From assembly GCA_015233145.1 (NCBI GenBank), contig JADFYI010000001.1:143345-207344 (forward strand): a stretch of 64,000 nucleotides of DNA, given 5' to 3'. The translations under genes and the position numbers were made by a program. The DNA is from Candidatus Omnitrophota bacterium. GTDB lineage: Bacteria > Omnitrophota > Gorgyraeia > Zapsychrales > Fredricksoniimonadaceae. Below are positions 1 to 64,000 of the stretch, piece by piece. The notes under the pieces were generated by a model, which was given only the letters and a program-made list of their open reading frames with translations, did not search any database and had not been told where the DNA came from. Position 1 is the stretch's first letter; each line of letters opens with the position of its first letter.

Positions 1-172
1 GCGTCAAGGCAGTGATGGTATCGCAATCAATAAGGTTGTATAGCCCTGCGTAGCCATTGGGGATAACGTAAGGCGTAATCCCAAGTGAGTTGGCCATTTG
101 AGCGGCACCCTTGACAACGCCGTTCAGCCCGCCACAGTCTCCGCCGGAGGTTAAAATTCCGATTTTTTTCAT
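1..172 (-). CDS. 6-phosphofructokinase family protein, N-terminal fragment (continues past left edge)
   Basis: Reverse-strand translation from the ATG at 172-170 gives MKKIGILTSGGDCGGLNGVVKGAAQMANSLGITPYVIPNGYAGLYNL. The GxLTSGGDxxGxN loop is the PFK-family N-terminus. It is missing from the ORF track only because the window truncates it below 60 aa. Confidence 0.7.
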   Translation of the reverse strand, partial: MKKIGILTSGGDCGGLNGVVKGAAQMANSLGITPYVIPNGYAGLYNLIDCDTITALT

Positions 173-266
173 AAAGGGTACTCCTTAAATAAGGGGTTAA
201 AATTGTCGGTAATGGAATGCAGGCTAAATTATCATAAGCAAACACGGAAATCAACCGTGATTTTGA

Positions 267-1931
267 TTAGTCTTTGTGAGCTGTCGCCAGCATATCTTCG
301 GCATGTTTTAACGCGACAGGCGTTATCTTGTCTCCGGTCATCATGTGCGCGACTTCTTCGAGGCGCTGTTTTCCCTGGAGAGGCTCAACAATTGTCTTGG
401 TGCGCCCTTTTTCCACAATTTTAGAAATTTTAAAATGCGTTTGGGCAAAGGCGGCAATCTGGGGCAGGTGAGTGATAAGGATAACCTGGCGGTGATCTGC
501 AATTTCTCTAAGTTTTGTACCCACCACGGTTCCCAGGCGTCCGCCGATTTGGGCGTCAATTTCATCAAAAATAAGAACCGGGACAGAATCTACTTTCATA
601 AGAGAACGCTTGATGGCCAGCATGAGCCTTGCCGCCTCACCGGAAGAAACAATTTCTGCCAAAGGCTTTAAACTTTCACCGGCGTTGGTGCTGATAAAAA
701 ATACAACCTTGTCGGTTCCGTTTGGCCCTGGGGCGATTGTTTCCATGCGGACTTCAAAAAGGATGGATTTAAACCCGAGCTCCTGGAGTTCTTTTTCAAT
801 GGTTTTCTTAAGGAGGCTCGCCGTTTTTTTTCTTTTTTGGGTCAGTGATTTGGCAATTTTAAGGAGCTTTTCTTTTTTGTCTGCCAGGTCTTCAAGAAGT
901 GTTTCTTCGTGCTGCTCGTAATCACTTAAGAGGGCATATTTTTCTTTGGCGTTTTCGTAAAACTTTCTGGCATCTTCGATTGATGGGCCGTATTTCTTCT
1001 GGATGTCCTTGTAAGCGTCAAATTGATCGTTGACAGTTTTGGCATCCTGGGCGTTAAAATTCAAGGATTCACCGTAATCTTTAAGACCAGAAACAAGCTC
1101 ACGGGCCTTGTCTTGTAAGGTGCTAAGGTCATCCAGGAGGGGCGCGGCCTTGTCATCAATAGCGGCAAGTTTGTCCAGGGGTTTCATGGTTTTGGATAAA
1201 ATGAGCTCAAGGCTGGCTTCATCATTTTCAAGGATGGCCATGGCCTGGGCCAAATTGTCATAAAGTTTTTCAGCATTGGCAATTTTTATCTGGGCTTGTG
1301 TAAGCTCATCAAAATGAGTTTGATTCAAGGGCACCTGTTCAAGTTCCTTGATTTGATGGGCCAAAAGGTCAATATCCCGTTCGCGGGATTGGGCCAGGTT
1401 GTGAAGTTCTGTGATTTTATTTTGAATGGCACAGTATTCTTTATATAAAGATTGGTATCGGGTTAAGTTATCCTCAAAATCAGTTAAGGCGTCAAGAATA
1501 ACCTGATGTTCATGTTCTGCCAAAAGCTGTTGGTGGTCATAGGGGCCGTGGAAGTCGATAATCCTGTCGCCAATGCTTTTCAGTTGAGCGGCTGTTACGG
1601 TCAGCCCGTTTATTTTGATGCGGTTTCGCCCGTCAGAGGCTACGGTGCGTTGAATAATAAGGGTATTGTCTTCAAAAGGAATATTGTCGTTGTCAGGGAG
1701 TGTTTTTAAAAAAAGAGGGGGCAGGTGAAAGACCGCTTCGACACTGCAGGAATCGGCGTTGTCCCTGAGGTGGCTTGTTTGGAATCGTTCTCCAAGCCCG
1801 AAACGAAGGGCATCCACAAGAATGGATTTTCCTGCGCCTGTTTCGCCGGTCAGGATATTGAGCTTATTGGCAAACTGAATAGAAACGTTCTCAATAATTC
1901 CGAAATTTTTGACTGTGAGTTCTTCAAGCAT
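267..1931 (-). CDS. recN: DNA repair protein RecN
   Basis: 554-aa ORF with an N-terminal Walker A (LTGETGAGKSILVDAL) and a long coiled-coil middle. The C-terminus has the SGGEAARLMLAIK signature and LIFDEIDAQIGG Walker B. This is the canonical RecN layout. Confidence 0.92.
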   Translation of the reverse strand: MLEELTVKNFGIIENVSIQFANKLNILTGETGAGKSILVDALRFGLGERFQTSHLRDNADSCSVEAVFHLPPLFLKTLPDNDNIPFEDNTLIIQRTVASDGRNRIKINGLTVTAAQLKSIGDRIIDFHGPYDHQQLLAEHEHQVILDALTDFEDNLTRYQSLYKEYCAIQNKITELHNLAQSRERDIDLLAHQIKELEQVPLNQTHFDELTQAQIKIANAEKLYDNLAQAMAILENDEASLELILSKTMKPLDKLAAIDDKAAPLLDDLSTLQDKARELVSGLKDYGESLNFNAQDAKTVNDQFDAYKDIQKKYGPSIEDARKFYENAKEKYALLSDYEQHEETLLEDLADKKEKLLKIAKSLTQKRKKTASLLKKTIEKELQELGFKSILFEVRMETIAPGPNGTDKVVFFISTNAGESLKPLAEIVSSGEAARLMLAIKRSLMKVDSVPVLIFDEIDAQIGGRLGTVVGTKLREIADHRQVILITHLPQIAAFAQTHFKISKIVEKGRTKTIVEPLQGKQRLEEVAHMMTGDKITPVALKHAEDMLATAHKD

Positions 1932-2159
1932 GGAGTTATAATAGCAAAAAATTAAAGAAACAACATTCTCTCTTTACATAAATTTGCTCATTTGCTATAT
2001 TACACGCCGTTTTAGGGAAAAGTGTTATTATTTTTTCCGTGTCGTTTTTCTGATATGGAATATTTTAGAATAACGATATTTCGTTCCGTTCGCCAGGATT
2101 AATCGGCTCGCGGGACTCCGTGTTGCTTTTCTTGGGAAGGATTTTTGTAGCAACACTGC

Positions 2160-2232
2160 GCCGACGTAGCTCAGTTGGTAGAGCAGCTGATTTGTAATCA
2201 GCTGGTCGGGGGTTCGACTCCTCTCGTCGGCT
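2160..2232 (+). tRNA. tRNA-Thr (anticodon UGU)
   Basis: Hand-folded cloverleaf of 73 nt. Acceptor GCCGACG/CGTCGGC, D arm GCTC-AGTTGGTA-GAGC, anticodon stem GCTGA/TCAGC with loop TTTGTAA, and T arm GGGGG-TTCGACT-CCTCT. Confidence 0.9.
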
Positions 2233-2339
2233 TTTTCTTTTCCTTCCATATAAATAATTAGAGAAGGAAAAGAAAAAGTCCTTGCCGGTAACGGCAAGGA
2301 CAAAAGAAATACTTAAAAGAGAATTTTTTCATTGCACTA

Positions 2340-2375
2340 ACGTCTGCGAGGTCCTGTCAGGGCCTTAGGTGACGT
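2340..2375. repeat. Imperfect palindromic hairpin element, copy 1 (core CCTGTCAGGGCCTTAGGT)
   Basis: ACGTC...GGTCCTG-T-CAGGGCC...GACGT. It shares an 18-nt core with the element at 2411-2449. Confidence 0.6.
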
Positions 2376-2410
2376 GAGATGCATTTATTCATATTTTTTA
2401 TATTAGCACC

Positions 2411-2449
2411 GATGTCTCCAAGGCCCTGTCAGGGCCTTAGGTAGACATC
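2411..2449. repeat. Imperfect palindromic hairpin element, copy 2
   Basis: GATGTCTCCAAGGCCCTG-T-CAGGGCCTTAGGTAGACATC forms a stem of about 17 bp with a small bulge. The core is the same as in copy 1. Confidence 0.6.
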
Positions 2450-2480
2450 AGTGCATGTGTTCAAGAATCCTTGAACACAT

Positions 2481-2566
2481 GGGTAGGTACCCAAGTGGCC
2501 AAAGGGGACAGACTGTAAATCTGTTGCGCTTGCGCTTCCAAGGTTCGAATCCTTGCCTGCCCACCA
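2481..2566 (+). tRNA. tRNA-Tyr (anticodon GUA), long variable arm, encoded CCA
   Basis: Hand-folded, 86 nt. Acceptor GGGTAGG/CCTGCCC, anticodon stem ACAGA/TCTGT with loop CTGTAAA, a 14-nt variable arm, T arm CAAGG-TTCGAAT-CCTTG, then ACCA. Confidence 0.9.
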
Positions 2567-2577
2567 TTTCTTCCATA

Positions 2578-2616
2578 GCAAAAAACCTCGTTCCCGTATG
2601 GGCCGAGGTTTTTTGC
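2578..2616 (+). terminator. Rho-independent terminator after tRNA-Tyr (symmetrical, potentially bidirectional)
   Basis: GCAAAAAACCTCG / CGAGGTTTTTTGC are perfect 13-nt arms around a 13-nt loop. A-run and T-run flanks are built into the arms. Confidence 0.6.
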
Positions 2617-2853
2617 ATTTATTAGGGAAGAAATGGTGGGCCCTTGAAAGAATTCTTTCAAGGGCGGTGGCAATCGCAGAAGTAATAAAACCTCGTTCCC
2701 GAAAGCCCTGAAGGCTCGGGCGGCTGTAGGCCGCCAGCGTGAACTTAGGGGTCATCCTTAAGCTATTCCAGATAAATTGGCAATATAAGAAATAATGTTT
2801 TATATTTGTAAAATCGCTCATAGAATTCGTTTGTCCAAAAGGACAGGTGTTGT

Positions 2854-4944
2854 GTGAAAGCATTGTTTGTTCAAAATTATTTCCGTCAGAAGATGATTTC
2901 CGGGTTTATGGCATTGATCGTTGCCTTAGGCTCCATGGGGATTTCGTATGCCCAAAACAGCGTTTTAATGCCTGCTCCAGGGACTATGGTGTCTTTGAGT
3001 GAGGCGTTTACACCTCCGCTCCTCATGGGCGTCAAGGTCTATGAAGATAATCCGTTCCGTCTGGATTTTATTCTTGACAAGGGCAATTCCAGTGATTCAA
3101 CCCAAGAGTTGCAGCTGCAATCAACCCGCCTGATCAAGTATTTTCTTGCGTCCATCACTGTTCCTGAGAAAGACCTGTGGGTTAATCTTTCGCCTTATGA
3201 GAAAGACCGCATTGTCCCGAATGCTTTTGGAGTGACAGAGATGGGCCGCGATCTTTTGGCGCAGGATTATATGCTCAAACAGATCACGGCAAGTGTGATT
3301 TATCCCGAGGGTGAAATTGGCAAAGCGTTTTGGGGCAGGGTTTACGCTGAGGCCCAGAAGAGGTATGGCACAACGGATATCCCCGTGGATACTTTTAACA
3401 AAGTCTGGATTGTCCCTGAAAAAGCCTTGGTTTATGAGAATAAAAATACCGCTTATGTGGTTGAAAGCCGGCTTAAGGTCATGCTTGAAGAGGATTATCT
3501 TGCCCTTAAGAACATGGCTCTAAAAGAGCAGGTTGCCTCACCAACCAATAAGCTTGGGTCTGATGTTGTCCGTGAGGTTGTGATTCCGATTCTTGAAAAA
3601 GAAGTCAACGAAGGCAGGAATTTCGCCCAGCTCAGGCAAGTTTATCAGTCGCTTATTTTAGCTGCCTGGTTTAAGGACAAAGTTAAAGCAAGTATATTCG
3701 CTAAAGCCTATGTTGATCAAAGAAAGACCGGCGGGGTAGATATTGAAGATAAAGCGGCCGGGGAAAAGATATGGGCGCTCTATGTCGAGGCCTTCAAGAA
3801 AGGCGCGTACAACTACATCAAAGAAGATATTGACCCCGTAACGCAGCAGCCTGTGCCCAGAAAGTATTTTTCAGGCGGGATGAATTTGGGAAATGTTCGA
3901 AATGTCATGGATTTCGCCATGGAGCCTCCATTGCCTGAAAAGGGATCCAAGCGCTGCATGCTCGTACGGACAAATTTAGAGAATGTCCCTCAGACCTCGC
4001 CGGAGAACCCGCTGAGTGATGGCGAACAGTCATCTGCAAGCGGGATATATGGCGAAAAAATGTTACGTCAAATGCTCCTTTCCCGGATCACACAGAAGCG
4101 GCAGATGGAACGTTTGAATCTCGCAGAGGCGACCCGCTACGGTGCCCAACTTTATCAGTATTGGTCTGACCGCGGGTTATTTGAGACCTTAAGGAGAGAA
4201 AAGCCTTTGGACGACATGTTTGATTATAAAGGGTCTTTTCGTGTGCGCTCAGAGTATGGTGACCTGAAAATAGAGCATGTTGTCCTGGCCCAGAGCGAGC
4301 CGCCTTTTTATCGGGAGCTTTTTTTAGTCAATGGGATGATGATGGGGTATGGCGGGTTTGCCAATTACGCCGGTGATGTTTTACTGACAATGAATTTAAA
4401 TACGAGCCTTGTTGAAAACAAGCCTGACCACCTTGCCAGAGAAATATTTATTAACCGCTTGTCTGCGATCGATACCCTTTTTAAACATCGTGTGAAGCGG
4501 TTTGAGGTTGAGCCAGGGCAGTTTAAAAATCAGGGCAAGGCCGTTATTTTTTACCGAAAATTATTGTTTAAGCCAATGGAGCAGGTGCCTGTGGAAGTGA
4601 AGCGCCTTATGGCCAGAATTTTCCAAGGGGAGATGCTGCCGATCCCCGAGGTCGATTATCTCCAGGAAAAGGCTGTTCATTATATTTTCTTTCCGGTTCG
4701 GGGCCGGTTGTCGTCGGTGGATAAGGCGATGGAGGTGCCTCCACTTCAGAAAGGCGGTATTGACCTGAGCCGCGACCGGATGGGGCTCCAGGTTCAGAGC
4801 GGGCAACAGGCCGTTCAGTTCAATTTTGATCCCGTTATGATTGAGCAGTTAGAAAGTGCTTCCGGCCTTACGCCAGTCATCATTGACATTCAACCCATGA
4901 CAACAACCATCCCGGTGTTCCTGGGGGTTAAGGACGTGCCTTAG
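2854..4944 (+). CDS. Secreted protein of unknown function (696 aa)
   Basis: Long ORF with an N-terminal signal-like segment (FMALIVALGSMGISYAQN). I recognise no catalytic motif. The C-terminal segment KGGIDLSRDRMGLQVQ...FNFDP...PVIIDIQPM resembles tails I recall in uncharacterised envelope proteins of candidate phyla. Confidence 0.6.
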   Translation: MKALFVQNYFRQKMISGFMALIVALGSMGISYAQNSVLMPAPGTMVSLSEAFTPPLLMGVKVYEDNPFRLDFILDKGNSSDSTQELQLQSTRLIKYFLASITVPEKDLWVNLSPYEKDRIVPNAFGVTEMGRDLLAQDYMLKQITASVIYPEGEIGKAFWGRVYAEAQKRYGTTDIPVDTFNKVWIVPEKALVYENKNTAYVVESRLKVMLEEDYLALKNMALKEQVASPTNKLGSDVVREVVIPILEKEVNEGRNFAQLRQVYQSLILAAWFKDKVKASIFAKAYVDQRKTGGVDIEDKAAGEKIWALYVEAFKKGAYNYIKEDIDPVTQQPVPRKYFSGGMNLGNVRNVMDFAMEPPLPEKGSKRCMLVRTNLENVPQTSPENPLSDGEQSSASGIYGEKMLRQMLLSRITQKRQMERLNLAEATRYGAQLYQYWSDRGLFETLRREKPLDDMFDYKGSFRVRSEYGDLKIEHVVLAQSEPPFYRELFLVNGMMMGYGGFANYAGDVLLTMNLNTSLVENKPDHLAREIFINRLSAIDTLFKHRVKRFEVEPGQFKNQGKAVIFYRKLLFKPMEQVPVEVKRLMARIFQGEMLPIPEVDYLQEKAVHYIFFPVRGRLSSVDKAMEVPPLQKGGIDLSRDRMGLQVQSGQQAVQFNFDPVMIEQLESASGLTPVIIDIQPMTTTIPVFLGVKDVP

Positions 4945-4959
4945 CCTGGTCATTAAGTT

Positions 4960-6513
4960 TTACGTTCTCTGGGGAAGGCGGATGGTAAATATTGAACCTC
5001 CACCAGGACGGCTCGCAGCGGATATTTGTCCCTTATGGTCTTCAATGATGTTATATGCAATTGACAGGCCTAAGCCGGTTCCTTTACCAACAGGTTTTGT
5101 TGTAAAAAACGGCTCAAAAAGATGCCCGCGCACATCCTCGGTCATTCCGGTTCCTGTATCTTCTATCTCGACAATAACAGCCGCTCCTTTAACAAATGTC
5201 CTGATAGTGATGATGCCTTTTTGGGAAATGGCTTGGGCCGCATTGATAAGAAGGTTTAAGAAAACCTGGCTTAACTGCTGAGGGTAGCAGTAAATAGTCG
5301 GCAAGTCGCCGTAATCTTTAACAACTTCTGCCTTGTACTTGATTGTGTTCCAGGCAATATTGAGAGTAGAATCCAGAAGCTGGCGTATATCTACTTTTTC
5401 AAGCTTTCTTTCATCGGAATGGGAAAAAGTGCGTAAATCCATAACAATTCTGCTGATATGTAGCATCCCCCCAATTGATTCATCCATCATGGCTGGAAGG
5501 TCAGCTAAAATTTTATTTATTTCCATCTCATTTCTTAATTTTTCTAAATCGTTCGAAAGTTGTATCGCTCCGTCAGCCTTGATTTCTTTGATGTAAGCTT
5601 CCAGGCTGTCATACTGGGCGTATAACTTTTTTAACCTTTCGACATACTGCTTTAAAAGCTCGAGGTTGCTCAGCACAAATCCAGCCGGATTATTGATTTC
5701 ATGCGCAACCCCGGCAGCCAGCTGCCCGATGGCTGCCATTTTTTCGGATTGGAGGAGTTGTTTTTGTGTGCTTTCCAAAGACCTCTGCAGGCGGCGACGG
5801 TGTTCCACTTCCAGGGCCAGTTCGTTGCGGGAGACTGTTGTTGCCCGAAGCGTATCGCTCATTTTATTAAATGAGCGCGCCAGGTCGTAAATTTCATCAG
5901 AACCAGCTGCGTTCACGTGGCCGATATAGTTTTTATCGGACATTTCATCGATCGCTGTTTTTAGTTCGCCAAGAGGAGTAAGAAATTTGTTAAGTAAAAA
6001 CGCACAAGAAATCAACGCAAGGATGGCTATGAAAAAGGCCAAAAGCATAAGGTCCTTGATATTTTCCGTCAACTCTCGACGAAGATCTTTGAGGGAATAC
6101 ACAATTTCAATTTCCCCGATGACACGGCCGCTTTCGTTATATACTGATCTGGAAAGCGAGATCGTGGGATAATTTTTGAGGTTCAAGCTGGAGCGATCAA
6201 ATTTTTCATTGAGAATCGGCGGTTTTCCGACCTCCCGGATGAGGACACTGCAGCACATCGGGGAAGCCCTGAAAAAACGCACGGAATCCCGAAGCACGAC
6301 CTTATCATTAAATTCCAAAGCCGCGCTGATGCTGTAAGCTGCGCTTTGAAGTTCGCGGGATAAATGGGTTTGAAGATCGCTTTCGGTTTGCAAGTAAAAA
6401 GTTTGGATAAGAAATCCTGACAAAAGGATGGCAAAGATAAAAAAAGTCACGGCCACTGTCAGCATGACCTTGAAACGCAGCCCCCGGCTGAAAAAATGAT
6501 GAAACTGCCCCAT
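4960..6513 (-). CDS. Sensor histidine kinase (2 TM, periplasmic sensor, HAMP, HisKA, HATPase_c)
   Basis: Two hydrophobic segments flank a loop of about 130 aa. H-box VAHEINNPAGF, G-boxes DTGTGM and GTGLGLSI. Confidence 0.85.
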   Translation of the reverse strand: MGQFHHFFSRGLRFKVMLTVAVTFFIFAILLSGFLIQTFYLQTESDLQTHLSRELQSAAYSISAALEFNDKVVLRDSVRFFRASPMCCSVLIREVGKPPILNEKFDRSSLNLKNYPTISLSRSVYNESGRVIGEIEIVYSLKDLRRELTENIKDLMLLAFFIAILALISCAFLLNKFLTPLGELKTAIDEMSDKNYIGHVNAAGSDEIYDLARSFNKMSDTLRATTVSRNELALEVEHRRRLQRSLESTQKQLLQSEKMAAIGQLAAGVAHEINNPAGFVLSNLELLKQYVERLKKLYAQYDSLEAYIKEIKADGAIQLSNDLEKLRNEMEINKILADLPAMMDESIGGMLHISRIVMDLRTFSHSDERKLEKVDIRQLLDSTLNIAWNTIKYKAEVVKDYGDLPTIYCYPQQLSQVFLNLLINAAQAISQKGIITIRTFVKGAAVIVEIEDTGTGMTEDVRGHLFEPFFTTKPVGKGTGLGLSIAYNIIEDHKGQISAASRPGGGSIFTIRLPQRT

Positions 6514-7103
6514 CAGCGGACAACCTCACACAAAGAAAGAAGTTTTGCTGAATAATCGCTATTTTCAGCCAGCATCCCATTCATATTTACAAGCATTCGG
6601 AACACTCCGCCTTTCATAACGATTCCAAAACTCCCGCCAGCCATGACACAGGAACGCTCTTTACAGACAGAATTGATTTGCAGTTTCCTGGTTGCCGCGG
6701 TCACGAGGCTGGCTCTTTGGGGATCTTTATCAAGGAGTAAAACAACAGAAATTTCCCGGCTTTGAAGTTCCTGTCCAAGCGCATCAGAAGTGTTTGACTG
6801 CGGATCTAAGAAAATTGTTTCAACAATAAATGGCTTCTGACGGATGGAATAAGAAGACTGAAGGCGTAAAAGGACATCCTGAACTTCGTTGGCAAAATCA
6901 ATGGCATTCTGGTCGTCTTTAAAAGCCAGAACAGCGATTTTGACCTTTTGCTGGGTTTTATTGTCAAGCCTGCGGTCATAGCCCAGGGCTTTTATGAATA
7001 TGGCGGAAAAAAGCTCAGCCTGAGGAATGCCAGCGGCCATGGATGGCGTTCCTCCAAGCAATGAGAGGCACAGGATAATGGCAATGATCCGAACAGGAAA
7101 CAT
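6513..7103 (-). CDS. Periplasmic protein, possibly YfiR/DUF4154-like
   Basis: 196 aa with a signal peptide (IIAIILCLSLLGGTPSMAAG). Size and position between a TonB receptor and a sensor kinase fit DUF4154 proteins. Motif-level similarity is weak. Confidence 0.4.
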   Translation of the reverse strand: MFPVRIIAIILCLSLLGGTPSMAAGIPQAELFSAIFIKALGYDRRLDNKTQQKVKIAVLAFKDDQNAIDFANEVQDVLLRLQSSYSIRQKPFIVETIFLDPQSNTSDALGQELQSREISVVLLLDKDPQRASLVTAATRKLQINSVCKERSCVMAGGSFGIVMKGGVFRMLVNMNGMLAENSDYSAKLLSLCEVVR

Positions 7104-7117
7104 TTTTTACCCCAGTG

Positions 7118-9175
7118 TCAAAATTTGACTTTCATCCCCGCGTAAACTTCAGGTTTCACAAGATACTGGTCAAAGGATTCATAAAGGCCTGCGCTGCCGA
7201 AAATATTCTGGCCTACAAGCTCAGCCTCGGCATCATTTTTGCCTATCTTAAAAGTATACCCTAAACGGAGCGTATTATCCCAATATCCATGCATTTTCTG
7301 GTTGGTGCCATTTTGGACAGGCGTGAAGTAACCGCCTTCATAGGTGTACTTGCTGAAATATTTCGCATAGGCATCAAAAGACCACTTATTGAGTGTATAC
7401 CTCAGGCCAGTGCCGATGGCATGAGTTGAGACATAATTCACATTTTGCTGGATTATGCGTGAGTTGCTGTCCGGATCTCCCTGCGGTGCAATATAACTGT
7501 AATCTGCCATCACCATGAAGTCTTTTGAAATGTTGTATTTGGCATCAAACTCTGCGCCTAATGTGGTAATTCGGCCGTCGTTAAAATAGTTGACAGTATA
7601 CGCTGATGGGTAGGCGGAAAAAGGGAAGGGATAAAAAGATGTCGGGGTCCAATTGGAAAGGACTTGGGCATCTTTAAGATAAGACAAATACGCTGTGGCA
7701 TCAATATCCAATTTTTTATCTAAAAACAGGCCGTGATAACCGGTTTCATAAGTCATCACACTTTCCGGTTCAAGATTGACATTTCCTGTATAGAGTACCG
7801 ATGGGTATGGAACACCAGAACTTGGAATAAAAATACTCATATATTTATCAGCGATGCTGGGCGTATGATATGTTTTTTGCGCCACAGCCCGTACGCTTTG
7901 AGTATCCGTGAATTCGTAGATAGCCGATGCTCTCGGAGATATTAAGGGGTCTTTTTCCCTGGTATAAGAATTTTCGTCAATACGTGCCCCTGCGGTTAAG
8001 ATTAATTTTTCTATAGGGCGGTATTCATCCTGTAAAAAGAAGGAAAGGATTGTCGGATCTTTAAACGCCGGATTCAAAGCGCCTATGGAACCCGGATATA
8101 TAACAGTTCCCTCGGTTTGGATATTGCTTTGAGAGAAACGGCCGTCCACGCCAAAAGACGTGACATGCGGGCCATAAAAAGAATAAGTCAGGTTGTTTTG
8201 CATTTGCAGATTTTCTGTATTTTCATCCGCATTATTGGTGGTCGATAATGTTCCACGGTGATGCACCACATCAGCATGGATAGAGTAATCATAAAAATCA
8301 GTGACTTTCTGCTGGAAATGCATGGTGACAAGTTCCATGCCGCCTAGGTATTTCTGGACAGGGCCAAAATTCGATGGCCCTATATCTGAGGCATAATGAG
8401 TGTCCAGGCCCGCGGTTATGGATAATTGCATGTCGTCAGAAAATTTCTTGTCAAACCGCATCCCTCCATTGCTGTCGCGATAGTTGTTATGAAAGGTGTT
8501 TGTTGGATCTTTGTATTTTCTGGTATAACCAGAGTCGGCTTTAAATTGAGAAAATACCCTTACCCCCCAGCTTTTTTGTGCATTTAAGCCTCCAACGGCA
8601 ATGGCAAGATCTTCAATCGATGGGATTCCGGCTTTGGCTGCGGCATAATTCTCAGAATTTAATGATGATTTGGTAATAATGTTAATGACGCCATTGACAG
8701 CATTCGACGCGTAAAGGACACCGCCAGGTCCGCGAATAATTTCGATGCGTTCAATCTCATTTAAAGACACCGGCAGGCTGTCCCACATGGTGCCGTTCGA
8801 GAGGGAATCGAAAACAACAGCGCCATCAATCAATACCAGTAAATTATTGGTAGCAATATAGGAAGGGCCACGGACAGCCACGGCATAATGGTGGCCGTCG
8901 ATGCGCTGAACCTGCATTCCAGGGACCATAAAAAATAAATCCGGGATGTTGCGCGCCCCGGAGCGGGCAATATCTTCCTTTGTAATAACTGTCATGGATT
9001 GGGAAACTTCATTTTTTTTCTGCTCACGGCCTCCCGCCGATGTGACGGAGATATTAAGGAGGTCCTCCAAAGGCAGGCTCATGAGGTCTCGTTCAGCCGC
9101 GAAAGCGTTAGGCGCTCCTGATAAGATAAATCCCAAAACAAGCAAGAAAAGATTTCGCGTTAAACTCTTTTCCAT
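7118..9175 (-). CDS. TonB-dependent outer-membrane receptor
   Basis: Signal peptide, plug region (VITKEDIARSGARNIPDLFFMVPGMQV, IEIIRGPGGVLYASNAVNGVINIITK) and a long beta-barrel ending in a terminal aromatic residue (MKVKF). Confidence 0.88.
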   Translation of the reverse strand: MEKSLTRNLFLLVLGFILSGAPNAFAAERDLMSLPLEDLLNISVTSAGGREQKKNEVSQSMTVITKEDIARSGARNIPDLFFMVPGMQVQRIDGHHYAVAVRGPSYIATNNLLVLIDGAVVFDSLSNGTMWDSLPVSLNEIERIEIIRGPGGVLYASNAVNGVINIITKSSLNSENYAAAKAGIPSIEDLAIAVGGLNAQKSWGVRVFSQFKADSGYTRKYKDPTNTFHNNYRDSNGGMRFDKKFSDDMQLSITAGLDTHYASDIGPSNFGPVQKYLGGMELVTMHFQQKVTDFYDYSIHADVVHHRGTLSTTNNADENTENLQMQNNLTYSFYGPHVTSFGVDGRFSQSNIQTEGTVIYPGSIGALNPAFKDPTILSFFLQDEYRPIEKLILTAGARIDENSYTREKDPLISPRASAIYEFTDTQSVRAVAQKTYHTPSIADKYMSIFIPSSGVPYPSVLYTGNVNLEPESVMTYETGYHGLFLDKKLDIDATAYLSYLKDAQVLSNWTPTSFYPFPFSAYPSAYTVNYFNDGRITTLGAEFDAKYNISKDFMVMADYSYIAPQGDPDSNSRIIQQNVNYVSTHAIGTGLRYTLNKWSFDAYAKYFSKYTYEGGYFTPVQNGTNQKMHGYWDNTLRLGYTFKIGKNDAEAELVGQNIFGSAGLYESFDQYLVKPEVYAGMKVKF

Positions 9176-9524
9176 AAAAAACCTTTCTTTATCTAGTTAA
9201 AAAGAGAATAAATTTGTCTAATTTTTTAATAATGAATTCCGTATACACCTTCAACATTTTTAGTCTACCATCCGATGAATCTGTTTCAACCACATTTCTA
9301 GTTAATTTACACCTGTTTTTATCCGGTCTTTTTTAATCAAAGGTGTATTTTTTTCAAAGACCATTCTTGACCAGCCGCAGTGCAATGCCTATACTGTCGA
9401 ATTGAAAGGGAAATTATTTTAATATCAGCGAGATGTATGTTTTTGCACAAAAACCTGTAAAATAGAGCGGTCTTCATATTTCAAGAGCGGAGAGTGGTTT
9501 TTTTTAGGTTTTAAGAGGGGGGTC

Positions 9525-10295
9525 GTGGTGGTTTTTTTAAGAAATTTTTTGATAAGCATGCTTTCCCGTTTAGGGATGTACAATGGGCTTCGCGATTTTT
9601 TGAACAGCTACAGGATGGATAATTCTAGCCGTAAGGCTTTTTTAGCTCAGTTTGTTCAGCCAGGATCGCTTTGCTTTGATATTGGGGCTAATATTGGCGA
9701 GAAGACCGACCTGCTAAGATCTTTGGGCTGCAAAGTCGTTGCCTGTGAGCCGCAAAAGGAATGTGCTGATTATTTACGGAAGAAATACCGTAATGATCCC
9801 CAAGTCATCGTCGTTGAGAAGGCCATAGCGTCTTTTGAAGGGACATCGGAATTTTTTCTTTGTGGTGTGAATCAGCTATCGACTTTATCAGGAAACTGGG
9901 TCAAGGCCCTCAAAGAGGGAGGGCGTTTCGGTGAGCTTGAGTGGGGGAGGAAAATAACGGTTCCTACGACAACGTTGTTTAATTTAACCAAAGAGTTCGG
10001 GAATCCGGTCTTTCTTAAAGCAGATGTCGAGGGGTTTGAATATGAGGTTTTGAAAACTTTAACCATGAAAATTTCCTGTGTTTGTTTCGAGTTTGCTTTA
10101 CCAGAAAACTGGGAGTCGTTAGAGAACTCTTTAAAACATTTAGATGGATTAGGCGATGCCAAGTACAATTTTTCTTGTAATAATAAAAGTTTTGTCCTTG
10201 ATTCATGGGGCAAGAGCCAGCCTCTGATTGATTTTTTAAAGGAAAATTTTAAAAAATATACATGCGGTGACATTTTTGTGAAGTACGCGGATTGA
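9525..10295 (+). CDS. FkbM-family SAM-dependent methyltransferase
   Basis: CFDIGANIGE SAM-binding motif and a length typical of the FkbM family. The start is uncertain: GTG at 9525, or the internal Met at 9558. Confidence 0.7.
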   Translation: MVVFLRNFLISMLSRLGMYNGLRDFLNSYRMDNSSRKAFLAQFVQPGSLCFDIGANIGEKTDLLRSLGCKVVACEPQKECADYLRKKYRNDPQVIVVEKAIASFEGTSEFFLCGVNQLSTLSGNWVKALKEGGRFGELEWGRKITVPTTTLFNLTKEFGNPVFLKADVEGFEYEVLKTLTMKISCVCFEFALPENWESLENSLKHLDGLGDAKYNFSCNNKSFVLDSWGKSQPLIDFLKENFKKYTCGDIFVKYAD

Positions 10296-10339
10296 GCCAT
10301 CCCATTCCTTTTTCATGCCGATTAAAATATTTATCAGCC

Positions 10340-10368
10340 TTGACTGGGCTTGCGCCTTGATATATATT
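10340..10368 (+). promoter_or_regulatory. Sigma70-like promoter for tRNA-Gly
   Basis: TTGACT, 17 nt, TATATT. The -10 element ends about 25 nt upstream of the tRNA 5-prime end. Confidence 0.4.
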
Positions 10369-10393
10369 CATGCGTCACTTTACAGGGCAATAT

Positions 10394-10467
10394 GCGAGGG
10401 TAGTTCAGTGGTAGAATGCTAGCCTTCCAAGCTGGTCACGCGGGTTCGATTCCCGTCCCTCGCTCCA
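10394..10467 (+). tRNA. tRNA-Gly (anticodon UCC), encoded CCA
   Basis: Hand-folded. Acceptor GCGAGGG/CCCTCGC, anticodon loop CTTCCAA, T arm GCGGG-TTCGATT-CCCGT. Confidence 0.9.
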
Positions 10468-10499
10468 TTTAAAATATATATATACTAAAAAGGATTGAT

Positions 10500-11204
10500 G
10501 TGAAAATTACTCTTCTTATCCCAACCTTGAATGAAGAAGTCGGCATGAAATCTGTTATGCCCAAGGTGGATAAAAGCCTTTTTGAGCAGATTCTGATTGT
10601 TGACGGCAAGTCCAACGATAAAACAGTGGATGTGGCCAGAGGGATGGGCTTTGATGTCGTTATTCAACAGCGTCCCGGTATCCGGGGGGCTTATATGGAT
10701 GCGTTGCCCCATATCAAGGGTGATGCCATCCTCACGTTTAGCCCTGACGGGAATTCCATCCCTGAGCTTTTGGGCCCCTGCATCAAAAAATTCAATGAAG
10801 GTTATGACATGGTGATCGTGTCCCGCTATGCGCCTGGAGCCAAAAGTTACGATGATGATGCTGTCACAGGGTTTGGCAACTGGCTTTTTACCAATTCAAT
10901 CAATTTGTTCCATCGTGCCAGGTATACAGATGCCATGGTTATTTACCGTATCTACCGTAAGAGCCTTATCCAGGAACTCGACCTTGATAAAGATGAAAGT
11001 TATTCTTTTGAGGAAAATCTTTTCAGGACAAAGGTCAGCTGGGAGCCTCTGTTATCGATTCGTGCCGCCAAGCGTGGTTTGAAGTTGGCCGATATCCCAG
11101 GGGATGAGCCAAAGCGTGACGGCGGGGAGAGGAAACTCCAGGTTTTAAAATGGGGCGCAGCTTATTATTTTGAAATCCTCCGTGAAATTTTCTGGTGGCG
11201 ATAG
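10500..11204 (+). CDS. Family-2 glycosyltransferase, polyprenyl-phosphate sugar synthase-like (DPM1/ArnC/GtrB type)
   Basis: N-terminal LIPTLNEE and ILIVDGKSNDKT motifs, a size of about 230 aa and no TM tail. GTG start with an upstream AAAGGA. Confidence 0.78.
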   Translation: MKITLLIPTLNEEVGMKSVMPKVDKSLFEQILIVDGKSNDKTVDVARGMGFDVVIQQRPGIRGAYMDALPHIKGDAILTFSPDGNSIPELLGPCIKKFNEGYDMVIVSRYAPGAKSYDDDAVTGFGNWLFTNSINLFHRARYTDAMVIYRIYRKSLIQELDLDKDESYSFEENLFRTKVSWEPLLSIRAAKRGLKLADIPGDEPKRDGGERKLQVLKWGAAYYFEILREIFWWR

Positions 11205-11216
11205 CCCAAGACCGTT

Positions 11217-13091
11217 ATGCTCTTCCGTCAAAAGATTCAAAAACTATTTTCTAATGACTGGCTGATTGCCGCGGTTATCTTGTCTATTTTCTTGATCACC
11301 AACCGCTATATTTTTGGCTGGGATGACCAGCACCTTGAAGTTCCGCTTCTTAAACACCTCATTGACCCCACACTTTTCCAGGGTGATTATTACGTTGAGA
11401 GTCTCAAGGAAAACTTTACGACTTTTTTATATCCTATTCTTTCCAGATTTATTACAGTCGAGCAGATTCCGGCTGCGTATTTCACGCTTTTTCTAGTAGC
11501 CAGATTTTTCCTTTTTCTTTTTATTTATCGTCTTTGGCGCCTTGTCACAGGTGAAAGTTTTCTTGCTTTTTTATGCACAGCCGCACTTTTTCTTCTTATC
11601 CGCCCTGAAGAATTTATCAAGCGCACCTTTTCCCACCAGGTTGTTTCTTATCCGTTTGTCTTTGCGGGAATATACCTTTTTTACCGCAGCCGCTATTTGG
11701 CCGCAGCCATGGTCTGCGGCCTGGCCGCAAACTTTCACGCGCTTTATGGCCTCTTTGTCATGATTTATCTTTCGACATATTTATTGTTTTTTAATAAAGA
11801 TGCAGGAAGGGTGAAATTATTTTTTAAAGCCGCGCTTGGTTTTCTGGTGATGGCCTCTCCTTTTCTTGTATGGACGGTTTCAAGGGCGGTTAAAACAAGG
11901 CTGGGGGCTGACCCGCATCTTTATGACAACTGGATTGACCTTTACCGGATATCGTGTCCGCAGAATTTTCTTTTAGGGACAGGGCCTTTAAGGGAAGTTG
12001 TTTCAAATTTTAAAGTTTTTCTTAAGAATTTCTCCGGTTATTTATTTGCTTATATTGTTTACCTTTTCCACTGGTGTTTTAATGTTGAGTTCCGCAGGGA
12101 CATGAAGATCCATGCTGTTGCTTTTGCAGTCTTTTGCCTTACTGTTATTACTTTTCTTTTTACTTATATTTGGCCAAGTCATTTTGTTCTTGACCTGAAC
12201 CTTGTTCGCAATGATGAATTTTTGAAGTTTTTTGTCGGTGGGTATACTCTTATTTTCGCCTACCGCGAAGCTCAAAAGTCATGGTGGAAGGGCGCTTTCC
12301 TTGCGGTTCTTGCCGCGTTTGTCGGTGGTAAAGAATCCCTGGACTCAAGTGTGTTCCTTGCTACAGCCGGAATCCTTTTACTTTGGGAAATAAAAGAGAA
12401 ATCGTTAGGACGTAATAAAGCACTGGCGAATGTCTTTTTCGCGCTGGTATTGTTTGGCCTGGCATATTTTCTGGCTAAAACATTGGGAGGGTGGTCGTAT
12501 CCCTTTTACAGGCTTCAGCGTTTAGGTTTTATTATTGCGCTTGTTTTTTTAAGTGCGCTTGCTGGATTTTTCATTCAAAAAACTTTTGTGAGGAGTTTTG
12601 CTTTTCGACTTCTTGTTATGGCGCCGTTTATTGTGGCTATCGTCACTTTTTGCCAGCTTCACTATAATTACGTCCGGATGACTAAAACAGGCTCAGGCTT
12701 CTGGCAGCTTCAAAGGAATTGGGAAGATATGCAGTTTTATGTTAAAGGTCATACGCCCAAAGACGCCATGTTTTTAACCCCTTACGACATGGAGATGGGG
12801 GGATTCCGTATCCATTCCAATCGTAAGGTTATTGTGTGTTTTCGCGATTGCGGTATTATAGGATTTGATTATAAAGCGGTTCTTGAGTGGCAAAAGCGCC
12901 TGAAAGATATAGAAACTTTTAAAGTCATGATTAAAGAGCCGTTTATGGGCGCCATCATTAATGCCATTACCAAGTATAAGGCGGATTATATCGTTTTTAT
13001 GAGGTATGCAGCGCCGCCCGATAATCAAATTCTTCAAAAAATGTATGAGAACGAGGCGTTTACCCTGTATAAAGTGATGAGGAATAATTAG
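11217..13091 (+). CDS. Polytopic membrane protein, putative GT-C-fold glycosyltransferase
   Basis: 624 aa with 12 or more hydrophobic segments. An acidic WDDQ motif sits in the first loop after TM1, as in ArnT/PMT/PglB-type enzymes. A soluble C-terminal domain of about 120 aa follows. Confidence 0.45.
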   Translation: MLFRQKIQKLFSNDWLIAAVILSIFLITNRYIFGWDDQHLEVPLLKHLIDPTLFQGDYYVESLKENFTTFLYPILSRFITVEQIPAAYFTLFLVARFFLFLFIYRLWRLVTGESFLAFLCTAALFLLIRPEEFIKRTFSHQVVSYPFVFAGIYLFYRSRYLAAAMVCGLAANFHALYGLFVMIYLSTYLLFFNKDAGRVKLFFKAALGFLVMASPFLVWTVSRAVKTRLGADPHLYDNWIDLYRISCPQNFLLGTGPLREVVSNFKVFLKNFSGYLFAYIVYLFHWCFNVEFRRDMKIHAVAFAVFCLTVITFLFTYIWPSHFVLDLNLVRNDEFLKFFVGGYTLIFAYREAQKSWWKGAFLAVLAAFVGGKESLDSSVFLATAGILLLWEIKEKSLGRNKALANVFFALVLFGLAYFLAKTLGGWSYPFYRLQRLGFIIALVFLSALAGFFIQKTFVRSFAFRLLVMAPFIVAIVTFCQLHYNYVRMTKTGSGFWQLQRNWEDMQFYVKGHTPKDAMFLTPYDMEMGGFRIHSNRKVIVCFRDCGIIGFDYKAVLEWQKRLKDIETFKVMIKEPFMGAIINAITKYKADYIVFMRYAAPPDNQILQKMYENEAFTLYKVMRNN

Positions 13092-13094
13092 TTT

Positions 13095-14099
13095 ATGCGC
13101 AAAAAACTTTTCAGTAACATAACCGTTATCGGCGATGGCGGCTGGGGGACAACCCTGGCGAAACTTTTGGCCGAAAAGAATTTTTGCGTTACCATGTGGG
13201 GTCCTTTTCCTGAGAACCTGCATGATATCGCACGGTGCCGGGAAAATAAGAAGTATCTTCCCGGAATAAAGATACCAAAGTCTATCCGGTTTATTTCAGA
13301 CTTGACAACGGCGGTGAGCAGCGCTGACCTTTTGATCCTGGCGATCCCATCCCAGTATCTTGATGGTGTCCTTAAGAAAATCAGGAAAACAAATTATTAC
13401 GGCAAGCCCATTGTCAGTGTCATCAAGGGCATTGACACCAAAACTTTCATGACTATGTCCCAGTTGATCGAAAAAGAATTGGGAAAAACACCCCTGGCTG
13501 TTTTATCAGGGCCTACCATTGCCCTTGAAGTTGCCCGCAAGATTCCGACGACTGCCGTGATCGCTTCAGATGATAAAACCCTTCGGGATTTATTGCAGGA
13601 TGTATTCAGCTGCGAGTATTTCAGAATTTACACCAATGATGATGTGGTTGGTGTTGAAATTTGTGGCAGCGTCAAAAACATTATTGCGCTTGCCTGCGGC
13701 ATTTGTGACGGCCTTGGATTTGGCACCAACACCAAGGCAGCCATTTTAACCCGAGGCCTTGTGGAAATGGCAAGACTTGGCCGCGCTTTAAAAGCAGAAC
13801 CATCGACTTTTTTTGGCCTTACAGGCCTGGGGGATCTGGCCACGACCTGCTTTAGCACCAGCAGCCGCAACCGTTATGTAGGTCATGAGCTTGGGAAAGG
13901 GCGGAAGATTAAAGCTATTTTAAGCAGCATGGATGCCGTGGCTGAGGGGGTTGTGACGGCCAAGGCGGTTTACAAACTGGCCCGAAAATTAAAGATTGAA
14001 ATGCCGATTACTGAGGCGGTTTACCGTGTTATTTACAAGGCCCATTTACCTGGAAAAATAGTCAAAGATTTGATGGGGCGCTCCCTCAAAGCAGAATAA
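13095..14099 (+). CDS. gpsA: NAD(P)H-dependent glycerol-3-phosphate dehydrogenase
   Basis: ITVIGDGGWGTTLA Rossmann motif. Full-length similarity to GpsA (KGID, GSVKNIIALACGI, NRYVGHELGKG). Confidence 0.9.
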   Translation: MRKKLFSNITVIGDGGWGTTLAKLLAEKNFCVTMWGPFPENLHDIARCRENKKYLPGIKIPKSIRFISDLTTAVSSADLLILAIPSQYLDGVLKKIRKTNYYGKPIVSVIKGIDTKTFMTMSQLIEKELGKTPLAVLSGPTIALEVARKIPTTAVIASDDKTLRDLLQDVFSCEYFRIYTNDDVVGVEICGSVKNIIALACGICDGLGFGTNTKAAILTRGLVEMARLGRALKAEPSTFFGLTGLGDLATTCFSTSSRNRYVGHELGKGRKIKAILSSMDAVAEGVVTAKAVYKLARKLKIEMPITEAVYRVIYKAHLPGKIVKDLMGRSLKAE

Positions 14100-14110
14100 G
14101 AGTTTTTATT

Positions 14111-14138
14111 TTGATTAATAGGCCTGTTTTTGTATAAT
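14111..14138 (+). promoter_or_regulatory. Sigma70-like promoter upstream of tRNA-Pro
   Basis: TTGATT, 16 nt, TATAAT, with a TG one nucleotide upstream of the -10 (extended -10). It lies about 75 nt upstream of the tRNA. Confidence 0.4.
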
Positions 14139-14211
14139 ACACTCCTTGTGATTTTTTTAACGTTTCAATATATATTTTCTATTTTTTCAATATAATTAAC
14201 TTATTGATATA

Positions 14212-14285
14212 CGGGGCGTAGCGCAGCTGGCTAGCGCACTTGAATGGGGTTCAAGAGGTCGTGGGTTCAAATCTCACCGCTCCGA
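14212..14285 (+). tRNA. tRNA-Pro (anticodon GGG)
   Basis: Hand-folded. Acceptor CGGGGCG/CGCTCCG with the C1:G72 pair typical of bacterial tRNA-Pro. Anticodon stem CTTGA/TCAAG with loop ATGGGGT, T arm GTGGG-TTCAAAT-CTCAC. No encoded CCA. Confidence 0.85.
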
Positions 14286-14317
14286 TAATTTTTCAAGGAT
14301 TCTTGAAAAATTATCCT

Positions 14318-14366
14318 GAAGCCCGCTAGAGCCACTTACAGTGGCTCGGGGGCTTCGGGATTTTTA
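14318..14366 (+). terminator. Rho-independent terminator after tRNA-Pro
   Basis: A GAAGCCCGCTAGAGCCACT-TAC-AGTGGCTCGGGGGCTTC hairpin followed by GGGATTTTT. Confidence 0.5.
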
Positions 14367-14439
14367 AAATTAGAGGAGTCCCGGAGCCTTAAGGGTTTTT
14401 AAACATTGCCTAATATATTTATCAAACGAGGATAAATTT

Positions 14440-14805
14440 ATGACTTCACAAGATTCGCACCATGGGGAACGGCGTCAGCACGTGCGCATCAGGAGAAACT
14501 ACATTATTCGTTTCTCTGATAAAAATAATCCTTCTGTTAAATTTGAAATTTCGCAGATTGAAAATATTTCCAAGGGCGGGCTTTGTTTTACCTCCACGAT
14601 TCCTTTTATTGAGAAGAGCGACCTTTTGGTCGAGTTGCGCACCCCGTATATTTTTGACACCATCCATCTTGAAGGACAGGTTCTTGAATCCAAAGAAAAA
14701 GTTAAGGGTTTAATTTTTGAAAATCGCCTTCAATTCCATGATGTGACTCCTCAAGCCGCAGATATTTTGGACAAGATTGAGAAATTTAATGCCAGTCAAA
14801 GGTAG
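14440..14805 (+). CDS. PilZ-domain protein
   Basis: RRQHVRIRR (RxxxR) and NISKGGLCF (D/NxSxxG) motifs in a 121-aa single-domain protein. Confidence 0.7.
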   Translation: MTSQDSHHGERRQHVRIRRNYIIRFSDKNNPSVKFEISQIENISKGGLCFTSTIPFIEKSDLLVELRTPYIFDTIHLEGQVLESKEKVKGLIFENRLQFHDVTPQAADILDKIEKFNASQR

Positions 14806-14810
14806 TAACA

Positions 14811-16109
14811 ATGAAAAAAATTAAAGTCGGGCTGATAGGATTGGGCACAGTGGGCGCCGGGGTCGCTAAACTTATAAAAACCCGCCATGCCTACGTTAAA
14901 GCCAAATTCAATGTTGATTTGGAATTGAAAACAATTTGTGATCTTAAGATTGATCCCAAATTGCGCAAAAGTCTTGCCACGGTTAAGGCAACATCCAATT
15001 TCCATGAGATTTTAAATGACCCAGACATTGATGTTGTTGTTGAACTTATCGGCGGGCTTCATCCTGCTTATGAGATCATCAGCGGCGCTTTGAATAAAGA
15101 TAAGCATGTTGTTACAGCCAATAAGGCTGTGATTTCGAATTACGGCCGTGAATTGTTCCGCCTGGCACATGAAAAGAAGAGAAGCGTTTATTTTGAATCT
15201 GCTGTTTTAGCCGGCGTTCCGATTATTAAAACGCTGACAGAGGGCATCGCAGGCAACCAGTTTACAGGCCTTTATGGCATTGTGAACGGAACCTGTAATT
15301 TTATCCTTACGGAAATGTCCACGAACGGCCTTTCCTTTGAATCTTCTGTCAAACTGGCCCAGGACAAGGGTTATGCCGAGAGTGACCCCACACTAGATAT
15401 CAACGGCATGGACTCTGCACATAAGCTTGCGGTCTTGATTGCCCTGGCCATGGGAAAATTTCTTAAAGTGAAAGAAGATATTTATACAGAAGGCATTACG
15501 CATATTTCTGCGGAAGATTTGGCTTACGCGGATCAAATGGGGCTGACAATCAAGCTTTTGGCCATTGCCAAGAAAAACAACAATAAAATAGAGGCGCGTG
15601 TTCATCCCACCTTGATTTCGAAGAAACATCCCCTCGCGTCAGTAAATAATGTTTACAACGCAGTCCTTTTGGATGCCGATGCTTTGGGCGATGTCCTTCT
15701 TGTCGGGCAGGGGGCCGGGCAAATGGCTGCGGCTTCCGGTGTTTTTAGCGATCTCATTAATCTTGCGATTGATAATGAAACAGGGCCAAGGACGTGGATA
15801 GGTGACAATCCTAACGAGATTGAAAAGATTGCTCTTCGTTCTATGGATGAAATTGAGACTGAATTTTATATCCGTTTAATGGTGCTTGATCGCCCGGGCG
15901 TTCTTTCCAAAATTACAGGTATTCTTGGTCAATGCGGGATCAGCATTGCCTCTGTTACACAAAAAGCCGTGAACAAGAATTCTTTTGTGCCTTTGGTCAT
16001 GCTGACGCATGTGGCCAAAGAATCTTCCGTAAAAAAAGCCCTCCAGAAAATCAACCAGCTTAAAGAAGTTGCGGCTAAGCCGGTGGCGATCAGAATGGAG
16101 CAGTTGTAA
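14811..16109 (+). CDS. hom: Homoserine dehydrogenase
   Basis: VGLIGLGTVGAGV NAD-binding start, catalytic core (ANKA, GTCNFILT, DINGMDSAHKL) and a C-terminal ACT domain. Confidence 0.92.
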   Translation: MKKIKVGLIGLGTVGAGVAKLIKTRHAYVKAKFNVDLELKTICDLKIDPKLRKSLATVKATSNFHEILNDPDIDVVVELIGGLHPAYEIISGALNKDKHVVTANKAVISNYGRELFRLAHEKKRSVYFESAVLAGVPIIKTLTEGIAGNQFTGLYGIVNGTCNFILTEMSTNGLSFESSVKLAQDKGYAESDPTLDINGMDSAHKLAVLIALAMGKFLKVKEDIYTEGITHISAEDLAYADQMGLTIKLLAIAKKNNNKIEARVHPTLISKKHPLASVNNVYNAVLLDADALGDVLLVGQGAGQMAAASGVFSDLINLAIDNETGPRTWIGDNPNEIEKIALRSMDEIETEFYIRLMVLDRPGVLSKITGILGQCGISIASVTQKAVNKNSFVPLVMLTHVAKESSVKKALQKINQLKEVAAKPVAIRMEQL

Positions 16110-17161
16110 TGTATCGCGGGTTAATTGAGCGTTATCGCAAATACCTTCCGGTAACAGAAAAAACTCCGGTTATCAGCCTTTCCGAGGGAAACACCCCTCT
16201 TATTTATTCGGATTCTTTATCCCAAAAAACAGGGTTAAAAGTTTATTTGAAGTTTGAAGGCATGAATCCGACCGGGTCTTTTAAGGACCGCGGCATGACC
16301 ATGGCGATTTCAAAGGCCGCGGAAAAAGGTTCCAAGGTTGTGATGTGCGCGTCAACCGGCAACACCTCGGCTTCAGCCGCGGCTTACTCTTCGCGCGCCG
16401 GTATGAAATGCTGTGTCCTGATTCCTGACGGGAATATTGCCCTCGGGAAGCTGGCCCAAGCTATGATCCATAATGCCCAGGTTATTGCCATCCAGGGCAA
16501 TTTTGATGATGCCTTGAACCTTGTGAAAGATGTGACATCAAAATATCCGATTGAACTTGTGAATTCCCTGAATCCTTATCGCATTGAAGGCCAGAAAACA
16601 GCGTCTTTTGAAATTGTCGATGACCTGTCCGATGCCCCGTTTTTCCATGCGATTCCTGTGGGCAATGCCGGAAATATCACGGCGTATTGGAAAGGATATA
16701 AGGAATATCATGCTGCGGGGAAGTCCAGGCGCTTGCCGAGGATGCTCGGGTTTCAGGCGGCGGGTTCTGCTCCGATTGTTCATAATAAAATTATTGAAAA
16801 ACCGGAAACCATTGCAACAGCCATTAAAATCGGAAATCCTGCCAGCTGGAAGTCAGCCACGGCAGCGCGGGATGAGTCTCATGGCCTCATTGATATGGTG
16901 ACTGATGAAGAAATTCTCACGGCATATCAGATGCTGGCAAATTGTGATGGTGTTTTTTGTGAGCCGGCATCTGCGGCCTCTGTGGCTGGTATTATTAAAT
17001 TGAATGAACACGGCTATTTTAAGAATTTTTCCGGTGAAAAAGTTGTCTGCACGCTGACCGGACATGGACTTAAAGACCCTTCCAATGCCATGAAATGCGT
17101 AAAAGCTCCGGTGGTGGTCAAGGCAGACATTCACGCGATTTTAAAAGAAATCGGGCTTTGA
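16109..17161 (+). CDS. thrC: Threonine synthase
   Basis: LSEGNTPL and the PLP-lysine motif NPTGSFKDRG. Its start overlaps the hom stop (ATGTAA junction). Confidence 0.92.
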   Translation: MYRGLIERYRKYLPVTEKTPVISLSEGNTPLIYSDSLSQKTGLKVYLKFEGMNPTGSFKDRGMTMAISKAAEKGSKVVMCASTGNTSASAAAYSSRAGMKCCVLIPDGNIALGKLAQAMIHNAQVIAIQGNFDDALNLVKDVTSKYPIELVNSLNPYRIEGQKTASFEIVDDLSDAPFFHAIPVGNAGNITAYWKGYKEYHAAGKSRRLPRMLGFQAAGSAPIVHNKIIEKPETIATAIKIGNPASWKSATAARDESHGLIDMVTDEEILTAYQMLANCDGVFCEPASAASVAGIIKLNEHGYFKNFSGEKVVCTLTGHGLKDPSNAMKCVKAPVVVKADIHAILKEIGL

Positions 17162-17180
17162 TTCAACTTAAGGGGTTTTT

Positions 17181-17819
17181 GTGCTCAAAGGTAAGAAAAT
17201 CCTCGTTACAAGCGGGGCGACAGCCGTCAAGATTGATGAAGTCCGGGTGATCACGAACCGCTCGACAGGTGAGATGGGGCGTCTCATTGCCCAGGCTCTT
17301 GTTAAGAATAAAGCCTCAGTCACGCTTCTGGAAAGCCAATCAGCAGCACTGGAATTTTCTCTTAAAAAAGCTAATCTTTTAAAATTTTTTTATTATTCTG
17401 AGCTCGAGAAGCTTTTAAAGTCAGAACTTAAGAAAGGATACGACTGCGTTATTCATGCCGCAGCGGTTTCTGACTTTGAGCCAAAGAAAGTTTTTTCAGG
17501 TAAATTGCCCTCTAAGAATTTTTTAACGCTTCATCTCAAGCCTACAAAAAAACTGGTCACGAAAATAAAGAAAATCGCGCCAAAAACTTTTTTGGTGGGC
17601 TTTAAACTGGAAACATCTTTAAAGAAAGATTTTATTTTTAAAGCGACAAAATCGCTTTTTCAAGAAGCGCATTGCGACCTGGTTTTGGCCAATGTTGTCA
17701 AAGGCCGGGAGTATCAGGCCTGCCTGATGACTCCTGACGCCAAGGCAACGCCTCCAGTTTCAACCAAAAAAGATATTGTGAAAGCATTAATCCGGAAAAT
17801 CGACGAAATACTATTATGA
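17181..17819 (+). CDS. coaB: Phosphopantothenate--cysteine ligase domain protein (stand-alone CoaB)
   Basis: ILVTSGATAVKIDEVRVITNRSTGEMG matches the CoaB half of CoaBC (ILITAGPTxExIDPVRxIxNxSSGKMG). AAAVSDF and VGFKLET are also conserved. There is no CoaC flavoprotein half. Confidence 0.7.
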   Translation: MLKGKKILVTSGATAVKIDEVRVITNRSTGEMGRLIAQALVKNKASVTLLESQSAALEFSLKKANLLKFFYYSELEKLLKSELKKGYDCVIHAAAVSDFEPKKVFSGKLPSKNFLTLHLKPTKKLVTKIKKIAPKTFLVGFKLETSLKKDFIFKATKSLFQEAHCDLVLANVVKGREYQACLMTPDAKATPPVSTKKDIVKALIRKIDEILL

Positions 17820-19012
17820 AATACCTTGTTTTAGTCCCTGATGGAGTTGCTGATGAACCTTTAAAAGAATTGGGTGGAAAAACTCCGCTTGAGGCAGCCC
17901 GCACGCCTAACATGGATCAAATGGCAAAAGAGGGCTTGAGCGGTCTTGTCCGCACTATTCCTGAGGGAATGGCGCCGGGTTCTGATGTGGGAAACCTTTC
18001 TGTTTTAGGGTATAACCCCAGGCTTAATTTTTCAGGCCGCGCGCCATTGGAAGCCGCCAATCTCGGGATAATCCTTAAAGGTAATGAAATCGCGTTTCGC
18101 TGTAATCTTGTCACTGTCCGTGATAACACCATGATTGATTACAGTTCCGGGCATATTTCTGTGGATGAAGCAGCCGAAATCATGAAGACCATTGATGAGA
18201 AATTTTCCGATGATGTTGTTAAATTTTATGTGGGAAAAAGTTATCGGCATATCGCGGTTGTGAAGGCTGAAAAAGTTGCTGATTTCCAGAAAATAAAATG
18301 CACGCCCCCTCATGATATTATGGGGCAAAAAATTGACAGTTATTTGCCGTCAGGCGCCAGGGCATCGGTTTTGATTGATTATATGGAACGGGCCAAGCCT
18401 GTTCTTCAAAATCACCCGGTGAATCAACTTCGCCTGGGGCTTAAAAAAGAGCCTGCCACCATGCTCTGGTTCTGGGGGCAGGGAACAAAGCCTGATCTTC
18501 AAACTTTTAAAGAACGTTTCGGGCTTGAGGGCTCTGTTATTTCTGCGGTTGATCTGGTTAACGGCATTGCCCGCCTTACGGGGTTGACTATTATCAATGT
18601 TCCCGGCGCTACCGGATATTATGATACAAACTATGCCGGCAAGGCCGAGTATGCGCTTGATTCGTTAAAGACCAGGGATTTTATTTTTGTTCACGTTGAG
18701 GCCACGGATGAAGCCGGGCATAACGGGGATGCCAGGGCCAAAATTGAGGCAATTGAAAACTTTGACAGGGAGATTGTGGGAAGGGCTCTCGATTATGGCC
18801 GTAAACATAAAGATGTGCGTATTTTAGTGACGCCCGATCATCCTACTCCTGTGGCTAAACGCACGCATACAAGCGCGCCGGTTCCGTTTGTCATGTGCGG
18901 AAAAAATATTGAATCAAACGGCCTTGGTAGCTACAATGAACTTTCTGCCCAGGCTGTTGGAATACGGTTTGCGAGCGGCGAGGATATGATTAAGTATTTT
19001 CTTAAGGGTTGA
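17816..19012 (+). CDS. ApgM-type cofactor-independent phosphoglycerate mutase homologue; likely the non-orthologous homoserine kinase
   Basis: MKYLVLVPDGVADEP...TPLEAARTPNMD...GSDVGNLSVLGY and a C-terminal TPDHPTP: archaeal-type iPGM/metalloenzyme superfamily. It sits between thrC and lysC, and no thrB is present in the block. Confidence 0.7.
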   Translation: MKYLVLVPDGVADEPLKELGGKTPLEAARTPNMDQMAKEGLSGLVRTIPEGMAPGSDVGNLSVLGYNPRLNFSGRAPLEAANLGIILKGNEIAFRCNLVTVRDNTMIDYSSGHISVDEAAEIMKTIDEKFSDDVVKFYVGKSYRHIAVVKAEKVADFQKIKCTPPHDIMGQKIDSYLPSGARASVLIDYMERAKPVLQNHPVNQLRLGLKKEPATMLWFWGQGTKPDLQTFKERFGLEGSVISAVDLVNGIARLTGLTIINVPGATGYYDTNYAGKAEYALDSLKTRDFIFVHVEATDEAGHNGDARAKIEAIENFDREIVGRALDYGRKHKDVRILVTPDHPTPVAKRTHTSAPVPFVMCGKNIESNGLGSYNELSAQAVGIRFASGEDMIKYFLKG

Positions 19013-19024
19013 AGGAAAGAGGTT

Positions 19025-20251
19025 ATGAGAAAAAAGATTATTGTTCAAAAGTATGGCGGATCATCTGTGGCCAATGTCATTCGCATCAAGGCGGTGGCCG
19101 AACGCATTGTGTCTTATAAAAACAAGAATACCAATGTGGCGGTTGTTGTTTCTGCCATGGCTGATACTACGGATGATTTGGAAACCCTGGCGTTTCAGAT
19201 CGCCAAAAACCCGCCGGACCGCGAAATGGATTTGTTATTGTCAACAGGCGAACAGATCAGCTGTGCTCTTTTGGCCATGGCGGTGCGGGAACGCGGCGCA
19301 GAAGTTATTGCATTAACCGGGTTTCAGGCTGGCGTGAAGACGGATAACACCTATACCAAGGCGCGTGTCCAATCTATTAGCGGCGAGCGTATCAAAAAAG
19401 CGTTCAAGGAAAATAAAATTGTGATCATGGCCGGGTATCAGGGCATTACGGAAAATAACGATATCACAACGTTAGGACGCGGCGGCTCTGACCTTTCTGC
19501 CGTGGCCCTGGCCAAGGCGATTGATGCCGACGTTTGTGAAATATACACTGACGTCAAAGGGATTTATACCACAGACCCGCGCCTGGTGCCGGAAGCTCAA
19601 AAACTGACCCAGATTACTTTTGATGAAATGCTCGAGATGGCCTCTCTGGGCGCCCAGGTGATGCAGGCGCGTTCCATTGAAGTGGCCAAGAGATTTAATA
19701 TTCCATTACATGTCCGTTCAAGCTATTCCAAGGAGGAAGGAACCATGATCGTCAAGAATATGGATAAAATTGAAGATATTGCTGTCAGGGGTGTAACAAG
19801 CAATAAAAATGAGGCTAAAATTACTATTTGCGCTGTGCCTGACCAGCCCGGGATTTCTGCCATTATTTTTAATGCGATCGCCAAGGCAGGGGTTAATGTC
19901 GACGTTATTGTCCAAAACGTAAGCCATACCAAAAAGACAGACATTTCTTTTACAGTGCCCAAGCCTGATTTGGCCAAAGCCCTGAAAGCGGCTGAAGACG
20001 TAGCCAAAAAAATTCATGCCGGCGATGTATTGCATGACAAAAATATTGCCCGTGTTTCGATTGTGGGATCCGGCATGCGTTCCCATCAGGGGATTGCGGC
20101 CAGGATGTTTGATGCCCTGGCCAAGGCCAAGGTGAATATTGAAATGATTGCAACGTCGGAAATCAGCATTTCGTGTATCATTGCCCTGGAAAAGGCTGAC
20201 CTTGCGGTTAAAACAGTGCATAAGGCTTTTGATCTTCAAAAAGCGAAATGA
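19025..20251 (+). CDS. lysC: Aspartate kinase
   Basis: VQKYGGSSVA amino-acid-kinase N-terminus, TLGRGGSD, and two C-terminal ACT repeats. Confidence 0.92.
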   Translation: MRKKIIVQKYGGSSVANVIRIKAVAERIVSYKNKNTNVAVVVSAMADTTDDLETLAFQIAKNPPDREMDLLLSTGEQISCALLAMAVRERGAEVIALTGFQAGVKTDNTYTKARVQSISGERIKKAFKENKIVIMAGYQGITENNDITTLGRGGSDLSAVALAKAIDADVCEIYTDVKGIYTTDPRLVPEAQKLTQITFDEMLEMASLGAQVMQARSIEVAKRFNIPLHVRSSYSKEEGTMIVKNMDKIEDIAVRGVTSNKNEAKITICAVPDQPGISAIIFNAIAKAGVNVDVIVQNVSHTKKTDISFTVPKPDLAKALKAAEDVAKKIHAGDVLHDKNIARVSIVGSGMRSHQGIAARMFDALAKAKVNIEMIATSEISISCIIALEKADLAVKTVHKAFDLQKAK

Positions 20252-20254
20252 TTT

Positions 20255-21823
20255 ATGAATAAGATTTTTATTTACGACACCACGTTACGTGACGGCACTC
20301 AGGCTGAGGGGATTTCCCTGACCGTGAATGACAAAAGGAAAATCGCGCTCAAGCTCGATGAAATCGGAGTGCATTATATCGAGGGCGGCTGGCCGGGCTC
20401 CAACCCCAAGGATAAGGAGTTTTTTAAGCTCATGCAGGGGGTCAAGCTTAAAAATGCCAGGTTGGCCGCGTTCAGTTCAACGCGCCGGGCAGGAATGAAG
20501 GCCAAGGATGACCCTAATTTCAAGGAGCTTGTTGACGCGAAGACTCCGGTCATTTGCCTTTTCGGAAAGACGTGGGACCTGCATGTGCGGGATGTCTTAA
20601 GAGTTTCACCCGAGGAAAACCTGGAAATCATCAAGGATTCTGTGTCTTTCTTAAAGACCAAAAAACGTGAAGTTGTTTTTGACGCCGAACATTTTTTTGA
20701 CGGGTATAAGAATAATTCCGACTACGCGCTCGCGGCCATTAAGGCCGCAGATAACGCCGGGGCTGATGTTATTGTGCTGTGCGACACCAACGGCGGCTCT
20801 TTGCCTGAAGAAATTTCCGGGATTATTGCTGAAATCAAGGACCGTATCAAGGCGCCCTTAGGGATCCATAGCCATAATGATATGGATTTGGCTGTGGCTA
20901 ATTCGCTTGCTGCTGTTGACGCCGGATGTGTGCAGGTTCAGGGCACTTTTAACGGTTTTGGGGAACGCTGCGGGAATGCGGATTTGTCTACGATTATCGG
21001 GATTTTGTCTTCCAAGCTGGGGTATAAAACAATCCCTGATGCCAAATTAAAAGATATGAAAGAGGCGGCATTTTTTATTAGTGAAGTGGCTAATCTGCCG
21101 ATCCAGGATTTTCATCCCTTTATCGGGCATTCAGCGTTTGCGCATAAGGCCGGCGTGCATATTGATGCTATTTTAAAGAACCCCCTGGCGTATGAACATC
21201 TGAAGCCTGAAACTTTTGGCAACCATCGCCGGTTTATCACTTCCGAGCTGGCAGGGAAGATGCCGATCGTCCAAAAGGCTGAACAGTTGGCCGTCAAGAT
21301 TGATAAAAAGTCTCCTCAGGCCAAAGAGCTTTTAAAAGCGCTTCAACAGAAAGAACTAGAAGGTTATCAGTTTGAAGGCGCGGATGCGTCTTTTGAACTT
21401 TTCATGAAGAAACATTTAAAGAAATATGTTCCTTTCTTCAAGCTCGAGGGATTTCGTGTTCATACGGAACGGGCGGCCAATGAAAGCGCCTGGGCTGAGG
21501 CCACAATCCACATTGAAGTCAAGGGCAAGAAACGTTTTAGCGCGGCAGACAGCGTCGGCCCGGTGGAGGCTTTGGATAAAGCGCTCCGAAAGGCCCTTGT
21601 GCAATCTTACCCGGCGCTTGAGCATATGCATTTGACAGATTACAAGGTGCGTGTTCTGGACACCAAAGACGGCACAGCGGCCAAGGTGCGTGTTTTGATT
21701 GAGTCGCAAGACGAGCACGATACCTGGACCACTGTTGGCGTTCATGAAAATATCATTGAAGCCAGCTGGGAAGCCCTGGTGGACAGCGTTGAGTATAAAC
21801 TCCTCAAAGATTCCAAGAAATAA
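20255..21823 (+). CDS. cimA: Citramalate synthase (LeuA/CimA family)
   Basis: YDTTLRDGTQAEG, IEGGWPGSNPKD and HSHNDMDLAVAN motifs. The length (522 aa) and the C-terminal regulatory domain match the CimA-type branch rather than classical LeuA. Confidence 0.72.
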   Translation: MNKIFIYDTTLRDGTQAEGISLTVNDKRKIALKLDEIGVHYIEGGWPGSNPKDKEFFKLMQGVKLKNARLAAFSSTRRAGMKAKDDPNFKELVDAKTPVICLFGKTWDLHVRDVLRVSPEENLEIIKDSVSFLKTKKREVVFDAEHFFDGYKNNSDYALAAIKAADNAGADVIVLCDTNGGSLPEEISGIIAEIKDRIKAPLGIHSHNDMDLAVANSLAAVDAGCVQVQGTFNGFGERCGNADLSTIIGILSSKLGYKTIPDAKLKDMKEAAFFISEVANLPIQDFHPFIGHSAFAHKAGVHIDAILKNPLAYEHLKPETFGNHRRFITSELAGKMPIVQKAEQLAVKIDKKSPQAKELLKALQQKELEGYQFEGADASFELFMKKHLKKYVPFFKLEGFRVHTERAANESAWAEATIHIEVKGKKRFSAADSVGPVEALDKALRKALVQSYPALEHMHLTDYKVRVLDTKDGTAAKVRVLIESQDEHDTWTTVGVHENIIEASWEALVDSVEYKLLKDSKK

Positions 21824-21833
21824 CATTCCCTTT

Positions 21834-24470
21834 ATGTCAGAAATAGCCTCCCGCTATAATCCCAAAGAAGTTGAAGAAAAACGCCTGAAGTTGTGGGACA
21901 AGAAAAAGCCTTTTCATGCGACGGCCAATAAGTCGGATAAAGGGGCTTTTACGATTGTGATTCCGCCGCCGAACGTGACGGGCGTCCTTCACATGGGGCA
22001 TGCCCTCAATAACACGCTTCAGGATATTTTGACCCGTTACAAGCGCATGCAGGGGTTTGATGCGCTGTGGATGCCTGGCACAGACCATGCCGGTATTGCT
22101 ACTCAAAATGTGGTTGAAAAACAGCTGGTGAAAGAAGGAACAACGCGCGAAGCGCTTGGCCGTGAAAAATTTATGGAGCGCCTCTGGGACTGGAAACAGC
22201 ACCATGGCGATACCATTATCAATCAGCTCCACAAGCTTGGTAGTTCATGCGATTGGGACCGCACACGCTTTACCATGGACCATGATTATTCCGAAGCGGT
22301 TAATGAGGTTTTTATCCGTCTTCATGAACGAGGCCTGATTTATCAGGGGCAGTATATTATCAACTGGTGCCCGCGCTGCCAGACCGCACTTTCCGATGAA
22401 GAAGCAGAGCATAAGGACACCAACGGTAACCTATGGCACATCAAATACCCTTTTAAAGATAATCCCGAACAGTTTGTGACTGTGGCCACAACCCGTCCGG
22501 AAACCATGCTGGGGGACACGGCTGTTGCGGTTAATCCTAAAGATGAACGCTATAAAAATTTAATTGGAACAGTTCTCGTTCTTCCATTGATCAACCGTGA
22601 AATCCGCATTATTGCCGATGATTTTGTTGACCGCGAGTTTGGATCTGGCGCGGTGAAGGTCACCCCGGCGCATGACCCTAACGACTTTGCCATGGGCCGC
22701 AGGCATAATCTGGAATTTATCAATATTATGCACCCTAACGGTGTTTTAAATGATAACGCCGGGCAGTATAAGGGAATGGATAGATTTGCTGGACGTAAGG
22801 CTGTTGTGAAGGCTTTGGAAGAGCTTGGACTTTTGGCAAAAATTGACTCTCACGCCCATTCCGTGCGTTACTGTTACCGCTGCGATACGATTGTTGAGCC
22901 GTACTTATCCAAGCAGTGGTTTGTAAAAATGAAGCCGCTGGCTGACAAGGCACTGTTGGCTTTTAAAAACGGCAAGCCTCGCATCCAGCCCAAACGCTGG
23001 GAAAAAGTTTATGAGAACTGGCTTGTGGAGACCCGCGATTGGTGCATTTCCCGCCAGATTTGGTGGGGCCACCGTATTCCTGTCTGGTACGACGAGAAGG
23101 GCAACCAGTTTGTGGCCAGAAATAATAAAGAAGCCCAAAAACTTGCCCTGGCTTACCATGGCAAAGACGTGGAGCTGACTCAAGATTCTGATGTGCTGGA
23201 CACCTGGTTTTCGTCCTGGCTCTGGCCGTTTGCCACCCTGGGCTGGCCAAAAGAGAGCAGGGATTTAAAATATTTTTATCCCACCACAACTCTTTTTACA
23301 GCTCCGGAAATTATATTTTTCTGGGTGGCGCGCATGGTCATGGCCGGAGTTGAGTTTATGGGCGAGGTGCCGTTTTCTGACGTGGTCTTGCATGGCACAG
23401 TGCGCGATGCCAAGGGCCGCAAGATGTCAAAATCTCTCGGGAATGCCATTGATCCTTTGGAAATCATTGAAGAATACGGGGCTGATGCGCTTCGTTTCAG
23501 CATGATCCTTAATTCGGGCCAGGATATTTACATTTCCAAAGACAAGTTTGAACAGGGCCGCAATTTTGCCAATAAGCTTTGGAACGCATCGCGTTTTGTG
23601 ATGATGAACGTTTCCCCTAAAGCGCGTAAGGCGGAATTGAGTGATCTTGACCCTGAAACACTGGACCTTTCATCACGCTGGATCCTTTCGCGTTATATGT
23701 CGGCCCTGGCCCAGGTATCGAAGGCTATTGAAGAGTATCGTTATTCTGAAGCGGAAAATGTACTTTATGAATTTTTCTGGGCAACGTATTGCGACTGGTA
23801 TCTGGAAATGGTCAAGGGCAAGGATGATCTAAACGTCCAGAAAGTCTCGTATCAGGTGCTCTTAAACACCATTAAGATGCTGCATCCCTTTATTCCGTTT
23901 GTGACCGAGGAGCTTTACAGCCAGTTTGTGGGCAAAGAAAAAATCCTGACGCTTGAGCCGTGGCCGTTAGTTGATAACCGTTTTGTGGATGAGGGGGTCG
24001 AAAAAGACATTGGCACGCTCACGGGCCTTGTGGGCGCCATCCGCAATGCCAGGGCCCAGTGGAATGTCAAACCCCAGGACCAGATCAGCTGTATTTTTGT
24101 GGCGTCATCTGAAAAATCTTTGGGGATTCTTAAGGACAATAGCGCCATTATCGGGAAAATCGCCCGTATTTGTGATATCAAATTTTTGTCTCAGCCCGAG
24201 GGTGTTACGAATTGTGCCACAGGGGTGGTGAATGACGTCAAATTTTTTATCCCCTTAGGGAACCTGATTGACCTTGATAAGGAAAAAAAACGTATTACCA
24301 AAGAGGTTGAGGACCAGGACAAGGCTGCAAAAGCCATTGAAGGCCGGCTGGCCAATGAAGGTTTTGTCAGAAAAGCTCCGCCGGAAGTTATTGAAAAAGA
24401 ACGCCAAAGAATGGCAGAACTCAAGGCCAAGAGCATTGAGTTGAAAAAAGCGATTGAATGTTTAGTATAG
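21834..24470 (+). CDS. valS: Valine--tRNA ligase
   Basis: HIGH-type motif (PNVTGVLHMGHALN), KMSKS (GRKMSKSLGN) and a C-terminal coiled coil. The start is set at MSEIASRYNP (ATG 21834). The longer ORF from 21699 would overlap cimA by 125 nt. Confidence 0.95.
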   Translation: MSEIASRYNPKEVEEKRLKLWDKKKPFHATANKSDKGAFTIVIPPPNVTGVLHMGHALNNTLQDILTRYKRMQGFDALWMPGTDHAGIATQNVVEKQLVKEGTTREALGREKFMERLWDWKQHHGDTIINQLHKLGSSCDWDRTRFTMDHDYSEAVNEVFIRLHERGLIYQGQYIINWCPRCQTALSDEEAEHKDTNGNLWHIKYPFKDNPEQFVTVATTRPETMLGDTAVAVNPKDERYKNLIGTVLVLPLINREIRIIADDFVDREFGSGAVKVTPAHDPNDFAMGRRHNLEFINIMHPNGVLNDNAGQYKGMDRFAGRKAVVKALEELGLLAKIDSHAHSVRYCYRCDTIVEPYLSKQWFVKMKPLADKALLAFKNGKPRIQPKRWEKVYENWLVETRDWCISRQIWWGHRIPVWYDEKGNQFVARNNKEAQKLALAYHGKDVELTQDSDVLDTWFSSWLWPFATLGWPKESRDLKYFYPTTTLFTAPEIIFFWVARMVMAGVEFMGEVPFSDVVLHGTVRDAKGRKMSKSLGNAIDPLEIIEEYGADALRFSMILNSGQDIYISKDKFEQGRNFANKLWNASRFVMMNVSPKARKAELSDLDPETLDLSSRWILSRYMSALAQVSKAIEEYRYSEAENVLYEFFWATYCDWYLEMVKGKDDLNVQKVSYQVLLNTIKMLHPFIPFVTEELYSQFVGKEKILTLEPWPLVDNRFVDEGVEKDIGTLTGLVGAIRNARAQWNVKPQDQISCIFVASSEKSLGILKDNSAIIGKIARICDIKFLSQPEGVTNCATGVVNDVKFFIPLGNLIDLDKEKKRITKEVEDQDKAAKAIEGRLANEGFVRKAPPEVIEKERQRMAELKAKSIELKKAIECLV

Positions 24471-24607
24471 TTTTGTTGTAGGCTGCGCTTTTTTGGTTTA
24501 TAGTATTTTAAAAGGATTCTTTTAAAATATACCAAAGGCTACCTGAGAGCCAAGAGTCTCTCGGGGCCGCGGTAATTCCTTCAGGGATTCTTCAAATGGA
24601 GTGTGTT

Positions 24608-24898
24608 ATGAAAAAGATTTTTCTCCTCATGGTTATTTTGGCAACGGTTTTTGTTTTATCAGCCAAAGCCCAGATTGTTCCTGGAAAATATGACGTTATG
24701 ACCGGCGCCATGGACCGCACCGCGGCGTTGCATAATGCCATGTATTCTGATGTCCCCAAGGCCGGCGCCAATGAAGATGCCGTCCCTCAAGCAGAGCGTT
24801 ATGATGATATGGTCAAGGACATGAACCGGGGTGTTGATCACCATTTTGAAGAAGGCAGTAATTATCAATCCATTATTGACACAGAAGCCAAGAAATAA
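24608..24898 (+). CDS. Small secreted protein, unknown function
   Basis: MKKIFLLMVILATVFVLSAKAQ signal peptide with a GGAG 9 nt upstream. I recognise no domain. Confidence 0.5.
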   Translation: MKKIFLLMVILATVFVLSAKAQIVPGKYDVMTGAMDRTAALHNAMYSDVPKAGANEDAVPQAERYDDMVKDMNRGVDHHFEEGSNYQSIIDTEAKK

Positions 24899-24910
24899 TC
24901 CAATCTCCTC

Positions 24911-27046
24911 ATGATTCTTTCCCATGTCAGGAAAGTTGCCCAGGAACTAAATCTCAAAGAGCGTCAAATTGAGGCTGTTGTTACTCTTCTTGAAGGCGGG
25001 GCAACAGTCCCTTTTATTTCCCGTTACCGCAAAGAAGCCACAGAGTCTCTGGATGAAGTCCAAATCACGTCCATCCGCGACCGCGTCAAGCAATTGGATG
25101 AGCTTGATAAGCGCCGTGCCGTAATTCTTGAATCCATCGAAAAGCAGGGCAAGCTCACCCCTGAATTAAAAGCCAAAATCGATGCTGCAGAAACATTGAC
25201 TGAGCTTGAAGATTTGTATTTGCCTTACAAGCCCAAGCGCCGCACCCGCGGCATGATCGCCAAAGAAAAAGGCCTGGAACCTTTGGCGCAGATAATTTTT
25301 AAGCAGGAGCCCGGGCTTGACCCTGAAGCCGAAGCTTTGAAATTTATTGATAAAGAAAAAGAATTGCCTGATGCCGCAAGCGTCCTTTCCGGCGCGCGCG
25401 ATATTATTGCTGAATGGGTTAATGAACACGCGGAAAGCCGCGCTAAAATCCGCGAGCTTTATCTCACCAAGGGAACCTTTCATTCCAAGGTCATTAAGGG
25501 CAAAGATGAAGAAGGCATCAAGTTTAAGGATTATTTTGACTGGAAAGAAAATGTGGCTGTGGCGCCCTCTCACAGGGTCTTGGCAGCGCGCCGGGGCGAA
25601 AAGGAATCTGTTTTAATGTTAAGGGTCCTGGCGCCGGATGAAGAAGCTTTGAGTGTTTTAAATACTGTTTTTGTCAAAGACAATAAAAGCCGTTCCTCCG
25701 TGCATGTGAAATTAGCGGTTGAGGATGGCTATAAGCGGCTCATGTCGCCCTCGATTGAAAATGAAGTGCGGCTTCTCACCAAAGATAAAGCGGATACAGA
25801 GGCCATTAAAACTTTTCAAACCAACCTTCGTCAACTTTTGATGGCTCCACCCTTGGGTCCCAAAATGGTTATGGCCATTGACCCGGGGCTGCGCACAGGC
25901 TGTAAGGTGGCCTGCCTTGACGCGCAGGGTAAATTTCTGGAGTATCAGACAGCCTTTATGCACCAAAGCGAATCCCAGGAAGCCGAGGCCCGGGAAGTGG
26001 TCAAGCGCTTGTGCAAGAAATATTCTGTTGAAGTGATTGCAATTGGTAATGGTACCGCCTCAAGGGAAACCGAGGCTTTTGTCAGAGCGCTTAATCTGGA
26101 TGGCGTAAAAATTGTCATGGTCAGCGAAAGCGGGGCTTCTTATTATTCTGCATCTGAGGAGGCCCGCCGGGAATTCCCAGACCTTGATGTCACAGTGAGA
26201 GGTGCCATTTCCATTGGCCGGCGGCTTCAGGACCCCTTGGCCGAGATGGTGAAGCTTGACCCTAAAAATATCGGCGTGGGCCAGTACCAGCATGATGTGG
26301 ATCAGGCCAAGCTTCAGCAGTCGCTTGAAGATGTGGTTGTGAGCACGGTCAACCACGTGGGTGTGGACATGAATACTGCCAGCCGTGAACTTCTCATGTA
26401 TGTTTCAGGGTTAGGCCCGGCATTGGCGCAGGCTGTTGTGGACCACCGCAACAAGAACGGGGCATTTAAAAAGCGTGACGATATCCTTTCTGTGGCGCGT
26501 TTTAGCGTCAAGGCGTATGAACAGGCCGCAGGGTTTTTACGTATCATGAACGGAGAAAATCCTTTGGACGCGAGCGCGGTTCATCCGGAGAGTTATTCTG
26601 TGGTTGAAATGATGTCAGCGGATTTGGGTTGCGATGTGAAGGAACTCATGCGCAGTGACAAGCTTCGCCAGCGTATTGACCTTAAAAAATATGTTAACGA
26701 CCGCGTCGGATTGCCGACGCTCAAAGATATTTTAGCCGAACTCGCCAAGCCCGGCCGCGACCCCAGGGCCCAGTTTGAATTTGTGGCGTTTAAAGACGGG
26801 GTGAATACTCTTGAAGACTTGGCCCCTGAAATGGTTTTAACCGGGGTAGTGACAAATATTACGGATTTTGGCGCGTTTGTGGATATTGGCGTTCACCACG
26901 ATGGCCTTGTGCATATCAGCCAGCTGTCAGAGAAGTTTGTGAAACATCCGTCAGATATTGTCAAACTTCATCAAAAAGTGACAGTCGCAGTCAAGGAAGT
27001 TGATTTGAAACGCAAGCGCATCGCCCTGACCATGAAGCTCAAATAA
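24911..27046 (+). CDS. tex: Transcription accessory protein Tex (S1 RNA-binding)
   Basis: Full-length Tex pattern: ATVPFISRYRKE, a YqgF-like core (AIDPGLRTGCKVA), HhH motifs and a C-terminal S1 domain (GVVTNITDFGAFVDIG...DGLVHISQL). Confidence 0.92.
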   Translation: MILSHVRKVAQELNLKERQIEAVVTLLEGGATVPFISRYRKEATESLDEVQITSIRDRVKQLDELDKRRAVILESIEKQGKLTPELKAKIDAAETLTELEDLYLPYKPKRRTRGMIAKEKGLEPLAQIIFKQEPGLDPEAEALKFIDKEKELPDAASVLSGARDIIAEWVNEHAESRAKIRELYLTKGTFHSKVIKGKDEEGIKFKDYFDWKENVAVAPSHRVLAARRGEKESVLMLRVLAPDEEALSVLNTVFVKDNKSRSSVHVKLAVEDGYKRLMSPSIENEVRLLTKDKADTEAIKTFQTNLRQLLMAPPLGPKMVMAIDPGLRTGCKVACLDAQGKFLEYQTAFMHQSESQEAEAREVVKRLCKKYSVEVIAIGNGTASRETEAFVRALNLDGVKIVMVSESGASYYSASEEARREFPDLDVTVRGAISIGRRLQDPLAEMVKLDPKNIGVGQYQHDVDQAKLQQSLEDVVVSTVNHVGVDMNTASRELLMYVSGLGPALAQAVVDHRNKNGAFKKRDDILSVARFSVKAYEQAAGFLRIMNGENPLDASAVHPESYSVVEMMSADLGCDVKELMRSDKLRQRIDLKKYVNDRVGLPTLKDILAELAKPGRDPRAQFEFVAFKDGVNTLEDLAPEMVLTGVVTNITDFGAFVDIGVHHDGLVHISQLSEKFVKHPSDIVKLHQKVTVAVKEVDLKRKRIALTMKLK

Positions 27047-27131
27047 TAAACTGCGAAATACCTTGAAAAATCTTTTGGCGGGGCGAAAATAGAGTTTAAG
27101 AGTTTTTAGAAATATACCAGGCAGTAAAAAT

Positions 27132-28796
27132 ATGTCCTATCTCGTCCTTGCTCGCAAATACCGTCCACAAACGTTTGATGATGTCATCGGCCAGGAGCAG
27201 ATCACCAATGGTCTTAAAGTGGCCTTGGCTCACAACCGTGTGCATCATGCCTACCTTTTCTGCGGCCCGCGTGGAACAGGCAAAACCACCTGCGCGCGTA
27301 TTCTGGCCAGGGAATTGAACAAGGTCAAGGCCGAAGGCCATGCCGAGAGCCTGGATATTGATTCCAATCTTGATATTATTGAAATTGACGGTGCTTCCAA
27401 CCGCGGGATTGATGAGATCCGCACCCTTCGGGAAAACGTCCAGTTTGTGCCCATGTCCGGGCATTACAAAATATACATTGTTGATGAAGTTCATATGCTG
27501 ACGACCGAGGCCTTTAACGCGCTTTTAAAGACCCTCGAGGAGCCGCCATCGCACGTTAAATTTATTTTTGCCACCACCGACCCCAACAAGCTTCCGCTTA
27601 CTGTGGCTTCGCGTTGCCAGCGCTGTGATTTCAAGCGTATTCCTCTCGAGCTTATGGTCAAAAGCCTTAAAAGTATTGCCGACAAAGAAGGTTTTAAAGT
27701 AGAAGACGATGCCCTTTATGCCGTGGCCAAGGCCGCGCAGGGGAGCATGCGAGATGCGTTAAGCGTTTTAGACCAGCTGATTTCCTATTCCGACGGCACC
27801 GTGCGTTCCTCTGATGTCAATGCCATGCTCGGACTTGTGGAAACACAGTTCCTTTTTGATCTGGCCGATGCCCTGGCTGTCAAAGATTGCGCCAAAGCCT
27901 TTGAAATTTTAGAAGCTATTATTTCCCGCGGCAAGGATGTGAAGCAATTTAACCTGACGCTGGTTGAGCATTTCCGCCACCTGATGGTCATGAAAGTGGG
28001 GGGCGACAAGCTGCAGTCTTTGGTAGATTATCCCAAGGCGCAGAAAGAAGCCCTTTTTGTGCAGGCAGGAAAGTTTACCATGCAGGAGATTATTGAGGCC
28101 CTTGAGCTTTTTATCGAAGCCCAGGATACGGCGCGTATTACAGAATCTGCACGGTTGAGCCTGGAGCTGGCTTTGGCCAAGGTAACTGCGGCTGATGTGC
28201 CTGTCCCGACGCAGTCCTCTAAACCCGTGGCGGCACCCATTCCCAAGCCGGCGGTGAAACCGGCTCAAGCACCTGTTGCGTCACCCAAGCCGTTTTCTCC
28301 GTCACCGACAGCGTCCAAAAATCCTTTAAGAAATCCAGAGGCTAAGCCAACACCGCCTTCAGGCCAGGCGTTTATCAAGAATGACAAGGGGTTTTTAGGT
28401 GCCCCCGCATCTGCCGAGGCTGGAACAGCCACAGCCCTTGCAGATCGGCCGTTGGCTATTGAAAGCATTAAACGCGACTGGAATGCCCTGACTCATGCGG
28501 TTTCCCAGGAGAAAATTTCAACAGGCACGTTTTTACAGGAAGGCTGTCCGCTGCGATTGGAAGGCCAGAAGCTCGTGATTGCCTTTTCCACAGAGCATGC
28601 CTTTTATAAGGAATGCTTAAGCAAACCCGATGCCTTAAACCTTATTGCCGTTACTTTTTCAAAAATTTTGAATACGCCTCTGATCGTGGAGTTGGAAACA
28701 GTGGAAAATGCTGTCAGGGAAGAAACAGACCAGGTCAGTGACGCGCGGGGTATTTTTAATGGCGAAGTGGTCAACGAATGGCATAACGAAGAATGA
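27132..28796 (+). CDS. dnaX: DNA polymerase III subunit gamma/tau
   Basis: LARKYRPQTFDDVIGQE, Walker A GPRGTGKTT, DEVHML, SRCQRCDF, and a Pro/Ala-rich linker. Confidence 0.92.
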   Translation: MSYLVLARKYRPQTFDDVIGQEQITNGLKVALAHNRVHHAYLFCGPRGTGKTTCARILARELNKVKAEGHAESLDIDSNLDIIEIDGASNRGIDEIRTLRENVQFVPMSGHYKIYIVDEVHMLTTEAFNALLKTLEEPPSHVKFIFATTDPNKLPLTVASRCQRCDFKRIPLELMVKSLKSIADKEGFKVEDDALYAVAKAAQGSMRDALSVLDQLISYSDGTVRSSDVNAMLGLVETQFLFDLADALAVKDCAKAFEILEAIISRGKDVKQFNLTLVEHFRHLMVMKVGGDKLQSLVDYPKAQKEALFVQAGKFTMQEIIEALELFIEAQDTARITESARLSLELALAKVTAADVPVPTQSSKPVAAPIPKPAVKPAQAPVASPKPFSPSPTASKNPLRNPEAKPTPPSGQAFIKNDKGFLGAPASAEAGTATALADRPLAIESIKRDWNALTHAVSQEKISTGTFLQEGCPLRLEGQKLVIAFSTEHAFYKECLSKPDALNLIAVTFSKILNTPLIVELETVENAVREETDQVSDARGIFNGEVVNEWHNEE

Positions 28797-29434
28797 ACTA
28801 TCCTAAAGTCATTGAAAACCTGATTGAACAGCTGATGAAGCTTCCAGGCGTCGGGCGCAGAAGCGCTGAGCGCATGGTTTTTTGGCTCCTCAACAATTCT
28901 CCTGAAGAGTCGGCGCGGCTTTCTCAAAGCGTGACAGAATTGAAAGAAAAACTCCGTTTTTGCAAGCTTTGCAATAATTTTACTGAAACAGAAGTCTGCC
29001 CGGTTTGCGAGGATACCACGCGCGATTCCGGTGTTATTTGTGTGGTTGAGAATCCCAAAGACGCGATTGCCATTGAAAAAACCGGAATATTCAAAGGCCA
29101 GTATTATGTCCTTTTGGGAACAGTGATCCCCTCGGAAGGCCAGGGGCCGGAAGATTTGGATATCGCAAAACTTATTGCCAAAATTAAGGCCGACAATATT
29201 GCAGAGGTGGTGCTGGCCACTGATGCGGACATGGAAGGTGAACTGACCGCGCTTCATCTTACGAAAATATTACAGCCTTTGGGGGTCAAGATTTCAAGGA
29301 TTGGCATTGGCCTGCCTGCGGGTGGGGCCGTGGAGTTTGCAGACATGTCAACTCTTACGATGTCGTTTCATTCGCGCCGTGCCGTCCTTCATGACACGCG
29401 TCAGGATCAGCCCCAGCCGCAGGGTTCTTTATAA
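28793..29434 (+). CDS. recR: Recombination protein RecR
   Basis: LPGVGRRSAERM HhH motif, Cys4 finger CKLCNNFTETEVCPVCED, and a Toprim domain. Its start overlaps the dnaX stop by 4 nt. Confidence 0.92.
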   Translation: MNYPKVIENLIEQLMKLPGVGRRSAERMVFWLLNNSPEESARLSQSVTELKEKLRFCKLCNNFTETEVCPVCEDTTRDSGVICVVENPKDAIAIEKTGIFKGQYYVLLGTVIPSEGQGPEDLDIAKLIAKIKADNIAEVVLATDADMEGELTALHLTKILQPLGVKISRIGIGLPAGGAVEFADMSTLTMSFHSRRAVLHDTRQDQPQPQGSL

Positions 29435-29450
29435 TCCTTCATTTTTGTTT

Positions 29451-29478
29451 TTGACATCTTTAGGAATATTAGTATAAT
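29451..29478 (+). promoter_or_regulatory. Consensus sigma70-type promoter for tRNA-Asn
   Basis: TTGACA, 16 nt, TATAAT, both hexamers perfect. It lies about 65 nt upstream of the tRNA 5-prime end. Confidence 0.55.
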
Positions 29479-29545
29479 TCAAGCACTTGATTTCCTCCTG
29501 CTTTTTCATATCGGCGGGATTTGTTCTTTATAGCCGTATCATCAT

Positions 29546-29836
29546 TCCCCTGTAGCTCAGTTGGTAGAGCATGTGGCTGTTAAAGTTAGCAGCCTCCGGC
29601 AGAAACGCTGGAGTGACAAGCGGGCTAAGTCAGGGAAATCCCCGTCTTTTTTGGGACAATCCTGAGCTAGCAAGCCTTACTAGAAATAGAAGGCTGGGCA
29701 AGTGCAGAGACTTTACACCCGCCGCCTAAAACCAATCAAATCACTTTTGGTCATGGCGAAGAGAAAGTCCGACTCTTCAGGCAACTGAAGTCAGAAAGTA
29801 ACCACAGGGTCCTAGGTTCGAGCCCTAGCGGGGGAG
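29546..29836 (+). tRNA. tRNA-Asn (anticodon GUU) interrupted by a group I intron
   Basis: Exon 1 (29546-29580) is TCCCCTG-TA-GCTC-AGTTGGTA-GAGC-A-TGTGG-CTGT. Exon 2 (29799-29836) is TAA-CCACA-GGGTC-CTAGG-TTCGAGC-CCTAG-CGGGGGA-G. Joined, they give a perfect 73-nt cloverleaf with anticodon loop CTGTTAA. Confidence 0.82.
29581..29798 (+). ncRNA. Group I intron (small, IC3-like, no ORF) in the tRNA-Asn anticodon loop
   Basis: P1: exon GGCUGU pairs with intron GCAGCC (29589-29594), giving a U.G wobble at the splice site. The intron ends in G (omega-G). GCAGAGACUUUACACCC and GAAGAGAAAGUCC resemble the conserved P7/J8-7 core (Tetrahymena CAGACUAAAU / AAGAUAUAGUC; Azoarcus UAGAGACUA...CACCCACCUAAGG). 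UCAGGGAAAUCC forms a P4/J4-5-like segment. The terminal hairpin CTTCAG-GCAA-CTGAAG has a GNRA loop. Confidence 0.78.
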
Positions 29837-29845
29837 TTTATTTAG

Positions 29846-29880
29846 AAAGCCCATTCATTAATTTGGATGGGCTTTTTTAT
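29846..29880 (+). terminator. Rho-independent terminator after tRNA-Asn
   Basis: AAAGCCCAT...ATGGGCTTTTTTATTTT hairpin followed by a T-run. Confidence 0.6.
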
Positions 29881-29992
29881 TTTCTAAGAAAACTCTCCCG
29901 TTAAGGCTAAAAAGTGGGTAAACTAAATAAAAAATTAGAGAAATCAGCTTGTTCGATCGTGTCATCAAAACTCAAAATTCAGGGGGCATGGG

Positions 29993-31339
29993 ATGGACGC
30001 ATTAATGCTTTCCCGCTGGCAGTTTGCGGTCACAACATCGTATCATTTTCTTTTTGTCCCTTTATCCATTGGCATTGGGCTTATGGTTGCCATCATGGAA
30101 ACGCTTTACGTTGTGCGTAAAGACGATTTGTATCTCAGGATGGCGCAGTTCTGGGCCAAGTTTCTCCTTATTAGCGTGGCGCTGGGAGTGGTTACGGGGA
30201 TTGTGCTTGAATTCCAGTTTGGGTTAAACTGGGCGAGGTTTTCGCGTTATATTGGCGATATTTTTGGCCCGCCGCTGGCCATCGAATCATGGGCTGCATT
30301 TTTCCTTGAATCGGTTTTCATCGGCGTCTGGGTTTTTGGCGGCAAGAAAATATCTCCGAAACTGCACGCGTTCGCGTTATGGATGGTAACTCTGGGCGCC
30401 ATGCTTTCCGCCTTCTGGATCCTGACAGCCAATGCCTTCATGCAGGAGCCTGTGGGTTATGCTTTGCGTAACGGCCGCATTGAATTGGTGGATTTTCCCG
30501 CGGTTGTCTTTAATCCACAGACCATCCTGGAATTCTGGCACGCGGTCTATGCTTGCATCACGACGTCGGCTTTCTTCGTGATTGCGGTTTCGGCCTACCA
30601 TCTTCTCAAGAAAACTACTGAGGCCGAGTTTTTCCGTCGTTCGATGCGTATGGCTGTTTTTCTAGGGCTCGTTGGGATCATGGGGGTTGTTTTATCGGGG
30701 CATGAGATGGCCAAGCACGTGGCTTTTGCCCAGCCCATGAAATTGGCCGCATCAGAAGCTGTGTGGGACAAGACGACTACTGGCAGTGAATCGGTTTTTG
30801 CACTCATTGATGAGCGTGGTAAAAAAAATACGCTCGACATCCGGATACCGTATCTTTTGAATTTTTTCATCTACATGAAGCCAACCGGAACAGTGGCAGG
30901 CATCAATGATCTTCAGAAGGAATTTGAGGCCAAATACGGAACAGGGAATTACACGCCGCCCTTGAACCTGACCTACTGGTCTTTCCACCTCATGATCATG
31001 TCCGGGCTTTTGATGATGTTTATTTTATTTTGGCTTATGTTGGCAACCCGTAAGCCGCTTGTTTTTTCGCCTTTCATGCTTAAGGTTTTGATGGGGTCGG
31101 CAATTCTTCCGCATATCAGCAATATCACGGGTTGGATCATGACCGAGGTTGGCCGTCAGCCCTGGATAGTTTACACGCTCATGAAGACCAACGAGGGGCT
31201 GACTGAAAACCTGAACCCGGCCTATGCATTGTCGTCGTTTATTCTTTTTGTGTTGGTTTATACGATATTGATTTTCATTGCCGCCTCGCTGACCCTGCGG
31301 ATCATTATTGCCGGGCCTCTCGAGAGCGGAAATCGTTGA
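29993..31339 (+). CDS. cydA: Cytochrome bd-type quinol oxidase subunit I
   Basis: MLSRWQFAVTTSYHFLFVPLSIG N-terminus, GRQPW motif, 448 aa (short Q-loop form). Confidence 0.92.
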   Translation: MDALMLSRWQFAVTTSYHFLFVPLSIGIGLMVAIMETLYVVRKDDLYLRMAQFWAKFLLISVALGVVTGIVLEFQFGLNWARFSRYIGDIFGPPLAIESWAAFFLESVFIGVWVFGGKKISPKLHAFALWMVTLGAMLSAFWILTANAFMQEPVGYALRNGRIELVDFPAVVFNPQTILEFWHAVYACITTSAFFVIAVSAYHLLKKTTEAEFFRRSMRMAVFLGLVGIMGVVLSGHEMAKHVAFAQPMKLAASEAVWDKTTTGSESVFALIDERGKKNTLDIRIPYLLNFFIYMKPTGTVAGINDLQKEFEAKYGTGNYTPPLNLTYWSFHLMIMSGLLMMFILFWLMLATRKPLVFSPFMLKVLMGSAILPHISNITGWIMTEVGRQPWIVYTLMKTNEGLTENLNPAYALSSFILFVLVYTILIFIAASLTLRIIIAGPLESGNR

Positions 31340-32355
31340 AAGGAGTCGTGCCTGTGGACCTGCCGTTGATCTGGTTTCTTATTGTGGCTTATCTTTTTGC
31401 CGGATTCTTTCTCCTCGAGGGCTTTGACTACGGGGTCTGCATGCTTTTGCCGTTCATTTCCAATGAAGACGAACATCGCCGGATGATGATCGCGACCATC
31501 AGTGGTTTCTGGGACGGCAATGAAGTCTGGATGATCACTCTGGGGGCTGTGCTTTTTGCAGCCTTCCCGTCGTGGTATGCAACGCTTTTTAGCGGTATGT
31601 ATCCTGTTTTTGTCCTTATTTTGCTCGGTTTGATCGTCCGCGGGGTAGGGCTCAAGTTTCGTGATGACTACAGCGGACACACCTGGCGCTTTGGATGGGA
31701 CATGGCGCTGTGTGCCGGAAGCGTCCTTGTGGCGTTTTTGTGGGGCCTTATCGTCGGAAATATATTGCGCGGTATCCCGATCAATGCCGCCTTTTCCTAT
31801 GCCGGAGGATGCAGGGATTTAATCAATCCTTTTAGCGTGGCCAGCGGGATTGCCTTTGTGGCATTGTTTACCTTGCACGGCATGGTTTTCCTCAATATCA
31901 GGCTTACCGGCGAGGTGCTTCAAAAGGCCCAGAAGCTGTTTTTTCCTGTCTATGGTGTGACTTTGATAATCGCTGTGGCATTCCTGGCCAGTGCAGGGAG
32001 AGTGGCGGGGCTTTTTAAAAGCCCGTTGGCGTCACTGTTTTCTATTGCGGCAGCAACGGCGCTTTTGCTTATCGCTTTATGGTTTAAAAGGAATTCCTTT
32101 CTGGCGTTTTGGATGAGCGCAATGGCCATCGTTTTTTTGAGTGTTGCTGTTTTTGCCCGTCTTTATCCGCGGGTTCTTGTTTCCAGCCTGGATCCCCAAT
32201 GGAGCCTCACCATCTATAATGCCAGCGCGTCTTCGTATTCACTTAAAGTGATGAGCGTTGTGGCGATTATATTTATCCCCGGCGTTTTATTTTACCAGGG
32301 CTGGTCCTACTGGGTCCTGCGCAAGCGCATTGAAAAAAGTGACCTCGAGTATTGA
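31336..32355 (+). CDS. cydB: Cytochrome bd-type quinol oxidase subunit II
   Basis: Polytopic 339-aa protein with the FDYGVCMLLPF and WDGNEVWMI motifs. It overlaps the cydA stop. Confidence 0.88.
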   Translation: MKGVVPVDLPLIWFLIVAYLFAGFFLLEGFDYGVCMLLPFISNEDEHRRMMIATISGFWDGNEVWMITLGAVLFAAFPSWYATLFSGMYPVFVLILLGLIVRGVGLKFRDDYSGHTWRFGWDMALCAGSVLVAFLWGLIVGNILRGIPINAAFSYAGGCRDLINPFSVASGIAFVALFTLHGMVFLNIRLTGEVLQKAQKLFFPVYGVTLIIAVAFLASAGRVAGLFKSPLASLFSIAAATALLLIALWFKRNSFLAFWMSAMAIVFLSVAVFARLYPRVLVSSLDPQWSLTIYNASASSYSLKVMSVVAIIFIPGVLFYQGWSYWVLRKRIEKSDLEY

Positions 32356-32483
32356 TCAATCCCTGAAAATTGCATCTGTGCGTAGAAAAAAGTCAAAAGA
32401 AACACTTTTTTTTTATTTTGATGCGAGTATAATATAAAAATTACTTTAATTTTTTTATTAATTTCTTGGGGAACAAAATTCCT

Positions 32484-34367
32484 ATGGCATTACCTTTATT
32501 GGCCTTCCTTATATTATTCCCGTTGTTCATTGCGTTTTTGGTGTTGTTTGTCCGTAAGGAAGCCTTCTTTGCGGTAATCATTTATCCAGCTGCTGTCATC
32601 CTGATCGTGGCAACCTGTTTTTTACTGGGGTTGTCAGCGGGTGGAAGCCCAACGCTTATTGCTGTCCATGCGGGGTGGGTTGAACCGCTCATGCTTGTTG
32701 TTGAGGTTTTGGCTGCTATTTACCTTTTGTTTCTGGCAATCAAGCAGCGTGACTGGACTGTCAGCGCGCTTGTCATTATCCAGACTGTTGTTCTTTTAGG
32801 GTTTCATTTCAGCCGTGCTGGCGAGGTCCATACCAGGGCAGAACTTTTTATTGATGTTTTTTCGGTCATGATGGGGCTTGTTGTGGGTATTGTCGGCACC
32901 TTGATTGCAGTATTTGCGGTAGGGTATATGCGGGATATGCATCACCACCAGCATGAGATCCCTGATGGCCGCCGGGTGTTTTTTAGCATCATTTTCCTGT
33001 TTCTTTCCGCAATGTTTGGGGTCTGCTTCTCTAATAATCTCAGCTGGATGTTCTTTTTTTGGGAAATAACAACCGTTTGTTCGTTCTTAATGATCCGCTA
33101 CAAGGGTGATGCGACATCTGTAAAGAATGCTTTCTGGGCCCTGCGCTGGAACCTTTTAGGCGGTTTGGCATTTTTGATCGGCATTATTTACCTGTGCCTG
33201 ACACACCATACGATTGAACTCGACAAGATGCTCGCACTTCCCAAGGCATGGGTCATGCTGCCTGTGGCGCTCTTCTGTTTTGCGGGTTTGACAAAGTCAG
33301 CGCAGCTGCCTTTTTCATCCTGGCTGGTGGGTGCCATGGTGGCTCCCACACCGGTTTCAGCGTTGTTACATTCTTCAACCATGGTCAAGGCAGGCGTTTA
33401 TATTGTCTTGAGGCTTGCCACATCCCTTGAAGGGACTTTTGTTGGCCTCATTGTTGCTTTTGTTGGCCTTATCACATTTTTGATCTGTTCTTTTATTTGT
33501 ATCAGCCAGAATGATGCCAAGAAAGTGCTGGCGTATTCGACGATCGCTAACCTGGGGCTTATTATTCTGTGTGCCGGTATTGGTTCTCCCCAGGCGGTAT
33601 GGGCCGGGATGCTGCTCATTGTTTTCCATGCTGTTTCCAAGGGGCTTTTGTTCCTGTGTGTCGGTTCAATTGAACACAAACTCCACAGCCGCCAGATTGA
33701 GGACATGTCCGGGCTTATCATACGGCTTCCCAAGCTGTCGGTCATGCTCCAGATCGGTATTGCAGGGATGTTTTTAGCGCCGTTCGGGATGCTTATCAGT
33801 AAATGGGCAGTCCTTCGCGCTATTGTTGATTTTAATCCTTTCTTTGCGCTCTTTTTGATCTACGGCAGCACCGCAACCCTTTTCTTCTGGGTGAAGTGGC
33901 TTGGCAAGGTGATTACAGTGGAAAAGGATTATAAGAATGAAGAAACCGGCATTTCGCTGGATCAATGGATACCCATGGGGATATTAACGGCCCTGACAGT
34001 CTTGATTTGCGGTCTCTTTTCGCCGTTCGCTAATATACTCATTGAACCGTATATTGTTGCGCTCTATGGCCGTGAAGTAACGCTGGGGGCCGGCAATATG
34101 CTGATCATGTCGATCATGCTTACGTTTATCGCCCTTTTCCCGCTGACCTTTCTGCCGACGCGCGGCGTGAAAATGGCAAAACCTTATCTGGGCGGCGCTA
34201 ATGTTGGCGATGGCCGGCAGTTTCGCGATTCGCTGGGGGGTGTTAAGCCCATGCATATGAAGAATTTCTATATGGAAGAATATTTCTCAGAGACACGCCT
34301 GATGAGGCTTGGCGTCATTGTGACAACGGTCTTTTTGGCTGCAATGCTTGCGGCCGGAGGGATGTGA
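32484..34367 (+). CDS. Group-4 [NiFe]-hydrogenase membrane subunit, NuoL/EchA/HyfB-like antiporter module
   Basis: About 627 aa and polytopic. Proton-pump family motifs (WEITTVCSFLMI, LPFSSWLVGAMVAPTPVSALLHSSTMVKAGVY). Alternative TTG start at 32466. Confidence 0.8.
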   Translation: MALPLLAFLILFPLFIAFLVLFVRKEAFFAVIIYPAAVILIVATCFLLGLSAGGSPTLIAVHAGWVEPLMLVVEVLAAIYLLFLAIKQRDWTVSALVIIQTVVLLGFHFSRAGEVHTRAELFIDVFSVMMGLVVGIVGTLIAVFAVGYMRDMHHHQHEIPDGRRVFFSIIFLFLSAMFGVCFSNNLSWMFFFWEITTVCSFLMIRYKGDATSVKNAFWALRWNLLGGLAFLIGIIYLCLTHHTIELDKMLALPKAWVMLPVALFCFAGLTKSAQLPFSSWLVGAMVAPTPVSALLHSSTMVKAGVYIVLRLATSLEGTFVGLIVAFVGLITFLICSFICISQNDAKKVLAYSTIANLGLIILCAGIGSPQAVWAGMLLIVFHAVSKGLLFLCVGSIEHKLHSRQIEDMSGLIIRLPKLSVMLQIGIAGMFLAPFGMLISKWAVLRAIVDFNPFFALFLIYGSTATLFFWVKWLGKVITVEKDYKNEETGISLDQWIPMGILTALTVLICGLFSPFANILIEPYIVALYGREVTLGAGNMLIMSIMLTFIALFPLTFLPTRGVKMAKPYLGGANVGDGRQFRDSLGGVKPMHMKNFYMEEYFSETRLMRLGVIVTTVFLAAMLAAGGM

Positions 34368-34368
34368 T

Positions 34369-35217
34369 ATGTCCTGGATAACTGGACTCGCTTTTGTGTT
34401 TTTTGCGCCGTTTGTGGGTGGGCTTATTGCAGGGTTTGACCGCAAGATTACGGCGCGTTTGCAGGGCCGTATCGGGCCGCCGATACTTCAGCCTTTCTAC
34501 GATGTGGGCAAGCTTTTGCAGAAAGACAATCTGGTTGTTCGCAGGTCACAGCATTTGTACACGGAGTTCTTTTTTGTTTTGACCATTTTTACGGGTGCGC
34601 TTTTCTTTGCCGGCGGAGATCTTCTGCTTGTAATTTTTTCCCTTGCAATGGCCGGCGTTTTCTTTGCGCTTGGCGGTTACAAGGCAAGTTCTCCTTACAG
34701 CTTCATCGGCGCTCAGCGCGAGGTTTTACAAATGGTTTCCTATGAGCCTGCGGTTCTTTTGGCTGCAGTGGGGATGTATATGGTCACGGGAAGTTTTAAG
34801 GTTTCTGTGATTGCCGCTTATCCCAAGCCTTTGGTCATGCTTTTGCCCGGCATATTTTTTGCGTTCTTTTTTATCCTGCCGGTCAAGTTTCGGAAATCCC
34901 CCTTTGACCTTTCGACCTCACATCATGCGCATCAGGAGATTGTTAAAGGGATCACAACCGAAATATCCGGCAAGACCCTGGCACTTGTGGAAATAGCGCA
35001 TTGGTATGAGTATGTTTTTGTGCTGGGGATGGGGTATTTGTTTTTCGCTTCAAACATCTGGCTGGGGCTTGTGATGACGTTTGTCATTTTTGAGCTTTTG
35101 CTGGTCGTTGATAATTCAACGGCCCGCGTGCGCTGGCAGGCCATGATGGCCAGTTCCTGGATCGTCGCGCTTGTGGCGGGCGGTTTAAATATTCTCTATT
35201 TGATGCTGAGGCACTGA
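34369..35217 (+). CDS. Group-4 hydrogenase membrane subunit, NuoH/EchB/HycD-like
   Basis: FDRKITARLQGRIGPPILQPFYDVGKL is the NuoH-family signature. Polytopic. GGAGGG RBS upstream of ATG 34369. Confidence 0.82.
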   Translation: MSWITGLAFVFFAPFVGGLIAGFDRKITARLQGRIGPPILQPFYDVGKLLQKDNLVVRRSQHLYTEFFFVLTIFTGALFFAGGDLLLVIFSLAMAGVFFALGGYKASSPYSFIGAQREVLQMVSYEPAVLLAAVGMYMVTGSFKVSVIAAYPKPLVMLLPGIFFAFFFILPVKFRKSPFDLSTSHHAHQEIVKGITTEISGKTLALVEIAHWYEYVFVLGMGYLFFASNIWLGLVMTFVIFELLLVVDNSTARVRWQAMMASSWIVALVAGGLNILYLMLRH

Positions 35218-35218
35218 T

Positions 35219-35659
35219 ATGGGCATGCTTTCAAAATCACCATGGGTTATTCATTATGATGGTTCAAGCTGTAACGGCTGTGACATCGAGGTCCTGGCAG
35301 CTTTAATGCCGCGCTTTGATGTTGAACGTTTCGGCGTTGTGAATACCGGCAATCCGAAACATGCGGATATCCTGCTTTTGACAGGATCCATTAACGAGCA
35401 GAATAAGCCGGTTGTCCTTAATATTTATGAGCAAATGCCCAACCCCAAGGTGGTTCTCGCCGTCGGGATTTGCGCGACCTCAGGTGGGATTTTTCGCGAA
35501 TGTTACAACGTTCTGGGAGGCGCTGACAAGGTTCTTCCGGTGGATGTGTATGTGCCCGGATGCGCTGTTCGTCCGGAGGCTATTATTGACGCTGTCGTCA
35601 AGGGTGTGGGAATACTTGAACAAAAACGCGCGGCCATGCTTGCGGCCCAGAAGGCATAA
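35219..35659 (+). CDS. [NiFe]-hydrogenase small subunit, NuoB/EchC-like
   Basis: 146 aa with four Cys for the proximal [4Fe-4S] cluster (GSSCNGCDIE, GICATSGG, VPGCAVRPE). Confidence 0.88.
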   Translation: MGMLSKSPWVIHYDGSSCNGCDIEVLAALMPRFDVERFGVVNTGNPKHADILLLTGSINEQNKPVVLNIYEQMPNPKVVLAVGICATSGGIFRECYNVLGGADKVLPVDVYVPGCAVRPEAIIDAVVKGVGILEQKRAAMLAAQKA

Positions 35660-35662
35660 TTT

Positions 35663-36037
35663 ATGAATCAACAAACTTATACCGATATTGAGGTCAAAGA
35701 CCTTTTGTCCACAGCTTCCCGGATGAAGGATGCGGGCCAGCGCCTTGTGCAGATCTGCTGCACAAAACTACCAGACAGGCTCGAAATCCATTATTCATTT
35801 GACAAGGACTATGCGTTCACCAGTTTTCGTTTGACGCTTAAAGACAATTCAACGATTGTGCCGAGCATTAGCAAGGTCTACTGGAATTCTTTCCATTACG
35901 AGAATGAAATCCACGATCTTTTTGGTATCAAGGTTGAAGGCAATGTGGTTGATTACCAGGGCAATTTTTACCGCACGGCCATCAAAACTCCCTTCAATAT
36001 CGCGACACCGGCTGCAGAAGGGGAGAAGAAATCATGA
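35663..36037 (+). CDS. Hydrogenase subunit in the EchD position, with a NuoC-like motif
   Basis: 124 aa. HYENEIHDLFGIKVEG resembles the NuoC ERExxDxxG motif. Its position between the small and large subunits matches EchD/MbhK/CooU. Confidence 0.62.
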   Translation: MNQQTYTDIEVKDLLSTASRMKDAGQRLVQICCTKLPDRLEIHYSFDKDYAFTSFRLTLKDNSTIVPSISKVYWNSFHYENEIHDLFGIKVEGNVVDYQGNFYRTAIKTPFNIATPAAEGEKKS

Positions 36038-37113
36038 GCGAACGGACAATCATACCTTTTGGGCCCCAGCATCCGGTATTACCCGAGCCGATTCACCTTG
36101 ACCTTGTGGTTGAGGATGAGAAGGTTGTTGAGGCGATCCCTTCCATCGGGTTCATTCACCGCGGCCTGGAACGGCTTGTGGAGAAAAAGGATTTTATTGA
36201 TTTTGTTTATGTCGCGGAACGCATTTGCGGCATCTGCAGTTTTATCCATGGCCTGACCTATTGCATGTCCATTGAAGAACTCATGAAAATTGATGTGCCT
36301 GAGCGCGCGCATTACCTTCGGACAATCTGGTCAGAGCTTTCGCGTATCCACAGCCATTTGTTGTGGCTGGGGCTGACCGCAGACAGTTTCGGGTTTGAGA
36401 GCATGTTCATGCAGTCGTGGCGTCTGCGCGAGTATATCCTCGATATTATTGAAGAAACCACCGGCGGCCGTGTTATTTTCGGTTCTGCCAAAATCGGCGG
36501 CGTGCGCCGGGATATTTCTCCCGAAAAGATGGCTGAGATCATTAAGAAGCTTCGCGGTTATCAAAAGGATGTGCGCGCGTTGTTTGAAGAGCTTTTAAAG
36601 GACGAGACAGTCAAACACCGCATGAAGGGCGTTGGCCTTCTTTCAAAAGAAGAGGCCAAGAGCTTAGGCGCTGTCGGGCCAATGCTCCGTGCGAGCGGAG
36701 TGGCGCAGGATATCCGTATGATGGGGTATGCGTCATACGCAAAAATCGGATTTGAGCCTGTTGTTGAGACCGGAGGCGATTGTTTTGCGCGTTGTCAGGT
36801 CCGTGCGCGGGAAACAGATGCTTCTTTTGATATGATTTATCGCTGCGCTGAACAAATGAAAGAGGGCTCGCTTGATGTGAAGGTAACAGGGTTTCCGAAC
36901 GGCGAATTTTTTGCGCGTTCGGAACAGCCCCGAGGCGAGGTTATTTATTATGCCAAGGCCAATGGCACAAAGTTTCTTGAGCGCATGCGGGTGCGTACGC
37001 CTACTTTTGCAAACATTCCGCCTTTGCTCTCCACATTGCGCGGATGCCAGCTGGCGGATGTTCCGGTCATTATTTTGACAATAGACCCGTGCATCAGTTG
37101 CGCGGAAAGGTAA
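36034..37113 (+). CDS. Group-4 [NiFe]-hydrogenase large (catalytic) subunit, EchE/NuoD-like
   Basis: N-terminal Ni-binding motif RICGICSFIHG and C-terminal DPCISCAER. The protein ends right after the second CxxC, so no C-terminal peptide needs cleaving. Confidence 0.9.
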   Translation: MSERTIIPFGPQHPVLPEPIHLDLVVEDEKVVEAIPSIGFIHRGLERLVEKKDFIDFVYVAERICGICSFIHGLTYCMSIEELMKIDVPERAHYLRTIWSELSRIHSHLLWLGLTADSFGFESMFMQSWRLREYILDIIEETTGGRVIFGSAKIGGVRRDISPEKMAEIIKKLRGYQKDVRALFEELLKDETVKHRMKGVGLLSKEEAKSLGAVGPMLRASGVAQDIRMMGYASYAKIGFEPVVETGGDCFARCQVRARETDASFDMIYRCAEQMKEGSLDVKVTGFPNGEFFARSEQPRGEVIYYAKANGTKFLERMRVRTPTFANIPPLLSTLRGCQLADVPVIILTIDPCISCAER

Positions 37114-37115
37114 CT

Positions 37116-37460
37116 ATGGGTTTTCTGGGAATCTCAAAAACAGTATTAAAGAATTTTGTCACAGGCCCTGTGACAGAGCGTTATCCTTTTGTGCCAAAGA
37201 ATTATCCGGCGGGCGCGCGGGGCAAGGTTGATATTGATATCGCGAAATGCATTTTTTGCGGCATTTGCCAGCGCAAATGCCCGACGGCCGCGATCGTCGT
37301 GACCAAGGAACCTAAAGTGTGGGAGATCGACCGCTTGCGCTGTATTTCCTGCAATTATTGTGTTGAGGTCTGCCCCAAAAAGTGCCTGGCTCTTAATACA
37401 AAATATTCTCCGTGTTCAGCGGAAAGATATAAAGATTCTTTTGCTCCGGAGAAGGCCTGA
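37116..37460 (+). CDS. 2x[4Fe-4S] ferredoxin-like subunit, EchF/NuoI-like
   Basis: CIFCGICQRKCP and CISCNYCVEVCP motifs. The start is set at MGFLGISK (ATG 37116), directly after the large-subunit stop. Confidence 0.82.
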   Translation: MGFLGISKTVLKNFVTGPVTERYPFVPKNYPAGARGKVDIDIAKCIFCGICQRKCPTAAIVVTKEPKVWEIDRLRCISCNYCVEVCPKKCLALNTKYSPCSAERYKDSFAPEKA

Positions 37461-37795
37461 TGCATGAATCCCACCAGGTTCAGCATTTGATCAAGCATGC
37501 CCAGGAACTGCTCCTTGAAAAAAAGATCGTCAAGCCTTCAAGGATCACGATCCTTGTCGGCGAAGCGCTGGGGTTTGACGAGATGTCGGTCAGGCTGCAC
37601 TGGGAAGAGTTTGCGTTGGGGACACCCCTTGAAAGCGCCCAGCTTGTTGTTAATTTCGCGCCTGTTAATTTAAAGTGCCCTGCCTGCCAGTTTGTGTTTT
37701 CTAAAAAGAAATCGCAAATGGATTGCCCGAAATGTCATACCCTTGGCCAGCCGACGGATTCCGGAAAAGAATTTAAGATTGTTTCCATCCATTAA
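37460..37795 (+). CDS. hypA: Hydrogenase nickel-insertion protein HypA
   Basis: MHE N-terminus (Ni site) and a Zn ribbon CPACQ...CPKCH in 111 aa. It overlaps the echF-like stop by 1 nt. Confidence 0.85.
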   Translation: MHESHQVQHLIKHAQELLLEKKIVKPSRITILVGEALGFDEMSVRLHWEEFALGTPLESAQLVVNFAPVNLKCPACQFVFSKKKSQMDCPKCHTLGQPTDSGKEFKIVSIH

Positions 37796-37813
37796 TAATG
37801 TGTCAGATATCTT

Positions 37814-39127
37814 ATGTGTTATGCCATTCCCGGTCGTGTAAAATCGTTTGACGGAAAATTTGCGGTCGTTGATTATTTTGGCGAAGAAAAGAAAGCCATT
37901 AACGAGCTGACAAATCTTCACACGGGTGATTATGTCTATGCCCAGGGTGGTTTTGTCATCAGCCGCGTGTCGCGCTCTGAGGCAGAATCAACGCTCGAAA
38001 CCTGGAAGGATCTTTTTTTTGAATTGCAGGAACTGGATGCGAAGTCAAGTCAGCTGACGCCCTGGGGCAGGAAAAAGTTTGACCGCGTGCGTTTGCTCAT
38101 GGACCGCGCTGCCGCCGGAGAAAAGCTGACTTTGGAGGATATCCTTTATCTTGTCAGGATCAAGGACCCCCAGGAAAGGGAGTTCTTTTTCAGTGCGGCG
38201 AATAATCTTCGCCAGAAGTATCATAAAAATTCCTGCTGTGTGCACGGGATCGTTGAGATATCAAATTATTGCGCTGAACGCTGTCAGTATTGCGGCATTT
38301 CTCTTTTAAATTCAGGTCTGACGCGTTACAGGATGACACCTGATGAGATTTTTGAGGCTGTCCGCGTTGCTGTGATTGACCATGGGTTTAAGGCGCTTGT
38401 CCTCCAAAGCGGGGAAGACGCGGGACGAACAGTTAAGGAGCTTGCGGAGATTGTCGCACAGATCAAGCGCCGTTTTGATGTCCTTATTTTCGTGAGTTTT
38501 GGCGAGGTGGGGTGTGAGGGCCTTAAATCTTTGTATGAGGCGGGCGCAAGGGGGCTGTTGCTGCGTTTTGAAACATCGTCGGCTGAACTCTATGCGCAGG
38601 TTCACCCTGGCTCTCTCCTCAAAGACCGCATTGCCGAGATTCGCGCGGCCGCAGACATGGGATATTTGATCGTGACAGGATCCCTCATTGGCCTGCCGGG
38701 GCAGACCGATGAGGATATTGCGCGAGATCTTATACTGGCAAGGGACCTTAATGTTGAAATGCTTTCCCTGGGGCCAGTTGTACCGCACCCCCAGACGCCG
38801 TTAGCAAGAATTGTCCGGCCATCTGTCACGGATGTGGTGCAGGTTTTGGCAGCGGCGCGTTTTGTCCTGCCGGCACAGGCAAAAATACTGGTAACAACAG
38901 GGCTTGAGACACTGGATGCTTCGGCGCGCCGTGCAGGGCTTATGGCAGGTGCCAATTCCGTGATGCTCAATGTGACACCTGTTGCCCAACGGGCCTTGTA
39001 TGAAATTTATTTGAATCGCGCCCATCAGGATGACCCTTTGGGTGAGCAGGTTGAGGCAACTAAAGCGCTTTTACAGGGTATTGGAAGAGCGCCCACAGAT
39101 TTGAGTGTTGGTATGGATAAAAATTAA
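37814..39127 (+). CDS. Fusion protein: HypC/HupF-like chaperone domain + HydE-like radical-SAM domain
   Basis: The N-terminus MCYAIPGRV...GDYVYAQGGFVISRVSRSEAESTLETWKDLF matches the HypC pattern with Cys2. Residues ~95-437 hold CAERCQYCG (CX3CX2C), RYRMTPDEI, VLQSGED, GLPGQT, GPVVPHPQTPLA and GANSVMLNVTP, collinear with Thermotoga HydE as I recall it. It is one uninterrupted 437-aa ORF. Confidence 0.8.
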   Translation: MCYAIPGRVKSFDGKFAVVDYFGEEKKAINELTNLHTGDYVYAQGGFVISRVSRSEAESTLETWKDLFFELQELDAKSSQLTPWGRKKFDRVRLLMDRAAAGEKLTLEDILYLVRIKDPQEREFFFSAANNLRQKYHKNSCCVHGIVEISNYCAERCQYCGISLLNSGLTRYRMTPDEIFEAVRVAVIDHGFKALVLQSGEDAGRTVKELAEIVAQIKRRFDVLIFVSFGEVGCEGLKSLYEAGARGLLLRFETSSAELYAQVHPGSLLKDRIAEIRAAADMGYLIVTGSLIGLPGQTDEDIARDLILARDLNVEMLSLGPVVPHPQTPLARIVRPSVTDVVQVLAAARFVLPAQAKILVTTGLETLDASARRAGLMAGANSVMLNVTPVAQRALYEIYLNRAHQDDPLGEQVEATKALLQGIGRAPTDLSVGMDKN

Positions 39128-39142
39128 AAAAGGAGTTTTGGT

Positions 39143-40027
39143 ATGCATATCCCCAGTTCAATGTTACATGGCGCTGTTTGCCCGGTCACAGTTGCTGTGA
39201 GTGTAGCCGGTGTTGGCGCAGCGATTTATGTGGCGCGTAAGGTTCAGGAAAAACCAACAGCGCTAAAGTTTGCGACACTTACATGTATGATTTTTGCTTT
39301 GCAGATGCTGAACTTTCCGGTCCAGAACGGGACTTCCGGGCATTTGCTGGGAGGGGTGCTCGCTGTTGCGCTGTTGGGCATTCCTTTTGCAGTCATTGCC
39401 ATGGCCATTGTGTTGACTGTCCAGGCTGTATTTTTTGCTGATGGCGGAGTCAATGCTTTGGGCGCGAATATTATCAATATGAGTTTTATCGGCGCGGCAT
39501 GCGCAGGGTTATTGTTTTATGCCCTAAGGCGTAAAGGCATGGCCCTTGGGATTGCGTTGGCAATCACGTCCTGGATATCGGTTGTCATGGCCAGTGCAGC
39601 GTGTGCGCTTGAGCTTTCGCTTGCAGGTACGGTCAATTTTTCAAAGGCACTTACGGCCATGGTCTCTGTCCATGCCTTGATCGGCCTGGGGGAAGCTGTG
39701 GTAACGGTGGGATTGTTTGCGGCCTTAGAAGCGGTGACCCGTAACCGCAGGTCAGGATTGACAGCTGTCGCTTCATTCGGTGTGGCAGCCATGGCTGCCA
39801 TGCTAAGCCCTTTTGCCAGCAAGTTCCCAGACGGACTTGAATTCGTTTCTAAACAAATGGCTTTTGTCACGTTTAGCAATGTTAAAGTTAATGCGCTCTT
39901 TTCGGATTATCAGATTCCCGCCCTGGGAAGCACGGCCTTGTCAACAATATTGGCTGGCCTTATCGGCGTGGGGATTGTGTTGGCTCTGGCGTATGTTTCA
40001 GCTAGGTCATTGACGCAACGCCAATAA
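39143..40027 (+). CDS. CbiM/NikM-type ECF-transporter substrate component with C-terminal PDGLE domain (Ni/Co uptake)
   Basis: MHIP N-terminus, NGTSGHLLGG, FFADGGVNALGANIINM, then a literal PDGLE motif and a final TM. AAGGAG RBS. Confidence 0.75.
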   Translation: MHIPSSMLHGAVCPVTVAVSVAGVGAAIYVARKVQEKPTALKFATLTCMIFALQMLNFPVQNGTSGHLLGGVLAVALLGIPFAVIAMAIVLTVQAVFFADGGVNALGANIINMSFIGAACAGLLFYALRRKGMALGIALAITSWISVVMASAACALELSLAGTVNFSKALTAMVSVHALIGLGEAVVTVGLFAALEAVTRNRRSGLTAVASFGVAAMAAMLSPFASKFPDGLEFVSKQMAFVTFSNVKVNALFSDYQIPALGSTALSTILAGLIGVGIVLALAYVSARSLTQRQ

Positions 40028-40149
40028 AGCTGAGACAAAAGCAATCCAGCCGTCCATCAAACCATATAAAAAAACATTTTTTATAGTTTCTTTTAATTTT
40101 GGAAAGTTATAATTATAGAAAGATACTATTGTCTCTGAGACTAGTCCCC

Positions 40150-42726
40150 ATGGAGGCGATTTTGATACGTCTGCATCAAAACATTCCTGTTTTTCTAAAA
40201 TCATTGTTTTTTACATTAGTACTTTCCCTGTTTCTGTTCACGGCTCAAGCCACTTCAGCATACACTATCACAAATAACAATGATAATGATGATACCACCC
40301 CGGGTTCATTAAGGACTGCTATTACGAATCACAATACTGATATTGAATTCAATAACATTGGTTCAATTACTTTGCTTTCTAACTTACCTAATATCCTGGG
40401 AGGAGACACAACTTTTGATGTGTTGGGTGCTTATAATGTGACTATACTAAACTTTGGAGTATTTAATAATGACAGTATTCAATTTGAAAATTTGGGAGAG
40501 TCGGGAACATTTACTATTTCCAATTCTCATTGGCAAACCAATTCAATATTATATGTTGCCATGACCCAAAGTGGTACGTTGAATATTTCTAATGGTTCCT
40601 TAATGGAAAGCTCTGATGGATATGTGGGAGCTAGTGCAGGTTCTATTGGCAGTGTGACTGTGGATAGCGCTTCCCAATGGAACCTGACGGGGAATCTGTA
40701 TGTTGGCGGAACCGGCACAGGGACATTGCAGATATCTGGCGGCGGTGTTGTGAATTGCTATGACGCAATTATTGGCAATGATTTAACTGCGGTTGGTAAT
40801 GTGACTGTCAGCGGTTCTGGATCCAAGTTAAAAGCAGCTGACGGCCTCGAAGTTGCCTCGACTGGCACAGGAACGCTTACAATTTCCAACGGCGGGACAG
40901 TCACGGTTAATAATGGTGCAGGAACAGTTCTTTTGGCAGGGGATGATCCGGCTGCTGTAGGCACGCTTAATATCGGAGCCGGCGCATCAGCAGGAACCTT
41001 GGAGGCTCTCACCGTTTCCGGCGGCGATGGCACGGCTGTTGTTAATTTTGACCATAATGAAACAGCTTACAATTTTTCCCCGACCCTTTCCGATAATTTA
41101 AGTGTTAACTTAAACGGCACAGGCGCCACAATCCTTTCCGGCTCAAACAATTATACAGGCCCAACCACTGTCAATGACGGAACCCTTCGCCTGAACAGCG
41201 CCAGCATCAGCGCTTCAGCTGTTACGGTTAAAAGCGGGGCGAAGTTGGCAGGCAAGGGCACTCTGGGAGGCGCGCTCGACATGAAGTCGGGCAGTTCTTT
41301 TGACGTCACGTTAAAGAATACGACAACGTATGACCAGATACGCCTTACCCATAACGGCAATGTCTTTGAAAGCAATGTCACGGTTAACGTGACATTAGAT
41401 GCCGGCGCGTCCATCAGTAACGGCAACCAGTTTTTAATCATCCGAAGCGACGGAACCATAACCACAGCGACCCCTACAATCGTATTCGGGGATTCCAGTT
41501 GGACTTTTAGTCCCAGTTGGGGGACTCTTGATACGTTATATGGATTGATCCTCACGGCGCAGGCACCCCATACAGCGACCTATGTTTCACAGACCACAAC
41601 GCAGGATGCCCAGGGTCCTGCCGCGGCTTTGGATAATGCCAAGTCTGCTGGCGCATCAGGGGACATGCAAACAGTATTAAATACGTTGGATAATCTTTCT
41701 GGCGATCAATTGACGTCCGCGCTTGATGCCATGCTTCCGGACATCAGCGGGTCTAATCCCCAGGTTTCTGTGCAATTGTTGGATCAGTTTGTAGGCGCGC
41801 AGATGAATCATTTGGGCGGCGTGTCAGAGTTGGCGTTGGCGGATGATACCACACCCCAAACCGGCGTGTCCGCAGGGGAAGCGCCCAGTCCCTATTCCAC
41901 ATGGTTTAAGGGATTCGGCAGTTATGCCCATCAAGACCCCCGGGGAACAAGCCAGGGATATAATTTTTCCAATGTCGGCGGCGCTCTTGGCGTTGACATG
42001 AAGGCCTCTGACACTGTGACAACAGGTTTGGCTTTTGGTAACTCTGAAAGCTGGGTGCGCTCCAAGGACAGCGCTGCACGTACACTCATCAATGCCTCGC
42101 AGGTGTCCTGGTACAGCGGATTTAAACCTATTTCCAACCCATGGTATTTCAATACCGCATTCACATATGCGTATAATCAATATGTTGGATCAAGAGAGAT
42201 TCATATCAGTCCCACGGATAATCGCGTCGCCAATGCCCATTATCGCGGAGGTCTTTATGGCGCGGCCCTGGAAACAGGTTACGCCATTAAACTCGGCAAA
42301 GTAATCTTCACGCCATTGACCGCATTGTCTTACAGCCGTTTACATGTGGCGAAATACGCAGAAGCAGGTGCTGACGCGTTAGACCTGAATGTCAATGAAC
42401 AAAATTATGATAACTTGCGCACGGCCCTGGGGGGAAAGCTCGAGGTTAAGCGAGAGTTTTCCTGGGGGTCATTACTGCCTGAAATTCATGCCAGGTATTC
42501 GTACGATATCATTGCGGACAGGCAGAATATGGTGGCTTCCTTTGCCGGAGGCGGCACAGCTTTTACAACACAGGGCTATAAGCCGGCAAAGTCCGGGGCC
42601 AGCGTGGGAACAGCGGTCACCCTTGCGACGAAAAGAAATATCACAATCTCGTTGGAGTATGACCTGGAACTCCGTGAAGATTATTACGCCCACACAGGAT
42701 TCCTGAACGTGACGTTTAAATTCTAA
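40150..42726 (+). CDS. Autotransporter (type Va) outer-membrane protein
   Basis: Signal peptide LFFTLVLSLFLFTAQATSA. Passenger with repeated GTGTLxISNGGxV and NYTGPTTVNDGTLRL beta-strand repeats. C-terminal beta-barrel of about 280 aa ending NVTFKF. The start could also be 40099. Confidence 0.82.
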   Translation: MEAILIRLHQNIPVFLKSLFFTLVLSLFLFTAQATSAYTITNNNDNDDTTPGSLRTAITNHNTDIEFNNIGSITLLSNLPNILGGDTTFDVLGAYNVTILNFGVFNNDSIQFENLGESGTFTISNSHWQTNSILYVAMTQSGTLNISNGSLMESSDGYVGASAGSIGSVTVDSASQWNLTGNLYVGGTGTGTLQISGGGVVNCYDAIIGNDLTAVGNVTVSGSGSKLKAADGLEVASTGTGTLTISNGGTVTVNNGAGTVLLAGDDPAAVGTLNIGAGASAGTLEALTVSGGDGTAVVNFDHNETAYNFSPTLSDNLSVNLNGTGATILSGSNNYTGPTTVNDGTLRLNSASISASAVTVKSGAKLAGKGTLGGALDMKSGSSFDVTLKNTTTYDQIRLTHNGNVFESNVTVNVTLDAGASISNGNQFLIIRSDGTITTATPTIVFGDSSWTFSPSWGTLDTLYGLILTAQAPHTATYVSQTTTQDAQGPAAALDNAKSAGASGDMQTVLNTLDNLSGDQLTSALDAMLPDISGSNPQVSVQLLDQFVGAQMNHLGGVSELALADDTTPQTGVSAGEAPSPYSTWFKGFGSYAHQDPRGTSQGYNFSNVGGALGVDMKASDTVTTGLAFGNSESWVRSKDSAARTLINASQVSWYSGFKPISNPWYFNTAFTYAYNQYVGSREIHISPTDNRVANAHYRGGLYGAALETGYAIKLGKVIFTPLTALSYSRLHVAKYAEAGADALDLNVNEQNYDNLRTALGGKLEVKREFSWGSLLPEIHARYSYDIIADRQNMVASFAGGGTAFTTQGYKPAKSGASVGTAVTLATKRNITISLEYDLELREDYYAHTGFLNVTFKF

Positions 42727-42768
42727 ATCCTGAATTCTAAAATAAATCCATATTCCAGAGGCACATCT

Positions 42769-45700
42769 GTGCAACACCAACAAGGCCAATTTCAAAGTTT
42801 CGATGGTCTGAGCCTTTTTTATCAGTCCTGGAAACCTGCCCAAGAGCCGCGGGCCGTCATCGTCATTATCCACGGCAGTCTGGAACACAGCAGCCGGTAT
42901 AACGACATTGCCAGCCACCTGGTTAATCAGGGTTATGCGGTCTATGCTTTTGACATGCGCGGCCATGGACGTTCCGGTGGAGAACGGGTTTTTATCCGTT
43001 CTTTTGAAACCATTTACCAGGATGTGGATGCTTTCCTTGATTACGTGCGAAAAGAGGAGCCCAAGGGAAAAATATTTCTTCTCGGACATAGTGTTGGCGC
43101 GGCTATTACGGTTGCTTTTTTGATCACGCGCACCCCGACGATAGCCGCTGGCGCCATTTTGAGCGCGCCGCCTCTTAAAAACAACAGCAGCGTCCCGTTT
43201 CCTGTTCAGATTTTAACATCCGCATGCGCCTTCTTTTTTCCACGATTGAAACTTTATAAACTCAACTCCAAACTAGTGTCCCGCGACCGTGCGGTCATTG
43301 CCAGTTACGACAATGATCCCCTGGTTTATAAAGACGGGATCTGTGCCGCAACCCTGCAAGCGTTTATTCACAACAACAGGATGATCCAGAAACAGATGGA
43401 ACGGCTTACAACTCCTTTTCTGGTCATGCACGGGACAGCAGATTATCTTTCTGACATGGCAGGGAGCCAGGAGCTTTTTGCCCGTGCCAGTGCTACGGAC
43501 AAGACAATTAAATTGTTTGATAATTTTTATCATGAACTTTTTAATGAGCCTGGCAGAGAAAAAGTTTTTGATGAAGTTGCGCGCTGGATAGAGCTTCGCC
43601 TGGGCAATGAAGCTTTTCATGAAACAGAATTTCTTATCCCTGATAAATTTGAAAATACGGCACGCCAGTTTCCTCTACGCATCGCGTTTCAGTACCAGGA
43701 GGGTGGGGAGTGGCGTTATATCACTTACCAGGAGCTTTTAACCTCGGTTGTTAAAATAGCAGGTTTTCTTTTGAAGCAGGGCCTGGGCCAAGGGGATTGC
43801 ACCGCGATTGTGCTTGAGAATCGGCCGCAGTGGCCCATGGTTTACCTTGGCGCACTCAAGGCCGGTCTTACTTGCGTTCCCATAGACCCACATTTGTCAC
43901 CGGAAGAAATTAAAAATCTTCTCATAAACAGCGCCTCGAAGGCGTTGTTTTGTTCTTACGAACTTTGGACACAACTCAACAATGCGGGCCTGCCGGCCTC
44001 TTTGTCCAGAACAATTGTGTTGGATGCAGAGGGTGACATTTCACAAAAATTTATGCCTTTTACTGCCATTGATGAAGCATCGGGCGATATTCTTCATTGG
44101 CCAAAGATCAGCTCCAACGAAATTGCGTCGTTGCTTTACACCTCAGGCACCACAGGGCAGCCTAAGGGTGTTATGTTGTCGCACAAAAATATTTGTGCCA
44201 ATTTTCACAGTATCAATAAACTAAACCTTTATTATCCGTCGGATAATGTGCTGGCGCTTTTACCTTTGTACCATACCTATGCTTTTATGGTGACGCTCAT
44301 TACTCCGCTTTTTTTGGGCGGCCGCGTTACTTTTTGCCCATCGGGATTCAAGCCTGAGGACTTGGCTGGTATCATTCGGGAATCCGAAGTCTCGCTTCTG
44401 ATCGGCATCCCGCGGGTGTTTGCGCTTTTTCTTTCTGCAATATTGGAAAAGTTAAAACCTGTGCCTTCTTTTTTACGCAGCCTTGTGGTTCCATTAATTC
44501 GTCATGAGCTTCGCCAAAAATTTGGAAAGTGGCTCAGGCTTTTTGTTAGCGGCGGCGCCAGGCTTGAGGCTGAGACGAGCCGTGATATTACGAAATATTT
44601 TGGCCTTAAAATTTTAAACGGTTACGGGATCACGGAAACGTCTCCGGTTGTTACCCTGACCAGGCCTGACCGTATTCGATTCGGAACAGTGGGCACGCCT
44701 ATTCCTGATGTAAAAATCAAAATCCTTGATCCTGACAAAGAGGGGATTGGTGAAATCCTTATCAGCGGGGCCAACGTGTTTAAGGGGTATTTTAAACAGC
44801 CTGAACTGACAACCCAGGCCATTGAGAATAGCTGGTTTCATTCAAACGACCTGGGCTTTATTGATAAAGACGGCAACCTGCACATTGCGGGCCGAAAGAA
44901 CGATGTGATCATCCTGGCGTCAGGGAAGAACATTTACCCTGAGGAGCTGGATGAATATTACGGCCGTTCTCCATTTATCAAGGAAATTTGTACCATCACC
45001 CGTGAGGAAAAGGTTTTTGGCCATAATAAAGAAGTGCTTTTTGCCGTGATTGTTCCCAATCTTGACTATTTCAAGAAGATTAATGAAACCAACATTAATG
45101 ACAAAATTCGCTGGGAACTCGAGAACATGGGGAAGGCCTTGCCTGCTTATAAACATCTTATGGGCTTTGCCTTGACCACCACTGAGTTTCCGCGTAATGC
45201 CTTGCGTAAAATCAAACGTTTTGAGGTGCGTAATCAATTTCACGATGCCCTTCACCAGGTAGATGCTAACTCGGCGCAAGCTTCGGAAGGCCTGGATTTA
45301 AATGAGACTGCTACTGCCAAAAAAACCATAGAATACATCTCCTCCCAGGTAAGTCGCCCTGTGACCCAAAAAAGCCATCTGGAAATTGACCTGGGAATTG
45401 ATTCTTTAACGCGGATTGAACTTGCCCTTGGCCTTGAAGCTATTTTTAAAATCAAGATTCCGGAAAAGGCTATTTATCAAGTGGCCACCATCAAGGACTT
45501 GATTGAGCTTGTCTCTTCCCTGAGACAGGAAGCTTCCGCGGTGTCCTCCCTGGAAAAAGAGGATTGGATTAAAACTCTGCTCAAACAGCCTGATGACGAG
45601 ACGCTTGCCAAGATTGAACTCAAAACAGGTTTCTTTGAATACATTCTTACAGGGTTCTTTAAAATATTCTACGCCTTTTGGTTCAAAATCCTGTGGTTTT

Positions 45701-46275
45701 TAAGGATCAAGCGGACCGTGTCCTTGCCGGAAGCGCCGTTTTTAATTTGCCCTAACCATGCCAGTTTTCTTGATGGGCTTATTATTTTTAACGCATTGCC
45801 GTTCAAGCTTGCCATCAAAACTTATTTCCTTGGTTATCAACATATTTTTGAGCATCCGCTGCTCAAATGGGCCAACCGCAGCGCGCGCCTTGTTTCAATT
45901 GACAACAGCCAGCATTTGAACGAAGCCATGCGTACAGCGTCCTATCTTCTCAAACAGGGGAAAATTGTGTGTGTTTTCCCCGAGGGGCAGCGTTCGATTG
46001 ATACTAATGTTGCCAAATTCAAGAAAGGCGCGGCTATTCTTATCAAAGAACTTGGTATTCCGGTCATCCCGGTTTATATTCAAGGCTCTCATCAGGCGTG
46101 GCCCCGCGGAAAATTTCTTCCGCGGATTTATCCTATCAAGGTGACGCTTGGTAAACCTTTGACGGCCGCAGACCTCGCTGAAAAAGGTAAGAAATTTTCA
46201 TCTGCCGATGAATACGACGCCATTGCCCAGGCATTACGGGAAGAAGTCCTCAAATTATCTTCTTCTGCTGAATAG
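42769..46275 (+). CDS. Four-domain fusion: alpha/beta-hydrolase (lysophospholipase/MGL-like) + acyl-CoA/ACP synthetase (AMP-binding) + carrier-protein domain + PlsC-type acyltransferase
   Basis: HGSLEHSSRY...GHGRSGG, GHSVGA (GxSxG) and MHGTADY. YTSGTTGQPKGVMLSH, GYGITETSP and the rest of the AMP-binding core. LGIDSLTRIEL (phosphopantetheine Ser). A TM stretch, then NHASFLDG (HX4D) and FPEGQRS. GTG start. Confidence 0.8.
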   Translation: MQHQQGQFQSFDGLSLFYQSWKPAQEPRAVIVIIHGSLEHSSRYNDIASHLVNQGYAVYAFDMRGHGRSGGERVFIRSFETIYQDVDAFLDYVRKEEPKGKIFLLGHSVGAAITVAFLITRTPTIAAGAILSAPPLKNNSSVPFPVQILTSACAFFFPRLKLYKLNSKLVSRDRAVIASYDNDPLVYKDGICAATLQAFIHNNRMIQKQMERLTTPFLVMHGTADYLSDMAGSQELFARASATDKTIKLFDNFYHELFNEPGREKVFDEVARWIELRLGNEAFHETEFLIPDKFENTARQFPLRIAFQYQEGGEWRYITYQELLTSVVKIAGFLLKQGLGQGDCTAIVLENRPQWPMVYLGALKAGLTCVPIDPHLSPEEIKNLLINSASKALFCSYELWTQLNNAGLPASLSRTIVLDAEGDISQKFMPFTAIDEASGDILHWPKISSNEIASLLYTSGTTGQPKGVMLSHKNICANFHSINKLNLYYPSDNVLALLPLYHTYAFMVTLITPLFLGGRVTFCPSGFKPEDLAGIIRESEVSLLIGIPRVFALFLSAILEKLKPVPSFLRSLVVPLIRHELRQKFGKWLRLFVSGGARLEAETSRDITKYFGLKILNGYGITETSPVVTLTRPDRIRFGTVGTPIPDVKIKILDPDKEGIGEILISGANVFKGYFKQPELTTQAIENSWFHSNDLGFIDKDGNLHIAGRKNDVIILASGKNIYPEELDEYYGRSPFIKEICTITREEKVFGHNKEVLFAVIVPNLDYFKKINETNINDKIRWELENMGKALPAYKHLMGFALTTTEFPRNALRKIKRFEVRNQFHDALHQVDANSAQASEGLDLNETATAKKTIEYISSQVSRPVTQKSHLEIDLGIDSLTRIELALGLEAIFKIKIPEKAIYQVATIKDLIELVSSLRQEASAVSSLEKEDWIKTLLKQPDDETLAKIELKTGFFEYILTGFFKIFYAFWFKILWFLRIKRTVSLPEAPFLICPNHASFLDGLIIFNALPFKLAIKTYFLGYQHIFEHPLLKWANRSARLVSIDNSQHLNEAMRTASYLLKQGKIVCVFPEGQRSIDTNVAKFKKGAAILIKELGIPVIPVYIQGSHQAWPRGKFLPRIYPIKVTLGKPLTAADLAEKGKKFSSADEYDAIAQALREEVLKLSSSAE

Positions 46276-46330
46276 TCCTTCTATTCAAATCCATCTTTTC
46301 GAGCTAAAATATGATCAGGAGGTGATCAAT

Positions 46331-46699
46331 ATGATCACCCAGGAACATAGACAATGGCAAAGGATCCCGGTGATTTTTGAAGCCAAATACCGCGATAAAG
46401 ATAAAACCTTTACCCCATATCACAGGGCAGACCTTGTGGATATCCACCATCAGGGCTGCCGTCTTGTGGGTGCCACTCAGTTCAAACGGGGGGAGATTGT
46501 TTCTGTTTTAGTTCATCTTCCTCCTGAAGGGCCGCTGCATTTCGAAGCAGTGGCGGCGTGGTCTGCGCCAGTCTATAAGGATGAGGCTTTTGTGACAGGC
46601 GTGTGCTTTTTGACTGAAAATCCTTTTGCCGAGGATACTTACCTAAAGCTTTTTCATTTTTGCCTTTTAAACATGCCGAGGCGAAATGATATTCTTTAA
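46331..46699 (+). CDS. PilZ-like domain protein (partly degenerate motif)
   Basis: RQWQRIPV (RxxxR) and DIHHQGCRL (DxSxxG with Ser replaced). The start is set at ATG 46331, behind an AGGAGG RBS. The longer ORF from 46208 overlaps the preceding gene. Confidence 0.5.
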   Translation: MITQEHRQWQRIPVIFEAKYRDKDKTFTPYHRADLVDIHHQGCRLVGATQFKRGEIVSVLVHLPPEGPLHFEAVAAWSAPVYKDEAFVTGVCFLTENPFAEDTYLKLFHFCLLNMPRRNDIL

Positions 46700-46775
46700 G
46701 CTTTCTTAGGAAGGCGGGGGAATTTTTATGGTAAAGTATGTAGAATGAATTTAACAATTAACCGGAATAAGAAGA

Positions 46776-48287
46776 ATGCCTATCTCTGACGGACATAATA
46801 TTGATCTTAATGCCATTGCCCGGGACGCCATGCGGCGTTACGGTTTTGAACCTGAATTTTCGCCTGCTGTTATTCAGGAGGTCAAGCTTCTTCGCGAAGA
46901 CCTTTTGGTGAGCCGTGCCCAAGAAAATCTTCGTGATTTGCAGGACCTTCTATGGTCGTCCATTGATAACGCTGACTCGCTCGACCTTGATCAATTGGAA
47001 TACTGCGAACAAGGCCCCAGGCAGGAAATTCTTGTTAAAGTTGCTATTGCTGATGTGGACTTGTTTGTTCCCAAAGGCTCCAAAACCGACGACCATGCCG
47101 CCAATAACGGCAATTCTGTTTATACAGGTGTTGAGACTTTTCCCATGCTTCCGGAGCGTTTGTCAACCGACCTTTCTTCGCTTCGGACAGGCGCTCTTCG
47201 GATAGCCATTGTTGTTGAATTCGCAGTCCTTAAAGATGGAAGCATCCGCCAGGGGAAAATTTATCGGGCCAGGGTCATGAATAAGGCCAAGCTGGTTTAT
47301 GAAGAGGTTGGCGCCTGGCTTGAAGGCAAAGGCCCGGCCCCTGAGGTGTTGGGAAAAATTCCAGGCCTTTCGGAACAGCTTCGCTTACAGGATGAAGCGG
47401 CTGACCGGCTCAAGGCTTTTCGCATGGAGCAGGGCGCCCTTGAACTCGAAAGTTTGGAGACCCGGGCCGTGACAGAGGATGGTGTTGTGGTGGCCCTGGT
47501 GCTTCCTCAGGAAAGCCGTGCGCAGTATATCATTGAAAATTTTATGATCGCGGCCAACCGCACTGTCATGGACCGCATTGGCAAGGCTGACATCATGTCG
47601 ATTCAGCGCATTGTGCGGGTTCCTAAAAATTGGCCCGGGATCATCGAGGTCGCAGCATCTTTTCATATGAAGCTTCCCCTTGAGCCAAGCTCCAGAGAAC
47701 TTTCCAAATTCCTTATCAAGCGGAAGATCGCCGACCCCGTTACTTTTCCAGACCTTTCGTTAACCATTGTGAAACTTTTGGGCCCGGGAGAGTATGAAAT
47801 ATCTGAACCAGGGAAGCCCCCAGTGGGGCATTTTGGCCTTGCTATTACGGATTATACCCACGCAACAGCTCCCAACCGGAGATATGTTGATGTGATCATC
47901 CAGAGGCTTGTTAAAGCTGTTATTTCGGGCCAGCCGTGTCCTTATTCGCGCAAAGAATTGGTTGAACATGCAGCCTGGTGCACTGATCGTGACAAGTCTT
48001 CGAAGAAGGTGGAACGCTTCATGCGCAAGGTCGAGGCCGCAGTCCTTTTAACCGGCAGGATCGGTGAAGATTTTAACGGGATTGTAACCGGCGCTTCTGA
48101 AAAAGGCACGTATGTGCGGCTGATGGATCCGCCCGTGGAAGGCAAGGTTGTGCGCGGCGCCGAGAGAATGCGGGTGGGTGAGAAAGTGCGTGTGCGCCTG
48201 ACCGATCTTAATCCTTACGAGGGGCATATTGACCTTGCCCGTATTCGTGATGATGCAAAACCCATGAGGCGAAGCAGAAGAAAATGA
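46776..48287 (+). CDS. RNB-domain 3-prime-to-5-prime exoribonuclease (RNase II/R family, no N-terminal cold-shock domains) with C-terminal S1-like fold
   Basis: RNB motifs (SIDNADSLDLDQL, ANNGNSVYT, YTHATAPNRRYVDVIIQR) and a C-terminal FNGIVTGASEKGTYVRL...VRVRL. Confidence 0.8.
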   Translation: MPISDGHNIDLNAIARDAMRRYGFEPEFSPAVIQEVKLLREDLLVSRAQENLRDLQDLLWSSIDNADSLDLDQLEYCEQGPRQEILVKVAIADVDLFVPKGSKTDDHAANNGNSVYTGVETFPMLPERLSTDLSSLRTGALRIAIVVEFAVLKDGSIRQGKIYRARVMNKAKLVYEEVGAWLEGKGPAPEVLGKIPGLSEQLRLQDEAADRLKAFRMEQGALELESLETRAVTEDGVVVALVLPQESRAQYIIENFMIAANRTVMDRIGKADIMSIQRIVRVPKNWPGIIEVAASFHMKLPLEPSSRELSKFLIKRKIADPVTFPDLSLTIVKLLGPGEYEISEPGKPPVGHFGLAITDYTHATAPNRRYVDVIIQRLVKAVISGQPCPYSRKELVEHAAWCTDRDKSSKKVERFMRKVEAAVLLTGRIGEDFNGIVTGASEKGTYVRLMDPPVEGKVVRGAERMRVGEKVRVRLTDLNPYEGHIDLARIRDDAKPMRRSRRK

Positions 48288-48571
48288 TTACCAACAATGA
48301 CATCATGAAAAAACTCCGCGTTGCCTTGAAACTTAAGGATACGGATATTGTTCAGATCCTTAAGCTCGCTGCTTTTGAGATTTCAGAAACTGAGTTGTCC
48401 GCTTTTTTCCGCAGGGAAGATCACCCGCATTACAGGCCGTGCGGGGATCAGATTGTGAGGCGTTTTTTAGACGGTCTTATTATCCGCAATCGTGGGGTTC
48501 AGGATAGAAAAAGCCAGGCGCAGTCGCGGACCTCAACAAAAGATACGATAAGAGTTTATCGCGCAAATTAA
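48284..48571 (+). CDS. DUF1456 (YehS-like) protein
   Basis: ITNNDIMKKLRVALKLKDTDIVQIL...CGDQIVRRFLDGL resembles one repeat of E. coli YehS. It overlaps the RNB gene stop by 4 nt. Confidence 0.68.
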   Translation: MITNNDIMKKLRVALKLKDTDIVQILKLAAFEISETELSAFFRREDHPHYRPCGDQIVRRFLDGLIIRNRGVQDRKSQAQSRTSTKDTIRVYRAN

Positions 48572-48597
48572 GTTGGGGTGAGGTATAATTTTTTCAT

Positions 48598-49932
48598 ATG
48601 ATGATTCCTGCCCAAGAAAATAATTCTAAGCTCTCCAGAAAATTGAGGACAAAAACTCTGTCCTCTAAAAAAAGTGTTGAAAAGACGGACCAAGGGCGAC
48701 TTGAGGACCTGGTTGCTGACCTCAGTAAAACCCGCGATCATTTAACAAGAAAAATAGGGCGTCAGGCCGACAAGCTTGTCACACATGTTGAGCAATTAAG
48801 GCAGGGGGTGGATGGACAGGAGAAGTTAGAAGAACAGCTCCAGATTCGCACGAAAGCCATGGAGTCAACGGCAGATGGTATTTTTATTATTGATGCCCAA
48901 AAACCATTTTTTCCTGTGATCTACGCCAATCCGTCTTTTCAGGAGATGACAGGTTTTAGCCGAAAAGAGATTCTCAATAAAAATTATTTTTTGCTTTACG
49001 GAGTTGAAGCTGATCCCCGCGTCGTTGAGGAAATAAGGCACACCATGCTTCAGGGTAAAAATTTTCATGGAGAGATGCTCAACTTCCGCAAGAATGGCGA
49101 GAAATACTGGAACTTGTTACGCATTACTCCGGTGCGTGATGTGAGCGGGGCTGTCACTCATTATGTCGGGATTCAGACCGACGTTACCTTGATGCGGCAA
49201 AGGAACCTCGAAATCAAGGAGCAGCGTGAAGAACTCTTGCACGTCACACGGGTGGGAAAGCTCGCGGAGTTTGTTTCGTCGTTGGCCCATGAAATCAGCC
49301 AGCCGCTGACAGCCATTCTCTCTTACGCTCAAGCCGCTCAGCGGATGTTGGGCCAACGAGAGCCGGAACTGCATAAAATCCTTGATCATATCATTGATGA
49401 TGACCAGCGGGCGAGCGAGGTGATCCGCCGGTTACGATTGCTTTTAAAGAAAACCGAGCCTGAAATAAAAATTTTGGATATAAATGAGATTATTCATGAC
49501 ACTATCGGGCTTGTGGCAACGGATGTCACTATTAGAAACGATGTCCTTAAGATTCATCTTGAAAAAAGTCTTCCGCATATTTACGGCGACCGGATACAGC
49601 TGCAACAGGTGCTCTTAAACCTTATCAGCAATAGTTTCGATGCAATGGAGAGCAGCCGGAACTCTCGTGAAATGATGATCACGACTGCACTTCAAGATAA
49701 GGATACGATCATTGTATCGGTTAAAGATTCCGGATGCGGGATCATTGCAGAGAATATCCCTAAGCTGTTCACGCATTTCTTTACCAGTAAGCCTGATGGT
49801 TTGGGTATGGGATTATCCATCAGCCGTTCCATTATCGAGGCGCATGGCGGCCGGCTGGAGGTTTTGAATAATCCTGATCGCGGCGCAACTTTTTATTTCA
49901 CGCTTCCTGTCAAAAGAAACGACGCCCTATGA
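48598..49932 (+). CDS. Cytoplasmic PAS-domain sensor histidine kinase (FixL/NtrB-like class)
   Basis: No TM. Coiled coil, then a PAS domain (DGIFIIDAQ...YANPSFQEMTGFSRKEI...NFRKNGEKYWN). H-box LAHEISQPL, N/G boxes LISNSFDAM, DSGCGI and GLGMGLSISRSI. Confidence 0.85.
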   Translation: MMIPAQENNSKLSRKLRTKTLSSKKSVEKTDQGRLEDLVADLSKTRDHLTRKIGRQADKLVTHVEQLRQGVDGQEKLEEQLQIRTKAMESTADGIFIIDAQKPFFPVIYANPSFQEMTGFSRKEILNKNYFLLYGVEADPRVVEEIRHTMLQGKNFHGEMLNFRKNGEKYWNLLRITPVRDVSGAVTHYVGIQTDVTLMRQRNLEIKEQREELLHVTRVGKLAEFVSSLAHEISQPLTAILSYAQAAQRMLGQREPELHKILDHIIDDDQRASEVIRRLRLLLKKTEPEIKILDINEIIHDTIGLVATDVTIRNDVLKIHLEKSLPHIYGDRIQLQQVLLNLISNSFDAMESSRNSREMMITTALQDKDTIIVSVKDSGCGIIAENIPKLFTHFFTSKPDGLGMGLSISRSIIEAHGGRLEVLNNPDRGATFYFTLPVKRNDAL

Positions 49933-50546
49933 GCAACAAGCCTGTTATCTATATTGTTGATGATGATGCTTCTGTGCAGAGAGCGCTGTCCTTATTATTA
50001 AAAGCCCATGGATTTCGAATTGAAACGTTTTCCTGCGCCGCAGAATTTTTAGCTTTTAAGCATTTTAAGGGTTCATCATGCCTGCTTTTGGATGTCCGCC
50101 TCCCGGATTTAAACGGGCCTGTGCTTCAGAGTGTTATGAATGACCGGAAATTGGATATCCCGATTGTTTTTATTTCCGGACACGGGAGTATCCCTATAGG
50201 CATCAAAGCAATGAAAGAAGGCGCTGTTGATTTTCTTCCCAAACCTTTTACTGAAAAAGACCTTTTAAATGCCATTCAACTCGCGATCGCAAAAAGTAAA
50301 GTTCACAATAAAGAAAACATTGAAATAACAAAGATTATGGAACGTATAAAGACCCTTAGTCCCAGGGAACTGGAAGTGTTCCATTGCGTTGCCCAGGGCA
50401 TGCTTAATAAACAAATTGCTTTAAAGCGCGGGACAGCGCTGCAAACGATCAAGGTTCACCGCAGCCGGGTCATGCACAAGATGCAGGCCAGGACCGTAAC
50501 TGAACTTATTCATTTTGCCAAAAAAGCAGGCATTGTTTCTTCCTGA
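49929..50546 (+). CDS. Response regulator, FixJ/NarL (REC + LuxR-type HTH)
   Basis: IVDDD, LLDVRLPD and PKPF receiver residues. C-terminal LSPRELEVFHCVAQGMLNKQIA helix-turn-helix. It overlaps the kinase stop. Confidence 0.9.
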   Translation: MSNKPVIYIVDDDASVQRALSLLLKAHGFRIETFSCAAEFLAFKHFKGSSCLLLDVRLPDLNGPVLQSVMNDRKLDIPIVFISGHGSIPIGIKAMKEGAVDFLPKPFTEKDLLNAIQLAIAKSKVHNKENIEITKIMERIKTLSPRELEVFHCVAQGMLNKQIALKRGTALQTIKVHRSRVMHKMQARTVTELIHFAKKAGIVSS

Positions 50547-50694
50547 CCCCCCAATTTCTTCATTTTCCCTATATTATACCTTGGTTCAATTGTCTTTTTA
50601 CCCCCTAATTTTAGAATAACAACTGAAAGCCCTGGATTTTAGATCAATAAAGGGTTGGCCTGCTCTTATGAAGGCGTGAAACAAGGAGGTAGTT

Positions 50695-50847
50695 ATGGAT
50701 AATTGCGGTTATCAGTTGCGATGTTTGAATCATGACAATAAATGTCCAGAATGCAGGCATCAGCAGGAGAAACAAAATAAAGATTATCTGAACGATGTTT
50801 TTCGGATTTGGCCTCAAGGTAAAGAAGTTGACGAATCAGCTCGTTGA
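50695..50847 (+). CDS. Small Cys4 protein (50 aa), zinc-ribbon-like, unannotated sORF
   Basis: AAGGAGG sits 7 nt upstream of the ATG. Product MDNCGYQLRCLNHDNKCPECRHQQEKQNKDYLNDVFRIWPQGKEVDESAR. It is below the ORF-track cutoff. Confidence 0.4.
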   Translation: MDNCGYQLRCLNHDNKCPECRHQQEKQNKDYLNDVFRIWPQGKEVDESAR

Positions 50848-50965
50848 TAAAAAGCCATTTAATACCGTGGAATAATATGGAAAAAAATCAAGAAAAATTA
50901 GAATTTGCCAATTTCTATATTTTTTCAGAGATTTAAACTTGATTGAAAAGGAGATGTTATAGGAG

Positions 50966-51049
50966 ATGTTAACAATATATTTGTTGTCACAAGAGCCTGA
51001 AACAATTAGTACAACGACCACAACAACAAGTACAACTGTAAAACAGTAA
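50966..51049 (+). CDS. Candidate 27-codon sORF with a Thr/Ser run (MLTIYLLSQEPETISTTTTTTSTTVKQ)
   Basis: A GGAG precedes the ATG. The motif GGAGATGTTA is tandemly duplicated: the first copy opens ATG-TTA-TAG and the second opens this ORF. Eight Thr fall within a run of ten consecutive Ser/Thr codons, and all four Thr codons are used. Confidence 0.25.
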   Translation: MLTIYLLSQEPETISTTTTTTSTTVKQ

Positions 51050-51074
51050 AAGGCAATAAATAAAAGGAGGATTT

Positions 51075-51542
51075 ATGGATAAAGTCATTAAGAATTTAGA
51101 GAAAACAGCATACGTTTTAATTTGTTCTGTTTTAATTTTTCAGTTAACAGGGTGCGGAACCCTTATGTATCCTGAGCGCAGGGGACAAAAGTCCGGCCGT
51201 GTCGATGCTGGAGTTGCTATTTTAGACGGAGTGGGGCTCTTGTTTTTCTTGATTCCGGGTGTCATTGCCTATGCCGTTGATTTTAGCAATGGAACCATTT
51301 ATCTTCCCGGTGGATCCAGAAGTTCTTTGGATTTGAAAGACATCAAACAAGTGAAATTTGATCCCAAAAATAGCAACCTGGCAGACATTGAAAGAATCAT
51401 CAAGGAACAAACCGGCTATTCCGTAAAGATCGGCCAGTCGAACATGAAAATTAGCCAGTTAAAATCAACCAACGATATGATGATGCAGTTTGCTGAAAAT
51501 TTACCGGAAATACGGGATAACCGTCTTTCGTTAAGTCATTAA
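51075..51542 (+). CDS. Lipoprotein, unknown function
   Basis: AAAAGGAGG RBS and lipobox LTGC (VLIFQLTGCGT). One further hydrophobic segment. 155 aa. Confidence 0.6.
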   Translation: MDKVIKNLEKTAYVLICSVLIFQLTGCGTLMYPERRGQKSGRVDAGVAILDGVGLLFFLIPGVIAYAVDFSNGTIYLPGGSRSSLDLKDIKQVKFDPKNSNLADIERIIKEQTGYSVKIGQSNMKISQLKSTNDMMMQFAENLPEIRDNRLSLSH

Positions 51543-51555
51543 AAGGAGAGGTTCA

Positions 51556-51828
51556 ATGAGTACAGAAACGATATTGTTACTAATAATAATGTTTTTTATT
51601 ATCGGGATTTTACCAGCCTGGCCTTACAGCAAGCCCTGGGGGTATGCGCCAACAGGAGTTTTGACTGTTTTACTGATCATTTTTCTTGTCTGGGCTATTG
51701 GCGGAAACCGACCGCTTTTTAGGAACAGCACAGGCCAGGATCTTAAAACAACGGTTCAAGATGCAGGGCAAGACCTTAAATCAACGGGCCGTGACGTAGC
51801 GGATTCTATCAGGCGCAACGTGCAATAA
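51556..51828 (+). CDS. DUF3309-family small membrane protein with C-terminal extension
   Basis: LLLIIMFFIIGILPAWPYSKPWGYAPTGVLTVLLIIFLV matches the DUF3309 pattern (LPxWPYSxxWGYxP). Confidence 0.65.
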   Translation: MSTETILLLIIMFFIIGILPAWPYSKPWGYAPTGVLTVLLIIFLVWAIGGNRPLFRNSTGQDLKTTVQDAGQDLKSTGRDVADSIRRNVQ

Positions 51829-51839
51829 GGGAGAGCAAC

Positions 51840-52226
51840 ATGTTGAGATACGCAGTAAGATTAAAATCGATTTTTACCATTATTTTGGGGCTGTCATTGT
51901 TATGTTCAGGCGCATTGGCGCAAGGCCATAACGACCGGGGAGACCGCAGAGGAAATAACTGGAACGAAAACCGGGGAGATCAGTGGGGAAGAAATCAAGC
52001 GGACAACCGACAACGCTATCACTACCGCGATGGACGGTGGTATGGACGTGGTTGGTTTGGGTGGGAATTCCCTGTCGCCGCTCTCGCAGTCGGAGTGTTG
52101 GTCGATTCTCTGCCGCCAAATCATTCCACGATCGTTGTTGGGGACACTAACTACTATTATGATAATGCCAGATATTACAGGCAACTGCCTGATGGCGCTT
52201 ATGTTGTTGTTCCTTCTCCACGGTAG
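51840..52226 (+). CDS. Secreted Arg/Gly/Asn/Tyr-rich protein, unknown function
   Basis: Signal peptide (ILGLSLLCSGALAQG), a low-complexity RGD/RGN/W region, and a C-terminal VVGDTNYYYDNARYYRQLPDGAYVVVPSP motif. Confidence 0.55.
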   Translation: MLRYAVRLKSIFTIILGLSLLCSGALAQGHNDRGDRRGNNWNENRGDQWGRNQADNRQRYHYRDGRWYGRGWFGWEFPVAALAVGVLVDSLPPNHSTIVVGDTNYYYDNARYYRQLPDGAYVVVPSPR

Positions 52227-52276
52227 CTTGGAGCTTGAATTTTTGAAGTGTTAGCCCTTTAGTGAAGGGAGAAAAT

Positions 52277-52444
52277 ATGCTTATTAAACTTAAAAAAGCA
52301 TCCTTGATGTTAATTTATGTTCTTGTTCTTGCTCAATTAGGCGGGTGTGTGCTTGAAAGACGCCATCACCGGGGAGATGATGAGTCTCAAAGGCACCATG
52401 ACCAGGATCAAGGCCATGCGAATCTTGATATAAATATTCATTAA
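52277..52444 (+). CDS. Small His/Asp-rich lipoprotein (55 aa)
   Basis: Lipobox LGGC. Mature part VLERRHHRGDDESQRHHDQDQGHANLDINIH. ATG at 52277 is preceded by GAAGGGAG. Confidence 0.45.
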   Translation: MLIKLKKASLMLIYVLVLAQLGGCVLERRHHRGDDESQRHHDQDQGHANLDINIH

Positions 52445-52993
52445 TCCGAGCATTTAAATTTGCACGGAGCCGTTATCGGGGGATTGAGCAATGTAATTCC
52501 ATGAAAAGGATAATTTTTAATATTGTATGTTACCTGAAAAACTTGCCTTTGACTATTCAGTCTCCCAAGCCCTTCTCATTAAACTCATCGGAATTCCACA
52601 CCCATCCTGGTATTGGCAAAACACTAAGCAAGATTTGTGCATTGTTAACAAACGAGATCGCAGAAGTTTTGGCAACTCTTGAAAGCCATTTAAAATAAAA
52701 TATTTTAAAGCATGAATAAAGTGGAGAGAAGTCAATAAAAGTCGGAAGCGAAAAATTTTTATATTTTCAGATATGTCGATAATTATATTTAAAGGAAATA
52801 AACATGGAACATAATGAAGATCAAAAAAAGAACAACGATTTGTTTCTTGTCGCAGAAAATCATTATGGAGCCCATCAAGGTGATCAGGATTTGGATTGTT
52901 GGAGTGATTTATGGCAGTGTATCAAGGCCAAAGGCTCCCGATTTCTTCGATAAATGAGAAGAGCGCTGAAGTGTTTGGTTGTGGGAGCTGCTT

Positions 52994-53914
52994 ATGAAAA
53001 AATTTCTTATTATTATAGGGATAGCAGTTGTCTTTTTAGCGGGTATCACGATTTTTAAGAATTTTATTATTAAATCCGTGGCCACAACAGTTATTTCTCG
53101 CATCGCCGGTGCGCCGGTGCATATCGACAGCCTTTCATTAAATATTTTCAACTCAACTCTGCGGATCAACGGATTCAAAATTTATAACCCCTTGGGCTTT
53201 CCCAAAGGCATCCTTGTTTCCTGTCCGCGCGTAGATGTGATTTACGATCAAACAACGCTATTTAAAGAAAAAAAGCATCTTTTGGTTGTGAATATTGAAT
53301 TAGCAGAAATGGGGCTTGTCAGGAATAAAGAAGGGAGGCTCAATGTGGATTCGTTAAACGTTGTTGCGTCGAACACAGACCCAGTTCCCATTCAGATTGA
53401 TCTTGTTACCCTGGGGATAGGAAAAATAGTTTATAAGGATTACAGAAACGGCACAGAGCCTGATGTGAGAGTCTACGATGTGAACAAGCATAAAAGTTAT
53501 AAAAGCATCCCGACAGCTCAACAGTTGGTTTTGCTCGTTATGGCAGAACCTATGAGGGCGGCAGGGATAAAAAGTGCCCAGATATATGGTGTTGTGATGC
53601 TGGCGGGAGTGGCTGTTCTTCCGGTGGCTGTCGTGGCCACATTTATAGGAAAAAATAGCGTGCAGCAAAGTGTGGATGTTGGTTTTGAAAAGGTGTACGA
53701 AGTCAGTCTTGGTGTCCTTAAGCGCATGGGCAAAGTTGTAGAAGAGGACCCTCGAAAAGGAAAAATTCAAGCCAATGTCAATGGCGCCGATGTGGCTGTT
53801 CAATTAAAGAGAGTAGGCAACCGGACTGAGGTAATGATTTTTGCCCGAAAATATATGTTCCCCAAGCTGGATATCGCCGGAGGTGTTTTATATCAAATAT
53901 CTGAAAAGTTGTAA
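52994..53914 (+). CDS. Membrane protein, AsmA/DUF748-like N-terminal region plus DUF3568-like C-terminal region (tentative)
   Basis: N-terminal TM, then IDSLSLNIFNSTLRINGFKIYNPLGFPKG...VDVIYD. A second TM follows, then a C-terminal domain of about 90 aa. Domain names are from memory only. Confidence 0.55.
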   Translation: MKKFLIIIGIAVVFLAGITIFKNFIIKSVATTVISRIAGAPVHIDSLSLNIFNSTLRINGFKIYNPLGFPKGILVSCPRVDVIYDQTTLFKEKKHLLVVNIELAEMGLVRNKEGRLNVDSLNVVASNTDPVPIQIDLVTLGIGKIVYKDYRNGTEPDVRVYDVNKHKSYKSIPTAQQLVLLVMAEPMRAAGIKSAQIYGVVMLAGVAVLPVAVVATFIGKNSVQQSVDVGFEKVYEVSLGVLKRMGKVVEEDPRKGKIQANVNGADVAVQLKRVGNRTEVMIFARKYMFPKLDIAGGVLYQISEKL

Positions 53915-54274
53915 TTAAAACAAATTTTATACTTAAAGGGAGTGGTTCTATAGAGTTGATATCTTGAAATATTTGCAGTTAAAAATAGCTCCGACAATAT
54001 ATCGTTTATCGCCTTCTGGTCAGGCGCCCAAAACCTTTCAAGAAAACGATGCCGAGAAAAAGAACGGAATAAGAAAGACGCGTTTGATATTTTTTTTCAT
54101 GGCCGCAAGTCTTCCTCATTAAGCCATTTAGTGGATAAAAGTCAACTAACAGTGGACGTTGTTCATTTACATACCCCAAAGGGAGAGTACATTAAGCACA
54201 TAATATAATTAATAAAATTTAATTATAAGCAGGAAGCCAAGGGTAAAACGTTATTCCTTTGTGAGATAAAAGAG

Positions 54275-55273
54275 ATGGAGAGTCGGGCGATGAACGAATC
54301 CTGGCGTCATCAACGCATACAGTTAGAATTTAAGTTTGCTGGGTTGACCTTATTTAAAGTGCCTTTGGTAACAATGATGCTTAAGGATCATTTCACGACT
54401 TTAAAAAACCCGCAGGAATTGTTGCCGCCTGATATCTATGGAAAAAGGTGGGTCAACTGTTCTTTAATCTCGGCTTATCCTGTTCAAAAACCCCTTGCGC
54501 GGTTACGCATGATTTCCGGATATCTTAGATATTCCGCCTTTCAATATTTTCATTATTACATTGAAATCCAGGGGTCTTTTTCTGATTATCTGCAGAAATT
54601 TTCTCATAAAGCCCGGTACAATCTTTTGCGTACGGTTCGTTTATATAATGAATTTTGTGGAAATCAGAAGCCCTGGAAAGAATATTGCCGTGCAGAAGAA
54701 ATGGATGATTTTTACCATTTAGCCAGCCAGGTTTCTGAAAAAACCTATCAGGAACGGGTTTTGGATGCTGGCCTTCCCAAGGGGTTAAAATTTTTCAAAA
54801 AAATGAAACAGCTTGCCGCCAAGAACGCGGTTTTAGGCTACATCCTTTTTCATGATACAAACCCGGTGGCTTATATCTATTGTATGGTTACCGATAAGTC
54901 TATTGTCAGCTATGCGTATGTCGGGTACGACCCAAAATATGCACCATGGTCACCCGGAAGGGTGCTTTTGTATTACCTTTTAGAAAATCTTTTCAACAAG
55001 GGAGTGCCCTGCATCTTTGATTTTACGCGAGGCGGCGGCCCGGGAGGACACAAGGATTTCTTTTCAAACAACAAGGTCTTGTGTGCGGAACTGTATTATT
55101 TTAAGTGGAGCCTTAGAAATTTTTTTATCATTCTTACTCATATGTGCATTAAGGTTTCGTCGGAATGGTTTACGCGGTTGTTGGTGTTTTTGAACATCAA
55201 AGACAGGTTGGTTCATTTTGTCAAGAACCCTACTTCTGTACGCGCAGCCAAAACAGGAGAAAATGTTCCATGA
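54275..55273 (+). CDS. GNAT/FemAB-like (CelD/BioF2-type) acyltransferase, tentative
   Basis: 332 aa. The FSHKARYNLLRTV and GYILFHDTNPVAYIYC...YVGYDPKY...SPG pattern resembles the CelD/FemAB-like acetyltransferase fold. It sits in a polysaccharide-locus context. Confidence 0.5.
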   Translation: MESRAMNESWRHQRIQLEFKFAGLTLFKVPLVTMMLKDHFTTLKNPQELLPPDIYGKRWVNCSLISAYPVQKPLARLRMISGYLRYSAFQYFHYYIEIQGSFSDYLQKFSHKARYNLLRTVRLYNEFCGNQKPWKEYCRAEEMDDFYHLASQVSEKTYQERVLDAGLPKGLKFFKKMKQLAAKNAVLGYILFHDTNPVAYIYCMVTDKSIVSYAYVGYDPKYAPWSPGRVLLYYLLENLFNKGVPCIFDFTRGGGPGGHKDFFSNNKVLCAELYYFKWSLRNFFIILTHMCIKVSSEWFTRLLVFLNIKDRLVHFVKNPTSVRAAKTGENVP

Positions 55274-56148
55274 CAATGTTTTCGATCTTAATTCTGTCTG
55301 CTATCCAGGGCGTCACTGAATTGCTGCCGGTTTCCAGTTCAGCGCATGTCATTGTAGCCGCAAGGCTCATGGGGTTTGACCCGGCCAGTCCTTCAATGAC
55401 ATTTTTTTTAGTCATGCTGCATACGGGAACCATGTTCGCGGTTATTGTTTTTTTCTGGAAAGCGTGGAAAGATACCCTATTTTTCTCCCGTACGTCCTTG
55501 CGGGAAAGCCTGAAACTTATTTTTGCTGCGACTTTCTTTACTTCACTCGTCGCGGTGGTTTTGAAATATTTGGTTGAGAAGTTCTTTTTTAAAAATGTGC
55601 TTCACGCCGAAGTCGAAAATTTATTCGGCAATCTTGGCTTGATCTCGGTCGCTCTCGCCGCTGTTGGGTTTTTGATCTTGGCTGCCGGATGGATCAGGTT
55701 AAGGACGCCTCAGGAAAAGGCATCTTTGGGGGCCATTTCCGCTTGTGTGATCGGTGCGGTTCAGGGAATTTGCCTGCCGTTTAGGGGTTTTTCCCGCTCC
55801 GGGGCAACAATATCCACAGGGCTTCTTTTAGGGATTTCCCAAAAAAAGGCTGAAGAGTTTAGCTTTGCCCTTGCCGTTATTCTGACTCCACCCATTATCA
55901 TTCGGGAAGTTTGGAGATTATTAAAGGCAGAGCAGTCAGCTATGTTTAGCAGGACAGATATGTTTCATTTATTCTTTCCTGGATTATTAGGAATGGCCAT
56001 GAGTTTCGTTTTTGGGCTTTTAGCCCTTCAATGGCTTTCCAATTGGCTCGAGCGCGGCCGTTGGTCCTGGTTTGGCATCTATTGTTTATGCGCTGCGGCG
56101 GGGGTGTATTTTTTAAATGTTTACGATAATAAGATCCCATTAGTTTAG
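55270..56148 (+). CDS. uppP: Undecaprenyl-diphosphate phosphatase
   Basis: ILSAIQGVTELLPVSSSAHVIV and FRGFSRSGATISTGLLLG motifs. The start is set at ATG 55270 (ATGA overlap with the upstream stop). Confidence 0.9.
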   Translation: MTMFSILILSAIQGVTELLPVSSSAHVIVAARLMGFDPASPSMTFFLVMLHTGTMFAVIVFFWKAWKDTLFFSRTSLRESLKLIFAATFFTSLVAVVLKYLVEKFFFKNVLHAEVENLFGNLGLISVALAAVGFLILAAGWIRLRTPQEKASLGAISACVIGAVQGICLPFRGFSRSGATISTGLLLGISQKKAEEFSFALAVILTPPIIIREVWRLLKAEQSAMFSRTDMFHLFFPGLLGMAMSFVFGLLALQWLSNWLERGRWSWFGIYCLCAAAGVYFLNVYDNKIPLV

Positions 56149-56215
56149 AAAATGAAAGTTAATGGCACGAAAGAAGACTGATAGGTAACGTTTTAAAAAA
56201 TTGAGGAGGTGGTGG

Positions 56216-57346
56216 ATGAGGGATTTGCCACGGATGAGGTTGTTTTTCATGGTCATGGCAGGGATGACGCTATATTCAGCGAGTGCGTGGGCGTATAAAG
56301 TTGGTGATTTTGAAATCAAGCCCCTTGGCTCAATCAGTGAAGGATATGATGACAATATGACCTCTGTAAAGTCGGGGAAAATAAGCGACCTTTTTACAGA
56401 TATTACCGGTGGCGTTAATGTTTCAGCTGAAGGCAAGGAGCAGAGTTTGTCGCTTTCTGGCGCTCTTAGTCGAAAGTTCTTTAACAGCAAGCATCGCTAT
56501 GATTATACGTCTGAAAATATCGACCTCGATTACAAGCATGATTTGTCGCAGTTCGGGAGGATTCATGCCGTAGATTCTTTCATTCATTCCGAGGATCCGG
56601 GCAGCCTGGCCGATGCTTTCGGAAGGGCAACCGGACGTTTTCAGTATTTTCTCAACCGTTTTGATCTGGATTACACTCATGAGTTTTCCTCCCAATCCAG
56701 CCTGACGGTAGGTTACGCAAACGAGGCTTATAATCCCTCTGGCAGTGACCAGGCCTCTTCCATGTTAAATTCCATTAGTCTTAAAAAAGACTATTCTTTA
56801 AGTTCAGCAGATATTGTTTCAGGGGTCTATTCTTTTTCACAGCGAACATTTGATCCCGGCGGGCATATTGATTCCAATACCTTTGACCTTGGATTGCGCC
56901 ATTTTTTAACAAAACAGCTCTATCTTGATTTACTGCCTGGCATCGGTTATGTCTCTGACGGGAAAAGTTTTCTTTCTGCGCGTTATGAGGCGTCTATCAC
57001 TAATAATGTCAGTGAAAAGACCAGCGCCAAGCTGTCTTTTGTTGACCGCAGTGAATCCAATTACAGTACGGATGATATTTTCAGTTACTGGCGCGTCAGT
57101 TTTGACATCATGCATGAAATTCGTGAGCGTCTGGGGGTTGTTATCGGGCTTTTTTATGGCGATGGGCGTTATCATGCCGCAGACACAAGAGACAAGTTCA
57201 ACGGCGTCAATGCCCGATTAAATTATGAAATTTCAAAGGATGTGACCGGGTTTATATCTTTGACACGAACGCAGACAGTTTCAAACATAGAAACGAATGA
57301 TTATATCCGCGATGTGACCATGCTGGGGTTTCAGATAAAGTTTTGA
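56216..57346 (+). CDS. Outer-membrane beta-barrel protein associated with the polysaccharide locus
   Basis: GAGGAGG RBS and signal peptide MRLFFMVMAGMTLYSASAWA. Alternating beta-strand pattern. C-terminal LGFQIKF. Confidence 0.6.
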   Translation: MRDLPRMRLFFMVMAGMTLYSASAWAYKVGDFEIKPLGSISEGYDDNMTSVKSGKISDLFTDITGGVNVSAEGKEQSLSLSGALSRKFFNSKHRYDYTSENIDLDYKHDLSQFGRIHAVDSFIHSEDPGSLADAFGRATGRFQYFLNRFDLDYTHEFSSQSSLTVGYANEAYNPSGSDQASSMLNSISLKKDYSLSSADIVSGVYSFSQRTFDPGGHIDSNTFDLGLRHFLTKQLYLDLLPGIGYVSDGKSFLSARYEASITNNVSEKTSAKLSFVDRSESNYSTDDIFSYWRVSFDIMHEIRERLGVVIGLFYGDGRYHAADTRDKFNGVNARLNYEISKDVTGFISLTRTQTVSNIETNDYIRDVTMLGFQIKF

Positions 57347-57369
57347 AGTTATAAATTTGGACAAACAAT

Positions 57370-58776
57370 ATGTTTAAAGAATACAGTTCATTCCTCAGGC
57401 GCTTGATGATCCTTGTCGATCTTGTCATCGTATATTGGTCATTTTTACTGGCTTATGCTTGGCGTCTGACATCGGATGTTTACTATCCTTTATCGGCTTA
57501 CTCCTGGCCTTTTTTATACCTGGTGATCATTTGGGCCGCTTGTCTTTTTTATTTGGGCATGTATGAATCGTTTCGTTTAAAGAGGATCAGGGATATTCTG
57601 CTCATCATTTATCAGACATTTACCATTGGTTTCTTTCTTTTTACAGCTGTTTGTTACCTGGCACGCACCGTGCACGTGGCCAGGGCCCTGACCCTCGTGA
57701 CGTTTGGCCTCGCGGCGATCTTTATTGCCGCTGAAAAAATAATTCTGATTTATATTTTCAGGCATTTTAGAAGGAAAGGTGTCAATTATCATAACGTTCT
57801 CATTGTGGGTACGGGAGCACGCGCGCAGCGCCTGATTGATTCTTTTGACGAGAACCGCGAGCTTGGCCTTAAGGTGCTCGGCATCCTGGATATGGAAAAA
57901 GAAAAGATTGGCCAGACCGTCCATGGCCACCGTGTCCTTGGCACCTTAAATGACCTCCCAAGAATTACCAAGGAATTTATTATTGACCAGGTATTTTTTG
58001 TGGTTCCCCGCGACTGGCTGGGGCAGATTGAACTGGCCATTCTTTACCTGGAAAAACTCGGAATCAGTTCCCATGTGGCGATTGATCACTTCAATGTTGT
58101 GTTTGCCAGGGCCAGGCAAAGCGAATATTTTAACATCCCATTTTTAACCCTGGAAACCACACCTGATGATCTGTTTCAACTGTTGATCAAACGACTGATG
58201 GACATTTTTTTGTCCACTGTCGCTCTTATCGTGCTTTCGCCGATCATGGCTATCACAGCTATCCTGGTTAAAATGACTTCTGAGGGGCCTGTTTTCTTTA
58301 CTCAGAAACGCGTGAGCGTGAACGGAAGGATTTTTAATCTGTTCAAGTTCCGCACCATGGTCAAGGATGCCGAATCCAGGCTGGCGCAGCTCAAAAACCT
58401 GAATGAAATGAAAGGCCCTGTTTTTAAAATTGATAAAGACCCCCGGATTACCCCTATTGGAGATTTTTTAAGAAAGGCCAGTATTGATGAGCTTCCGCAG
58501 TTGTGGAACGTGCTTAAGGGCGATATGAGCCTTGTGGGCCCCAGGCCGCCGATCCCCAGCGAAGTTTCACAATATAACGACTGGCATCGCCGCAGGCTGA
58601 GCATGCGTCCGGGGATTACCTGCCTGTGGCAGGTGGGGGGGCGCAACCGCATTACGGATTTCGATGAATGGGCCAAGCTGGACCTGGAATATATCGATCA
58701 TTGGTCGTTATGGCTGGATGTGAAGATTCTTTTAAAAACCATTCCTGTTGTTTTATTACGTGTGGGGGCGAAATAA
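57370..58776 (+). CDS. Polyprenyl-phosphate glycosyl-1-phosphate transferase (WbaP/EpsB-type priming enzyme)
   Basis: Four N-terminal TMs, a central Rossmann-like region (VLIVGTGARAQ), and a C-terminal sugar-transferase domain (KRLMDIFLS, GPVFFTQKRVS, FKFRTM, DELPQLWNVLKGDMSLVGPRP). Confidence 0.88.
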   Translation: MFKEYSSFLRRLMILVDLVIVYWSFLLAYAWRLTSDVYYPLSAYSWPFLYLVIIWAACLFYLGMYESFRLKRIRDILLIIYQTFTIGFFLFTAVCYLARTVHVARALTLVTFGLAAIFIAAEKIILIYIFRHFRRKGVNYHNVLIVGTGARAQRLIDSFDENRELGLKVLGILDMEKEKIGQTVHGHRVLGTLNDLPRITKEFIIDQVFFVVPRDWLGQIELAILYLEKLGISSHVAIDHFNVVFARARQSEYFNIPFLTLETTPDDLFQLLIKRLMDIFLSTVALIVLSPIMAITAILVKMTSEGPVFFTQKRVSVNGRIFNLFKFRTMVKDAESRLAQLKNLNEMKGPVFKIDKDPRITPIGDFLRKASIDELPQLWNVLKGDMSLVGPRPPIPSEVSQYNDWHRRRLSMRPGITCLWQVGGRNRITDFDEWAKLDLEYIDHWSLWLDVKILLKTIPVVLLRVGAK

Positions 58777-58794
58777 TATGAGGATTAAAAAACT

Positions 58795-59391
58795 ATGAAA
58801 ACTTTTCTTTGGACATTTATGGTTATGGGGGCGCTTTGCAATGTTTTTCCCGCCTTTGCGCAGACAAGTGATTCAGCGCCTTTAGACGATCGGGGATACC
58901 TCGTCGGAATCAATGATGTCCTTCAAATTGATATCCTTGAACCGGAAGTGATTACCCGCCTTGAACGTGTTGCCCCTGATGGGAAGATAACTTTTCCCTA
59001 CATTGGCAGCGTTGCGGTTCAGGGCCTGGATGTTCCGCATATTCAAAAAAAGATACAAGATGAGCTGGGGAATGGTTATTTGAAATTCCCGGTCGTGCAG
59101 GTATCGCTCAAGGAATCGAATTCCAAACAATACATGGTTTATGGCGAGGTTAACCATCCCGGCGCTTATCCCCTTGAAGAATACAGCACAGTGATGCGCG
59201 CGATCTCAATTGCCGGCGGTTTTACCAAGTTTGGTTCTTCCTCGCGCGTCAAGGTTTTGAGGCCAAGGCCCGCGGATAAAGGATACGACACCATCAGGAT
59301 TGATATGGATCGGGTGATGGGGGGAGATTCAAAACAGGATACCAAACTTAGCGCCGGAGACATGGTGGTGGTATCAGAAGGGGTGTTTTAA
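58795..59391 (+). CDS. Periplasmic polysaccharide export protein (Wza-like Poly_export + SLBB, short form)
   Basis: Signal peptide, YLVGINDVLQIDI, ERVAPDGKITFPYIGSVAVQGL, V.GEVNHPGAYPL. Confidence 0.8.
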   Translation: MKTFLWTFMVMGALCNVFPAFAQTSDSAPLDDRGYLVGINDVLQIDILEPEVITRLERVAPDGKITFPYIGSVAVQGLDVPHIQKKIQDELGNGYLKFPVVQVSLKESNSKQYMVYGEVNHPGAYPLEEYSTVMRAISIAGGFTKFGSSSRVKVLRPRPADKGYDTIRIDMDRVMGGDSKQDTKLSAGDMVVVSEGVF

Positions 59392-60998
59392 TGGAAGAGA
59401 CAACTTATCAGCAGAATGAAAACGGCTTTACGTTGAGGGATTATATTCATGTGCTTTTCCGCCAGAAGGATGTTGTCCTTTTGAGCATGATCATTGTGAT
59501 GACGATTGTTTTTTTAGGTTTAAAAATGGAAACCAAACAATATGAGGCCTCGGTTAAAATGCTGATCACGGCCTCCAAATCAGTGGAATCGCCTTTTTAT
59601 AAAGAAGCGAACCAGTCCAGAAACGTTGAGCAAACACTCACCCAAAGTGAGATTGTAAAGTCCGATCCTGTTTTAGCGCGTGTGGTCATGGCGCAAGGCC
59701 TTGTTAATCGGCCGTTGGATGATGAGAAGCGTTATGCCTCGTCTTTGAAGGCCAGGGTTATCAATCTTAAAATGAGGATGTTAAAGCGCAAGTTGAATGA
59801 ACTTTCTGTGGCGCAGAAAGAAGCGTTTCTTTTTCGGCGTGCCATTGAGAATTTAAAGATCAGCATCCGTGTTGAGCCCATCCGCGATTCGGATATATTC
59901 ACGATCACGGTCAAGGATTATGATCCTGGCGAAGCCGCCATTTTAGCCAATGTTGTGAGCCGGGCTTATGTTATTTATGACCTGGAACAACAGATGGCGG
60001 AATTGCGCCTCAAATACGGTGACAAGCACCCCAAAGTCAAGTATTTGCAGGATAATATTGAAAAAATGGCCCAGAACCTGGATGGCCGGAACTTGTCGGA
60101 TATTGACGCGATCGGCACGGCCAGTGTCAAGATCGTGGCGCAGGCCTACATCCCTCTTGAGCCCACGGGTGCTTCAAAATTGTTGATTTTTATCATGGCG
60201 GTCATTATGAGCCTTTTTGCAGGAGTGATCCTGGCCTTTATTTTTGAATATTCGGACCAGGCCATCAAAAACCCCCGGGATATTGAAAGAGCGCTCGACA
60301 TCCCTTATATCGGTTCAGTGAGACGCAAGCGGTTTTTTAACAGAGTCCTTGTTAATTTTAAGAAGAAAAGATTGTCTGCTTACGGCCATTCTTACAGGTC
60401 TTTAAGCGAGCATTTGTACCTTCTGATGAAGGATAAAGCCGTAGCGTCTCTGATGATATCTTCAACTCTTGAAATGGAAGACAGCTCTGCCGTGTCTGGA
60501 AATTTGGCCAATTATTTCAGTGAAGTCCTTAAACGAAAAGTCCTTTTAGTTGATGCCGACCCTCACCGGCCTTTCCTGCACCGGCTGTTTAATGTCGGCA
60601 ATGAAAAAGGTTTCGTGGATTGCCTGGAGGGAACCGCGGAAATAAAAGATGCGGCCCATGCTGTGACGGAAAATTTGTCTGTTTTGACGGCAGGGAAGAC
60701 CGCTTTAAGCTCAATCATTCTTTTTGATCCCCTTAAAATAGAAAGGGTTATTAACGCTGCAAAAACCCGTTACGATTTTATTATTTTTCGTTCTTCTTCC
60801 ACCCGTAGCCATAAAGACCCCTCGGTTCTGGTCAGGCATGTTGACGGGCTGTTAGCTGTTGTTGAGGAAGGAAAGGTCCGCAAGCACGTTTTTGTAAACG
60901 CATTCAGTGATCTCAAGGGAAAGGCCAGGCATACTTTAGGTGTCATTTTGATCAACCGAACCTACCCCATCCCAGGGTTCATTTACGAACGTGTTTGA
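59391..60998 (+). CDS. Polysaccharide co-polymerase (Wzz/GumC-type) with degenerate BY-kinase-like C-terminal domain
   Basis: N-terminal Wzz motif (LRDYIHVLFRQKDVVLLSMIIV), a coiled-coil periplasmic region, and a second TM. The C-terminal P-loop-NTPase-like domain has VLLVDADPHRP conserved, but the Walker A position reads ISSTLEMEDSS and the Walker B position reads FIIFRSSS. Confidence 0.72.
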   Translation: MEETTYQQNENGFTLRDYIHVLFRQKDVVLLSMIIVMTIVFLGLKMETKQYEASVKMLITASKSVESPFYKEANQSRNVEQTLTQSEIVKSDPVLARVVMAQGLVNRPLDDEKRYASSLKARVINLKMRMLKRKLNELSVAQKEAFLFRRAIENLKISIRVEPIRDSDIFTITVKDYDPGEAAILANVVSRAYVIYDLEQQMAELRLKYGDKHPKVKYLQDNIEKMAQNLDGRNLSDIDAIGTASVKIVAQAYIPLEPTGASKLLIFIMAVIMSLFAGVILAFIFEYSDQAIKNPRDIERALDIPYIGSVRRKRFFNRVLVNFKKKRLSAYGHSYRSLSEHLYLLMKDKAVASLMISSTLEMEDSSAVSGNLANYFSEVLKRKVLLVDADPHRPFLHRLFNVGNEKGFVDCLEGTAEIKDAAHAVTENLSVLTAGKTALSSIILFDPLKIERVINAAKTRYDFIIFRSSSTRSHKDPSVLVRHVDGLLAVVEEGKVRKHVFVNAFSDLKGKARHTLGVILINRTYPIPGFIYERV

Positions 60999-61075
60999 TG
61001 CCTTATTCTGTAAGTAAGAGTATTAAACAGCCGACAAATTAACGGCGTTTTAGGATAAAGATTGGCAGGAGGCGC

Positions 61076-62230
61076 ATGGGAAAATATAACAATTGGTATT
61101 TTTATTTAATTGCCAAGGCTTACAGGATTTTTATTCGCATGCTCATAGCACCTTTGGTGACCTGGAAAAGCCAGTCAAGCGTGGAAGATGGCTGTACAGC
61201 AATCATCGGACTTTGCAGTAGCCTGCCTTGGATTTTGCCTGCCAATTTACGTGGCCTCCGGCTGGCCAAATGGCCGGAATTAAAAGAGGTCATTATTGTT
61301 GTTGATCGCTTCAGGGATGATTTCTTTGCCTCCTTCGAAGAAGGAATGATGAAGGAGTTTAAAGATCTCAATATCCGTTTTATTTATTATGGCTTTTTCC
61401 AAAAGACAATGGCAGACATCTTGAAATTGCCTTATGTCAATTCCTGGCTTTCCTGGTGTATCGCGATCAGGGAAACAAAAACATCATCTTTTTTTATCCA
61501 GGATTATGACGCCCTTTTGTTAGGCGATGTTCTTTCCGCCAGATATTTAGATTTCAAAGAATCGAAATCTGTTTTTTATGCTGTTTCCTGGTACGGGGAG
61601 GCGAATGGAATTGTTAAAAGCGATAACCTGGGTGTGACATTTGAAGCTTTTGTAGACACGTCCTGGGCAAGGTCTCAAAAGGCTATTCAAATATTTAACA
61701 GGATAGGGTTGATCAATGATCGCCCGGTTGATTTTGACACTTTTTTGTATTTACAGTCCCGCTATTCTGATATCAGCCAGCGCAAGGCCGTAGCCATGAC
61801 GGATGGCGGGTTGGTTCATCCCAGTCAGATGATTTCCCAGTATACCGTATACAAGAGGCGCCCAGGGCATCCCTGGGATTGCTCAGCGCTGGTCATGATT
61901 CCGTTTTTTTACTACGTTTCAGGACAGCAGGATATTTTTCGTAAGGCTCTCATGAATATCCGTTCTCGAAAAGGGATGGTCATTGAGCTTTTGGCAGACG
62001 GCTGCCTGATGAACTTTGAAAATTTAGAAACCGAGCATTTGAACAGGATTCTTGATCTTATCCTGCAGGGTTTTGGGGGATTGGGGATCCCCTTGTTTGA
62101 AGATTTTTACAATTATGGAAACGCATTTTACGATCTTATTGAAACACCAGCACAAAAAAGATTGAATTTCTTTAAGACAGACCATTCCAATTCAGGCAGT
62201 TGTTTTCCGTTGCCGGTTGCGGAGAGATAA
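61076..62230 (+). CDS. Hypothetical protein in the polysaccharide locus (possible unclassified glycosyltransferase)
   Basis: 384 aa, soluble-looking. VIIVVDRFRDD and FFIQDYDALLLGD (DxD-like) hint at a GT-A fold. I recognise no family. Confidence 0.4.
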   Translation: MGKYNNWYFYLIAKAYRIFIRMLIAPLVTWKSQSSVEDGCTAIIGLCSSLPWILPANLRGLRLAKWPELKEVIIVVDRFRDDFFASFEEGMMKEFKDLNIRFIYYGFFQKTMADILKLPYVNSWLSWCIAIRETKTSSFFIQDYDALLLGDVLSARYLDFKESKSVFYAVSWYGEANGIVKSDNLGVTFEAFVDTSWARSQKAIQIFNRIGLINDRPVDFDTFLYLQSRYSDISQRKAVAMTDGGLVHPSQMISQYTVYKRRPGHPWDCSALVMIPFFYYVSGQQDIFRKALMNIRSRKGMVIELLADGCLMNFENLETEHLNRILDLILQGFGGLGIPLFEDFYNYGNAFYDLIETPAQKRLNFFKTDHSNSGSCFPLPVAER

Positions 62231-62231
62231 G

Positions 62232-63767
62232 ATGAGAAGGCAGATTTTAAAAAATTTATTTTCGAATTACATCGGCACTTTTGCGGCCATGACCCTTGGT
62301 TTTTTTCTGGTGCCTTTCCTGATTAGAAAGCTTGGAAAAGATGGCTTCGGGCTTACGGTATTGGCCGAGTCCCTGATCGGGTTTATGCAAATATTCATTT
62401 ACTCTGTCCGAGTGGCAATGGCGCGCTATGCCACTGTCTCAATATCCCAGGGGAAAAAGGATGAGTTTTTAGAATATTTGTCCACCGGCTACAGAATTTT
62501 ATCGCAATTTATGATTTTGACACTTGCCGCAGGATTGATCGTCAGTTATTTTTTTCCTTCTATTTTCAATGTGCCGATTCTGTTTTACCAGCAAACGCGC
62601 TGGCTTTTCTTTTTTATTATGATCGCTTTCGTTGTTTCCATGCCCAATATTGTTTACTGGGCCATCCTCTACGCCCAGCAAAGGTTTGATTTGATCAATA
62701 TTTCCAACTTTGGAGGCGTTATCATGCGGGCCTTGATGGTTTTCGCGTTGTTTTCCTTTTTGCCGGCACGCTATGTCAATTTGGTGACTTATGGGGTCGT
62801 TTATCTGCTCATGATTCTGGCAGAGAATTATTTCGTCTTCCTGTGGGCCAGGAAAATTATGCCTGGCCTGACCCTTGCCAAGGGCGTTTATCATAAGGGC
62901 AAGGCCAAAGAGATCATATCTTACGGAGGTTATTCCTCGTTTGGGGCCATCAGTACGGTCATCTACGAGAACGGCATGAATATTATTATCAATATTTTTA
63001 TGGGCCCGGCCGCAAATGCTGTCTATGCCATCAGCATGAAAGTGCCCTCGCTCATTAAGCGCCTTTTCCTTGAACCCACGTGGTCTTTGACCCCCACTTT
63101 TGTGAATCTGGTTGCGACCGGAGATAAAAGCAAGCTGGAGCGTTTCTTTATCATGTATTCCAAAGGAATTGCGATGTTCCTGTTTCCTTTGAGTTACCTG
63201 ATGATCCATTTTTCCAAAGATTTTATCCATCTTTGGGTTGGGGCTGAGTTTGAACAGGCGCCTCTCATCATGTCTATTCTGGTCGCGGCTGTGGCGCTGT
63301 CCATGTTTACTTATTTTTGTTCGATCATCATAGGAGCGTACGGCATGATCCGGATTCCCACCCTTGTGGGCCTTGGCCTTGCTATTGCCAACCTGGGCCT
63401 GGGAATGCTTTTAGGCCTGGTCTTTAAATGGGGCATCGAGGGAATCGCCGTAGCTGCTTTATTAATTTCTATTATTGGCTCCATGATTTTTCTTCCAACG
63501 TATACCTGCAGGATTGCAGGCATTTCGCTCTGGAAATTCTGGCGCGAGGCGCTCTTGAAGCCTTTCTTTCTGACAGCCATGCTTTTTGGCTGTGCTGTGG
63601 TGTTAAAAGGGCACACGCTCTATTTAATGATTTCTTTTATTCTGGCGGTCATCTTGTGGGGTTACTGGGTATGTTCGTATCGTTTTTTATTTAACGATGA
63701 AGAGAAAAATAATATCAAAGACGCGTTCCGGGATTTTTTTGTCAAAGCCAGCGTAGTTGTGGCTTAA
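62232..63767 (+). CDS. Wzx-type oligosaccharide flippase (MOP superfamily)
   Basis: About 511 aa with roughly 12-14 TMs. N-terminal ILKNLFSNYIGTFAAMTLGFFLVPFLIRKLGKDGFGL is typical of polysaccharide flippases. Confidence 0.75.
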   Translation: MRRQILKNLFSNYIGTFAAMTLGFFLVPFLIRKLGKDGFGLTVLAESLIGFMQIFIYSVRVAMARYATVSISQGKKDEFLEYLSTGYRILSQFMILTLAAGLIVSYFFPSIFNVPILFYQQTRWLFFFIMIAFVVSMPNIVYWAILYAQQRFDLINISNFGGVIMRALMVFALFSFLPARYVNLVTYGVVYLLMILAENYFVFLWARKIMPGLTLAKGVYHKGKAKEIISYGGYSSFGAISTVIYENGMNIIINIFMGPAANAVYAISMKVPSLIKRLFLEPTWSLTPTFVNLVATGDKSKLERFFIMYSKGIAMFLFPLSYLMIHFSKDFIHLWVGAEFEQAPLIMSILVAAVALSMFTYFCSIIIGAYGMIRIPTLVGLGLAIANLGLGMLLGLVFKWGIEGIAVAALLISIIGSMIFLPTYTCRIAGISLWKFWREALLKPFFLTAMLFGCAVVLKGHTLYLMISFILAVILWGYWVCSYRFLFNDEEKNNIKDAFRDFFVKASVVVA

Positions 63768-63806
63768 AGGCGGCCCGGATTTGTTTAAAAAGATTGTGAG
63801 CAAGTT

Positions 63807-64000
63807 ATGAGGTTGAGTTTAGTGATCCCTACCATGAACAGGTCTGAAGACCTGTCCTGTCTTTTAAGGTCCGTGGCCGCGCAAACCCGTCCACCGGATG
63901 AAGTGGTCATTGTTGATCAAAGCGACAATGTGAAAACCAAGGCGGTTGTTGATGATTTTATAAAGCTCGGGAAGGCTGAGGCAACCAAAGTAGTGTATTT
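63807..64000 (+). CDS. Family-2 glycosyltransferase, N-terminal fragment (runs off right edge)
   Basis: MRLSLVIPTMNRSEDLSCLLRSVAAQTRPPDEVVIVDQSDN is the standard GT2 N-terminus. Confidence 0.75.
   Translation, partial: MRLSLVIPTMNRSEDLSCLLRSVAAQTRPPDEVVIVDQSDNVKTKAVVDDFIKLGKAEATKVVY

Follow-up and report, generated by a model that had tools for sequence, protein, structure and literature searches.

The tRNA-Asn locus

The window, a 64-kb stretch of one contig (JADFYI010000001.1, assembly GCA_015233145.1) from a Candidatus Omnitrophota bacterium, encodes a tRNA-Asn(GUU) gene that is interrupted within its anticodon. The gene lies downstream of valS, a tex-like gene, dnaX, and recR, and is followed by cydA and cydB. 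A first, sequence-only reading of this DNA had described two tRNA halves, 218 nt apart, that join into a 73-nt cloverleaf. ARAGORN calls the joined exons tRNA-Asn(gtt), and the gap between them spans 29581-29798 (Table 1). The joined tRNA has a U1-A72 acceptor end followed by G73. The window ValS is 100% identical to an NCBI MAG protein of Candidatus Omnitrophica bacterium; its next relatives are 72-77% identical, and the named ones nearly all come from Omnitrophica or Omnitrophota.

The same reading had credited the gene with its own consensus promoter (TTGACA-16-TATAAT) and terminator, and both are present. The promoter scores 12/12 in a consensus scan, and the terminator hairpin runs into a T run. 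An equivalent TTGACA...TATAAT arrangement stands upstream of the orthologous tRNA-Asn genes at two related loci, L121 and L123, and an equivalent terminator hairpin follows the gene at both. A 3' CCA is absent from the window gene, in which GGGGGAG is followed by TTTATT (29836-29840); at both related loci GGGGGAGCCA is encoded and the CCA is present (L121 18236-18239; L123 18686-18688).

Table 1. Features of the interrupted tRNA-Asn gene, in window coordinates
Feature	Coordinates	Strand	Description
Sigma-70-type promoter	29451-29478	+	TTGACA 29451-29456, 16-nt spacer, TATAAT 29473-29478; consensus scan 12/12
5' exon of tRNA-Asn(GUU)	29546-29580	+	35 nt, tRNA positions 1-35, last bases G34 U35; ARAGORN on joined exons; TCCCCTGTAGCTCAGTTGGTAGAGCATGTGGCTGT
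P1	29575-29594	+	Exon GGCUGU 29575-29580 with guide GCAGCC 29589-29594; U35.G29589 at the 5' splice site
Group I intron	29581-29798	+	218 nt, ORF-less, terminal G29798; Rfam match and covariation
Candidate P10	29585-29588 with 29799-29802	+	GUUA with UAAC at the start of the 3' exon; complementarity read from the sequence
P2 hairpin	29595-29613	+	Loop contains GAAA 29602-29605; 6/6 pairs with compensatory changes
P3 5' strand	29620-29624	+	GCGGG, partner 29718-29722; compensatory changes in 4/5 pairs
P4 enclosing P5	29630-29665	+	P4 29630-29635/29660-29665, P5 29639-29641/29654-29656; RNAalifold; 4/6 P4 pairs compensatory
P6 and P6a/b hairpin	29666-29703	+	P6 29666-29668/29701-29703, alignment-supported; GAAA cap 29683-29686
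P7 5' strand, J7/3, P3 3' strand	29707-29722	+	GAGACU 29707-29712 (A29708 bulged), UUUACA, CCCGC 29718-29722; Rfam alignment and coordinate mapping
P8 hairpin	29723-29758	+	CCUAAA 29725-29730 and CAUGG 29752-29756; outer and inner pairs covary
J8/7 and P7 3' strand	29759-29770	+	AAGAGAA, then AGUCC 29766-29770; agrees with the Rfam core consensus
P9 hairpin and tail	29775-29798	+	29775-29780/29785-29790, GCAA loop 29781-29784, tail UCAGAAAG, G29798; 5/6 pairs compensatory
3' exon of tRNA-Asn	29799-29836	+	38 nt, tRNA positions 36-73, U36 to discriminator G73; no encoded CCA; TAACCACAGGGTCCTAGGTTCGAGCCCTAGCGGGGGAG
Intrinsic terminator	29844-29884	+	Hairpin 29844-29877, then T run

Intron identity and anatomy

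The insertion is a group I intron. Rfam model RF00028 (Intron_gpI) matches 29571-29791 on the + strand over its full length (model positions 1-253) with 70.0 bits and E=1e-15, against a gathering score of 50 bits. The predicted fold of the intron beats that of shuffled sequence (z=-4.17), and none of 200 shuffles is as good. The longest intron ORF, of 52 aa, enters from the exon and none is meaningful, in keeping with the proposal of an ORF-less intron. The other anatomical proposals of the sequence-only reading also hold: G29798 ends the intron, P9 bears a GCAA cap that matches the predicted GNRA-capped terminal hairpin, and both putative catalytic-core strings (P7 and J8/7) are found. Between AGUCC and the terminal G there are 28 nt in eight of the nine matching family sequences, the window included, and 29 nt in the ninth; a tenth family sequence did not fit the pattern used for this comparison.

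The 5' splice site lies in a 6-bp P1 that places U29580 (U35) opposite G29589, the U.G wobble that had been claimed. GUUA, immediately 5' of the guide GCAGCC, is complementary to the four nucleotides that open the 3' exon, and therefore the guide would align both exons, one through P1 and the other through a candidate P10.

In the alignment of 16 sequences described below, the AAA of L2 is invariant and the preceding G almost so, and the G-AA of L9 is invariant; in the window itself the GAAA of L2 is closed by an A.C mismatch. The CCUAAA/CAUGG of P8 resembles an 11-nt tetraloop receptor and may serve as one, and one relative (L131) bears the canonical CCUAAG...UAUGG in P8. The distal P6a/b hairpin comes from a single-sequence fold. 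Docking of L2 onto P8 and of L9 onto P5 is known from Azoarcus, and tetraloop-receptor contacts are typical of small IC3 introns. The combination of L2 and L9 GNRA loops with the P8 motif suggests contacts of this kind in the window intron.

Covariation support

The window and 15 relatives, drawn from metagenome loci and syntenic genomes, were aligned, and RNAalifold applied to these 16 sequences independently recovers the anticodon stem, P1, P2, P3, P4, P5, P6, P8, and P9. Once P7 is included as a pseudoknot, standard pairs account for 98.4% of cells, against 83% after column shuffling and 32-47% when the 3' partners are slid by one to three columns. Changes on both sides affect 27 of the 48 pairs, against 3-11 in the slid controls, and compensatory changes support P2, P3, P4, P5, P6, P8, and P9.

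P1 and P7 pair in every sequence and never vary, and therefore carry no covariation support. For P1 this invariance, which extends to the U.G pair in 16/16 sequences, is neutral as to pairing. The invariance of P7 and J8/7 does not count as independent evidence because both belonged to the search patterns.

Splice junction

The DNA of the window permits a junction at either 35/36 or 36/37, because intron and 3' exon each start with T. Only the 35/36 junction combines U29580 opposite guide G29589 with the intron-terminal G29798, which agrees with the earlier claim of a single legal splice assignment. Insertion at 36/37 was rejected, as the intron would then end in U. A two-base shift to 33/34, often favored by annotation tools, reads the gene as tRNA-Thr(UGU) and would make the intron end in A; it was likewise rejected. 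At an intron-less ortholog in L123 the empty site reads GGCTGT/TAACC, which fixes the insertion point.

Standard annotation handles such genes poorly. ARAGORN recognizes the joined exons, but its default mode overlooks the interrupted gene of the window and likewise that of L121. Its intron mode gives an erroneous call, a tRNA-Stop(tta) split at 40/41 by an intron of 196 nt. Such genomes would therefore seem to lack tRNA-Asn, and their completeness would be underestimated.

Synteny and the empty site

Homologs of ValS lead to three syntenic loci (L121, L122, and L123), and the order valS-tex-dnaX-recR-tRNA-Asn is kept in these relatives. In L121 (GCA_974330525.1) and L122 (GCA_020720365.1) a tRNA-Asn gene just after recR carries a group I intron at the same site; this intron scores 52.8 bits with the Rfam model and is 76% identical to that of the window. 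On L123, which is a JGI metagenome contig, the locus holds a tRNA-Asn(GTT) without interruption, flanked by the same promoter and terminator. The window 5' exon agrees with this ortholog except for compensatory stem changes, and several of the exon differences between the two genes are of this kind.

Because synteny is conserved with and without the intron, the window gene represents the usual tRNA-Asn locus of this lineage, in which relatives are polymorphic for the intron. Filled alleles in L121 (17928-18236) and the window (29546-29836) and the empty allele in L123 (18613-18688) form a natural pair, with ValS proteins about 75% identical. A single syntenic locus that occurs both with and without its intron offers a clean system for the study of intron gain and loss.

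Distribution of the intron family

A degenerate pattern was built from published sequences together with that of the window. This pattern (CAGAGACT, gap, RANANAGTCC, gap, GTAAY..GG..GTTCRA) matches at least 120 loci in a collection of species-representative genomes. At least 105 of these loci parse as tRNA-Asn(GTT) split at 35/36, with introns of 212-604 nt. Fifteen unparsed loci were re-examined: 12 read ...CTGT/intron/TAA, and three have too little upstream sequence. Among the matches listed, which do not include the window's own genome, the hosts named in the records are Patescibacteria, Acidobacteriota, Nitrospirota, Cyanobacteria, Elusimicrobiota, Ignavibacteriota, Bacteroidota, Omnitrophota, Margulisiibacteriota, and others. 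The window intron is at most 68% identical in nucleotide sequence to any of the 105 genome-scan introns among those matches, and its P7-to-J8/7 distance is the shortest among the family members compared.

A second pattern, specific for the compact form, matches 104 metagenome contigs, 59 of which carry standard Asn genes split at 35/36. The closest metagenome introns are 74-79% identical to the window intron.

Several relatives carry a coding sequence within the intron. In L179, L180, L128, L157, L127, L162, L153, and L137 the introns are 495-604 nt long with an ORF of 78-122 aa. In relatives whose introns measure 500-600 nt the ORF is 98-122 aa long. It lies within the loop of P1, downstream of the 5' splice site and ahead of the guide, and its product has the motif CxxC..HH..CxxCH; matches to Pfam HNH models are weak and below threshold. 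These HNH-like ORFs in L1 would fit a homing-endonuclease origin of the presence/absence polymorphism of the intron, and the window copy is an ORF-less derivative or relative of the ORF-bearing introns. In six contigs (L127, L132, L138, L155, L210, and L224) an HNH-like ORF accompanies the compact intron, which there occupies 35/36 of a different tRNA-Asn(GUU) body, with a G1-C72 acceptor end and a D arm of GCTCAGTCCGGTTAGAGC. The presence of the compact intron in such divergent tRNA-Asn bodies suggests spread across distant hosts. A bacterial-family tRNA-Asn 35/36 intron also occurs on a 1963-bp contig (L066, CAYTFL010000170.1) binned as a Candidatus Woesearchaeota archaeon, which may be either a binning error or a cross-domain occurrence.

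A further set of 34 metagenome contigs, comprising 26 distinct sequences and designated group B (L129, L134, L135, L139, L141, L174, L216, and 27 more; for example, L134 2346-2539 on the - strand), combines this compact intron with a body that resembles tRNA-Asn and whose stems are kept by compensatory changes; Rfam scores of the introns are 74-77 bits. The 5' exon lacks G34 U35: in place of ...GGCUGU it reads ...GGCU, then 0-4 variable nucleotides, GGU.A.., and GCAGCC. The nucleotide that follows GGCU covaries with the central one of the 3-nt spacer before GCAGCC (C/G, U/A, G/C), and an extended P10 can form between GGUNA and the 3' exon. In group B no standard combination of 5' and 3' splice sites gives back a GUU anticodon loop of 7 nt, and no other tRNA gene lies near the introns on these contigs. 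Several pairing schemes were considered for group B, among them a bulged P1, a Thr reading, and a tail-loop pairing, and none is consistent across all variants.

Proposed function and alternative explanations

It is highly probable that the chromosomal tRNA-Asn(GUU) gene of this Omnitrophota bacterium carries a 218-nt ORF-less group I ribozyme at 35/36 that belongs to a compact, IC3-like lineage. The sequence, the Rfam match, the covarying pairs, and the empty allele are direct observations, whereas splicing chemistry, tertiary contacts, and mobility history are inferred. In all likelihood the intron is functional and self-splicing. A precursor transcribed from the gene's own promoter would hold the ribozyme within its anticodon, between positions 35 and 36. 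The intron would fold into P1-P9, and the guide GUUA/GCAGCC would align the exons, with P1 pairing GGCUGU and presenting U35.G and P10 pairing UAAC. An external guanosine would then cut after U35. G29798 would next enter the P7 guanosine site, and exon ligation would restore the GUU anticodon loop.

The gene could instead be a pseudogene with a decaying, splicing-dead intron, the cell relying on another tRNA-Asn gene. The genomic view is that of the 64-kb window, in which the only other tRNA genes are tRNA-Thr, Tyr, Gly, and Pro and no second tRNA-Asn is found; the homing-endonuclease ORF of relatives is missing from this copy, and the closing pair of L2 is A.C. This explanation is nevertheless improbable. 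The two Patescibacteria genes picked for splicing assays each encode a tRNA for which the genome has no other gene (Nakagawa et al., mSystems 2026; bioRxiv 2025; PMC13011429), and the interrupted gene of the window stands at the syntenic tRNA-Asn locus of related genomes. Its 12/12 promoter and intact terminator are both conserved with orthologs. All tRNA stems and intron helices are intact, and the differences from relatives are compensatory, none of them disruptive.

Slightly less probable still is a genuine intron that depends in vivo on a protein cofactor or chaperone and is not truly self-splicing. In its favor, many group I introns require maturases or chaperones, and the window copy is minimal, with peripheral contacts that are predicted. 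Against this, tetraloop and receptor-like motifs, usually enough for the self-sufficiency of small introns, are present, and protein-free self-splicing in vitro is known for compact bacterial tRNA introns of this type and for a homolog from this insertion site (PMC13011429).

A functional ribozyme at 35/36 thus remains the preferred reading. A more ambitious version of it would place the intron in a separate compact IC3-type lineage, derived by independent colonization of 35/36 or by loss of P7.1/7.2 from an IA intron, spread by HNH endonucleases, and residing in the sole tRNA-Asn gene of its host with an essential ribozyme; this version is speculative and, taken as a whole, rather doubtful.

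Comparison with known systems

The sequence-only reading had not counted tRNA-Asn(GUU) with an insertion at 35/36 among the classical hosts and sites, and the novelty this implied does not hold. Group I introns at position 35/36 of tRNA-Asn(GUU) are already described, with 28 cases among 4,934 complete genomes (Nakagawa et al., mSystems 2026; bioRxiv 2025; PMC13011429), and the genome scan reported here finds the combination in more than 100 species-level genomes. The hosts of the 28 are Patescibacteria (19), Cyanobacteriota (3), Nitrospirota (3), Bacillota_A (1), Bipolaricaulota (1), and Pseudomonadota (1), and 25 of the 28 introns are classed as IA (PMC13011429). Precise in vitro self-splicing at 35/36 is demonstrated for a homologous Saccharimonadia tRNA-Asn intron that has the P1 of the window intron (GGCUGU/GCAGCC), and changing its terminal G to C blocks ligation (PMC13011429). 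Confusion of tRNA-Asn 35/36 introns with tRNA-Thr at 33/34 by annotation tools is described in the same study (PMC13011429). The study also notes that tFind had listed the class earlier, as Asn.4Ug (PMC13011429). In the part of its table covered here, Omnitrophota is represented solely by a tRNA-fMet intron (PMC13011429). Host tRNA and site are thus a published combination, and the window intron represents no new kind of biology. What is new is modest: an Omnitrophota host and a compact, IC3-like variant within a recently described and very widespread tRNA-Asn intron family.

The window intron shares with the published Asn.4Ug family the host tRNA, the 35/36 site, and the P1 pairing of GGCUGU with GCAGCC, and it is alignable with the published sequences, including the assayed Saccharimonadia intron, in P2, P3, P4, P6, and P9. 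Some family members carry a homing-endonuclease ORF in L1, whereas the window copy has none. IA-labeled Asn introns have a hairpin of 20-30 nt (P7.1/7.2) between P7 and the 3' strand of P3, whereas the window intron has only UUUACA there, a difference in a subgroup trait that is no requirement of the family. The long P8 with its receptor-like CCUAAA/CAUGG also sets the window intron apart from the published Asn introns. Because the published family is mostly IA and the window intron lacks the IA hairpin, the in vitro result transfers to it only on the assumption that the shared core suffices.

The core of the window intron appears compact and IC3-like. In sequence it shows a P2, neither P5abc nor P7.1/7.2, and GNRA loops in L2 and L9 with putative receptors in P8 and P5, as in the IC3 subgroup. 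Its segment from P7 through the 3' strand of P3 and P8 to J8/7 resembles IC3-labeled tRNA-fMet introns, the IC3 likeness being one of sequence features. The IC3 introns of Azoarcus tRNA-Ile(CAU) and of cyanobacterial tRNA-Leu(UAA) as well as tRNA-fMet differ from it in host tRNA, in insertion site (33/34, 34/35, or 36/37, against 35/36 in the window), and in guide. They have in common with the window intron a P7 directly followed by the 3' strand of P3, a P8 with CCUAA...AUGG, the J8/7 consensus AAGAGAxAGUCC, and GNRA loops in L2 and L9.

Follow-up and report, generated by a model that had tools for sequence, protein, structure and literature searches.

The maturation of [NiFe] and of [FeFe] hydrogenases is treated as the task of two unrelated machineries. 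In a Candidatus Omnitrophota genome, a single gene appears to combine one part of each: a HypC domain, the iron carrier of the [NiFe] pathway, is followed by a radical-SAM enzyme resembling the [FeFe] maturase HydE, all within an operon for an Ech-type [NiFe] hydrogenase. What does a HydE-like enzyme do in such an operon? The initial annotation of the window (the whole stretch of 64,000 nt analyzed here) proposed that a radical-SAM step is physically coupled to HypC and that it might be linked to the way in which the CO ligand arises under anaerobic conditions. A review from 2025 on how the [NiFe] cofactor is assembled calls this matter the most pressing open question and nowhere mentions radical-SAM enzymes (PMC12134894). 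In the literature searchable as open full text, we found neither a HypC-HydE fusion nor a role of HydG or HydE in [NiFe] maturation described.

The fusion gene and its operon

Translation and profile searches yielded a single 437-aa reading frame on the forward strand, stop-free from the ATG at 37814 to 39127, in which a HypC domain is joined to a HydE-like radical-SAM barrel (Table 1), as had been annotated. All motifs quoted initially were recovered in the translation, i.e., the Met-Cys start, CAERCQYCG (aa 153-161), RYRMTPDEI, VLQSGED, GLPGQT, GPVVPHPQTPLA and GANSVMLNVTP. Three Pfam profiles matched: HupF_HypC (PF01455; aa 1-64, E 3e-14, 53-58 bits at a cutoff of 28.5), Radical_SAM (PF04055; aa 147-304) and BATS (PF06968; aa 323-406). 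The predicted model of the entire protein (AF2) reached a pLDDT of 91.4 and a pTM of 0.90.

The described gene order was confirmed by Pfam searches as well. Six Ech-type (group 4) subunit genes (32466-37460, forward strand) are followed by hypA, the fusion and, 15 nt past its stop codon, a gene encoding a CbiM/NikM-type protein with a PDGLE domain, probably a nickel uptake component. A CbiM gene likewise comes after the fusion in the related loci L004, L008, L009, L011 and L013. Both cysteine pairs of the EchE-like large subunit are intact (RICGICSFIH and DPCISCAER); since the protein ends directly past the second motif, it has no C-terminal extension and should not require HycI. The EchF-like gene likely starts at the ATG at 37116 (MGFLGISK...), directly past the large-subunit stop, rather than at the listed ORF start at 37044; its homolog in L004 has 113 aa. 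A promoter and terminator scan of the ech operon gave nothing beyond the shuffled expectation.

Table 1 Features of the fusion gene and the surrounding operon in the 64-kb window
Feature	Position	Strand	Evidence
Ech-type membrane subunit, NuoL/antiporter-like (EchA-like)	32466..34367	+	PF00361 180 bits, PF00662
Ech-type membrane subunit, NuoH-like (EchB-like)	34348..35217	+	PF00146 152 bits
[NiFe] hydrogenase small subunit, NuoB-like (EchC-like)	35219..35659	+	PF01058 108 bits
NuoC/30-kDa-like subunit (EchD-like)	35663..36037	+	PF00329 40 bits
[NiFe] hydrogenase large subunit (EchE-like)	36034..37113	+	PF00346 195 bits, PF00374 52 bits
2x[4Fe-4S] ferredoxin subunit (EchF-like), likely start	37116..37460	+	Fer4 families
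hypA, nickel insertion metallochaperone	37460..37795	+	PF01155 69 bits, full length
Fusion ORF, 437 aa	37814..39127	+	ATG start, zero internal stops
HypC domain, aa 1-64	37814..38005	+	PF01455 53-58 bits; end-to-end alignment to solved HypCs
Helical linker, aa 65-95	38006..38098	+	alignments A1, A2; AF2 helix 54-78
HydE-prime radical-SAM domain, aa 96-437	38099..39127	+	TIGR03956, TmHydE match, fold, residue mapping
Family-specific C141-C142-V-H144	38234-38245	+	residue mapping
CX3CX2C of HydE-prime (C153/C157/C160), aa 153-160	38270-38293	+	translation
M316 and M384 of HydE-prime (HydE M224 and M291)		+	residue mapping
CbiM/NikM-type metal-uptake membrane protein with PDGLE domain	39143..40027	+	PF01891 148 bits, PF13190 41 bits

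The HypC domain and the linker

The HypC half aligns over its full length with the solved HypCs 2z1c, 3d3r and 2ot2 and is predicted as a five-strand beta domain (AF2). Its N terminus, MCYAIPG, is invariant in an alignment of 18 sequences; in one of 66 sequences, M1, C2, Y3, I5, P6 and G7 are still invariant and A4 is nearly so. Together with the PF01455 match, this bears out the HypC pattern and the Met-Cys start that had been read from the sequence. Gln44, likewise invariant in both alignments, takes the place of a histidine in the three solved structures. It corresponds to canonical His51 (E. coli numbering), for which a role as an Fe ligand on HypCD has been suggested (PMC12134894). With the profile TIGR00074 (cutoff 48 bits), the window fusion remained under the cutoff (39-44 bits), and its relatives L006, P0127 and P0123 scored 52, 51 and 46 bits, respectively. 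At the start of the helical linker, W64, F68, F69, L71 and D75 are conserved (alignments A1 and A2).

The radical-SAM domain

HydE was the best NCBIfam match of the fusion (TIGR03956; aa 96-424, 229-230 bits, E 8.5e-68), and T. maritima HydE itself (TmHydE) matched with 191 bits. The profiles of PylB (129 bits), BioB (107), HmdB (69) and ThiH (56) stayed far under their cutoffs of 348, 225, 321 and 380 bits, respectively, so that the profiles did not place the domain in an unrelated radical-SAM family. Foldseek, too, ranked HydE (7o1p) ahead of PylB and BioB for the predicted domain, with a target-normalized TM of 0.96, an rmsd of 1.6 A and ~33% identity. However, the score falls short of the equivalog cutoff of 254.6 bits. 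The same holds for three relatives scored alone (224-239 bits each), whereas a genuine HydE encoded at L005 reached 368 bits. In neighbor-joining (NJ) trees the domain stands outside canonical HydE, as a clan apart (bootstrap 66/70) that persists without the signature columns. Rather than being HydE proper, the radical-SAM half represents a paralogous subfamily of its own with a remodeled pocket, here denoted HydE-prime (HydE').

For the pocket, we mapped 81 distinct fusions, numbered after T. maritima HydE. In HydE, M224 and M291 bind Fe(I)(CO)2(CN)S intermediates, R54, T134 and R155 (and T269) contact the cyanides, and K309 is a relay residue (PMC11826987). All 81 fusions retain both methionines, T268, Q107, L157, E161 and the cysteines that bind the SAM cluster, and 80 retain T269. 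Equally invariant are the replacements V51C, H52C and R54H (C141, C142 and H144 in the window) and R155G/A (G247); T134F occurs in 65 of the 81 (F226 in the window), and K309 has become Arg in 72. The cysteines of the accessory [2Fe-2S] cluster of HydE are absent from the fusions. At nearly all mapped positions, R/T/R/K included, canonical HydEs of the same lineages agree with T. maritima HydE. HydE-prime further has a C-terminal GRAPTDL. In a search of 1.84 billion proteins, the HypC-fused sequences among the nearest 150 representatives all bear the C52/H54 signature, and an R54-type HydE fused to HypC was not found there.

Distribution and naming

At least 344 species-representative genomes, mostly of Omnitrophota but with several phylum labels and from independent assemblies, encode a relative of the fusion. 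Both domains are present in all of the best 120 clusters formed at 90% identity, with sequence identities of 53-100% and nearly all lengths between 430 and 447 aa. The domain architecture thus recurs in at least 120 clusters, and its conservation at full length excludes an assembly artefact as well as a frameshift or stop separating two genes at the junction. The fusion is genuine, conserved and well folded. Its members go by the names “HydE” (many members, at NCBI), “biotin synthase”, “radical SAM protein” or “HypC”. These names would misdirect metabolic reconstructions, e.g., by implying [FeFe] maturation where only a [NiFe] enzyme exists.

Genomic neighborhoods and HydG

Across 80 species loci with the fusion, a [NiFe] large subunit was found in 67, HypA in 54 and HydG in 42, compared with 9 for [FeFe] HydA and 2 each for HydF and canonical HydE. 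The genomic link to [NiFe] enzymes is strong. The fusion is the last or next-to-last gene in three types of [NiFe]-hydrogenase operons (Ech-like, 4-subunit group-3-like and Mbh/Mrp-like), beside HypA and/or HycI. The neighboring large subunits retain their metal-binding cysteines, and the presence of HycI tracks their C-terminal extension. Other recurrent neighbors include NfnB/GltD-like and NuoF-like proteins, ATP synthase and a protein with a weak HAD-hydrolase-like match. Large neighbors of 750-800 aa were considered as unrecognized HypF or HypD and rejected, being an H+-pyrophosphatase and a GT20 glycosyltransferase.

HydG is a radical-SAM tyrosine lyase; it produces CO and CN- and builds from them a [Fe(Cys)(CO)2(CN)] synthon. 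Two relatives, P0123 and P0127, are HypC-HydE'-HydG triple fusions that sit among [NiFe] hydrogenase genes. In L092, separate genes encode a [NiFe] large subunit, HydE' and HydG in this order, L093 has HydE' paired with HydG, and in L069 HydG is adjacent to HypA-HypB-fusion. Small ORFs upstream of standalone HydE' were rejected as split-off HypC; one of them is the C terminus of a [NiFe] large subunit. A second resembles a small DNA-binding regulator.

Scored alone, the fusion-associated HydGs reached 462-491 bits, above the TIGR03955 equivalog cutoff, and retain a C-terminal cysteine motif of the auxiliary-cluster-ligating kind. HydG comes in two types, CX2CX22C and a variant, C-X5-C-X5-C-X13-C. 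We rejected a fusion-specific HydG paralog, as both types stand beside fusions and the variant also beside canonical HydE/HydF. No hydA, hydF or hydG lies within the 64-kb window, nor HydG within +-10 kb in its close clade (L004, L008-L016); the HydG link of the window gene is therefore extrapolated from relatives at ~55% identity. HydG, a key partner not recognized in the initial annotation, thus stands next to the fusion in roughly half of the loci and is covalently joined to it in some relatives. Any connection to the CO ligand would therefore most likely be made by HydG rather than by the HydE-like domain.

A possible maturation route and its alternatives

The conserved fusion, its position in [NiFe] operons and the presence of the paralog beside a genuine HydE support the proposed physical coupling of a radical-SAM step to the HypC carrier. 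On balance, we lean towards the fusion being a dedicated [NiFe] maturation factor, in which the tethered HypC receives Fe-CO/CN by a radical-SAM route of the HydG/HydE type; the NJ trees and neighborhood statistics are correlative. HydG would supply an organometallic iron unit, which HydE-prime would take into its HydE-like pocket with both Fe(CO)2(CN)-binding methionines. There, 5'-deoxyadenosyl radical chemistry would remove the cysteine scaffold. Because the residues that contact the cyanides in the 2Fe dimerization of HydE are replaced, we propose that the pocket passes on a mononuclear Fe-CO/CN fragment instead of dimerizing two units for HydF. This fragment would go to the protein ligands C142/H144 and then to Cys2 of HypC, tethered by a rigid helical linker. 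The HypC domain would insert it into the apo large subunit, HypA would afterwards add nickel provided by the adjacent CbiM/NikM transporter, and HycI trimming would follow only where the large subunit has a C-terminal extension. HydG and HydE-prime would thereby replace HypD/E/F and the anaerobic CO source of the canonical pathway. Only tentatively do we extend this to the possibility that HypD/E/F are dispensable for the Fe(CN)2(CO) unit of [NiFe] hydrogenases in Omnitrophota and in several further lineages of anaerobes: HydG would derive both CO and CN- from tyrosine, HydE-prime would process the synthon by radical chemistry, and the attached HypC domain would deliver it. The stoichiometries differ, which counts against this route: the HydG synthon has 2 CO and 1 CN, the [NiFe] site 1 CO and 2 CN.

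It is rather unlikely, but deserves consideration, that the fusion is an accessory factor beside a canonical Hyp machinery whose hypD/E/F genes, and perhaps a standalone hypC, lie elsewhere in the genomes. The radical-SAM domain would then add one step, e.g., anaerobic CO generation or the reduction or loading of iron on HypC, and the adjacency of HydG would mainly reflect clustering of hydrogen-metabolism genes. Genes for Hyp proteins are often dispersed, and in the accessible part of the Seymour 2023 source data at least two genomes of Omnitrophota, 231 and 104, have canonical hypA-E sets; the supplements of Williams 2021 contain no hyp or hyd terms. The clade of the window without local HydG and the occurrence of the same HydG types beside canonical HydE/HydF fit this explanation as well. 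The initially reported absence of hypB, hypD, hypE and hypF from the 64 kb was upheld by Pfam searches of the large ORFs and, for HypD/E/F, by tblastn/phmmer, which returned nothing at E<=1 (the HypD/E/F queries were PDB-validated, the HypB query was not). Zero HypD/E/F were found in 1.61 Mb of flanks of 93 related loci (+-10 kb each), even though HypA and HycI are nearly always encoded close by; these flanks contained one hypB (L069) and no standalone HypC. Direct cooperation with HydG is suggested by the triple fusions and by the core pair of HydE' and HydG. Moreover, the histidine used on the HypCD scaffold is lost, and the retained methionines imply an organometallic substrate that already carries CO/CN.

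Still less probable is that the fusion serves these lineages as their own HydE for the [FeFe] H-cluster, with the HypC-like domain recruited as an iron or sulfur carrier and the position in [NiFe] operons incidental. HydE is the best-matching family and fold, both methionines are kept, HydG is often adjacent and NCBI names many members “HydE”. In addition, 9 of the 80 loci have [FeFe] hydrogenase genes downstream, Rex-regulated in some, so that some of the HydG adjacency could serve [FeFe] maturation. On the other hand, every member tested alone scored under the HydE cutoff, the family forms a separate clan, and other residues stand in for the cyanide-contacting R54, T134 and R155. Omnitrophota abundantly encode canonical HydE without a fusion, and a genuine HydE accompanies the fusion in L005, L031 and L061. 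HydF and HydA are rare at the loci compared with the [NiFe] large subunit, and the window combines the Ech operon, hypA and the nickel-uptake gene with none of hydA/F/G. Finally, a fortuitous or artefactual fusion without functional coupling (frameshift, misassembly or neutral gene fusion), a general possibility in any metagenome-assembled genome, is already refuted by the recurrence of architecture and length, the conserved linker, the high pTM and the covariation of the pocket signature with the HypC fusion.

Significance and comparison with known systems

A widespread, conserved family thus physically joins the [NiFe] iron carrier to a remodeled [FeFe]-type maturase. If the proposed route is right, these organisms would possess a second, evolutionarily hybrid [NiFe] maturation pathway in which defined enzymes provide CO and CN under anoxic conditions, answering for them where the anaerobic CO comes from. 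It would form an evolutionary bridge joining both maturation systems, and its compact two- or three-gene cassette might aid heterologous hydrogenase production.

With HydE (T. maritima; TIGR03956), HydE-prime shares the fold, the CX3CX2C motif, M224/M291, T268/T269, Q107, L157, E161 and the frequent partner HydG. Unlike HydE, it bears an N-terminal HypC domain, sits in [NiFe] operons, usually lacks HydF/HydA nearby, and differs by V51C, H52C, R54H and R155G/A (all), T134F (most) and the missing [2Fe-2S] cysteines. The HypC half resembles HypC/HybG/HupF (E. coli and T. kodakarensis HypC) in its end-to-end alignment, Met-Cys start, predicted beta-barrel with C-terminal helix, and the location of its gene next to those for HypA, HycI and the large subunit, but it is fused to a radical-SAM enzyme, has Gln for His51 and has no HypD gene in the window or any of the 93 loci.

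In [NiFe] hydrogenase maturation under oxic conditions, CO reaches the HypC-bound iron from the CO synthase HypX (PMC12134894). HypX sets a precedent for a dedicated accessory enzyme providing this ligand, whereas it is unrelated in fold, converts formyl-THF via formyl-CoA to CO by a different chemistry, and works together with HypCD. HydG (TIGR03955) is known only as an [FeFe] maturase with a CO:CN product ratio wrong for the [NiFe] site and is absent from the window, yet it is a neighbor in 42 of 80 loci and a covalent third module in P0123 and P0127. Fused maturases as such have parallels. The algal HydEF remains within the [FeFe] pathway, and so does P0137, a canonical HydE-HydG fusion with the R54/T134/R155 pocket. 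Such proteins show how commonly consecutive enzymes of maturation are fused; the HypC fusion, in contrast, crosses into the [NiFe] system.

A conserved HypC-HydE-like fusion family

Translation yields a single uninterrupted ORF with an ATG start, as the initial annotation of a 437-aa HypC chaperone fused to a HydE-like radical-SAM enzyme had it, and every motif quoted there was found. Pfam places HupF_HypC at aa 1-64 (53 bits vs a cutoff of 28.5), which supports the HypC assignment, followed by Radical_SAM (aa 147-304) and BATS (aa 323-406). Among the NCBIfam models, HydE (TIGR03956) ranked first (aa 96-424, 229 bits), with PylB (129 bits), BioB (107 bits) and HmdB (69 bits) trailing far behind; the proposed affinity to HydE therefore stands, but the score falls short of that model's own equivalog cutoff of 254.6. 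A confident AlphaFold2 model based on a 66-sequence alignment (pLDDT 91.4) predicts that a beta domain of five strands leads via a long helix (54-78) into a barrel, which superimposes on T. maritima HydE with a TM of 0.96 and an rmsd of 1.6 Å, PylB and BioB ranking behind. Its pTM of 0.90 implies that the predicted inter-domain arrangement is fixed.

The suggested domain-architecture search showed that the fusion recurs. All 120 best clusters of a 5.8-billion-protein collection (53-100% identity) contain both domains, nearly all with lengths of 430-447 aa, and 344 genomes with a relative were found when 185,579 species were scanned with one genome each. The best 80 of these 344 belong mostly to Omnitrophota, with Spirochaetota/Brevinematales, Margulisiibacteriota/Saganbacteria/WOR-1, Elusimicrobia and 'Planctomycetia' as further labels. 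An identical protein is encoded on a contig (231 kb) from a MAG labelled 'Candidatus Omnitrophica'. The fusion is thus a conserved family and not an artefact.

Gene neighbourhood

The surroundings are as described initially, with six Ech-type subunits, hypA, the fusion and a nickel-uptake-type CbiM/NikM gene in a row (see table). The Ech large subunit retains RICGIC and DPCISC and ends right behind the second motif. E. coli HypD, HypE and HypF queries, checked against the PDB beforehand, matched nothing in the window by tblastn or phmmer, which bears out their reported absence; hydA, hydF and hydG were not found in the 64 kb either. According to the annotation, the other large ORFs are housekeeping and envelope genes only.

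Features of the window and of related loci (L-numbers, fusion ±10 kb)
Feature	Position	Strand	Remark
Promoter-like site	29451-29478		perfect TTGACA-16-TATAAT
Group I intron match (RF00028)	29571-29791, within 29545-29837	+	full model
Terminator-like hairpin	29844-29877		14 bp
Cytochrome bd oxidase subunits I and II	29993-32355	+	immediately upstream of Ech operon
Six Ech-type hydrogenase subunits	32466-37460	+	context of fusion
EchF-like ferredoxin, start as mechanically listed	37044		70-nt overlap with large-subunit gene
EchF-like ferredoxin, likelier start	37116		ATG, MGFLGISK...
hypA	37460-37795	+	18 nt upstream of fusion
HypC-HydE-like fusion	37814-39127	+	437 aa
CbiM/NikM-PDGLE gene	15 nt downstream of fusion	+	
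875-aa autotransporter and 1168-aa multidomain protein	40099-46275		directly after hydrogenase cluster
Small MCYTVPA... protein	L006:11388-11678; L012:11338-; L007:14390-14677		also L034, L019
Variant HydG subtype	L005:801-2297; L051:11308-12807		about 15 other loci
Fragmented hydrogenase cluster	L091:5723-19205		P0127 locus

The later EchF-like start is preferred because it directly follows the large-subunit stop and matches a 113-aa homolog in a related locus (L004). The cytochrome bd genes encode an oxidase that scavenges oxygen, and they adjoin genes for a hydrogenase sensitive to it; the organism is presumed to be anaerobic. The autotransporter (beta-domain and PATR repeat) and the multidomain protein (alpha/beta hydrolase, AMP-binding, phosphopantetheine-binding and acyltransferase) are apparently unrelated to the fusion.

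Across 80 distinct species loci (±10 kb, 1.30 Mb in total), a [NiFe] large subunit accompanied the fusion in 67 cases vs [FeFe] HydA in nine, which substantiates the suspected [NiFe] link. HypA occurred in 54 loci, HydG in 42, Rex in 36, and HydF and canonical HydE in two each. The fusion is the closing gene of three operon types (Ech-like, four-subunit group-3-like and Mbh/Mrp-like), directly preceded by HycI and/or HypA, and the nearby large subunits retain their cysteine motifs. HycI tracks the C-terminal extension of the large subunit (both present in 55, both absent in 15, 3 exceptions); the window's operon, having neither, agrees. Neither HypD, HypE and HypF (E≤1) nor a standalone HypC was found in the 1.61 Mb made up of 93 loci and the window; the sole HypB there stands between HypA and the fusion in a cluster that HydG adjoins. 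In the window's clade (L004, L008-L016), CbiM follows the fusion and no HydG occurs within ±10 kb.

A candidate intron-split tRNA

The group I intron match (70 bits vs a gathering threshold of 50, E 1e-17; Rfam) seems to interrupt a tRNA gene that lies between recR and cydA. The candidate tRNA, with a 5' half ...TCCCCTGTAGCTCAGTTGGTAGAGCA and a 3' half ...GGTTCGAGCCCTAGCGGGGGA, is called by ARAGORN only if introns are allowed, and lies between the promoter-like site and the hairpin. With the splice boundaries uncertain, its anticodon stays ambiguous.

A HydE paralog with a probably remodelled pocket

We projected the mechanism residues of T. maritima HydE (PMC11826987; its numbering is used here) onto 81 distinct fusions. 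The SAM-cluster cysteines, Q107, L157, E161, T268 and the two methionines that bind the Fe(I)(CO)2(CN)S intermediates, M224 and M291 (PMC11826987), were retained in all 81, T269 in 80. All 81 carry V51C, H52C, R54H and R155G/A, 65 carry T134F and 72 K309R, and the three accessory [2Fe-2S] cysteines of HydE are missing. Canonical HydEs from these lineages match T. maritima HydE at nearly every position mapped. Among the 150 nearest representatives in 1.84 billion proteins, the C52/H54/F134/G155 signature accompanies the HypC fusion, mis-called starts included, and R54/T134/R155 never does. In an NJ tree, signature-bearing sequences and one derived relative form their own clan (66/70 bootstraps), which survives removal of the signature columns. 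Judged by these alignments, the radical-SAM half represents a paralog of HydE whose pocket has been remodelled; it is here named HydE-prime (HydE'). As canonical unfused HydE is abundant in Omnitrophota, the phylum holds both families.

P0137 is a canonical HydE-HydG fusion of 803 aa (whole-protein scores of 394 bits for HydE and 531 for HydG) lacking a HypC domain; its pocket is of the R54/T134/R155 type, and of the three accessory cysteines it has two. Further HydE-family proteins bear N-terminal extensions (P0199, P0205, P0206, P0240; P0147, P0190, P0224). One type is a ~100-aa domain with a conserved Cys (...VP.P......C..A...) on a HydE-like barrel bearing the motif I/VD-I/V-R, the domain presumably resembling DUF3343; the other is a different ~100-aa domain on a HydE that is otherwise canonical (R54-type, with the accessory cysteines). 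It may therefore be a recurring pattern that HydE-like enzymes are joined to a carrier domain.

Proposed role in [NiFe] maturation

Two representatives, P0123 (906 aa) and P0127 (881 aa), join HypC, HydE' and HydG, in this order, into triple fusions with whole-protein HydG scores of 607 and 631 bits; the former is the final gene of a group-3-like [NiFe] operon, the latter has [NiFe] small-subunit, large-subunit and HypA genes around it. HydG also directly follows two unfused HydE' genes, one of them directly behind a [NiFe] large-subunit gene. Around the divergent P0127, the [NiFe] genes are unusually fragmented, interspersed with unrelated molybdopterin oxidoreductase-like, 23S rRNA-intervening-sequence protein, methyltransferase and acyltransferase genes, with HypA 6 kb downstream. 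A HydG subtype of ~498 aa (462-467 bits on TIGR03955), in which a C-terminal C-X5-C-X5-C-X13-C replaces CX2CX22C within the same 27-residue span, occurs beside canonical HydE/HydF and beside the fusion alike.

The fusion probably has a role in [NiFe] maturation, and cooperation with HydG appears more likely than not; for the window's own fusion the HydG link is extrapolated, as its clade has none nearby. We lean slightly towards a scheme in which HydG would provide an Fe-CO/CN synthon on which HydE' would act by HydE-like radical chemistry. Since HydE' has lost the residues with which HydE contacts cyanide at its dimerisation step and has gained a Cys/His pair, we infer that a mononuclear unit may go to the tethered HypC Cys2, from which it would be inserted into the large subunit before HypA adds nickel. 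If true, this route would bypass HypD/E/F and supply CO under anoxic conditions; its full replacement of HypDEF is possible, if somewhat doubtful.

An accessory role alongside a canonical Hyp set seems unlikely. In its favour, canonical hyp genes occur in at least two Omnitrophota genomes. That the fusion simply serves as the lineage's HydE for [FeFe] enzymes is still less probable: in locus L005, a fusion relative occurs together with HydF, HydG and a genuine HydE of 335 aa (368 bits on TIGR03956), whereas three fusion relatives reach 224-239 bits as whole proteins, and the separate phylogeny, pocket changes and neighbourhood statistics argue against it as well. Accidental fusion has next to no probability, given two-domain clusters throughout and relatives in so many species.

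Comparison with known systems

A small hydrophobic protein (~95 aa, no Pfam match), located directly 3' of the fusion in some Mbh-/Ech-type loci and 3 kb downstream in others, shares the Met-Cys start of HypC; it is otherwise unrelated and looks membrane protein-like.

We found no description of the fusion architecture, or of any part played in [NiFe] maturation by radical-SAM enzymes, HydG or HydE, in the open-access full-text literature; a 2025 review (PMC12134894) does not mention HypC-HydE', the NCBI family library of June 2026 lacks a model for it, and source names of the proteins are inconsistent. The HypC half aligns end to end with the solved HypCs of T. kodakarensis, Shewanella and E. 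coli and shares their Met-Cys2, invariant among the relatives. However, every aligned fusion has Gln in place of the conserved His (E. coli H51), which, with C2 and HypD C41, is implicated in holding iron on the HypCD scaffold (PMC12134894). The product of HydG differs from the [NiFe] site in CO:CN stoichiometry. Altogether, the novelty of the fusion lies in a new cross-pathway combination of known modules.
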